DNA from: Macrostomum lignano | Lineage: Eukaryota | Reading direction: 5' to 3' | DNA: 64,000 nucleotides | NCBI GenBank assembly: GCA_002269645.1 | Contig: NIVC01001677.1 | Span: forward strand, 62,001-126,000 | Part shown: positions 1 to 64,000 of the stretch, in pieces | How the letters are laid out: each line of letters opens with the position of its first letter | How positions within the stretch are numbered: position 1 is the first letter of the stretch | Notes under the pieces: generated by a model | Told to the model about the DNA's origin: nothing | Seen by the model: the letters and a program-made list of their open reading frames with translations, nothing else | Databases searched by the model: none | Position numbers and translations under genes: made by a program

Positions 1-381
1 GTACACCGCTCCCAACTTGTACAGATGCTCCCAACTTGTACACAGCTCCCAACTTGTACAGATGCTCCCAACTTGTACACAGCTCCCAACTTGTACAGAT
101 GCTCCCAACTTGTACACTGCTCCCAACTTGTACAGTTGCTCCCAACTTGTACAGTTGCTCCCAACTTGTACAGTTGCTCCCAACTTGTACAGTTGCTCCC
201 AACTTGTACAGTTGCTCCCAACTTGTACAGTTACTCCAAACTTGTACAGTTGCTCCCAACTTGTACAGTTGCTCCCAACTTGTACAGTTGCTCCCAACTT
301 GTACAGTTGCTCCCAACTTGTACAGTTACTCCAAACTTGTACATTTGCTCCCAACTTGTACAGTTGCTCCCAACTTGTACT
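1..381. repeat. 19-bp tandem array (gttgctcccaacttgtaca)n, truncated by window start
   Basis: Direct periodicity; explains ORFs 17..490, 25..447 and 36..458. Confidence 0.95.
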
Positions 382-387
382 TGTCAC

Positions 388-570
388 CTTGTACGCTTGG
401 CCCAAGAGCATTTCACGACAAGCAACAGGCATTTTTTCACAGCTTAGGCTGTACTTAATTCGCCCCCACTCGGTCATGGAGTCTGCCTGAGTGATTAACT
501 TGTCATCAAGGAAGAACGCACAAGAAGCTACGCTAAAGTACAGTTCCTCAGTAGCTGAGCCAGTCAAAGC
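388..570 (-). CDS. Candidate internal coding exon of an unidentified gene (ALTGSATEELYFSVASCAFFLDDKLITQADSMTEWGRIKYSLSCEKMPVACREMLLGQAYK)
   Basis: 183-nt stop-free phase-0 frame between ttcgattag acceptor and AAG|gtgac donor, with an array just inside the intron. Possible upstream exons near 1040-1201 (tttttcag acceptor) and 1316-1471 (GGC|gtaag donor). No family recognised. Confidence 0.35.
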
Positions 571-1849
571 CTAATCGAAGCAAAATAGGAATTGACTTCT
601 TCTGACGCGAAATCAGCATTACTGCGACAGGGGCAGTGGAGGCTTAGTCCAGTCTGGCGGTTGCCGAGTAAAAGAAATTACCGAAAGATTTTGCCGGAAC
701 GCCCGCCCAGACCCAAGTCTCTAAGGCCAGTTCTCCCGAGGAAAATCGAGGCGAAAGAGGAGAGCATAGTAGGGGAGACGGCGAGGGCAGAACGTCATTA
801 AGATGAAAGAGGGCGAAAGAGGGGAGGAGAGTTATAGGCTAGAATTTTGGAACGGAGCGGAGAGAGGGAGAAGCAGTCGGGGAGAAGTCCCCAGGCTCCG
901 CATCCTCCTCTTTTTGGTCCGATGGCCACCAGGGCATCTCCGGCTGCATCTCTCGCTCCTCCCAACTGCTTGTTCCTTCTTCCTCCTTTTCCAGTGCTCT
1001 CAGACTCGGGGCCTGTCCAGAGCACACACCCACACATACTTCTCCTCCCATTTGACTGAAAATCTTGCTCAGACGAGAAGAGCGGATTGAGAAGGCCCTG
1101 ATATACACCGAGAGGGAGAGACGATCCATCAGCCAGAGAAATGGAGCTCGCATATCTCTAATGCAATTTGCCTCTGCTGCGCACTGCCAGAAGAAGTCCA
1201 ACTGAAAAATCTGACGGATTGACTCAGAGCCGGGGCTATTAGTTAGTCGAAGCAGAGGAAAATAGAATCAGTGCGTGCGAATTGGCAAAGCAAAACGCTT
1301 TTCTAATTCTCTTACGCCTCCAAGCCGGAGGAGATGAGCCTTTATAAATAAGCCCTTGGAAGTGGAAATTAAAATGTCAAATCGGATTAGCAAATGCGAA
1401 ACGAGCTGAAACACGATGGAGACAGTCGACAGAAAGTTGGCAACAAGTAGGGCAGGAATGCTACTTTCCATAAAAAAGAATTTCGTATTTTTTAGCTTTC
1501 GGTTTGCAGCGAATGTTTTTCATCAAAGTTGGAGCTTTTTTAATCATCGAAAGAAGATGAATAGCGCAGTTTTCTTCAATTCTGAATTGTTGTTATTCAG
1601 TGCAAATGGACTTTGGGACATTGGGTTGCAGACAAACGGAAAATAAAATCAATGCGCATATATTATGAATGAAGAGCTTGCTGATGTACTAGGGCGTGTC
1701 TCAGGACGAAATTCTATAAATAGAAGCAGTGTACATATGCTATACGTACATATCAACCCTGCTGCTAAAAATAGAACAAGTGTACAAGCGAGAAGAGAAA
1801 AGCCTAAAAATAGACTCAGTGTACATTGCGGAAAGAGAGTGGGCAGTTA

Positions 1850-2277
1850 CGGGGGCGTCGCCGACGGGGGAACAGGGGGACATGTCCCACCCCCCCCCCC
1901 AGTAAAAGATCTGGAGGGACATGCCAATGCTTTGTACCCCACCCCACCTTATGACCCGTTATGGAAATCAATAATTTTGCCGCAGGGCGACAAAACAGCG
2001 CCTGCGGCGCTAAAATGAGTGCTTGCGGCGCCAAAGTGAGTGCTTGCGGCGAAAATGAGTGCCAAAATGAGTGCTTGCGTCGCCAAAATGAGAGCCTGTG
2101 GCGCCAAAATGAGGGCCTGCAGCGCTAAAATGAGTGCCTGCGGCGCTAAAATGAGTGCTGACAACACCGATTCTGAAACTAATGTACATGTAGGAATTTA
2201 ATGTACATGTCATGTACATGTATATGTAGAATTCTTGGCTTTGTCCCCCCAACAAAAAATCCATGGCGACGCCCCTG
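1850..2277. mobile_element. Non-autonomous hAT-like MITE, copy 1
   Basis: 13-bp TIRs cgggggcgtcgcc/ggcgacgcccctg; perfect 8-bp TSD GGCAGTTA at 1842-1849 and 2278-2285; internal ~22-bp gcggcgctaaaatgagtgcctg repeats; related copy at 42451. Confidence 0.85.
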
Positions 2278-2367
2278 GGCAGTTAAACAAATCAACCAGC
2301 CAATCAGCATCCCGTGAAGATTCAGCTAAACAATTAACGGCAATTAAACCTTCTCACCTTGTTGCAG

Positions 2368-3747
2368 AGGCGACAAATTTAGTTTTCTATCTCGCAAGTC
2401 GGTCGAAGCGACTTCAGCAGACAAGGCCTCTGGTATTAAGCCCAGCTGCGACCAGGTGCAACGGTGGGGCGCCTCTTTTGATAGTCTGCTAAATGACAAG
2501 TGTAAGATTCGATGCTTGAATTGTTTCTTGCTTTGTGCTAACAGACCCGTGGCTTATAAACCTAACCATATACACGTATACGTTGGCAGAAAAGTACAGC
2601 TTTTTAATCAATAACCGGGCAACTATATCTACTGTACACTATCTACCCGAGCTAACCTACATTTATGTATACATAATCAACCCAGCCTGCCGTATCTTCT
2701 GTGTAAACCGATCTTGAACATTTCAGATGGCTTAGCACTTTTTCGCGCCTTCCTAAAGACCGAGTACTCGGACGAGAACATCGAATTCTGGATTGCTTGC
2801 GAAGAATATAGAGCGCTCAGCGGCCCAAAAAAGCAGACAATGAAAGCGCAGAAAATCTATAATGAATTTGTTGCTTTTCAGGCACCCAGAGAGGTGAGAA
2901 ACAGCATTTCGCTATTTTTTCATATTTTTTTAGTTCATACGTTATTCTATAGTGATAATATCCCAGCAAAACCAGCTGCACTGTAATAATTAAGTTCATC
3001 CAAGTTGCAACAGTTGAGGAAATGCATGATTTCTTTTAGTAATTCGATCATAAAACTTTGAGGTCATCGGAGTGGGTGAGAGTGGGTGAGAGTGAGTGAG
3101 AGTGAGTGAGAGTAAATGTGAGCGGGTGAGAGTGGGTAAGAGTGAGTGAGAGAGGGTAAGAGTGGGTGAGAGTGGGTGAGAGTGAGTGAGAGAGGGTAAG
3201 AGTGGGTGAGAGTGGGTGAGAGTGAGTGAGAGAGGGTAAGAGTGGGTGAGAGTCGGTGAGAGTGAGTGAGAGAGGGTAAGAGTGGGTGAGAGTGGGTGAG
3301 AGTGGGTGAGAGTGAGTGAGAGAGGGTGATTGAAAGGAGAAATGATAGCAAAGAGCCGAGAGGAGATCTGGAGTGGTATAGGGGCGGGGCGTGAAGAGTG
3401 AGAGATAGAGTGAGATAGTGAGGAGAGTGGAAGAGTGCGAGGTAGAAAGGAGAGTGAGGGGGAGAGTGGGAGAGTGAGAGGTAGAGTGGGAGAGTGAGAG
3501 GGAGAGTGGGAGAGTGAGAGGGAGAGTGGGATAGTGAAAGGGAGAGTGGGAGAGTGAGAGGGAGAGTGGGAGAGTGAGAGGGAGAGTGGGAGAGTGAGAG
3601 GGAGAGTGGGAGAGTGAGAGGGAGAGTGGGATAGTGAAAGGGAGAGTGGGAGAGTGAGAGGGAGACAGCAGTGAAGCACCCAGAGCTGGCTGTTCAGAAT
3701 CGATGAGCCACTTGAGCAATGGGGAAATTCGGCACTATACTGTACTG

Positions 3748-3797
<50 letters not shown>

Positions 3798-5285
3798 CTC
3801 TCTTGTTCCTCCCCCCCAGCGATAAAACTTCGAATGCACTTGTGATTTCCATCACTTAGCAAATCAAGTCGCCATTCCCTCAATTACCGGAGCTCATCTG
3901 CCCCATCTCTAAGCGTTTTGAGCAGCACTGGGGGAGCTGGGGGGCGATATGGATTTTTTCATAGCCCAGTAGCTTTTTTCAAGTGAATGGACTCGGAGCG
4001 ACTCGGATGGGGGGGGAAGGCGCTGTACTTTTCCAACCAGTCTCGTCAGGCTATCCGCGTTCATTAGCGAGGGTAGAGCAGACTTTTTCTCCCGGTTTCT
4101 GCTTTTAGGGAGTTTCTTTGGGAACTGCCTTTTGCTCGTCTTCTTTTCACTGCTTTTTCTATTACTCATTATCTCAGTTTCGCAGGCGCTAGTTGAGTCA
4201 GTCTCTTCTCTTCATCAGCCTTATAAATCTGTGCCCACTTCTGCGTGGGCGTATTTAAAGTAGAATCTGGGATTCTAGGAAACCAGCAAGTTTGGTAAGG
4301 CACTACTTTCGTTCTAAATAGTTAGTAGTGCAGATGTACTTGAACTTTCAGTTTCTTAATGAAATCTATTAGCTCACCTACAATAAATAATCATAGTTTT
4401 CTGGTGAATTAATAAATTGGATTGCTTATCTAGCCAACATCACTGATAAAGCAATAGAATGGATTGCTAATCTAGCAAAGTCATGATGAATAGAGGAATC
4501 GAATGGATTGCTAATCTAGCCAACATCACTGATAAAGCAATAGAATGGATTGCTAATCTAGCAAAGTCATGATGAATAGAGGAATCGAATGGATTGCTAA
4601 TCTAGCCAACATCACTGATAAAGCAATAGAATGGATTGCTAATCTAGCCAAGTCATGATGAATAGAGGAATAGAATGGACTGCTAATCTAGCCGACATCA
4701 CTGATAAAGCAATAGAATGGATTGCTAATCTAGCCAAGTCATGATGAATAGAGGAATAGAATGGATTGCTAATCTAGCAAAGTCATGATGAATAGAGGAA
4801 TAGAATGGATTGCTAATCTAGCCAACATCATGATGGATGAAGGAATAGAATGGATTGCTAATCTAGCCAACATCATGAAGGATGAAGGAATAGAATGGAT
4901 TGCTAATCTAGCCAACATCATGATGGATGAAGGAATAGAATGGATTGCTAATCTAACCAAAGTCATGATTTATGAAGGAATAGAATGGATTGCTAATCTA
5001 ACCAAAGTCATGATTTATGAAGGAATAGAATGGATTGCTAATCTAGCCAACAACACGGGCCCGCAGGTGAACCTGGACAGCACCACCCGCCTGGCAACTA
5101 TCAACGCCATGGGCAGTCCTGACGGTCACCTGTTTGAGCAGGCTCAGAAGCGCATTCAAGCCCTGATGGAGAAGGACTCATACCAGCGGTTTCTCCGCTC
5201 AGAAGTGTACCAGAACCACCTCAGAGACGCCGCGAAAAGCAATCCGGGTTCTTCTTCAGCTTCGACTTCTCTCGGAGGTCACTGA
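2368..5285 (+). CDS. RGS: Regulator of G-protein signalling (single RGS domain, R4/RZ-like); exons 2368-2501, 2727-2893, 5067-5285; upstream exon(s) not located
   Basis: Spliced frame [49 protein letters not shown]...APRE-VNLDS...[23 protein letters not shown] matches the RGS domain; GT-AG sites and phases are compatible. Confidence 0.93.
3062..3665. repeat. GA-rich composite array (gagtgggtga/gagtgggaga variants) in an RGS intron
   Basis: Direct periodicity; explains ORFs 2996..3883, 3048..3719 and 3064..3351. Confidence 0.9.
3748..3802. repeat. (CT)n microsatellite
   Basis: Direct reading. Confidence 0.9.
4416..5052. repeat. ~41-bp tandem array (gaatggattgctaatctagccaacatca...) ending 14 nt before the RGS acceptor
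   Basis: Direct periodicity; fuses with the last RGS exon to give ORF 4785..5285. Confidence 0.93.
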
Positions 5286-5573
5286 TGTAAATCGCCAGAG
5301 CACAAGACCTGTCACGCCTCATCGCTGTCCAGTTAATCTTCATCTAGTCATGAAATCTGATATTTTGACTTTGAACATAGTCCGCTTCAAAGCAATGTCA
5401 TTCTCTTATATAAAACTGTTCGTTTATAATTCTTTGATATTGCAATTCTCATTGAAGGAAGGTGTTTATTCTATACTCATTAAAACTGAGGAATGGTTTG
5501 GGTACTGCAGTTAAGTTTATTATAATTCTCTATGATATTCTCAGTTCCGTTGGTCAATCGTGTGAGTTCCAAT

Positions 5574-5897
5574 CCTGAGTCTGCCCCTCTGCTCCCCCCA
5601 GTCCTTGAGAATCTGCCCCTCTGCTCCCCTCAGTCCTTGAGAATCTGCCCCTCCGCTCCCTCAGTCTTTAAGAATGTGCTCCTCCGCTCCCCCCAGTCCT
5701 TGAGAATCTGCCCCTCTGCTTCCCCCAGTCCTTGAGAATCTGCCCCTCCGCTCCCTCAGTCTTTAAGAATGTGCTCCTCCGCTCCCCCCAGTCCTTGAGA
5801 ATCTGCCCCTCTGCTCCCCTCAGTCCTTGAGAATCTGCCTCTCCGCTCCCTCAGTCTTTAAGAATGTGCCCCTCCGCTCCCTCAGTCCTTGAGAATC
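5574..5897. repeat. ~33-bp tandem array (gtccttgagaatctgcccctctgctcccc)
   Basis: Direct periodicity. Confidence 0.9.
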
Positions 5898-6232
5898 CCG
5901 CAGGATTGCATAAAGCATTGTATATTGCAGCCCTGACTTCGTCCTCTACTTAAACTTCATCACCTATTAAAAGCAATCCTTGAGTAGATGTACTTTAAGC
6001 ATTGAAACTGTGTCTGCTTGGTCGATGTATTTTTCTAATTTTATTGTGAATTCGAAAATCTGTCTGTCTTTTGTTTTCTGTTGTTCCTTTAAGATAATTT
6101 TCGACATTTTCTGTCCTTTGTCTGTGAGTTCTTTTAACTGTCATCATTTATGGCTATAATAACTTGCTTTTGGCTGATCGGTAATATTTTCATCGTTAAA
6201 GTTGAAAAGATATGGAGGCTATATAAGATTAG

Positions 6233-6467
6233 ACGTTAGACGTGAGATTCAACATAAGATTAGGCATGAGATTAGAGGTGAGATTAAACATGAGTTTCGA
6301 AGTGAGATTAGACATGATATTCAAAGTGAGATTAGACATACATGAGATTCAAATTGAGATTAGGCATGAGATTCAGAGTGAGATTAGACATGAAATTAGA
6401 GACAAGATTAGACAGGATTAGACATGAAATTAGACGTGAGATTAGATATGAGATATGCATGAGATTA
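6233..6467. repeat. Degenerate array built on gagattagacat
   Basis: Recurring motif with irregular spacing. Confidence 0.7.
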
Positions 6468-6845
6468 AACACTAAATATTTAACTCTAAATGGGATTTTA
6501 ATCGAATATAAGGTATTATAGAAACGCTAGTTGTGATGCATGTTATTAAATCATAATATCAATTAAAACTAAATGCGTTAGTTTAACTGTTAAAAATGAA
6601 CTGTTTCAAAAACATGTTTGGACAATTAGCTCCTTAACTGAAATAAACTGTTTATTTTGCTTAAACTAATGCGACTGATAGACTTCTACATGCATTGAGC
6701 GACAGTTTGTACCATGTTGGCGTGAGTGTTGCTCGAGAATATGCATTGCAGTTGAACAAATAAAACCAATTTTGAATTCAGTCAGAACTAAAATTTGCTG
6801 CCTTTATCCTTTTAATTTGACTGTTTGCATTGATAGTGCTTCTTG

Positions 6846-7590
6846 GCGAAGCTTCGGGTTGAGGTGAATTACTGCTACAGGTTGGTGAAGCTTCGGGTTG
6901 AGGTGAATTACTGCTACAGGTTGGTGAAGCTTCGGGTTGGTGAAGCTTCGGGTTGAGGTGAATTACTGCTACAGGTTGGTGAAGCTTCGGGTTGGTGAAG
7001 CTTCGGGTTGGTGAAGCTTCGGGTTGGTGAAGCTTCGGGTTGAGGTGAATTACTGCTACAGGCTGTGAAGCTTCGGGTTGGTGAAGCTTCGTGTTGGTGA
7101 AGCTTCCGCTTGATGAAGCTTCGGGTTGGTGAAGCTTCGGGTTGGTGAAGCTTCGGGTTGGTGAAGCTTCGGGTTGGTGAAGCTTCGGGTTGGTGAAGCT
7201 TCGGGTTGAGGTGAATTACTGCTACAGGCTGTGAAGCTTCGGGTTGGTGAAGCTTCGTGTTGGTGAAGCTTCCGCTTGATGAAGCTTCGGGTTGGTGAAG
7301 CTTCGTGTTGGCGAAGCTTTGGGTTGGTGGAGCTTCCGCTTGATGAAGCTTCGGGTTGATCAAGTTTCGGGTTGGTGAAGCTTCGGGTTGGTGAAGCATC
7401 GGGTTGGCGAAGCTTCGGAAAAATGAAGCTTCGGGTTGGTGAAGCATCGGGTTGGTGAAGCTTCAAATAGGTCAAGTTTCGGGTTGGTGAAGCTTCAAAT
7501 AGGTCAAGTTTCGGGTTGGTGAAGCTTCAAATAGGTCAAGTTTCGGGTTGGTGAAGCTTCAAATAGGTCAAGTTTCGGGTTGGTGAAGCT
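6846..7590. repeat. 16-bp array (gaagcttcgggttggt) with longer interspersed variants and a 32-bp dimer block at the right end
   Basis: Direct periodicity; lies just past the stop codon of the orphan gene at 7596. Confidence 0.93.
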
Positions 7591-7595
7591 GTTTT

Positions 7596-8778
7596 TTACG
7601 GCATGGTGACACTTCTGAATGTCAGACTCGGACTCGTTCTCGGCCTGGCCGGTGTCAAAACTTCCAACTGTGCAGCAGCAGAATGATCGCTACCAATGTT
7701 TGTCGCCGACCTGTGCGGCAAAGAGCCGAGAACGCGTCTCAGCCTCTCGGCTTCATCGCTACTTGAGTTCGCCCCCGAGTCCAGAGCGAGCCGACGGCAG
7801 AACTGATCGATGCAGTGTCCGCACTTGAGCAGTTTTCCCTGCTCAACCTGCAGCAGCTCTTGCGTTCTCCGCGGCGGCGGCGGCGGCGCCTGCGGCGGTG
7901 TCGGAGGCTTCGGCATGGCTGACTTCGACGTCGTTAGTCGATTTTGTCGGAGCAGGAGGATTCGCTGAGCGGCGTCCCATTGGCGGCTAGCGGCGGTCTT
8001 GCACCGATCAAAGTGAGACAGCATGCCTGCCAGCTGCTGCTCTTCTGAGAACTGCTTCCAGTCGCCTTTTCTACGGGCGTTGCCTGCGCTCATCACGGCA
8101 GAGTGGTTGCTAGGGCAGTTGAGTAGTCGGTAGTGCGGTTGAGTAGTCGGTAGTGCAGTTGAGTAGTCGGTAGTGCGGTTGAGTAGTCAGTAGTGCAGTT
8201 GAGTAGTCGGTATTGCAGTTGAGTAGTCAGTAGTGCAGTTGAGTAGTCGGTAGTGCAGTTGAGTAGTCGGTAGAGCAGTTGAGTAGTCGGTAGTGCAGTT
8301 GAGTAGTCGGTAGTGCAGTTGAGTAGTCGGTAGTGCAGTTGAGTAGTCGGTAGTGCAGTTGAGCAGTCGGTAGTGCAGTTGAGTAGTCGGTAGTGCAGTT
8401 GAGCAGTCGGTAGTGCAGTTGAGTAGTCGGTAGTGCAGTTGAGTAGTCGGTAATGCAGTTGAGTAGTCGGTAGTGCAGTTGAGCAGTCGGTAGTGCAGTT
8501 GAGTAGTCGGTAGTGAAGTTGAGTAGTCGGTAGTGCAGTTGAGCAGTCGGTAGTGCAGTTGAGTAGTCGGTAGTGATGTTGAGTAGTCGGTAGTGAAGTT
8601 GAGTAGTCGGTAGTGAAGTTGAGTAGTCGGTAGTGCAGTTGAGTAGTCGGTAGTGCAGTTGCAGTTGAGTAGTCGGTAGTACAGAAAGTGTGTGCCCTCA
8701 GGGGTTCTGCTGCTGCAATGGGGGCAGACTCAGGTTTAAATTCAGTCACCTGGCAGTGAACGGTCGCATTTCACACAT
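7596..8778 (-). CDS. Hypothetical protein (~180 aa, Pro-rich middle); exons 8750-8778 (may extend upstream) and 7596-8109
   Basis: Long non-repetitive GC3-rich frame; CCAG|gtgact donor and ccctag acceptor join in phase 2 (MRPFTAS-NHSAVMSAGNARRKG). No family recognised. Confidence 0.6.
8110..8682. repeat. 20-bp array (gagtagtcggtagtgcagtt) filling the orphan-gene intron
   Basis: Direct periodicity; explains ORF 8093..8749. Confidence 0.95.
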
Positions 8779-9232
8779 TCGGAAATTGACGTTCACATGA
8801 TCAAACAGGAAGGCAAGTGGGTGTCGTTGGCAAATTTTTGCAATTTTTTCTGCATATCGCCTTTCCCTGCCACTTCCTCCTTGCTTGGTTGGGCGAGCAA
8901 ACACACACACGCACACACGCACACACAGTGAGCGAGGAGAAATTGCAGTCTAAGCTGGGATCAACCTAGCTGCCAGATCATATAGTATGAAGTCTACATG
9001 TAGATATGCTTCACTTTGTACTTTTATGGCTCACTCAGTATCGTATGGCCCATCCTTGATATTAAACAAGCGAAGAATGTAAATGCGCGCAAAAAATGAA
9101 TAAATTTAATTTTTCTTTCAATTCTTAAACAAGATTTCAAGACGGCATACAAATGAGAGGGAGCCAGAGTTAAGTAACACAGTGTACTTTGCACTGTTGC
9201 ACTGCCGATGGAATCTGATTTGCCACTTCTGT

Positions 9233-10389
9233 CAGTACTAGAACTCGTACTAGAACTCGTACTAGAACTCATACTAGAACTCTTACTAGAACTCGTACTA
9301 GAACTCTTACTAGAACTCGTACTAGAACCCTTACTAGAACTCGTACTAGAACCCTTACTAGAACTCGTACTAGAACCCTTACTAGAACACGTACTAGAAC
9401 TCATACTAGAACTCATACTAGAACTCGTACTAGAACCCTTACTAGAACTCTTACTAGAACTCGTACTAGAACCCTTACTAGAACTCTTACTAGAACTCGT
9501 ACTAGAACCCTTACTAGAACTCGTACTAGAACCCTTACTAGAACACGTACTAGAACTCATACTAGAACTCGTACTAGAACCCTTACTAGAACACGTACTA
9601 GAACTCATACTAGAACTCTTACTAGAACTCGTACTAGAACTCGTAATAGAACCCTTACTAGAACACGTACCAGAACTCTTACTAGAACTCGTACTAGAAC
9701 TCGTACTAGAACTCTTACTAGAACTCGTACTAGAACTCATACTAGAACTCGTACTAGAACTCGTACTAGAACTCATACTAGAACTCGTACTAGAACCCTT
9801 ACTAGAACACGTACCAGAACTCTTACTAGAACACGTACTAGAACTCTTACTAGAACACGTACTAGAAGCCTTACTAGAACACGTACTAGAACTCTTACTA
9901 GAACACGTACTAGAACTCTTACTAGAACACGTACTAGAACTCGTACTAGAACTCTTACTAGAACTCGTACTAGAACCCTTACTAGAACTCGTACTAGAAC
10001 TCGTACTGGAACTCGTACTAGAACTCATACTAGAACTCATACTAGAACTCGTACTAGAACTCGTACTAGAACCCTTACTAGAACTCGTACTAGAACCCTT
10101 ACTAGAACACGTACTAGAACTCATACTAGAACTCGTACTAGAACTCATACTAGAACTCGTACTAGAACTCATACTAGAACTCGTACTAGAACTCGTACTA
10201 GAACTCATACTAGAACTCTTACTAGAACTCGTACTAGAACTCGTACTAGAACTCGTACTAGAACTCATACTAGAACTCTTACTAGAACTCGTACTAGAAG
10301 CCTTACTAGAACTCGTACTAGAACTCATACTAGAACTCGTACTAGAACTCGTACTAGAACACGTAGTAAAACTTGTACTAGAACTCTAG
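9233..10389. repeat. 12-bp variant minisatellite (gtactagaactc), ~95 units
   Basis: Direct periodicity; open as Ser/Thr-rich (-) and VLEL (+) frames. Confidence 0.95.
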
Positions 10390-10645
10390 TGCAGAAAGTA
10401 GGTCTGTCAAAAATCAATAAATCCATAAGTATCTACTAAAGCCGTGTTAGCAGCGGTTATAAAACAATAGAGATTAAACTGATGCTCTGTGATGCTGCTG
10501 CAAAACAGCCGCGATCAGAAGCCAGGATGCACAAATCGTAGCTGCCATATATTTTTTCACTGGCAGTTTTTAACTTTGCAAAAAGTGTTTAACTGCGAGA
10601 GCTTCTGATACAGCAACTACTGTCAGTCAGAGGGTCCACACTTAC

Positions 10646-10783
10646 TACTACTGTGCAATATACTACATTAGTGCAATAGCGCAGTGTCGGATGGGATAAA
10701 TATCCCGCGCTCCATAAATAATTGTCACGAGCCTGCGCTACCACGGAAGTTGCCGAGCTTTCCCGACTCGCGCGCAGCATCAG
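10646..10783 (-). CDS. Candidate phase-0 exon (LMLRASRESSATSVVAQARDNYLWSAGYLSHPTLRYCTNVVYCTVV)
   Basis: 138-nt open frame between ttaccag and |gtaagt; no homology recognised. Confidence 0.3.
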
Positions 10784-10900
10784 CTGGTAAACTGCATGAC
10801 CTCTTTCAATCGAGTTTGTACTTTTACGTCACTGAGCTCGCCAGAAATATTTGCAGATAAACAACCCGGCAAATATACTACTAGGCTTGATTTAATTGTG

Positions 10901-10902
10901 TC

Positions 10903-10957
<55 letters not shown>

Positions 10958-10962
10958 TGGAC

Positions 10963-11005
<43 letters not shown>

Positions 11006-11010
11006 TGGAC

Positions 11011-11057
<47 letters not shown>

Positions 11058-11062
11058 TGGAC

Positions 11063-11113
<51 letters not shown>

Positions 11114-11193
11114 TGGACAGATAGACAGACAGACAGACAGACAGAAAGACAGACAGACAGACAGACAGATGGACAGACAGACAGACCAGACAG

Positions 11194-11224
<31 letters not shown>

Positions 11225-11263
11225 TACAGACAGAAAGACAGACAGACAGACAGACAGATGGAC

Positions 11264-11296
<33 letters not shown>

Positions 11297-11297
11297 C

Positions 11298-11334
<37 letters not shown>

Positions 11335-11337
11335 TAG
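10901..11337. repeat. (GACA)n microsatellite with variants
   Basis: Direct reading. Confidence 0.95.
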
Positions 11338-11937
11338 ATTTTACGTTCGCTGTGTTGCTAGCTTTTGTGTTTGTCAGTTTTGATTCAAATTACTCGTAGC
11401 GATAAATTAACAAACGTCCAAGTTGATAAAAGCAATTAACTTGAGCTCCCATTGACCTGAACAACGGCAAAACTAAACGAAAAAACAACGTTTATTTGTT
11501 AAAAAGGTAACTCAATATAAATAATCAAGAATGAGAGGAATTAATAATTAAGTCATAATTATCGCACAAATAAAATTCAGGTAAACTAATATTTAAACTG
11601 GAAGCAAAAAAACAATTTGGAAGACCAAAATTGCACAATAACATACCCATAGTACTTAGCACGAGTAGCAATATAAAAATGTCATGCTAAAACAGGCAAA
11701 ACTGCGGTAAAAGTGAATGGAATAGCGTCGAAAGATTGCACAATTCATGGAATTAAAAAAACTCGAAGAAAAACCTGTTAGCCTATTTTTTGTTTTAATT
11801 TTTACTACCAGCAGCATGTCCATAAAACAAAAGAATGTGACATTTATTGTAGTTTAAATTAGCAGAACTATGTCATGATTATAATAATAACTGCATTACT
11901 AAAGTTATTGCACAACTTTTGCTTACTTTAAGTCACA

Positions 11938-25506
<13,569 letters not shown>

Positions 25507-26054
25507 TGCAGCCAACTTTAAACCAAAATGTCTCTCTTTAGATACACTTAAAGGCCCAAATAAATGATAATTTTCGAAATAAAAACATACTCGGTGAGCA
25601 CAGCAATTTGTGTTTCATGGATATTTCTTGTAAAGAGGATGCGTGCGATAACTTTCAAAAACTAACAAATTAAAATGCTTTGATAGGAGTTGATTGCAAA
25701 AATATGCTGCACTACGTACTTTTAGTCTTTTATATTAAATTTCGGCTCTCCTATTTTGTTTAAGTTAGATTATTGTGCAGAAAGAGAAGCATTCATCAAA
25801 AAGTTGCTGGTTTAACTTCGCAAGTCTAATATAATTTTGCTCTTAAAAGAGTTGATGACTTCTACATTACGATTGACACATTTTATAAAAGGAGTCCAGA
25901 TTCGGGTATAATCTTGCCTAGTTCTTTATAATTATTGTATTTCTATTTTATTTCTAATTATGTCTTTAATTTAATGGAACATGCATAGAACGTGGTATAA
26001 CTAACGAGTTCACGAGAGCGGATATCTTATTACTTGCTTTCGAATATATTAAAG
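25507..26054. promoter_or_regulatory. Probable bidirectional promoter region between the ELAPOR and Kizuna-like start codons (548 bp)
   Basis: Divergent ATGs at 25506(-) and 26055(+); AT-rich and repeat-free. Inferred from geometry only. Confidence 0.55.
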
Positions 26055-29000
26055 ATGGCTTCGGTTGAGTATCTTAAATCAACTGCTCAACTCCAGGAAT
26101 CTATTCTAAATTGGTAAGCTAGTTAAATAATAATTTAGTTGACTGTCAATTCCACTGCTTTTGACTTTTGTCAGAGGTTAATTAGACTTGTACACACCAG
26201 TGCATTCAGTAAAAAATAATTTTAATTTTTAGCTCGTATTCGACTACTGCCTTGTTTCTTTACTAAATTTTCAAGTTTAATTTTTAAAAAATAAAAAGTA
26301 AATTAATTATTTTTTAGTTTCCTAATTTGTACCATTGTTTAACGCTGTTTCTCAGCATATTCCAATATTTTTAAACCTATGTAAAACTTACATATTTTGT
26401 TTTGTGTTATCAATGAAAAAACTTTTGATTTTGCTACGCGCTTGTTAGCTCAATCCATTGCTCTAAAGAATTATAGTTTGATACCTTCGAAATTTTATAA
26501 ATGAAAATGGCTTTTGTTGTCTCACATTGAATATTTTAATGAAAACTTGCTATAAAACTCGGCTATCATACCTACTATCTATATTAATTTTGATTTTTCC
26601 TGCCTTCAGTGTTGCACTGCACTTTTTTAATAGCTTCCTGTCAAATTTTAACTTCTTCAAGCGCCTGAATGTACTTTAGATACGTATTTTTTAGTTTTCA
26701 GGGTTATTAAAATGTATATTTTTGCTAAAGAAACTTACATAAATATTTTTCGTCCATATGTTGCTAAGGATAATATAATCTGCAAGGCTCATTTACACCC
26801 GTCATCACGCAAAGCTTGGTAACCGTCATTTGATGGCAGAGTGAACGAGCAGAGTGGTCTTTGTCCTAATATCTGATGATAAGTAAAGCCTTATTATTAC
26901 GGTAAAGGGAACACTTATACAGCTGTAGACAGTCTATGGCCAAGCTCATTTAGAGTTTCTAATTAATCGAAGCTCGAGTCTGTTGTCTAGATTTTTGCTA
27001 GATTGAAGCCCAAACAGCAGCTGCTCATCGATCAGCTAAAAACAATCGAGCTAAAAACAGATGGCGGAGCTGTCCAGCTGCCAGAGCGGCCCCGAGCCGT
27101 CCGACCAGTCGAGCGAGCTGGACTCGGACGACAGCGCCTTCGCCAAGACGCCAATCCGACCAGACGATGATGGCGACGATGACAGCGCGTCGATCGCGTC
27201 CGATGTTTCCAGCGTCAGCAGCGACGCGTCGATGCACTTCAACGAGCGCGGCGATCGGACCTACTTTCACGTGTGGAGCGACATGCTCACCTGCAACGAG
27301 ATGACCGAACTGGACCTGAAAGCCGAAACCGAGGTGCCGAATTATGTTGAAGGCGACGAACTGGAGAATCCGAATATTCACAAGCCGCTGAGCGTGGACA
27401 CCAGCCTGCCCTGCCCGCTCATCCAGTTCGGCCCGATTCCCAAACGGAGAAGCAACAAAAAGTCAGCGGCGTCGACAGCGACGGACAGGTCCGACCTGGC
27501 TGGCGACGACACCAGAGAAGCTGAGCCGACAGAAAATCATCATCATCATCATCATCATGATGATTGCGCCGAAGGAGCTAACGAAGCTTCAGCATTGTCG
27601 GAGTGCGAAGGGAATCAGCAGCATCGCGACGAGCGTTGCTGCGACTTCAGTGTGGTGGCAGCCAAGAACAATGCCAGGCACAAAGTGGAAGCCCGGCTGC
27701 GCAAGCTCGAGCGCAAGAGACTCGTGCGATATTGATCAGAAAGCTCGATAATAAACTGCAAGTCCTTGAGATTCCAGCAGCAGCTTCCTTTCTGAAGAAA
27801 TTTCAGTTTTACTTGGAAACAACCTGATTGAACCATTTCGTCCTGGCGATCACTTTATTTACTTACGTCTTTTCTCAGTCAGGGTGACTGTTATTGTGTT
27901 GAAAAAATAAACAAGCAACCTCAATTATTAGTTTGTACGGTTTTTTTCTTCTGCCAATTTCCAAGTACATCATCTGGTTAAAAACTGATTGCTCATTTAT
28001 TTTTACAGATTTATTGTATAAAATCATTGATCTTATCTTTGTATTAGGAGATTTACCTTTTTCAAAAAAATCATTTTAGCGAGTCAGAGCGACTGAATAT
28101 GGAGCAGAAGCTTAAAGCGTTGAAAAGCGGGTAAGAAAATACTTTACGTTTTCATGAAAAAAAAATACAAACAAATTTATTTTTATCGACATCAGATTAC
28201 TAAAAAAGTTCTTACCTGCAACTTGCTGATCAATATAATCGATTACTTGACGTTACCTCGCCAGTGTTATCTCTGATCTGATTGGTCGGGAGTCTTCTGT
28301 ATGAGCTGATTGGTCGGCAGTATTATCTCTGATCTGATTGGTCTGGAGTCTTCTGTATGATCTGATTGGTCGGGAGTCTTCTGTGTGATCTGATTGGTCT
28401 GGAGTCTTCTGTATGATCTGATTGGTCTGGAGTCTTCTGTGTGATCTGATTGGTCGGGAGTCTTCTGTGTGATCTGATTGGTCTGGAGTCTTCTGTGTGA
28501 TCTGATTGGTCGGGAGTCTTCTGTATGAGCTGATTGGTCGGCAGTATTATCTCTGATCTGATTGGTCGGGAGTCTTCTGTATGATCTGATTGGTCGGGAG
28601 TCTTCTGTGTGATCTGATTGGTCTGGAGTCTTCTGTATGATCTGATTGGTCTGGAGTCTTCTGTGTGATCTGATTGGTCTGGAGTCTTCTGTGTGATCTG
28701 ATTGGTCGGGAGTCTTCTGTGTGATCTGATTGGTCGGGAGTCTTCTGTATGATCTGATTGGTCAAAAGTCTTCTGTATGATCTGATTGGTCGGGAGTCTT
28801 CGGTATGATCTGATTGGTCGGGAGTCTTCTGTATGATCTGATTGGTCTGGAGTCTTCGGTATGATCTGATTGGTCTGGAGTCTTCGGTATGATCTGATTG
28901 GTCGGGAGTCTTCGGTATGATCTTATTGGTCTGGAGTCTTCTGTATGATCTGATTGGTATGAAGTCTTCTGTATGATCTTATTGGTCGAGAGTCTGATCT

Positions 29001-32000
29001 ATTATCCGATTGGTCTTCTGGCTCATCTCTGATCTGATTTGTTGGCACTCCTGTCTCCATGCTGTTGCTTCCCATTTCGGACCATTTTCCAGCTCTGGCG
29101 GCGCGACCTCAACAGCCCTATCCGGCTACTACCAGGACCTCTGCCAGCGCGAGACTTCAATGCACCATCGGGCTCAGCAGCTCCTAGCAGACCTCGAACG
29201 CGCAGAAACCACTCTGCGCTCTTTGGATCGTCGAGCTGGCCAATTGCGCGCTAAGCGAGACGCAATTCTGGCCGAGCACGGACCGCGCTGGCGCGACGAT
29301 GTCATTGACTATCTGCGCAGACAGACGTCAACAGAATCTCTAGAGAAGTCTGCGCCACCAGCTGCAGCTTCGGGCGCTTCAACAGGTGCAAATCTTGCCA
29401 CCAGGAGCTCCGCCACGCTGAAAGAAAGCTCCGGCTTGGACACCGGCAGTGTCCCGCCGCTGCACCTGTCTCAGCTGAGCAGGTCGGGCGGCGCCAGCAC
29501 CGCGGCTGCCAAAGCTGCAGCTAGCGGCGGCGGCGGCGGCGGCGATGGCGGCGGCGGCGGCTGGAACACCAGCGGCGCCCTGCTTGGCCTGACTGAATCC
29601 ACCATGGACTCCACTGGGTTTTCTAAGTAAGCTCATTGAGTAACCCAATACTAATAGCCAATACTGTACACAGATACGCACTCATGCACACGCTCACACA
29701 GGGTGTACAGAGGCCCTGACCTAATCGTCAGGAATGTACACTCCCTGTGCCTCGGGGTTGGCCTTCGCGGGTGCGAATTGCACTACTAGTATACCCGGCA
29801 CAAGCCCAAAATCAATGTACTTTGCTGCTTTGCCTCTCGTTCTGCAGTAAACATCAGGATGTGTCAGGTGCGGCTCTGCTCCAGCATTACTCCATTGCAA
29901 ACAAGATGGCTATGGTAGGTAGCTCAGCAGTAATGCGCTCGACCTCGAGTCAAAGCTGCCGGAGTTCATGATTTCTTGTTCGTGCGCAAGAACCTCAGAC
30001 ACGACTCTACGGCCCCAAGAGTCATCATAGAAGCGCCACAGAGTCGTTTCAGAATCGCAGATAATAAAACTCCTCAGACTGACTCTTAGGCGATTATTTG
30101 GCGACTTTTTGGCGACTTGTACCGTGACATTTCACGTCGTTTTACAGTCGTCTACAGTCACTTCTTTCTTATTTTACCAGCATTACCTGCAAAGATTCTT
30201 AAACTATTCTGGGGCGACGCAAGTTGACTCTGGGACGCTTCTTGACAGCCTCAATTACCCCAGCTAATGCTGGCACCCATTTTACAGCTGAGTGAACTGA
30301 AGCAATGCAGAGTTAAGTGTCTCTTGCTCAAGGACACAAATTGAATCTTTTTGGTCATGAGTCCGACATTCTAACCACTGGGCTAAAAGTCCCTTCACAG
30401 GTCGGAAATGAAGACCATCTGTCAAGCTTTTACCGTACCGTACATATACTGTTCTTACTACTGCCACTAGTAGATGACCATATCTTCCAACATTTTTATC
30501 CATTTGAAGATCCGGCAGTCAGCTGGGAGACACGGCTCGGCAGAAAACTCCTCGAGGCAAAACGTTGGAGTTGGCGACTTCAAATGAGCAGCAGCAGCAA
30601 CAACAGCAGCCGCGGCCACCACCGGCTCCAGCGCCGTCCACGACGAAATCTGCGACGACAGACAGCGTGGATTCCACCGCCGAAGGCCTGTCAGATCTGA
30701 CCCTGACTGGCCTGCACTGCCTGCTCGACTTCGTGGACTCGGAGATGAAACGAGCTCAACCTCGTATCCTGGCTGGTTACTATGCGACCTCGGCTCCGTC
30801 AGATGCTCTTCGAGCGGAGATCTGCTCGGCTGCGAACTCTGGTGGCGGCCTGCCGAGTCACGTGTCTGCGGTAGGGGAATGTTGAGTTTGTCTCTCTCTG
30901 TTATTGATTTTGCCTTACATTTTCGTAACTTTGACGTGGTGATAGTTCAGTTTTGTGTTAACAACCATTCACAGTTCAGTGTCAGACAGTTCAGTGTCAG
31001 ACAGTCCAGTGTCAGACAGTCCAGTGTCAGACAGTCCAGTGTCAGACAGTCCAGTGTCAGACAAGTCCAGTGTCAGACAGTCCAGTGTCAGACAGTCCAG
31101 TGTCAGACAGTCCAGTGTCAGACAGTCCAGTGTCAGACAGTCCAGTGTCAGACAGTTTAGTATCAGGGAGTTTAGCTACGAACTCCAACTTAAAAAAATC
31201 ACAGGTTTCTGCAACAGCTCTGCTACTAGAAGAGCTCGATCTGTTGGTTGCCACCCGCCTGCCTGGCGGCTGCGTCTTCACCGAGCAGCTGGTGTCGGCC
31301 CTATCGGGCGTGTCGGACCCGCGCCAGCTGGACCGCCAAATTGACATGAATATCGGCGACGCGGAGGCGCGCTCTCTCTGGCGCCGTTTATTGCGCCATA
31401 TGAGGCGCCTGAAGCAGCGCACCGGTCGTTCGGCGCTCGACGTGGCGCGCCTGTTCTGCCCGTCGCTGCTGCCGCAGTCGAGTCCGGCCAGCGTCAGCGA
31501 CCGCCTGGTCAACGAGGCCGTCAGGATACTCAATCTGCCGGCTGGTGGCAACGGTGAAGACCTGCGGGATATTGATGAAGGCGAAGATGATGATGATGAT
31601 GACGAGGAGTCTGTGACCATCGCTTCGGATCGACGGCCGCACCCGAAACCGCAGCCGGAGCCGCAGCGTCCGGTCGTCGGCGAGTCGATGCAAGCCACCG
31701 CCGGCTCTTTCGTTGAAGAGGCCGACGACGAGGAAGATGAGGACGACGACAATGGCGGCTTCGACGTGGAGATCGCGGGCGGTGGCAAGCCGGCGGCGGC
31801 TGTACGAGTCGGCGGCGGCGACAGCTTGAATGTCACGGGGAATCCTGAGCTACGCGCAAGCAGTTCGGACTCGCACGTTCGAGGTGAAGCTTCGCGAAGT
31901 TTCTGTCCTGAATTTGGTAGAAGCAGAAGTTTTTTTTTGATCATCCGCTTATTCTCCACTTTTACCTACAGCGTACGCCGCCGCTCTGCAAGACGACAGC

Positions 32001-35000
32001 GCAGACGAGAGCAGCATCACGGAGCTCACCATGCAGTCCGGCACCAATCGCAGCGGCTTCTTTTCTCACGATTCGCCGCAGCCGAATCTCAAGGGTGAGC
32101 TTTTTGAGATTTTTTCTTTAAAAAAGAAATAAAATGCTTTTACTCTACTAATAGTAGCTCGTAGTTTTTAAGTACCAATTAAAAATTTTTGTACTAGCTA
32201 CTTGCCATCTGTGGGATGCTTGCTATCTGGGGCATGCTTGCTATCTGGGGGATGCTTGCTATCTGGGGATGCTTGCTATCTGGGGGATGCTTGCTATCTG
32301 GGGCATGCTTGCTATCTGGGGATGCTTGCTATCTGGGGGATGCTTGCTATCTGGGGGATGCTTGCTATCTGGGGGATGCTTGCTATCTGGGGGATGCTTG
32401 CTATCTGGGGGATGCTTGCTATCTGGGGGATGCTTGCTATCTGGGGGATGCTTGCTATCTGGGGGATGCTTGCTATCTGGGATGCTTGCTATCTGGGGAT
32501 GCTTGCTATCTGTGGGATGCTTGCTATCTGGGGGATGCTTGCTATCTGGGGGATGCTTGCTATCTGTGGGATGCTTGCTATCTGGGGGATGCTTGCTATC
32601 TGGGGGATGCTTGCTATCTGGGGGATGGTTTGGTATCTGTGGGATGCTTGCTATCTGGGGGATGGTTTGGTATCTGGGGGATGCTTGCTATTTTGGGGAT
32701 GCTTACTATCTTTGTGAAGGCTTTATTTTGTTGTGTCCTTTTGTTACTTTTCGAAAAAAGAGATTTATAGCAGATTTCTTTTTTCCGTAACTTACTCGAA
32801 TAAGGTGATCCTTGAAGGGGGAGGCACTAGATTGCTAGTAAAGCTAATAATGAGATCATGTTTCACTAATTAGGTTAGTGGAAGATGTACGAAGAATGCT
32901 TTTTCTCTATTGGAAGTAGAGTGGTTTGTGCGTGTTGTGTAGAATAATATTTATGAGTTTTTTAAATTGACAGATAATAGAATTTTCTTGCTGCATGTAT
33001 TTGCAGATTTTTTAAACAAAAATGTCACGAACTCAGACCGTCGGGGGGCTATAAAACAGGGTAATTAATCACGCATTTCTTCTGCAAAAAATTCTAAAAA
33101 GAAAGTTATATTTTAATCGTGAACAAGTTCAACATGAATACTACACTTTTAGTAGCAAATTATCGTTTTCAAAGAGTAGAATTTCGGTCACAACTCCGAT
33201 CGGCACTCTTCACTTGTTGACCACTTCGACTTGAATTTTGGAGAAGCACAATGCCAGCGTGCTGACCAACGGTTCCAGGAAGATTGACAGGGTGATGGAG
33301 TAGAATAGCTTCAGCATCTTGGCCTGCATTTCGAAGGCTCTCAGCGCCGGTCTCCAGCACCAGATGATGTTGCACGCGAGACAGGCGAATTCGAAGCCCC
33401 AGTAGCAGGCAGCAGGCACGGCGCAAATCAAGGTGAGAATTCTGTAGGTCCACAGCTTCACCGTGTAGTAGACCTTGTGCGCCAGCTTCCACACTCCATC
33501 GAATGAGTACACCGTATGATGCGGCTCTCCGAACACTTCCTCCCAGCGTACGTGCAAATCGCCATTGATCTTCAACGGATCGCGTTCGTGCACGTCCGCT
33601 TTGGACTCGTCCTCCATCTGTACGTGAACCTCCGACTCGGCCACCTGCAGCTTCGAGCTGCTTTCCGAACTTGCCATTGAGACTTGTGTTGCTGAGGTCT
33701 GTAGAGTCTAGTGCAATTTGATCTTGAAGAGCTAGGTTTCTCCCTCTGTCTAATATTTCAAAACTGCAAGATCTACATGCCAGAGTTTTTTGTAGTCCTG
33801 CGATAGAGTTACTGTATGTGTAGAATCTGATTTCGTTGGGCACAGATAAGACCAGTTGGGTCACGAATGATAGAGGCACACATATCACTCTCGCCAAACT
33901 GATAGCACGAGTCTCCCTCTCTCCCTCTCTCTCTCTCTGCTGAGCAATGCCTCGGGCCTATCTCGATTAACTGCTTTCGTGTGGGAGGTTTTCTATCTGA
34001 AAATTAGTGCCGAACAAAAACAGACAGAATTTTTTACCAGAAGGGCCGACTAGCAGACTCTTTGCTGTCGTTTCGGTTGAGTTCATTAAGAGAAAAGCTT
34101 CTTCTTTTGCAGCAAAATCTGAGGAGAATAAATCTGTAGCAAATTTGTGTCTGCACTCTGCATTCCGGTTATCCGAATTGTCTCGGGCGGAAAATATAAG
34201 CTTTACTCTACTGTGTCACTCTGTTCACTGCAGTGCCGCTCTCTTTCCCGATTGTACTTTTATAGGCCATAGACTAGACATCAGGCTCTCTCTACCTTCC
34301 CACTGCACTCTTAGAGACATAGACATCAGGCTCTCTCTACCTTCTCACTGCACTCTTAGACCCATAGACATTAGGCTATCTCTACCTTTTCGTCTCATTG
34401 CACTCTTAGACCCATAGACATTAGGCTATCTCTACCTTTTCTTCTCATTGCACTCTTAGACCCATAGACATCAGGCTCTCTCTACCTTCCCACTGCACTC
34501 TTAGAGACATAGACATCAGGCTCTCTCTACCTTCTCACTGCACTCTTAGACCCATAGACATTAGGCTATCTCTACCTTTTCTTCTCATTGCACTCTTAGA
34601 CCCATAGACATTAGGCTATCTCTACCTTCTCACTGCACTCTTAGAGCCATAGACATCAGGCTCTCTCTACCTTCTCACTGCACTCTTAGACCCATAGACA
34701 TCAGGCTCTCTCTACCTTCTCATTGCACTCTTAGACCCATAGACATTAGGCTATCTCTACCTTCTCATTGCACTCTTAGACCCATAGACATTAGGCTATC
34801 TCTACCTTTTCTTCTCATTGCACTCTTAGACCCATAGACATTAGGCTATCTCTACCTTTTCTTCTCATTGCACTCTTAGACCCATAGACATTAGGCTATC
34901 TCTACCTTTTCTTCTCATTGCACTCTTAGAGCCATAGACATCAGGCTCTCTCTACCTTCCAACTGCACTCTTAGAGCCATAGACATCAGGCTCTCTCTAC

Positions 35001-38000
35001 CTTCCAGCTGCACTCTTAGAGCCATAGACATCAGGCTCTCTCTACCTTCCCACTGCACTCTTAGAGCCATAGACATCAGGCTCTCTCTACCTTCACATTG
35101 CACTCTTAGAGCCATAGACATCAGGCTCTCTCTACCTTCCCACTGCACTCTTAGAGCCATAGACATCAGGCTCTCTCTACCTTCCCACTGCACTCTTAGA
35201 GCCATAGACATCAGGCTCTCTCTACCTTCCAACTGCACTCTTAGAGCCATAGACATCAGGCTCTCTCTACCTTCCCGCTGCACTCTTAGAGCCATAGACA
35301 TCAGGCTCTCTCTACCTTCCCGCTGCACTCTTAGAGCCATAGACATCAGGCTCTCTCTACCTTCCAACTGCACTCTTAGAGCCATAGACATCAGGCTCTC
35401 TCTACCTTCCAACTGCACTCTTAGAGCCATAGACATCAGGCTCTCTCTACCTTCCAACTGCACTCTTAGAGCCATAGACATCGGGCTCTCTCTACCTTCC
35501 AACTGCACTCTTAGAGCCATAGACATCAGGCTCTCTCTACCTTCCCGCTGCACTCTTAGAGCCATAGACATCAGGCTCTCTCTACCTTCCAACTGCACTC
35601 TTAGAGCCATAGACATCAGGCTCTCTCTACCTTCCCGCTGCACTCTTAGAGCCATAGACATCGGGCTCTCTCTACCTTCCAACTGCACTCTTAGAGCCAT
35701 AGACATCAGGCTCTCTCTACCTTCCCGCTGCACTCTTAGAGCCATAGACATCAGGCTCTCTCTACCTTCCAACTGCACTCTTAGAGCCATAGACATCAGG
35801 CTCTCTCTACCTTCCAACTGCACTCTTAGAGCCATAGACATCGGGCTCTCTCTACCTTCCAACTGCACTCTTAGAGCCATAGACATCAGGCTCTCTCTAC
35901 CTTCCCGCTGCACTCTTAGAGCCATAGACATCAGGCTCTCTCTACCTTCCAACTGCACTCTTAGAGCCATAGACATCGGGCTCTCTCTACCTTCCAACTG
36001 CACTCTTAGAGCCATAGACATCAGGCTCTCTCTACCTTCCCGCTGCACTCTTAGAGCCATAGACATCAGGCTCTCTCTACCTTCCAACTGCACTCTTAGA
36101 GCCATAGACATCAGGCTCTCTCTACCTTCCCACTGCACTCTTAGAGCCATAGACATCAGGCTCTCTCTACCTTCACATTGCACTCGTAGAGCCATAGACA
36201 TTAGGCTAACCGAATGCCCATTCTTAAAACCATAGACACCAGGCTCATTGAATGCCCATTTTTAAAACCAAAGACACCAGGCTCTTCTTACATTCTCTTT
36301 GAAATTCAATTTCCAATTTAAAATAGGAAAATTTTAATTTCTGCCTGAATATAATTTTTAAGATAGTTGGCACTTGTTTTTAAACTAAAACAACAAATCG
36401 ATAAGAAACTTCTCCGAGGAGTCTCCCGTCACGGAGATTTGGTTAATTATAAGTTAATAAAATTTATTTTCACAAAGATCTATCTCGTAATTGACAACCG
36501 GGTAGATTCACGTACGCTAAACTGACTGTGTTTGACCGTTAAACAGAAAGAATCGTGTCTTTTGTTGAAAGTTGTCACCTAGAGATCAGAAAGAGGATTA
36601 ATCTATTACTTCGTATGCAGAGGTGGCATCTTTTAGACAGGATAGTGCCACCTGTTAGACAGAAGTGTCACCTGTTGGACAGGGGTCTCATCAGTTAGAC
36701 AGGAGTGTCACATGTTAGACAGGAGTGCCACCTGTTAGACAGGTGTGTCACATGTTAGACAGAGGATAGCGTCACCTGTTAGACAGAGGATAGCGTCACC
36801 TGTTAGACAGAGGATAGCGTCACCTGTTAGACAGAGGATAGCGTCACCTGTTAGACAGAGGATAGCGTCACCTGTTAGACAGAGGATAGCGTCACCTGTT
36901 AGACAGAGGATAGCGTCACCTGTTAGACAGAGGATAGCGTCACCTGTTAGACAGAGGATAGCGTCACCTGTTAGACAGAGGATAGCGTCACCTGTTAGAC
37001 AGAGGATAGCGTCACCTGTTAGACAGAGGATAGCGTCACCTGTTAGACAGAGGATAGCGTCACCTGTTAGACAGAGGATAGCGTCACCTGTTAGACAGAG
37101 GATAGCGTCACCTGTTAGACAGAGGATAGCGTCACCTAGAGTTAGACAGGAGTGCCACCTGTTAGACAGGTGTGTCACATGTTAGACAGAGGATAGCGCC
37201 ACCTGTTAGACAGAGGATAGCGTCACCTAGAGTTAGACAGGAGTGCCACCTGTTAGACAGGTGTGTCACATGTTAGACAGAGGATAGCGTCACCTGTTAG
37301 ACAGAGGATAGCGCCACCTGTTAGACAGTAATATCGCCTGTTAAGCAGGAACGTCATCTGTTTTCAGATAAGCGTATTATAAAAATTACGCAATGTATAT
37401 TTATAGTTGCCTAAAACATTTTTATCTTAATTATCTATCATATAAGTGGGCCTATTCCATTATCTGTATTCAAAACCCCACCGACCCGTCGCACTGCCCC
37501 GCAGGCTCAAACGCCTACCAGAAGCTGCTCCAGGGTGCCCTGGGCGCCAGCGCAAATCTCAGCAAATCGTTTGACGATCAAACAACGCCAACATCAAAGG
37601 CGCCGGCTGCTCCGGCTGGTTCGGCGGCAAGATCAAAGGAGCCGCAAGTTGAATCGGGCGATAAACTGTGGAGTCCTCAGCCGCTAGCGAATAAAGACGG
37701 TGAGTTGATTGAGGTGTGAAATTTAAATTAACTAACCCAATAACAAATTCATCTAACTGCATCTATAGAACCCTGATTTCAATTATTATTTATCTCAATT
37801 TTAATCAGATGAGAAGACAGATGATACAGGTAATTCTTCACGGCGGCTTATCGTTTGTTCTCACCCTAATTTTAGGATTAAAGCAAAAGCAAAATTTCAA
37901 TTTACGAGTATCAAAAGAGAAGAAGATATGATGAGAATTTACGCGATAAAGAGAACTCAGATTAAAATAAAAGCTACGTGTAAATGAAATTTTCTTCTCT

Positions 38001-38792
38001 TTCTTCTATACTTTATTCAAGAATAGATGTCGTTTTCAATTTTCAGCATGTTATTTAGTCTTTAGTTTCACAGTATGACGTCATAACTAATTGCTACAGC
38101 TCAAGACGCGTCAGATTAATAGACTAAAAATTCATCACGGAATATCAAAGAACTCCAAAGCATTAAACATTCTAACAAAAGTAGCTAAATCGTTTTCGAC
38201 AGACACCCACCTCACTCCCTGATAATTCTTACCCCTCCAAAGACACCCACCTCACTCCCTGATAGTTCTCTACCCCTCCGCAGACACCCACATCACTCCC
38301 TGTTAGTTTCCTACTACTCCATAGACACCCACCTCACCCCCTGATAGTTTTCTACCCCTTCAAAGGCACCCACTTCACTCCTTGATAGTTCTGACCCCTC
38401 CAAAGACACCCACCCCACTCCCTGATAGCTTTCTAACCCTCCGCAGACACCAACTCCACTCCCTGATACCTGATAGTTTCCTACCACTCCATAGACACCC
38501 ACCTCACTCCCTGATAGATGCCTCCAGATCACTGCATAAATTTAAATTTGTCATCATACACAGCTCAGACACTCGAATCCCATACTCATAGGGTTTTGTT
38601 CCCTGTCAATTTGCAGACAACGATCTTGAGTCTGACATCGACTCTGAGCTAGAGAACTCATTCCGGCTTCGACTGAGTGGCGGCGGCACCCTGAAAAGTC
38701 ACCTGACAGCCAGCGGCCAAGTCACACAACAGAAGCCGCCGCCGACGCACGCTGAAGATGAAGACGAAGATTTTGGTGGATTCTACGACTGA
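26055..38792 (+). CDS. KIZ: Kizuna-like centrosomal protein (KIZ/PLK1S1), ~725 aa; exons 26055-26113, 28080-28130, 29093-29626, 30510(or 30519)-30870, 31205-31883, 31972-32094, 37505-37699, 38617-38792
   Basis: N-terminal coiled coil EYLKSTAQLQESILNCESERLNMEQKL and GYYQDLCQRETSMHHRAQQLL match the remembered KIZ N-terminus; central LTGLHCLLDFVD...LWRRLLRH block; SNAYQKLL; acidic end SDIDSELENS...FYD*. Splice phases sum in frame (2178 nt). Confidence 0.8.
27061..27735 (+). CDS. Single-exon hypothetical acidic protein (224 aa, His7 run, basic C-terminal helix) inside Kizuna intron 1
   Basis: Non-repetitive GC3-rich ORF in AT-rich surroundings, ATG to TGA, preceded by cag; its frame is incompatible with inclusion as a KIZ exon. 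Confidence 0.65.
   Translation: MAELSSCQSGPEPSDQSSELDSDDSAFAKTPIRPDDDGDDDSASIASDVSSVSSDASMHFNERGDRTYFHVWSDMLTCNEMTELDLKAETEVPNYVEGDELENPNIHKPLSVDTSLPCPLIQFGPIPKRRSNKKSAASTATDRSDLAGDDTREAEPTENHHHHHHHDDCAEGANEASALSECEGNQQHRDERCCDFSVVAAKNNARHKVEARLRKLERKRLVRY
28264..29037. repeat. 28-bp array (tctgattggtcgggagtcttctgtatga), KIZ intron 2
   Basis: Direct periodicity. Confidence 0.93.
29655..29790 (+). repeat. Dispersed repeat family X
   Basis: Aligns by eye with the reverse complement of 47395-47540 (cacacgctcacacagggtgtac...ccctgacct.atcgtcagg). Confidence 0.65.
30245..30392 (-). mobile_element. tRNA/CORE-like SINE, copy 2 (internally deleted)
   Basis: Near-identical to 14455-14550 plus a truncated head. 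Confidence 0.8.
30975..31156. repeat. 15-bp array (cagtgtcagacagtc), KIZ intron 4
   Basis: Direct periodicity. Confidence 0.93.
32198..32712. repeat. 18-bp array (gatgcttgctatctgggg), KIZ intron 6
   Basis: Direct periodicity. Confidence 0.93.
33210..33677 (-). CDS. CAV: Caveolin, intronless CDS, nested antisense in Kizuna intron 6
   Basis: RDPLKIN, WEEVFGEP (canonical FEDVIAEP), SFDGVWK scaffolding segment, hydrophobic hairpin, LEPL...FSKI C-terminus. Confidence 0.95.
   Translation of the reverse strand: MASSESSSKLQVAESEVHVQMEDESKADVHERDPLKINGDLHVRWEEVFGEPHHTVYSFDGVWKLAHKVYYTVKLWTYRILTLICAVPAACYWGFEFACLACNIIWCWRPALRAFEMQAKMLKLFYSITLSIFLEPLVSTLALCFSKIQVEVVNK
34268..36250. repeat. 45-bp array (ccatagacatcaggctctctctaccttccaactgcactcttagag), ~44 units
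   Basis: Direct periodicity; explains ORF 34915..36201. Confidence 0.95.
36625..37330. repeat. 24-bp array (gttagacagaggatagcgtcacct)
   Basis: Homogeneous centre with diverged edges. Confidence 0.95.
38200..38515 (-). repeat. 39-bp array, left arm of an inverted pair (KIZ intron 7)
   Basis: Units gacacccacctcactccctgatagtttc... are the reverse complement of the 38935-39788 units. Confidence 0.9.
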
Positions 38793-38934
38793 TTTGGGAA
38801 CTAATTGGTCCAGTTTTGTGCCATGATTTGTAGCTAATTATCTTTCAATTAGTCCTTATCGTCACTATCATTCTCGTTCATATATTATTGTAGGAAATTA
38901 ATATATAAATAAGCTGTGAAGGGCAGTAAACGAC

Positions 38935-39788
38935 CAGGGAGTGAGATGGTTGTCTATGGGGGTTGGAAACTATCAGGGAGTGAGATGGGTGTCTATGGGG
39001 GTTGGAAACTATCAGGAAGCGAGATGAGTGTCTATGGGGGTTGGAAACTATCAGGAAGTGAGATGGGTGTCTATGGGGGTTGGAAACTATCAGGGAGTGA
39101 GATGGGTGTCTATGGGGGTTGGAAACTATCAGGAAGTGAGTTGGGTGTCTATGGAGGGGTTGGAAACTATCAGGGAGTGAGATGGGTGTCTATGGAGGGG
39201 TTGGAAACTATCAGGGAGTGAGATGGGTGTCTATGGGGGTTGGAAACTATCAGGAAGTGAGTTGGGTGTCTATGGAGGGGTTGGAAACTATCAGGAAGTG
39301 AGTTGGGTGTCTATGGAGGGGTTGGAAACTATCAGGGAGTGAGATGGGTGTCTATGGGGGTTGGAAACTATCAGGAAGTGAGATGGGTGTCTATGGGGGT
39401 TGGAAACTATCAGGAAGTGAGATGGGTGTCTATGGGGGTTGGAAACTATCAGGGAGTGAGATGGGTGTCTATGGGGGTGGGAAACTATCAGGAAGTGAGA
39501 TGGGTGTCTATGGGGGTTGGAAACTATCAGGAAGTGAGATGGGTGTCTATGGGGGTTGGAAACTATCAGGGAGTGAGATGGGTGTCTATGGGGGTGGGAA
39601 ACTATCAGGAAGTGAGATAAGTGTCTATGGGGGTGGGAAACTACCAGGAAGTGAGATGGGTGTCTATGGGGGTTGGAAACTATCAGGGAGTGAGGTGGGT
39701 GTCTGCAGAGTGGTAGGAAACTATCAGGGAGTGAGATGGGTGTCTTTGGAGGGGTAGGAAACTATCAGGGAGTGGGGCGGGTGTCTTT
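38935..39788 (+). repeat. 39-bp array (ggaaactatcagggagtgagatgggtgtctatgggggtt), right arm of the inverted pair
   Basis: Direct periodicity. Confidence 0.95.
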
Positions 39789-40054
39789 TTTTTAAGAGAA
39801 TTGAAAAGACGCCTGATGGAAGTTTACAAATAAACAAATGTAAACCACCGTTCTGACAATGACAACGTTACAATTTTTATATAAAGCAGGACTTTGTCAC
39901 AATTGTCACAAACATTGTAGGCGAGATGCGGCTTTGTTTTGATTTGAATCGATTTCAGAATACATGTATAATACCATGAGATCGAAGAAAAAATTCGGCC
40001 TTTGTATCAAAGATGCCTAAAGTGGTGTTTATGATGTCCATAAAATTGGTTGTT

Positions 40055-40255
40055 ATGTCACTGAAGTGTGTTTATGTCACTGAAGTGTGTTTATGTCACT
40101 GAAGTGTGTTTATGTCACTGAAAAGTGTTTATGTCACTGAAGTGTGTTTATGTCACTGAAGTGTGTTTATGTCACTGAAGGTTGTTTATGTCACTGAAGT
40201 GTGTTTATGTCACTGAAGTGTGTTTATGTCACTGAAGTGTGATTTATGTCGCTGA
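40055..40255. repeat. 19-bp array (tgtcactgaagtgtgttta)
   Basis: Direct periodicity. Confidence 0.9.
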
Positions 40256-41137
40256 ACTCATTTTTATATGCCACTAAAACTTGTCTTAAATCGTGCTTAA
40301 ATTTATGGAAATATGAATAGTTGTCAACTTCTGTCTTTAAGGTTAGGAGACGTATAGTTATGTTGCAGTCTCAGTCAGTTTTTGTAACTGCAAATAACTT
40401 GAATCTGGAGGCAACTTACGAGGCCCACTCGTAGATTGCTATGAATAATAATTAAGTAATCTTCATACAATCAAAATATAATCACCTTGTGAAATTTTAC
40501 CAATTAAAATCAGCATGTCTTGAGAGCGGTTATATCTGCTTGCGCAAATGTGAGGATTTCTATACAGGTAACTTTATAACTGTGACAGTGCATGTGCATA
40601 ACTACATTCGAAGGTTATTAGTGGGGACATAATAACGGTAAGCCTTATAGACTTAGTATATACATCCAACTAAATAAATTAAACTATAAGTTGAACTTGA
40701 GTAATTTAGCTTAAAATCTATTTTATTACAACGAGAAAAAGATATCGCTTTATTTGTAGTAATTATTTTGCCAGGTGCCGTGCGCTAATTTCGAAAATAT
40801 TCAATCTGGAAGGTGCAACGCCGAAGTAAACGAGTACTGTGCACTTGTGCCTGCGGGTAAAACATGTACGCAGACACACATACTCGTAGGGGCGCTTTGT
40901 GCGAGCACAAATCCCAAAAAGTTAAGCCTTGTCCAGTGTCCATGACTCCATTTTTCGATCCTCAATCTTTTTTTCAAAAATATACCGAGGCAAATTTCAA
41001 TCGCCTGCTCGAAGGTAAAAAGTTTCAAAGTTTCCCATCTTCTCAGACAGAAGATCAGAATACTGAACGTCTTTATGTTTAAATCGGCAAGTACAGTGCA
41101 AAAACTGTCTCTGCATTGATGCTTCCAGAGACGCTCG

Positions 41138-44100
41138 TTAATTAGTCGCAGTCGTTTCGTCAACGGCCGTTCCAATCATGGAGGCGTTGTAGTTCTTTAC
41201 CAGATCGGCCCGGTTGAACACCACGGCGTAGACCTTGGGCAGGAACAGGATGCTCACCGCGAACAGGTTGGTGAACAGCAGAACGAAGACCAGCAGAGCG
41301 CCTGCTGACGTCAGCGAGGCCATCGTGACGAGGCTGGGAATGAAGGCGATCCACACGAAGGTGGCGCACGCCGTGAAGGCCAGGATGCACTTGCTGTCGT
41401 GGAAATTGTCCGGCAGGCTGCGAACTCGCACGGCCAGCGAGCACGTGACCAGCATGAGCATCAGGTTGAGCGCGTAGGGAATCCACAGGCTGCTGGAGAA
41501 GTAGTCGCACTGGAACTCCACGACGGGTCTGGCGTCGGATCGGAGACCGTTGAGCAGCAGCTTGACGGGGCGGATCGGACGCGTACTGAGAACGCTGCAC
41601 AGTAGCACCACCTGAGGATTAGAGAGGACAGCTACATCAATGTTTTAGAGCAGCTCGATTCATTCCGATCTCAGCACACACACTCAGCAACATGTTAGAG
41701 AATTTTCGCTCCAAAACCAGCGATTAAACTTCTCTCAGATCTCAGCCCCAAGTGACGCAATTCACGCCACTCCCGCGGCTCTCGACTCAACTGTGGATGA
41801 GGCAATTTGCGCCACAATTGGCCCCAGCTTCCGCTGTTGAGGAGAGAATGGAGAGTTATGGCTAAGAGGTTGGATTAATGCCCGTCTCATCTTTGCATTA
41901 GCGTGAAATAGGTGTAGGATAATGGCATCTGTGCTGGGCAAACTGCATATGCAATGCAATTGTTTAGTATTTTGTGTTGATGTCTTTCAGAATTAGTTCA
42001 ACTAGATTTTGAAGTTCTCGTGAAAACTACATTGTGCTGAAACATTGGCCGCTCTCCTACTATTTTAACTCTACTTTGAACCTGGATGCATTGCTAGAAT
42101 GAATGACGTTGGTAAGAGGTTGCTATCCTCTATATCGGAAGACCTTTTTCGAGAAATTCCCATTCAAATTAAACTACGAAACAAGCAAAATACTCGAAAG
42201 CCTCACAAAGTACACCGAAATCCTAGGCGTGTACCTACTTAGTTTAGCAGTATTTGAGCACAACATTCTCGAGTGTAGGTTGTAAATGGAAAGAACAAAA
42301 ACACTGTACTTTGGTTTACTGACTTTTATTTTTAGGCAGTCTTGTTAAACTAAAAGAAGGCAAGAATTTTTAAATATAAATTCAACCAAGACCACAGAAT
42401 ACTGTCACCCAGACCGTCTTAGTGACCCGGGAAATGTAGGTAGTTCTGCACAGGGGCGTACAGGGGGGACAGGCAGGACATGTCCCCCCAGTAAAAGCAG
42501 TCTTGTGACCTGTTGTGAAAATAAATATTGCAATAATAGTGTTTCAGAGTGCTAAAATATAGCACATGCGGCACCAAAATGAGTGCCTGCGGCGCTAAAA
42601 TGAGAGCCTGTGTCGCCAAAATGAGCGCCGACAACACGGATTTTATTTAGAGTCATGTGCATCTAAATGTAAAATTCTTGGTTTTGTTGCCCCCAACATG
42701 AAATCAATTGCAACCCCCTGCTTCTGCAATAACCGTTAGTTCGAAATAAAGCTGCAATGATAAAAAAGTAACTATTGACTATCCCTCAGCGATCTCGTGG
42801 GCTTTCAATTTCGTATCACTAGTAGAGATGCTATACTGCAGAGCTGCATATATCGAGTCATTACATATAAAGCCAAGATCTAAGCCTAAACTATCGTATA
42901 ACAATCGAGATGTAAAAAGTCCAAATGTTTTCTGACTGATCATTACTCCGCGCAGACGATTGAATTCCTAATTGCAACTGGATCCCACTGACAAAAAATT
43001 GCACAGCACAACGGGCAGACAGATTATTGCAGAAAGAAAGGAGAGTTTTTCATGTACTCTAATATACCATCAATATTGATACTGTCGAAGTCTGTGGACA
43101 AAAAACTGGATAAGCTTTTGGATTGATGCTTTAGCAGAAAAAAACTCACCTGCAACAGGCAAACTACGATTGTCATCACAACCACAGCTTTACGCCCGGT
43201 AAAGCTGAGTCCAGATGCGCCGCGCATGGAGCCCACGAACACGCGGTAGATCCGAGCGCTCTTGGTCAGCAGAGCCGCGTACACCATCGTGAGGCTGAAG
43301 TGGTACAGAAACGCCTGCACGTTGCACACGGTGAGCGACGGCTCGCCGAAGAACAGCGCCACGTCGACGAGTCCGAGCTGGATGCCGACCTGTTGGAACA
43401 CGCTCAGCTCTAGCGAGGACGCCTTCAGCAGCGGCACGTTCGACCTGGCCAAGAAGAACACTCCGGTCGCCATGGTGACCGCAGAGCCGAGCGCCGACAC
43501 GCCGATGAACACGATGCCGCTAGTGTCACTCGGTCGGAGGACGGTCAGCGCGAGCGGCTCGCAGCGAGAGTAGTTCGAGCTCGGCCAGGTAAGCGAGGCG
43601 CACTTCTCGCACAACGTACCGTTCGACCCTACGATCTCGTCGGAGCTGCACGGTCTGCACACCCAGCAGCACTTGCTCACCTGCACTCGGTACTCGCGAT
43701 TGCCGCACGGTAGAGAGCACACACTTGTTGGTACCGAGCGTTGGTCGCTCGCGTCTCCAGGCCACGAGATCAGGCTTCGATTCATGCTGAGACCGTGCTC
43801 AGAGCTCCACACACCGACAGTCACTCTCGAGCTCACCTGTTTGCTGCTCTGGTAGAGCACAACATAGGAAGCGGGACCGTTTCCGTTGCTGTCGAGTTTC
43901 ACCTCTCCCGTGTAGCCGGTGAAGTTCGTTCGGTACAGCTGCCTCAGCAGCAGCGGTCCGGTCACGCAATGCAGCAGCGCCGACTTGTTCAGCCTCGGCT
44001 CCAGGCTGGTTGCGCACTCCGACCTGGCCACCGCGTCGATCGCGTGGGCGAACAAGAGAAACGCGTCCAGCATCCGAGCGACTGGAGCGACAATGCTGGA

Positions 44101-45201
44101 CGGGGTGAAGCTGCTCGACTCGGACACTCGACGAGACGAGTTCGTAGTGCAACAGGCACACGTTGAGCAGTTCATCAGCTGATCAAACATGATTGCACCG
44201 TTGTACATTTTAGAGAGGTCAGAGTAGGTAAGGTTCAGGTACCACTGCATCAAGTCGGGTGTTGGGAACAGGCTGAAGTAGACAGTAAAAGATGCGTTCG
44301 CATAGGCATTGGTGTTATAACCCGTATCGCTAAAGATCAGAATGATGCCAGCCTTGCCAAGAACACTAAAAATATTTTCCGAGGTTCTGCTGACCGAGTT
44401 GAGCCACACCACAGCTTTCATATTCTGCTGAGACTCCACTGTTTCCAGGATCTCGCTGTCCTGTGTTGCGCCAGTGATTGGTATGATGAAGGCCAAGCAG
44501 GCTTCTGGAAATCTAATTGGCAGGCTTGACGAAAACTGCAGGGCTATGTTGGTGAAGTATAAGTTGCTGGCGTCATACACTACGCCGATGTAGGTCCAGT
44601 CGAACTCGCGAGCCAGGTCTATCATGACGACGGCCTGGTAGGAGTCCGGACTCACCAGCCTGACCACGTTGGGAAATCTGGTGCGGTCGCTAAGCGAGTC
44701 ACTGCTGCACTCCGTGCCGACCATGGGGACTTTGAATGGCTGCAAAGCGAACGAAAGAACCTGCGTCTCCGCGCTTGACCAGCCTCCTACAACTCCGTGC
44801 AAAGGCCTCTTCGAGCTGCTGGCAGGCCATGAGGTGCCGTTGCAGCCGCTAGGAATGCCGGTATCAGGCGAGTGACTTTTCCAGGCCGGGGATACTCGAT
44901 TGGCGGCCTCAATGGCCACCGTCTCCTTGTAGCAGGTCTCCAGAAAGGCCAAGCCCAGACTAATGTTGTTTGCACCGAACAGCAGATCCGGCCGAGTTTG
45001 AATTTTCTCCCGAATGAACCGGGGTAGAATCTGTCTCAGTAAGGCTGCTTCAGTGAGGCTGCTCGGACACTGGCCGGTGCCGTGCAGAAGGCCGATTGTG
45101 ATTTCACCGGGCATGCAGTATCCATCGACAGCCTGGCAAACTGGTGTACGCTGTAGTCCCAGCAGTAGCAGTGACAGGATGATCACACCTTTTGATCGCA
45201 T
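41138..45201 (-). CDS. Class C (metabotropic glutamate receptor-like) GPCR, paralog A, ~841 aa; exons 43150-45201 and 41138-41611
   Basis: Signal peptide; Venus flytrap motifs (GGWSSA, LSDRTRFPNVVR, WTYIGVVY); Cys-rich PTSVCSLPC...KCCWVCRPC; 7TM with TKSARIYRVF, PDNFHDSK and LFLPKVY; phase-0 GT-AG intron. Confidence 0.95.
42451..42720. mobile_element. hAT-like MITE, copy 2 (in the GPCR A intron)
   Basis: CAGGGG...CCCCTG termini; 7/8 TSD gttctgca/cttctgca; collinear with 1850-2277. Confidence 0.8.
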
Positions 45202-47394
45202 GCTTTTACCTGGTTTTTTGAGCGGTTAGTTTTTGCGCTTAGTTTTGACGGAGATAAATACGTCATGAGAAAGCCCCGGCTCAAAGTCAAGGCATCACGT
45301 TTTATATCTAGAGCGTTTTATCCACTTTGTCACGCGAATCACCTTTTTATTAGGCGCAATAATCACTGCCATAATCCGCTCCTTTTTCTCGATGGGAACT
45401 CATTCTTCGCAAAGAAAGACTGGTAGCGCCACTTTCTATTGATATTGTTTCGTCCCCGTCCAAAAGGGTGGAGGCTTGAGCCAAAATCGGGGTGCAGGGT
45501 CTGCATCTGCTCAATTTTTTGTGTAGATTGCGGTATACACGAGAGGATAGATTACAATGGATACTCGTATGGCTATTTATATTCGAAGATATCATACGTG
45601 ATTACATTGAATTTAAAAAAGGCTTGTTACTCATGCAAAAACTGTCAGGCAAAAAGCAAGGCTGTCTGCCACAGAGAGACTTACCGATTGTTGTTAGCAA
45701 AAAAAACGCAGCGGACTGCATGACTCGAACCCAGGCGAATCCCTCACTGGTTGGGAAATCCTGTGGGATTTAGTGTTATACCTGACTAATCTCTTGTTCG
45801 GGAGATGGAGGCAGCAAATGGGCCTTGCCCCACTCACTTGCCGGGTGAACTCATTGGCTGGCGAAGGAATGTGTAATGACGTCTCAAAGTCTGTTTCGAG
45901 ACTAACAGTTTATTATTTTACCTTCTCAGATTTTAATCCGCTCTTGGCCAGAAAAAACCCATGTCCAGATTATTGAAATCTTTTCGAATACCTTTAAGCC
46001 AGATTTAATATATATCTATATTACAGTCTTCTAGCTTTGCTTTCTTTCAAAAATCTGAATTTAATTGAAAAACATTTGAGCAGGTGATGGGTGTACGATA
46101 ATTGCCATCCAAGTCTACATTGTACGAGCGTCTATTGTCTAGTGTATCTCACTTCTCGTAGAATGTATCGATTTCTTTGAGTTTTTGCTTGTTACAGTTT
46201 AGTTATTTCCAAGCCGGAAAAGTAACTAAATCGTAGTAAGCATTTGCTCTTTACTCTTGAGGGTTGGGAGAGCAGATTAAGCAAACAGAAAAACCTGTCT
46301 AAACTGAACTCTCAAATGCCATGCAGAGTCGTGAAAGCTGAGCTCTGAAACATCCGATGAAATCGTTAGCATACGGCCTGCATGTATGCAAGTCTTCACC
46401 TCGGGTATTGAGATGCGAATTTGATACAACTTGGTGTCGTTAATCTCTCAAAAGTCGATGCCTATCGAATGCATCGATTCCATTCGCAGAGAGATTGCTT
46501 TCAAACACAAGGATATCATTGAGTAAATGAGCGCTCTTTACGATCGAACGCTAAGACTAATCAAACTAATGATGCTTGAGTCTCGAATTCGCAAGATAAG
46601 GATTCGAGCTCAAGAGCTCTCTTTAACTTTCGTAAGCTAGCTGGCGGTAGCCTTAGCAAGGTTGGGCTTAGCGCGTATTGATTTGTATACTTGTCAACAT
46701 TAACGCAATCGGCCATCAAAGTAGAAGGACTCTGCAGATTTCCTTGGAGGAGTCGGTTTTCGGCTGACAAAATATGCATTAACGAGATTTCTTATTTCAA
46801 CTTTGGCAGTCAATAGGCAGTTTATGGACTTCCGAATTGTATATGGAGGTGTGGCCAAAAAGTAACCAGAATTTTACTTCTGATGCCAGTTTTAAATGCA
46901 CTCCTGGAAGCCCTCCGTCGATATGTCTCCTAATACGCGTACCAGTCTTACCAGTCTTAGGAAATGATGTTTCAGCCTAACATTGCGGCATTGAACGTGC
47001 TTCGTGCGCTGGTGCATTGTCGTGATGCAGCAACCAGGGCATTGTGCTCCTACTGTTAACGTCAAACCCGCCGCATGCTCAACATCAACCTCTCGAGGAC
47101 TTCGCGATAAAAGTGCCGATTCATTGTGACACAAACTCTTGATGTGATCTCTTTTCGCTTTTCCATGATGTGATATACATGTAGGGCTTCATTGACAAAC
47201 TGTTTCTAGATCTGTCTAGAAGCATTATACTAAAGTGATACCAAATTTTGTTGCAACGTTGTTTGCTTCCTGCTCCCCGGTAGAATTTCATAAAAATTAG
47301 TTCGGCAAACATGCAATGCAATCATTGATACGCTCGTACCTCACCCAGCTCGTGTGAATTTAAGATTGGTACAGGCTTGTAAACTGACTAGGGG

Positions 47395-47540
47395 GTTTGC
47401 CGTACAATCCACAGCCATATCATGAGGGCCAGCCTCCAAGGCACAGAGAGTGCACATGCCTGACGATCAGGTCAGGGCCAGTCAGGTCAGGGTCAGTACA
47501 CCCTGTGTGAGCGTGTGTGCCTGCGTGTTGGAGTATTGGC
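47395..47540 (-). repeat. Dispersed repeat family X
   Basis: See 29655-29790. Confidence 0.65.
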
Positions 47541-47969
47541 GCGCTTGCGTGTGCTCAGGAGTCAGAGGAATGGGGCAGAATTGTTTGTAGCTCTGGCTGT
47601 GGGTCGTTGCGCGAGGGTGTCCGCAGCCCTCCTGGGAATATTATTTGCTATTAAACGTACTTTTTCGCTCCAATTGCAATCCAGAAGTCCAGGATGCGAC
47701 AAATCGACAAATAAAGCGATGTGTTTTCAGTGAAGATCGCGCAGTGCAAGAGTGTAGCTAATGCAGCCTTCTGCTTTAGTTGTCAATGGTTGATGTAGTA
47801 GCTAGCATTCCTCTCTTTTTGAATCTGTTGGTAGTAATAGGTATAGCATTTTTACATTTATTTTTGCATGATTTTACTGATTGGATGAGAACTCACACGA
47901 GATATCAGAAGAGCTTTGAACTCACATTACTCTCGTAGCTACAGTTAGTGTACTTTTAGTGTTGCTTAA

Positions 47970-48128
47970 GGGGTTGTAAGCCTAGTGGTTAGAGTGTCGG
48001 ACTCACGACTGAGAGCTTCAGTTCACCCATCTGTAAACTAAGTACCAGCATTAGCTGGGGTAGTCGAGGGTGTGTGTGGCGACCCCCCAGTCCTTGGACT
48101 GAACAGCCGTACGCAGCCTTCAGATGCG
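47970..48128 (+). mobile_element. tRNA/CORE-like SINE, copy 3 (internal deletion)
   Basis: agtggttagagtgtcggactcacgact head and gtccttggactgaacagccgtacgcagccttcagatg tail shared with copy 1. Confidence 0.78.
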
Positions 48129-48727
48129 CCGCGCAATAGCTGCGGCTGAGCTGTCGGTTGCACCTCTGCCCACTAGGGCACGTATAATGATAAAAGTTTA
48201 CTTCAAAAAATCTCAGAGATCCGACGGTGAGATCTCATCCTACTCTCTTATACCAGGTATAACCGATATGGATATCCGGCGCCACGGATTGGGCCGGCCG
48301 CGTGGCGTTCATTCGCGAACTGGCCTTGAGGTGCACCCTGTGACGCTGAACGCGTATTCTATTGTTGTAGTTGTTATAATCGATATCGATTTTCAAACCA
48401 AGCTCGGTGCCTTTCTTTCTATGTACTTTTACTGTACATTTGTGTTTTGCACAATGATCTTTATTTGTTTAAATTCTTGTTCATTACTGTATTTCTTCGG
48501 TAGCATACCATAGTAATACAATAATGTACACTAAGAAACCTTGACGAGATCTCAACGAAAATTAGCATAAGTACATTATCGAGTTAATGGCACTCTCGGA
48601 ATGATTAAATCTATAATCTTCTTTCAGATCTCAACAGAGATCTCATAACCTCCACCCTCTCAGCCCAAATCAAAGATTAGGAATTGACTTTGGCTACTAA
48701 ACAATAATTTGTCTTGATATCCTTGAA

Positions 48728-50045
48728 ATCCCCATGACTGAAATCCCCATGACTGAAATCCCCGTGACTGAAATCCCCGTGACTGAAATCCCCGCGACTC
48801 AAATCCCCGTGACTAGAATCCCCGTGACTGCAATCCCCGTGACTGAAATCCCCGTGACTGAAATCCCCGTGACTGAAATCCCCGTGACTGAAATCCCCGT
48901 GACTGAAATCCCCGTGACTGAAATCCCCATGACTGAAATCCCCGTGACTGAAATCCCCGTGACTGAAATCCCCGCGACTCAAATCCCCGCGACTCAAATC
49001 CCCGTGACTGAAATCCCCGTGACTGAAATCCCCGTGACTGAAATCCCCGTGACTGAAATCCCCGCGACTCAAATCCCCGTGACTGGAATCCCCGTGACTG
49101 CAATCCCCGTGACTGAAATCCCCGTGACTGAAATCCCCATGACTGAAATCCCCGTGACTGAAATCCCCGTGACTGAAATCCCCGCGACTCAAATCCCCGT
49201 GACTGGAATCCCCGTGACTGCAATCCCCGTGACTGAAATCCCCGTGACTGAAATCCCCGTGACTGCAATCCCCGTGACTCAAATCCCCGCGACTCAAATC
49301 CCCGCGACTCAAATCCCCGTGACTGAAATCCCCGTGACTGAAATCCCCGTGACTGCAATCCCCGTGACTGCAATCCCCGTGACTGCAATCCCCGTGACTG
49401 AAATCCCCGTGACTGAAATCCCCGTGACTGCAATCCCCGTGACTGAAATCCCCGTGACTGAAATCCCCGTGACTGAAATCCCCGTGACTGCAATCCCCGT
49501 GACTGAAATCCCCGTGACTGAAATCCCCGTGACTGAAATCCCCGTGACTGAAATCCCCGTGACTGCAATCCCCGTGACTGAAATCCCCGTGACTGCAATC
49601 CCCGTGACTGCAATCCCCGTGACTGCAATCCCCGTGACTGAAATCCCCGTGACTGCAATCCCCGTGACTGAAATCCCCGTGACTGAAATCCCCGTGACTG
49701 GAATCCCGTGACTGAAATCCCCGTGACTGAAATCCCCGTGACTGAAATCCCCGTGACTGAAATCCCCGTGACTGAAATCCCCGTGACTGAAATCCCCGTG
49801 ACTGAAATCCCCGTGACTGAAATCCCCGTGACTGAAATCCCCGTGACTGAAATCCCCGTGACTGAAATCCCCGTGACTGAAATCCCCGTGACTGAAATCC
49901 CCGTGACTGAAATCCCCGTGACTGAAATCCCCGTGACTGAAATCCCCGTGACTGAAATCCCCGTGACTGAAATCCCCGTGACTGAAATCCCCGTGACTGA
50001 AATCCCCGTGACTGAAATCCCATCATTGAAATCCTGGTGATTGAA
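48728..50045. repeat. 15-bp array (gactgaaatccccgt)
   Basis: Direct periodicity; explains four long ORFs. Confidence 0.95.
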
Positions 50046-50477
50046 ATCCCAAAAACTCAAATCCCTGTGACTGAAAAGCCCCGGCTAAGGAGCGCTGTGT
50101 ATGGCCATTGCTCAACCAATCAGGTAAATGTCGAGACTGCACTAGCAAACGCGCACTAGCATGCATACAATTAAAATGGACCTGCTGATGTCGCATCAGA
50201 TTGAAGCTCATTGCTGTATGAGGACGCTTACTAGGCCACACGATAACTGCGTAAGTGAACTGTCAATCTGGAGTAATTACTTCGCTCCTAAATCGTTGCT
50301 AAAATTATAGTCCAATTTTTCAGACACGTACTACAGTGATTCTCGTAGGAACTCTACCGTGACTTTTACTTAGAAAGTGGATTTGTATGAAACTTAACAT
50401 GAAAAGGTTTTACCAAGGTTATAGATTGCGTAACCTTGGCTTCTGCTACATAGGTCTGTTTCTAAAAGCAATTCAGA

Positions 50478-52197
50478 GATAGCTGGCGTCCCCCCTTTAG
50501 CTGGCGCCCCCTCTGTAGCTGGCGCCCCTCTGTAGCTGGCACCCCCTCTGTAACTGGCACCCCTCTGTAGCTGGCGCCCCCTCTGTAGCTGGCACCCCCT
50601 CTGTAGCTGGCGCCCCCTCTGTAGTTGGCGTCCCCCCTTTAGCTAGCGCCCCCACTGTAGCTGGCGTCCCCCCTTTAGCTTGCGCCCCCTCTGTAGCTGG
50701 CACCCCCTCTGTAGCTGGCACCCCCTCCGTAGCTGGCACCCCCTCTGTAGCTGGCGCCCCCTCTGTAACTGGCACCCCTCTGTAGCTGGCGCCCCCTCTG
50801 TAGCTGGCACCCCCTCTGTAGCTGGCACCCCCTCTGTAGCTGGCACCCCCTCTGTAGCTGGCGCCCCCTTTGTAGCTGGCGCCCCTCTGTAGCTTGCGTC
50901 CCCCTTTAGCTAGCGCCCCCTCTGTAGCTGGCACCCCCTGTAGCTGGCGTCCCCCCTTTAGCTGGCGCCCCCTCTGTAGCTGGCGTCCCCCCTTTAGCTG
51001 GCGCCCCCTCTGTAGCTGGCGCCCCTCTGTAGCTGGCACCCCCTCTGTAACTGGCACCCCTCTGTAGCTGGCGCCCCCTCTGTAGCTGGCACCCCCTCTG
51101 TAGCTGGCGCCCCCTCTGTAGCTGGCACCCTCTCTGTAGCTGGCACCCCCACTGTAGCTGGCGTCCCCCCTTTAGCTTGCACCCCCTCTGTAGCTGGCGC
51201 CCCCTCTGTAGCTGGCGCCCCCTCTGTAGCTGGCGTCCCCCCTTTAGCTAGCGCCCCCACTGTAGCTGGCGTCCCCCCTTTAGCTAGCGCCCCCTCTGTA
51301 GCTGGCACCCCCTCTGTAGCTGGCACCCCCTCTGTAGCTGGCACCCCCTCTGTAGCTGGCGCCCCCTCTGTAACTGGCACCCCCTCTGTAGCTGGCACCC
51401 CCTCTGTAGCTGGCGCCCCCTTTGTAGCTGGCGCCCCCTCTGTAGCTTGCGTCCCCCCTTTAGCTAGCGCCCCCTCTGTAGCTGGCACCCCCTGTAGCTG
51501 GCACCCCCTCTGTAGCTGGCGCCCCCTCTGTAACTGGCACCCCCTCTGTAGCTGGCACCCCCTCTGTAGCTGGCGCCCCCTTTGTAGCTGGCGCCCCCTC
51601 TGTAGCTTGCGTCCCCCCTTTAGCTAGCGCCCCCTCTGTAGCTGGCACCCCCTGTAGCTGGCGTCCCCCCTTTAGCTGGCGCCCCCTCTGTAGCTGGCGT
51701 CCCCCTTTAGCTGGCGCCCCCTCTGTAGCTGGCGCCCCTCTGTAGCTGGCACCCCCTCTGTAACTGGCACCCCTCTGTAGCTGGCGCCCCCTCTGTAGCT
51801 GGCACCCCCTCTGTAGCTGGCGCCCCCTCTGTAGCTGGCACCCTCTCTGTAGCTGGCACCCCCACTGTAGCTGGCGTCCCCCCTTTAGCTTGCGCCCCCT
51901 CTGTAGCTGGCGCCCCCTCTGTAGCTGGCGCCCCCTCTGTAGCTGGCGTCCCCCCTTTAGCTAGCGCCCCCACTGTAGCTGGCGTCCCCCCTTTAGCTAG
52001 CGCCCCCTCTGTAGCTGGCACCCCTCTGTAGCTGGCGCCCCCTCTGTAGCTGGCACCCCCTCTGTAGCTGGCGCCCCCTTTGTAGCTGGCGCCCCCTCTG
52101 TAGCTGGCACCCCCTCTGTAGCTGGCACCCCCTCTGTAGCTGGCGCCCCCTTTGTAGCTGGCGCCCCCTCTGTAGCTGGCACCCCCACTGTAGCTGA
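50478..52197. repeat. ~18-21-bp array (tgtagctggcgccccctc) with block-level duplications
   Basis: Direct periodicity. Confidence 0.95.
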
Positions 52198-52972
52198 CGG
52201 ATTCGACCTTGTGATCCAGATGGAAATATCATATTTTTGTCATGAAATGAAGAATTTTTTATTGCTCAAGTAATATAATCTTCGTGCCATGTCGATTAAA
52301 ATTTACCGGGGCAGCTGAAGATGCCACAGGCAATTTGAGGATGAAATGAAACGAAAGATTTTGCAATTAGCACCCAGCATTTTGGCACAGGCAATTAAAT
52401 GGATGCCTTGATTTTAGGGCTAATTAGCTTTTAGCCCGGAGGAAACTGCTGCGCATGGCTGCTGTCTCTGGATGCCTCTGGCTAACAAATAACTTCAAAA
52501 TGGAACTGAGATTTTGCTGGAAGCTAAAAAATGATCGATGAAATGGAACAGCGAGAAAGCAGGACATGGTGGTCCCTGCTAACAAGGCAAATTTGTCTGT
52601 CAATGCTTATTACACTTGTTTAATATTTCATGACAGCTAGCTGCCTTAAGCGTCATACTCCTCGACACTTTTAAGATTTAAGTCAGATATGAAACATTCG
52701 TACAATATATTTAGCTATCGTCGAAAGAACACTAAGTCCGGAAAGTTTTTCTCAAATTAGCATAAATAAAAATCAGAGTGAAAATTTATGCCCGCTTGAA
52801 TTCGCTTTAAGATCTGGCACTATGATGAGGAAGGAGTCTCACTAATTACGGTTTTCTTACTTTCCTCCCCATTACAAAGGCAAAGAAATTGGACTTCTGA
52901 AACTTCAACGGTCGAATAGGTTACCACCATTAATCAGGCAACTTCAAAGCGTCAAAAATACCAACGACTCGG

Positions 52973-55900
52973 ATGCTTTCCTCTGTCCTATGGGTGCTGC
53001 TAATCTGGTTCTCAGTAGCGACGGCAGACGACACGCCAAAAGTAGACGGCTACTGCCAAGCAGGAGACTTCATGCTGGTCGGACTGCACGGATCGAGCTA
53101 TTGCACTGGCCACCCAACGGAGTCCGAGTACCTGCGTCAGGTTGCGCCCCATTTCTTACGAAGAAAGTTGGCAGCGAAGCCGGGCACAATATTCAGCCAG
53201 AGTGAAAACCTCACTTTAGGAGTCGTTTTTCTCGACACCTGCTTCTCCGAGGCTAAAGGTGCCGCTGTTGCGAGTCGAGTTCGAGCTGCTTGGAGACGTC
53301 CAGCTCTGTTGGAAACTGGAGACCGGTGCAGTATGCTCAATGGCATAGATCCCGACCCGGTGTACCTGGTGCACGGCGTGATCGGCGGCTGGTCCAGCGC
53401 TGTCACACAGACGATGCTGTTCCCGTTGCAGAACGAAGCTCTGCCCACAGTCGGAACCGAGTGCAGCAGCGACTCGCTCAGCGATCGAGTTCGGTTCCCC
53501 AACTTTGTACGACTGGTGAGTCCGGACTCATATCAAGCGATGGTGATCATCGACCTGCTCCGCGAGTTCAACTGGACGTACATCGGTCTGCTCTACGATC
53601 CAGGAAGTGTCTACAACACAAACATCGCTCTTCAGTTGTCATCCAGTCTTCCAGGCCGATTTCCTAGCGCCTGTTTTGCGTTCATTATTCCGATGACTAG
53701 CAACACAGAACCAATGGAGTTAAAAGAGGCTATAAAACAGAAGCCAAACTTGCGAGCTCTGATTTGGCTGAAGGACGTTAATGACAACTTGAAAAGCGTC
53801 GACTTACTAAAAGCAGTTGGAAGGACTGGAGTGTTTGTCATAATGGCGGATGAGAACTACAATCAAAATATCTATACAAACAACTCCTTCACCGTCTACT
53901 TCAATATGTTCCCAACACCCGACTTGATGCAGTGGTACCTGAACCTTACCTACTCTGACCTCTCTAAGATGTACAACGGTGCAATCATGTTTGATCAGCT
54001 GATGAACTGCTCAACGTGTGCCTGTTGCACTACGAACTCGTCTCGTCGAGTGTCCGAGTCGAGCAGCTTCACCCCGTCCAGCATTGTCGCTCCAGTCGCT
54101 CGGATGCTGGACGCGTTTCTCTTGTTCGCCCACGCGATCGACGCGGTGGCCAGGTCGGAGTGCGCGACCAGCCTGGAGCCGAGGCTGAACAAGTCGGCGC
54201 TGCTGCAGTGCGTGACCGGACCGCTGCTGCTGAGGCAGCTGTACCGAACGAACTTCACCGGCTACACGGGAGAGGTGAAGCTCGACAGCAATGGAAACGG
54301 TCCCGCTTCCTATGTTGTGCTCTACCAGAGCAGCAAACAGGTGAGCTCGAGAGTGACTGTCGGTGTGTGGAGCTCTGAGCACGGTCTCAGCATGAATCGA
54401 AGCCTGATCTCGTGGCCTGGAGACGCGAGCGACCAACGCTCGGTACCAACGAGTGTGTGCTCTCTACCGTGCGGCAATCGCGAGTACCGAGTGCAGGTGA
54501 GCAAGTGCTGCTGGGTGTGCAGACCGTGCAGCTCCGACGAGATCGTAGGTCGAACGGTACGTTGTGCGAAAGTGCGCCTCGCTTACCTGGCCGAGCTCGA
54601 ACTACTCTCGCTGCGAGCCGCTCGCGCTGACCGTCCTCCGACCGAGTGACACTAGCGGCATCGTGTTCATCGGCGTGTCGGCGCTCGGCTCTGCGGTCAC
54701 CATGGCGACCGGAGTGTTCTTCTTGGCCAGGTCGAACGTGCCGCTGCTGAAGGCGTCCTCGCTAGAGCTGAGCGTGTTCCAACAGGTCGGCATCCAGCTC
54801 GGACTCGTCGACGGCGCTGTTCTTCGGTGAGCCGTCGCTCACCGTGTGCAACGTGCAGGCGTTTCTGTACCACTTCAGCCTCACGATGGTGTACGCGGCT
54901 CTGCTGACCAAGAGCGCTCGGATCTACCGCGTGTTCGTGGGCTCCATGCGCGGCACATCTGGACTGAAATTCACAGGGCGCAGGGCTGTAGTTGTCATGA
55001 CAATTGCAGTTTGTATGTTGCAGGTGAGACATTTATGAAACGCAATTCTATTTTGAAAAATGCGTATTTTTTTTCAATTGAATAGTCTTTTTCAAGTTAC
55101 GTCAACAGTGGTATGATACAGACACAGAAGCCGTCTGAAGGCAAACTTCCGTTCTCTGCTTGGTTGCAAGGGAGCGTTAATATCTTTGTAATCGGCAAAT
55201 CTTGGATGAAGTCGCTGACAAGATCACTATTGACTGGGTATACAAATGAAAAAGGAGCTGCTGCTGCTGCTGCTGTTTTTATCGATCGAATTGAGTAATC
55301 ACATTAGGCAGTTCGTGGCAGTTTTTTCAAAGCTGACAAAGTCCGAGTCTTCAAGCAATTGCCGACTACAAGCAGCTCCAACGTGTCATATCGTCTTCCA
55401 ATGCATAACGATAAAGTACGTTTTCGGTTGAAAGTTTCGCTAGAAAGCTCAATACTCAATTAGAACTGCCTAAATTCAGTCTTTGCTCGTACTTCCTAAT
55501 AAGTATCCTAACTTCTTCCTCCTTTTTCGTTTGTTTTGCTGCTCAATACGGTTGTAAATTTAAGAAGTTCCATATTGAGTAGGAAAAGGCTTCGTCAGCC
55601 AAAGAGTCTGCTAGGTGAACCCGGGAGCAAACTTGGCAGCTTACTTATCGAGGTGCGGGGTCCATAGTTCACTTTTTGGAGGTTGGAAACGTGATACGAG
55701 CTAAGTAGTGCTTTGGGATTAAGGGATTAATAAAGCAGAGGATAATGACTCCGTGCTACTTTACTAGGCAAGAGTTTAGGCCTTGTCCTAGCTCCAAATT
55801 GAGTGGCAAAGGATGCTGTTTCAGCCTCCTAATTTAACCGGATAAACCAGAACCTGATCGTCAAAAACCTGGACGATGAAAAATTTTACAACCTTTTTAA

Positions 55901-56552
55901 GCCGGAACTTGTTCTTTAAGAATCTATTTCCAGGAGTACAACGTCGTTTGCTTAAGCCTTATTTTTAAAATTGCAAAAAAGTATTTTCCAAGTGCTTCTG
56001 TCTCATAATCCAACACAGCACTGTGCGATCATACTGAACGCACTGCATAACACATCACTCTGTAGCATCTACCTGAACCTTCACGACACTCAGGTGGTGC
56101 TTCTGTGCAGCGTTCTCAGTACGCGTCCGATCCGCCCCGTCAAGCAGCTGCTCAACGGCCTCCGATCCGACGCCAGACCCGTCGTGGAGTTCCAGTGCGA
56201 CTACTTCTCCAGCAGCCTGTGGATTCCGTACGCGCTCAACCTGCTGCTCATGCTGGTCACGTGCTCGCTGGCCGTGCGAGTTCGCAGCCTGCCGGACAAT
56301 TTCCACGACAGCAAGTGCATCCTGGCCTTCACGGCGTGCGCCACCTTCGTGTGGATCGCCTTCATTCCCAGCCTCGTCACGATGGCCTCGCTGACGTCAG
56401 CAGGCGCTCTGCTGATCTTCGTTCTGCTTTTCACCAACCTGTTCGCGGTGAGCATCCTGTTCCTGCCCAAGGTCTACGCCGTTGTGTTCGATAAGTCCGA
56501 CAACGCCAAGCACTACAACAACAGTGTATTGGACGCCACAGGGACACAGTAG
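52973..56552 (+). CDS. Class C GPCR, paralog B; exons 52973-55023 and 56094-56552; three small deletions relative to A (~54550, ~54570, ~54811) shift the frame, so either a pseudogene or consensus error
   Basis: Same domain order and intron position as paralog A; restoring 4 nt gives an intact frame. Confidence 0.88.
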
Positions 56553-57149
56553 AAGAAACGCTGGATTGCAATTAATGGCTTTGATCTTGCACACTATAGT
56601 TATCATAGTAACACTTTTAGTTGTCCTTATTATTATTTACTGTTTAAACACTTGAAAGATTAGGTGCGTATTACGTTAACTGGCGAGTGAAGACTACACT
56701 GACATTGCCGTGATGCCAAGATGGTATCAGACGGCTGAATCGAAAGTACTTCTATAGAAACAAGACTCGATGGTTAGATTCTACTTGTATAATTTGGTGC
56801 AGAGTGCCTGTTTAACACAGAAAGTTAACCAGAGAAATGGAAATTTGGATTTCGACACCGACACCACGCTAACGCAACCCCATTATATCATTACAAAATC
56901 TGCAAGTCACAATCTCTTGGATTATAAGAAAATCTATTTTCCGTTATTAGACCCCATATTTAAGGAGACACCACCAATGACACACCCTTTATTCGCACGC
57001 ACTTTTGAATTTTCTAGTTAAGTCTTAAATTGTCTGCCCAAAGAGCCTTAAAAACGTCTGGTCCATATACGACGTATTGTATGCCTAATAATTTGACATA
57101 TTATTTAGAGTATTGTATAATCTAAACGACCTAAAAAGAATAAACATAA

Positions 57150-57230
57150 CCGTAATCTAAATCCTAATTCATTATCCCTAACATAAACCGTAGGCTAAAA
57201 CCCAATCTAAACCTTAACCCTAACCTAAAT
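57150..57230 (-). repeat. Short degenerate (CCTAA/CCCTAA)-rich tract
   Basis: aatctaaatcctaa...ccttaaccctaacctaaa. Confidence 0.5.
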
Positions 57231-57764
57231 CGTCGGCAGTCAATTGTCGTGCTCCCAATCTACCATTTGCTACAAGTGCACAATTTGGTTTGAAAAAACC
57301 CGACAGCATATTAGAGCTTGCGTTTGCGCGCACACACACACACACATGCACAGGATCGAAATGGAAAGTAAATTTCATCTTTGTTAAACGCACGAAATTT
57401 AGGCATGCACAAGTTGTTAACTGTTCCAAGAATTTTTTTCCTGTTCGATAAGCTTCGAAGTTGATAGCGATGCACTTTAACGCACAAGAACTTTAGCTGA
57501 CGTCTCTAAATATAAAATGCATCCCCAAGAAGGCATTTCCCGTCGCTAATTCTTTGACTTGGCTGCTTCATTTCTCCAATATAGTGTTCATTAAGGCAAA
57601 CTTTTATAGCTCATTGAGATCTTTTTTGAGCAATCAAGGCGAATTTGTTTCAATGTCAATGTACGTCTTAAAATTTGATGGATTGAAATTCGTATGAAAT
57701 GTAACCTTTGTTATTGCAATTTTAAATTTGAACGTTTCGACAGACACTGTCAGATAATTGTAGG

Positions 57765-59845
57765 TGTTGTAAATGCTGCGTCGCTCTCTTTCCCCTTGGC
57801 TCTGGTTGGCCGATGGGCCAGGCCGGGGTTTGGGGGCGCACGTCTCACCCCGGCCTGACCTACGTTCTGTTCAGTTTTCTTCTCTGCCCTGTGCCGCGGC
57901 GGCTTGTGATTGGCTGTCTGGTGGGGTGGGAGTGTGGGAGTGGCTGTCCGCTTGCTGCCCGTCCCCCTGGCCCCTCCCCTTCTGCTATTTAAAGAGCGCG
58001 CCTTGACCCAACCCGTGTTCCAAGGGTCTACGACGTTTGCCTGCGGGACGTTTGCCAGCCGACGTTTGCCAGCCGACGTTTGCCAGCCGACGTTTGCCAG
58101 CCGACGTTTGCCAGCCGACGTTTGCCTGCCGAAAGTTTGCCAGCTAAAATTTGCTAGCCAATAAAGCGTATAAAGTATAAAGCCAGTCAGTGAAAAATTT
58201 GATACTGAAATATTCGCAGTTTAGCGGTTTGACAAAAACCGTTTTTACTCCAACTTTTTGACGGTTATTTGCATATATACAAGTTTGAAAGCAAAATATA
58301 TATAAATTATGCAATTTATTAGTCTAACATCTAATATCTAGTTTAATAACGATTTTCTTTTAATGTGAAAATATAGTTTACTTAAGTTTTGACAATTGTG
58401 TATCCTTTTTTCTAGTTTGAGATGTTTGATTTTTGATGTGCGAAAGAAGACGCGCAGATTAAAACGGGAATCTCCAGCGATTTAAGGTATGAAGCAAACA
58501 AAAAGAGCTGCTGAGCGGTAATTCTGGCTCATATATTTCTCAGTTCATTGGGAGATCCGAAAGTAAGCAAATTGATTCCAATGCTGTTGTATTACTACTC
58601 AAGTAAGCCAGGAAATCGCGATCTCAACGTACATGTGTAGACGAGTCGAATGCGGTAGGTTTGTATAGTAAGCTAGCTGAATAGCCAGACAAGCCGCCAG
58701 TAGCAAGAACTAGTAGGATAGCAAGCGCTAGACACTTCGTATACAAAGCTTAGTCACGCCAAGGACTACTAAAGTAGAAGGACGCGCAGCACTCGAAATC
58801 TATGGAAAATGTTTTGAAGGCCATAGGGAGATAGGAAGTTTTCATCTTTTCAGCACAACAATTGTTATTGCTTTCATACGAGGCAAACCCATGAATGTTC
58901 ATCTTTTGATATGTTGTGCCAAAATCGTTGATAGCTCGTAAACTAGGTATTGCGTTAGACTAATGAACTGCATAGTTTATATAGATTTTGCTTTCGAACT
59001 TGTATATATGCAAATAACCGTCAAAAAGTTTGAGTAAAAACGGTTGTTGTCAAACCGTTAAACTGCGAATATTTCAGTATCAAATTTTTCACTGACTGGC
59101 TTTATATTGGCTAGCAAATTTTAGCTGGCAAACTTCCAGCAGGCAAACATCGGCTGGCAAACTTCGGCTGGCAAACATCCCGCAGGCAAACGTCCGGCAG
59201 GCAAACTTCGGCTGGCAAACGTCTCGCAGGCAAACGTCGGCTGGCAAACGTCGGCTGGCAAATGTCGACTGGCAAATGTCGGCTGGCAAACGTCCCGCAG
59301 GCAAACGTCTGGCAGGCAAACTTCGGCTGGCAAACGTCCCGCAGGCAAACGTCGGCTGGCAAACGTCGGCTGGCAAATGTCGGCTGGCAAACGTCCCGCA
59401 GGCAAACGTCGGCTGGCAAACGTCGGCTGGCAAACGTCGGCTGGCAAATGTCGGCTGGCAAACGTCCCGCAGGCAAACGTCGGCTGGCAAACGTCCCGCA
59501 GGCAAACGGCGCTATCCCTGTTCCAAACCACTTGCTCTCGTGTGGCCGTGCGAAAACAGTGCAACTCAGTTTAATACTTCACACATCGTGGCCAGTAGAC
59601 CGCGGTCTGTTGCGCACTTCTGTTGTGACCAAAGTTTTGTGTGCAAATAGTACGAGTTCTCTTTCTCTTTGGGGCACCTGTGAACTCTCGCAGTAGTAGT
59701 ACCGGCCCGTTGCGGCGGTGCTAGGCTCGGGAAGCGCTGCGAACTTGAATAGCATCGAGCGTTTCCCTCTTCGGCGGCGCTTAGGCCCCTATACCCCACG
59801 CAGCTGCTTGCGTGTCTCTTTGGGCCGTCCCTGGGGGATACAACA
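57765..59845. mobile_element. Possible solo LTR (TGTTGTA...TACAACA) interrupted by the foldback element
   Basis: 7-bp inverted TG...CA termini and a TATA-like tatttaaa; no TSD found. Confidence 0.4.
58024..59518. mobile_element. Foldback-type non-autonomous DNA transposon with long modular TIRs
   Basis: Perfect 8-bp TSD TGTTCCAA (58016-58023, 59519-59526); GGG...CCC termini; inverted 14-bp arrays followed by ~200 bp of unique inverted sequence; no ORF inside. Confidence 0.88.
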
Positions 59846-61879
59846 ACAGTTCTATGGCAGAGATACTATTAGATGCTTGAATCTATTGAATACTCGCATC
59901 TACTGTAGATAGCTAAATCTTTAGACGTCAGTCAATTGGATTGCATGGGTTGTGCATCGCTTCCGACATTACTGGCCCTACTTTTATGAGACATTCACGA
60001 AGAGACGCGTAATTTCCTCTATTTCCGTTACATCTATTGTAATTAATTAAATAAGCTGTTTACACCAGGGGTTACTGCGAAGAGCAATATTTATTTGTAA
60101 GAAAAATTTACAGTGTACTTGCGATAACTGTATGAGAAACTGCAGGGAACTTTGCTTGACACAGATATACCTATATAACGACATTTGGGTTGATGATAAT
60201 ATAATTGACAGATCCAGATGAAGGCTTTTCAGGTGTTAAGAAATTATTTTATTGCCCAAACACTTCAGTGAAAATACTGCATGGTGTTTGCAACAATAAG
60301 TACAAGCGGCAGTTCAGTAAACGGTTCTGAATATTCAGATTCAGTTGTATTGTTCTACTCTAAGTAGTCAGGTCAATTCACTACTGGAGACTACCAGACG
60401 TGGAACAAAATCATAGTTGAATAAATCAGCGACATTGAATCAGTGCCCCAACATGGATTTAAGTTCAAAGTTTGATTTTCTCTTTTTTCGTGTCTAACAA
60501 CGAAATTACATTTATTAGTCTGTCGTGGATCTGAACTGAAAAGCAAGCAGATCGAGAATTGGCATCGAGTGTAGCTTCAATAGCATTTTTAATCCTGACA
60601 GCCCAAGAAATCCGATGTCTCTAAGAAGGTTTTCGCATAGCAAATAGCAATTAGTGAATCGCTCTTTGATGCAATTCTGTTTCTAAGTCAAACTTATGCA
60701 TGTTATGGAGGTCGCTGCGTTTACCTGGCTTCAAGTTAAAGAAAGCCAAACAAGTTTCAGAAGTGTCAAACAATCAATTTATCGCTCCGCAAATTCCTAT
60801 TCAGATTTTCAAAGCTTTTCTCTTGCTGCTTTTCCAATAAAATCGTAGATAAAATCGTAAAATCTACGATTTTATTCTTTGTGCTTGGCCAAATGGAAGG
60901 TGCACTAGTGCACAGCGTTTGGTTCGTCAGTAGCTTTTGGGGGCTTAGTCAATGGAATGGAGCCCGAAGTACTAGACTCCATCTTCAAGATTTGAAGCTT
61001 CGAGTTGAGTTTGGTCGAGCAGTTAGTTAAGTAATACCGAAAATGCGAAATTTCACTTCAAAGTAATCAATTTCGCTTTACAATAGCACTTTTTATCATT
61101 AAAACATAATTTAGACTCTAGTAATACCTACCTACCTACCTACAAACCATTTTTAGTATATGGATTATTCCTGAAATCACCAATTTAACATATTAATTTA
61201 CCGTTCCGCTTCGTTTTCGCTTTTAGAAATTCGAGAGTCTTCTTAACATTTTTCTAAGAAAATGAAGGAACTTATCAGAACGAGTTAAAATATGTTACGT
61301 TAATGCATTGCTTTGCAAAATATAGAATGCATAGCTACAGACAACCATACATATGCACATTACATTGTATAGTAAATTTAAATAAATACGCAAGTTACGG
61401 AATGACATCGTAATCACCGGCTTTGAATAAAAACTGACGTGAATTTCGCTGCTCTAAAAAGCTTCGACATGACTAAAAACTGACTCTACCCTCTCTAAAC
61501 AGCATAGTGCTTAATGAAGAAAACAGCAGCAAATATATGCTTCTGCTGTCTGAATCATCAACGTGACACTTAACAAGTCGACTCAGGTTGAGACAAGGCT
61601 CCACTATCTCATATTAACTCGACTTGAAACTCGTCAAGTACGATTAGCAATGCCGCGACCCCCTTTTCCAGGTCACTTCCTGGAGCTCCTATTGCTTCTA
61701 GTTCACTTCTCTGGCTCCATTTAGTAGCTTAAATTGACATCCATTTGCTAGTTTAAAGGTCTCTTCAGTAGCTTATCAAGCATAACGCATGCTTGCTGAT
61801 CCTTTGCTGTTGGTCTAATGTTGTGGATACCATGCAACCTCTAATATTTAATAGTTATTGAGGGTTTTTTTGCAAATTA

Positions 61880-63835
61880 AATATGCAGAAAGGGGAAATA
61901 GGGGAACCCCTTCCTCCTCCCCGTAGACGCATTCTGGTGCCAGACAAGACGGCCAGCAGAACGACACTTCAAATTCTACGATCGATCTTTTCAAGACAAG
62001 GCGTGCCCAGAACCCATAGTGTCAGACAACACATCGGAGTTCTGCGACGGCGAGCTTCAGCAGTGGCTATGGCGCATTGAGTGCAACCTGGGGCACTGTT
62101 CATCGAACCATCCTCAGTTCAAGGTGTAGTGTGAGCATCTTTGCGTATATTTTGTTGTAAATTGACTGCATTAGTTTCTATATTGTTATTGAATTGTTAT
62201 TTTGCTTTAGTTTAGTCATGCGTTTTTTTGTGTACTTTTTCTAGTTGGTTGAAATCTAAAATTGTAAACAGGTTAGAGTTAGACGCCAAATTTTGTGACT
62301 CAGCGGAGGGTTGAGTTTGTCTGCGAACCCCAGCTTTGCGCGGTCAGCCAATCAGAACCGGCCTGGACCCTGGCACGCGGCAAGTTTCAATTCTACCCGG
62401 CGCCGCGGGCACAGTGCCATTCGGCTTAAGCAAGCGGCCGGCCAGACGACCACCACCCGGCTTGAGGGGGGTTTTGAGGGGTTGTGACTCTGACTATAAA
62501 TGAATGTGTGTTTGGCAATCGGATCTCGCCTTCTCCTCTCTTCCCCGGTTTTGTCTTGTCTCCCGGCCGGTGGCCTAGCTGTTTCCCTTTGGTTCGCGCT
62601 TTGAGGCGCCTGAATTCATCACCCCCGGTCCATATTTTTGTTCCCGCTCAACCGCAGTAGTCTTGTGGCGTAACGTCTACGGCAAATTTCTGTCTGAAGT
62701 CGTCGCTATCAAGCGCGGTTAGATAGAGACTGTCGGATCTGATCAAGTACGCGGCCTCGACCCCGAGGGCCCCAGTGTTACACTGAAGGGCAGTGCCGAT
62801 AGAACTTAGTCGGTACTCCGTTGAACGGTCGATTCGGCAGGGCTCTCGTTTGAGTGTAGGTTCTGGCTTAGGCCAGGGGTTAGGAGTCTTTCTCCGTGGT
62901 CGTGTTCGGTTCTTCTCCTTCTTCTTCAGCTGAGATCCGCTTGTCAGTGCGTAATATAATCATTATTATTAATCGTTACTATTCGTTATCATCAGTCTAA
63001 TTATCTGCGTCGCGAATTTGCTTGAATCCTGTAACTTGAATAATCAAATTAAACCGTCTAGCCAATTATCAGTTGTATCACGTAGGATTATCACTCTCTA
63101 AATCTTTCGGTTTGTGTTCCCTCGTGTTCTTTATTTTCTTGTACTGTACCTGCGGCAATTGGAGAAAGACTGGTATGACTCGCCGACCGGCGATAGGCGA
63201 TTAGGATTAATAGCTTTAAAATCTCCAAACGCTCCAAGTAGGTTTGTCTAGGGCCTAAATAATTGCTTACCGTGCATGCTATTATCTAATTGCCTATTTA
63301 TCACAAAGGGCTGCTCAGAGTGCATGGTCAGCCTACTTCTCAAAGTGCATGGTGCACAGCGGCTCCTTAGAGGCCAACCTGGCCAAGTTGCTGCTCAACT
63401 ACCGGTCGATAGCACGGTGGGACGGCCGAGGCAGTCCATCAGCGCTAAAAATGGGCCGACAGCTGAGGAGCCCTCTGACTATGACATTCGAGACCGACGT
63501 GCCGATAATTTACGCTCGTATCAGCCTGTCTCCGGTGCATCTACCGAGATAGCCATGTTTCGGCGTTCAGGCAGGCAGTAACACGGCTGCAGTGGTCATT
63601 CGAGACAACAACCGGTCGGTGCTCGCCCATCGAGACCAAAGCTTCCAGCGGACACGGCGTCCACGCCCCTCCAGCAGCAAGGGACCGGAGGCGAAATGGA
63701 GCAGTTGGCTTGGAGAGACTGCTGATGAGTCCGAGTCCGAGAGCTCGACCGCAAGAACTCAGGAGACCAACGCACCTTCCGAGCTGCAACAGAAGAGTCC
63801 ATCCCCAGCGGCTTACGCCTCGGTGGTGAGGCGGA
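61880..63835 (+). mobile_element. Degenerate Ty3/Gypsy pol (integrase) fragment, split by a solo LTR
   Basis: TTLQILRSIFSRQGVP-IVSDN..EF, HPQ.KG..E.MV, LAKLLLNYRS...SPSALKMGRQLRSPL, HRDQ; frameshifts and stops present. Confidence 0.85.
62125..63305. mobile_element. Solo LTR (1181 bp)
   Basis: TGT...ACA termini with 4-bp TSD AAGG (62121-62124, 63306-63309); removal rejoins the integrase HPQ.NG region. Confidence 0.85.
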
Positions 63836-64000
63836 TGTGGCGCCGCTGGGTTGCGTCACTTTTGATGAGCTAACGATCTACGCATTTCTATTATTGACTG
63901 GCTCTATGAGTTTAATGTACAAGTACTGTACTCAGCATGGAGGCCTGCCACGAATGCCGCCTATTGCACTTTAATAAGATTTTGTTTTGTTACAATATAA
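63836..64000 (+). mobile_element. Probable start of the Gypsy 3' LTR
   Basis: Purine-rich gtgaggcgga followed by TGT at the end of the integrase frame. Confidence 0.45.

What the first reader, a model, noticed from the sequence alone, without database searches (positions are those of the whole stretch)
41138..56552. Divergent class C GPCR pair: variable ligand-binding N-terminus on a homogenised constant region
Seen: A (-) and B (+) start 7.8 kb apart. Their first ~310 residues are clearly diverged, then become almost letter-identical abruptly at tgttcccaac (A 44270 to 43219; B 53907-54954). They diverge again ~70 nt before the donor and across the intron, and are near-identical again for most of exon 2 (A 41611 to ~41225; B 56094 to ~56485), with different tails. 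The homogenised tracts are more GC3-rich. Established: inverted paralogs can undergo gene conversion. Inference: exon-restricted conversion, possibly mRNA/cDNA-templated or from a larger family, keeps the Cys-rich/7TM module constant while the flytrap sensor diversifies. This suggests an expandable chemosensory receptor system in a probable flatworm.
Basis: partly seen in the sequence, partly recalled or inferred. Interest (0 to 1): 0.82.

Follow-up and report, generated by a model that had tools for sequence, protein, structure and literature searches.

The report
Partly homogenised inverted glutamate-receptor-like gene pair
Two old, head-to-head copies of a metabotropic-glutamate-receptor-like gene share two almost identical coding blocks, the usual mark of gene conversion between neighbouring paralogs, and one copy is broken by frameshifts as assembled.

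Summary
Genes A (-, 45201..41138) and B (+, 52973..56552) are two-exon class C GPCRs with a Venus-flytrap (VFT), a nine-cysteine domain (CRD) and seven transmembrane helices (7TM). They start 7,772 nt apart.

- **Diverged parts:** the first 310 codons have 47% amino-acid identity and saturated synonymous sites (pS 0.74). Introns and both flanks cannot be aligned.
- **Near-identical blocks:** A 44270-43219 / B 53907-54954 (dS 0.024) and A 41611-41223 / B 56094-56482 (dS 0.041). A diverged 68-nt exon-1 end (dS 0.82) and the intron separate them.
- **Statistics:** third-position differences are 11/476 inside the blocks against 219/354 outside (p 2.5e-89). GC3 is 0.82 inside against about 0.62 outside.

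The best reading is ordinary regional interlocus gene conversion, probably recurrent and GC-biased. The same pattern is published for fugu protocadherins, vasopressin/oxytocin exon 2 and fish OlfC receptors.

- B carries three frameshifting deletions (-1, -1, -2) inside block 1, so it is a pseudogene or mis-assembled.
- Block 1 begins inside the flytrap (residue 311 of 78-449), not at a domain border.
- Nothing supports an mRNA template, because block 1 stops short of the exon junction and both introns remain.

The flatworm origin and a larger family could not be tested. This is a new member of a known kind, of modest interest.

The parts
43150..45201 (-). Gene A exon 1: 684 codons, phase 0. 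Encodes the signal peptide, flytrap (VFT), nine-cysteine domain (CRD), TM1-TM3 and the start of TM4.
   Evidence: ORF. Donor CAG|GTGAG. Pfam domains. The homologous exon end is found in relative L001.
41612..43149 (-). Gene A intron, 1538 nt, GT..AG. No similarity to the B intron.
41138..41611 (-). Gene A exon 2: 157 codons plus stop, covering TM4-TM7 and a short tail. The spliced product is 841 aa.
52973..55023 (+). Gene B exon 1: 2051 nt, frame broken. As assembled, the ORF from the ATG stops at 54649 (558 aa).
55024..56093 (+). Gene B intron, 1070 nt, GT..AG.
56094..56552 (+). Gene B exon 2: 152 codons plus stop, intact.
43219..44270 (-). Homogenised block 1, copy in A (residues 311-661): the last third of the flytrap, the CRD and TM1-TM3.
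   Evidence: 99.3% nt identity to B, dS 0.024, GC3 0.81
53907..54954 (+). Homogenised block 1, copy in B.
41223..41611 (-). Homogenised block 2, copy in A (residues 685-813): TM4-TM7. It starts exactly at the splice acceptor.
   Evidence: 98.2% nt identity, dS 0.041, GC3 0.88
56094..56482 (+). Homogenised block 2, copy in B.
43150..43218 (-). Unconverted last 23 codons of A exon 1. The B counterpart is 54955-55023. This stretch keeps the old divergence.
   Evidence: 78% nt identity, dS 0.82, GC3 0.44-0.52
54547..54548 (+). B frameshift 1: 1-nt deletion relative to A (GTAGGGTCG becomes GTAGGTCG).
   Evidence: A's frame is the one that matches homologues.
54569..54570 (+). B frameshift 2: 1-nt deletion (GCGAGAAGTG becomes GCGAAAGTG).
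54812..54813 (+). B frameshift 3: 2-nt deletion (GACGTGGCG becomes GACGGCG). The net shift over all three is -4.
45202..52972 (.). Spacer of 7.8 kb between the two start codons. It holds minisatellites at 48724-50076 (15-mer, 90 copies) and 50480-52196 (18-mer, 96 copies). The two promoter sides share no similarity.

Best explanation
A and B are ancient head-to-head paralogs of an mGluR-like class C GPCR. Two blocks of their coding sequence have been overwritten recently, and probably repeatedly, by ectopic (interlocus) gene conversion between the inverted copies.

**Inferred mechanism.** A break in one copy is repaired from the other copy. The converted tract can spread only while the two sequences still pair. 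It therefore stops where homology is already lost: the intron, the diverged N-terminal part and the 3' ends.
- This gives one block in exon 1 and a separate block in exon 2.
- It leaves the last 68 nt of exon 1 untouched.
- Once a block is identical it stays the preferred substrate, so its edges stay sharp.
- Repeated GC-biased repair raises GC3 inside the blocks.
- Inverted orientation lets this go on without deleting the locus, because a crossover would only invert the spacer.

**Result.** Two different N-terminal two-thirds of the flytrap are joined to the same flytrap C-terminal third, CRD and 7TM.

**Status of B.** B has three frameshifts in block 1. It is either a very recent pseudogene (or a pseudogene kept similar by A-to-B conversion) or it carries assembly indel errors.

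**Shown:** the mosaic, its statistics, the GC3 shift, the domain content and the frameshifts.
**Inferred:** the repair mechanism, recurrence, direction, and any benefit to sensing.
For: - **Mosaic divergence.** pS is 0.74 in the N-terminal 310 codons, and dS is 0.82 and 1.3 in the exon-1 end and the tail. In the two blocks dS is 0.024 and 0.041.
- **Significance.** Third-position differences are 11/476 against 219/354, p 2.5e-89. The run-length permutation test gave 0 of 20,000 shuffles reaching the observed run.
- **Old paralogs.** Introns, 5' flanks and 3' flanks have no detectable similarity. The copies are therefore old and the intron was not co-transferred.
- **GC3.** It is 0.82-0.83 inside the blocks against 0.60-0.64 outside, and 0.50-0.76 in other ORFs of the window. 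Published conversion cases use the same signature (PMC1852091; PMC2315648).
- **Two real sequences.** The 14 substitutions inside the blocks split 10 synonymous to 4 non-synonymous. P(4 or fewer of 14) is 3e-4 if they were random with respect to codon position. They are filtered mutations of two distinct sequences, not consensus noise.
- **Gene model.** Pfam and solved mGluR structures support it. A 28%-identical relative has the same exon-1 end.
Against: - Only two sequences are available, so the classical proof (incongruent N- and C-terminal trees with orthologues or further paralogs) could not be made.
- The donor could be a third family member outside the window.
- GC3 is uneven inside block 1: 0.60-0.77 in its first 100 codons and 0.83-0.93 in the 7TM part. 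Part of the GC3 shift may therefore reflect membrane-domain codon usage.
- It is unclear how conversion began between sequences whose unconverted parts are only 69-78% identical. This requires either continuous homogenisation since the duplication or a more similar intermediate donor.
- No reads were available to exclude an assembly or polishing effect.
Confidence: 0.8

Rival explanations
1. Family-wide concerted evolution. The shared blocks come from, or circulate among, many dispersed class C paralogs elsewhere in the genome. A and B are just two recipients of a common constant module.
For: - Raised GC3 inside the blocks suggests many rounds of exchange rather than one.
- The unconverted parts are too diverged (69-78% nt) for easy direct pairing, so a stepping-stone donor is attractive.
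- A related two-exon family is multi-copy in another unidentified eukaryote: three members lie on different contigs of one ENA assembly.
Against: - No third copy or fragment lies in the 64-kb window, even at tblastn E 10.
- No near-identical sequence exists in any searchable collection.
- This is a variant of the main explanation rather than a true alternative.
Confidence: 0.3
2. The homogenisation is templated by spliced mRNA or cDNA, which would explain why it is confined to exons.
For: Block 2 starts exactly at the splice acceptor. Only the consensus CTCAG is shared upstream. Introns are wholly unrelated while exon blocks are 98-99% identical.
Against: - Block 1 stops 68 nt before the exon junction, so the homogenised sequence does not run across the junction as a cDNA copy would.
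- Both genes keep their intron.
- Three of the four block edges lie inside exons.
- An edge at the exon border is expected for DNA-templated repair as well, because homology ends there.
Confidence: 0.04
3. Assembly or polishing artefact. Reads of one copy were used to correct the other, making already similar exons look nearly identical. The three B deletions are consensus errors of the same process.
For: - All three B indels fall within 266 nt of block 1 and bracket a 244-nt stretch of perfect identity.
- Frameshifts occur nowhere else in either gene.
- Differences inside the blocks are mostly synonymous, which fits a still-functional B whose frameshifts are not real.
Against: - Cross-mapping needs high prior similarity, yet the adjacent unconverted coding sequence is only 55-78% identical.
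- The blocks still carry 14 substitutions with a biological synonymous bias.
- Block edges coincide with an intron border and are sharp.
- The window has no Ns or gaps.
- The artefact could explain the indels (about even odds) but hardly the blocks themselves.
Confidence: 0.07
4. Recent whole-gene duplication followed by very fast adaptive divergence of the ligand-binding part only.
For: It would give a diverged sensor on a conserved signalling part without any exchange.
Against: - Synonymous sites of the N-terminal part are saturated (pS 0.74) while dN/dS there is low, about 0.15.
- Introns, promoters and 3' flanks are unalignable.
- A 68-nt island with dS 0.82 sits between the two blocks.
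Confidence: 0.01

Closest known systems
Regional gene conversion in teleost clustered protocadherin variable exons (fugu, PMC1852091; Noonan et al. 2004, cited there)
   Same: Paralogs are told apart by divergent 5' (N-terminal ectodomain) sequence. They share a 3' region more than 99% identical at the nucleotide level, synonymous sites included, and GC3 is significantly higher in the homogenised part. Here identity is 98-99% and GC3 is 0.82 against 0.62.
   Different: The protocadherin cases involve many tandem, same-strand paralogs within one large exon. Here there are only two known copies, in inverted orientation, with two blocks split by an intron. The N-terminal divergence is also much deeper: 47% amino-acid identity against about 80% for the one fugu subcluster whose value was read.
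Vasopressin/oxytocin exon-2 conversion (Ruppert et al. 1984; discussed in PMC2315648)
   Same: These are neighbouring paralogous genes in which one internal coding exon is kept nearly identical while the other exons and most intron sequence differ. Conversion there is described as restricted, or nearly so, to coding sequence. That the mammalian pair lies in opposite orientation is from my own knowledge, not from the paper passages read.
   Different: In cattle the identity runs 135 bp into the intron. Here it stops at the acceptor. The gene family is different, and the mammalian pair is tail-to-tail rather than head-to-head (own knowledge).
Gene conversion among fish OlfC (V2R-like) class C chemoreceptors (PMC6588630)
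   Same: It is the same receptor superfamily (flytrap, Cys-rich domain, 7TM), and GENECONV-detected exchange among recently expanded paralogs is reported.
   Different: A and B are closer to mGluRs than to CaSR or T1R in the PDB search; OlfC/V2R proteins were not compared directly. The two-exon gene structure also differs from the multi-exon OlfC/V2R genes (the OlfC/V2R structure is own knowledge). No expression or chemosensory evidence exists here.
Metabotropic glutamate receptors, groups II/III (solved structures of mGluR4, 6, 7, 3, 2)
   Same: The domain order is the same, with nine CRD cysteines and a full 7tm_3 match. E-values are 1e-52 to 1e-67. Residues aligning with the alpha-amino-acid contacts of mGluR1 (R78, S165, T188 as Ser, D208, Y236, D318; numbering from memory) are kept in both A and B.
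   Different: Identity is only 26-30%. The position aligning with mGluR1 K409, which holds the distal carboxylate of glutamate, is not Lys. The C-terminal tail is very short. The ligand is unknown.

Membership tests
Class C (glutamate-family) GPCR | N-terminal periplasmic-binding-protein-like Venus flytrap domain | tested here: met
   PF01094 ANF_receptor, E 2.8e-33, residues 78-449 of A. It aligns to mGluR ectodomain structures.
Class C (glutamate-family) GPCR | Nine-cysteine linker domain (NCD3G) | tested here: met
   PF07562, E 5e-9, residues 490-540. The score of 36.3 bits is just under the 38.9 cut-off. All nine Cys are present in VCSLPC...SRCEP.
Class C (glutamate-family) GPCR | 7tm_3 heptahelical domain, complete | tested here: met
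   PF00003, E 1.2e-40, profile positions 3-251 of 251, residues 557-810 of spliced A. In B the domain is out of frame as assembled.
Metabotropic glutamate receptor proper | Full set of glutamate-contact residues, including the distal-carboxylate Lys (mGluR1 K409) | tested here: inconclusive
   Proximal contacts appear conserved, but the K409-equivalent is Ala/Pro in a weakly aligned stretch. Residue numbering is from memory. Identity is only 26-30%.
Interlocus (ectopic) gene conversion / concerted evolution | Runs of identity between paralogs far longer than the overall divergence allows | tested here: met
   A run of 123 identical third positions against a maximum of 48 in 20,000 shuffles. 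Fisher p 2.5e-89.
Interlocus (ectopic) gene conversion / concerted evolution | Synonymous divergence sharply heterogeneous along the gene, with old divergence in flanks and introns | tested here: met
   dS is 0.024 and 0.041 in the blocks against 0.82, 1.3 and saturation elsewhere. Introns and flanks are unalignable.
Interlocus (ectopic) gene conversion / concerted evolution | Region-specific tree incongruence against orthologues or further paralogs | not testable with these tools
   Only two copies are known. No close relative appears in any collection.
Interlocus (ectopic) gene conversion / concerted evolution | GC3 enrichment of converted tracts (GC-biased repair); supportive, not obligatory | tested here: met
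   GC3 is 0.82-0.83 against 0.60-0.64, p 1e-9 and 2e-13. Enrichment is uneven within block 1.
cDNA/mRNA-templated conversion | Homogenised tract continuous across the exon-exon junction, or intron loss | tested here: not met
   A 68-nt diverged island lies before the donor, and both introns are retained.
Functional two-receptor sensor pair | Both copies have intact reading frames | tested here: not met
   A is intact at 841 aa. B has deletions of 1, 1 and 2 nt and stops at 54649. Whether these are real or assembly errors cannot be told without reads.

The most novel reading that the evidence does not exclude
The two exon-confined blocks are copies of a 'constant module' that is spread among many dispersed flytrap-receptor genes. 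Spread would be by exchange limited to processed (exonic) sequence, possibly through a cDNA intermediate. New sensor heads could then be plugged onto one signalling body. Frameshifted copies such as B would serve as reservoirs or as secreted flytrap-only decoys.
Probability: 0.05. Interest if true: 0.75.

Novelty: new member of a known kind. Interest (0 to 1): 0.33.

Why it matters
The locus is a clean, small example of how gene conversion can hold the signalling part of a receptor constant while the ligand-binding part drifts apart. It lies in an invertebrate mGluR-like lineage with no characterised close relative.

In practice it matters for annotation and phylogeny. Trees built on the 7TM part would wrongly date this duplication as recent. 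Copy B needs read-level checking before it is called a gene or a pseudogene. It does not open a new mechanism.

Tried and rejected
- **Further copies in the window:** tblastn at E 10 and blastn found none.
- **Similarity of introns and flanks:** none above chance.
- **Close relatives for region-specific trees:**
  - the word-indexed protein search gave only three hits, at about 26% identity;
  - the exhaustive HMMER search peaked at 35% identity, over partial stretches;
  - the metagenome scan with block-1 peptides found nothing.
- **Identifying the organism:**
  - caveolin and ELAPOR-like ORF searches gave no hits;
  - Rfam and tRNA scans gave none;
  - cluster names gave only Priapulus, Bulinus, Ostrinia and Polypterus at 29-35%;
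  - the ENA accession of the nearest relatives is in no paper;
  - the flatworm claim stays untested.
- **Recent duplication plus fast adaptive divergence:** rejected, because synonymous sites are saturated and non-coding sequence is unrelated.
- **Foldback or palindrome assembly chimera:** rejected, because the arms are identical only in parts of exons.
- **Structure prediction:** not run. The tools return no coordinates, so A/B differences could not be mapped to the binding cleft.
Full report
**1. The observation**

The inverted-repeat search between 38 and 60 kb returns four long arm pairs lying in the two genes: 683 nt at 97%, 244 nt at 100%, 216 nt at 93% and 431 nt at 95%. A global alignment of the two loci read base by base reproduces every coordinate in the finding.

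- Near-identity begins at TGTTCCCAAC (A 44270 / B 53907).
- It runs to A 43219 / B 54954 and ends 68 nt before the GTGAG donors.
- It is absent across the introns.
- It resumes exactly at the acceptor (A 41611 / B 56094) and ends near A 41223 / B 56482.
- The start codons are 7,772 nt apart.

**2. The genes**

A is a two-exon gene.
- Exon 1 is 45201..43150 (684 codons, phase 0).
- The intron is 1538 nt.
- Exon 2 is 41611..41138.
- The product is 841 aa.

Pfam finds ANF_receptor (residues 78-449, E 3e-33), NCD3G (490-540, nine cysteines) and a full 7tm_3 (557-810, E 1e-40). Solved mGluR4/6/7/3/5/2 structures match at E 1e-52 to 1e-67. CaSR (about 1e-32 to 1e-34) and T1R3 (about 6e-21) match far more weakly.

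The exhaustive HMMER search gives mostly about 30% identity for the best relatives, up to 35% over partial stretches. The named ones are mGluR-like proteins of Priapulus, Bulinus and Ostrinia, plus a fused CaSR model of Polypterus.

A 28%-identical relative on an ENA contig has the same layout. A 717-aa first ORF ends ...LMQ|GTAAA at the position homologous to A's ...LLQ|GTGAG, and a 7tm_3 ORF lies 0.5 kb downstream. Two more members on other contigs of the same assembly show a similar ~715-aa first ORF followed by a downstream 7tm_3 ORF. The gene model and intron position are therefore sound.

Other genes in the window (caveolin, an ELAPOR1-like gene and an RGS exon) show that the source is an animal. 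The phylum could not be determined.

**3. Is the pattern more than chance?**

Codon-level rates are and identities.

| Segment | Amino-acid identity | Nucleotide identity | Synonymous | Non-synonymous |
|---|---|---|---|---|
| N-terminal 310 codons | 47% | 55% | pS 0.74 (saturated) | dN 0.48 |
| Block 1 (347 codons) | 99.7% | 99.3% | dS 0.024 | dN 0.001 |
| Last 23 codons of exon 1 | 78% | 78% | dS 0.82 | dN 0.13 |
| Block 2 (129 codons) | 97.7% | 98.2% | dS 0.041 | dN 0.011 |
| Tail | 44% | 57% | dS 1.3 | dN 0.54 |

- Third-position differences are 11/476 inside the blocks against 219/354 outside (Fisher p 2.5e-89).
- The longest run of identical third positions is 123, against a maximum of 48 in 20,000 permutations.
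- Introns, promoter sides and 3' flanks share nothing above chance.
- No third copy lies in the window.

**4. GC3**

GC3 inside the blocks is 0.82-0.83. It is 0.60-0.64 in the rest of the two genes (p 1e-9 and 2e-13) and 0.50-0.76 in other ORFs of the window. The unconverted 23 codons between the blocks drop to 0.44-0.52.

The enrichment is uneven. It is 0.60-0.77 in the first hundred codons of block 1 and 0.83-0.93 in the 7TM part. Amino-acid or codon usage of membrane segments may therefore contribute.

**5.

Inside block 1, B lacks three stretches relative to A:
- 1 nt at 54547/8;
- 1 nt at 54569/70;
- 2 nt at 54812/3.

A's frame is the one that aligns with homologues through this region, so these are deletions in B. 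The net shift is -4. B's frame from the ATG stops at 54649, giving a 558-aa product: signal peptide, flytrap, part of the CRD and 33 out-of-frame residues.

The end of exon 1 and exon 2 are open only in the ancestral frame. B is therefore a pseudogene as assembled, or the assembly has indel errors.

Arguments that the lesions are very recent or not real:
- B's 525 upstream codons and its exon 2 are intact.
- The 14 substitutions inside the blocks split 10 synonymous to 4 non-synonymous. P is 3e-4 against codon-blind change, and 0.012 against a model in which only B drifts neutrally.
- All three indels sit within 266 nt and bracket a 244-nt perfectly identical stretch.

Without reads this cannot be settled. 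I put it at roughly even odds.

**6. Where the block edges lie**

- Block 1 starts at residue 311, well inside the flytrap (78-449).
- By alignment with mGluRs this is near the point where the chain returns from lobe 2 to lobe 1. This placement rests on lobe limits recalled from the mGluR1 structure, so it is approximate.
- The 'constant' part is therefore the C-terminal third of the flytrap, the CRD, TM1-TM3, and then TM4-TM7. The 'variable' part is the N-terminal half of lobe 1 plus most of lobe 2.
- Most residues aligning with the mGluR1 ligand contacts fall in the variable part.
- The proximal alpha-amino-acid contacts (R78, S165, T188 as Ser, D208, Y236, D318 equivalents) are conserved and identical in A and B. 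Neighbouring positions differ, and the K409 equivalent is not Lys (numbering from memory).
- This fits two amino-acid-like sensors with different side-chain pockets, but that is inference only.

**7. Mechanism**

The data fit ordinary interlocus gene conversion between inverted paralogs.
- The tracts are bounded by loss of homology. This explains why block 2 begins at the acceptor: the introns do not pair.
- It also explains why there are two separate blocks.
- The raised GC3 points to repeated GC-biased events rather than a single one.
- An identical block remains the best recombination substrate, which keeps its edges sharp.
- Inverted orientation protects the pair from deletion by unequal crossing-over.

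The cDNA-template idea is not supported. The homogenised sequence does not cross the exon junction (a 68-nt island at dS 0.82), both introns persist, and three of the four edges lie inside exons.

A donor elsewhere in the genome cannot be excluded.

An in-silico artefact is unlikely for the blocks. The neighbouring coding sequence is only 55-78% identical, and the residual differences carry a selective signature. An artefact remains plausible for the three indels.

**8. Comparison with known cases**

- **Fugu protocadherins.** The pattern matches regional conversion in this cluster: divergent 5', more than 99% identical 3', and significantly higher GC3 (PMC1852091).
- **Vasopressin/oxytocin.** This is the classic case of exon-2 conversion (PMC2315648).
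- **Fish OlfC.** Conversion is also reported among these class C chemoreceptors (PMC6588630).
- **What is particular here.** The background divergence is deep, the orientation is head-to-head, the homogenised region is split around an intron, and one copy is broken.

**9. Verdict**

This is a new instance of a known process in an uncharacterised invertebrate mGluR-like gene pair. The functional story (an expandable chemosensory system), the flatworm origin and the RNA-template idea are untested or unsupported.

Noticed in passing
whole window, e.g. 8111-8661, 9235-10386, 18361-19341, 34275-36207, 48724-50076, 50480-52196: Minisatellite density is extreme. TRF gives 51 rows, with units of 4-47 nt in arrays of 0.3-2 kb every few kb. 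Many arrays create long spurious ORFs on both strands.
   Followed up: partly
window 14700-22800 (-): These look like exons of an ELAPOR1-like gene. The hits are the MRH_ELAPOR1_9th domain (E 1e-13) and weak TNFR/ephrin-receptor-like Cys-rich repeats. A protein search with one exon found no relatives.
   Followed up: partly
window 33210-33677 (-): A single-ORF caveolin gene (PF01146, E 4e-35) shows that the source is an animal. The word-indexed search found no homologue.
   Followed up: partly
window 4411-5285 (+): The C-terminal part of an RGS domain (E 3e-11) lies in an ORF that runs in frame out of a 45/86-nt minisatellite. The exon probably starts near 5050.
   Followed up: no
window 13290-13829: A (TAGGGC)n-like array of about 83 units resembles a degenerate interstitial telomere-type repeat.
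   Followed up: no
window 38200-39790 and 58030-59510: Each GPCR gene has, 1.5-3 kb past its 3' end, a pair of locally inverted minisatellite blocks. The two sets are unrelated to each other.
   Followed up: partly
window ~42550-42720 (A intron) and 1984-2277: A segment of the A intron is 70-91% similar to a short repeat array near the start of the window, so it is probably a dispersed repeat.
   Followed up: no
L001 10001-13228; L002 10001-15901; L003 10001-17068: Three 28-30%-identical relatives sit on different contigs of one ENA assembly (ERZ26222911). All show a ~715-aa first ORF followed by a 7tm_3 ORF 0.5-4.4 kb downstream, so this gene type is multi-copy in another unidentified eukaryote.
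   Followed up: partly
window 52973-54649 (+): As assembled, B would encode a 558-aa secreted flytrap plus partial Cys-rich domain without 7TM. A 7TM-less glutamate-binding protein is described in Schistosoma mansoni (PMC3206071, seen). There is no evidence that B's truncation is functional.
   Followed up: no
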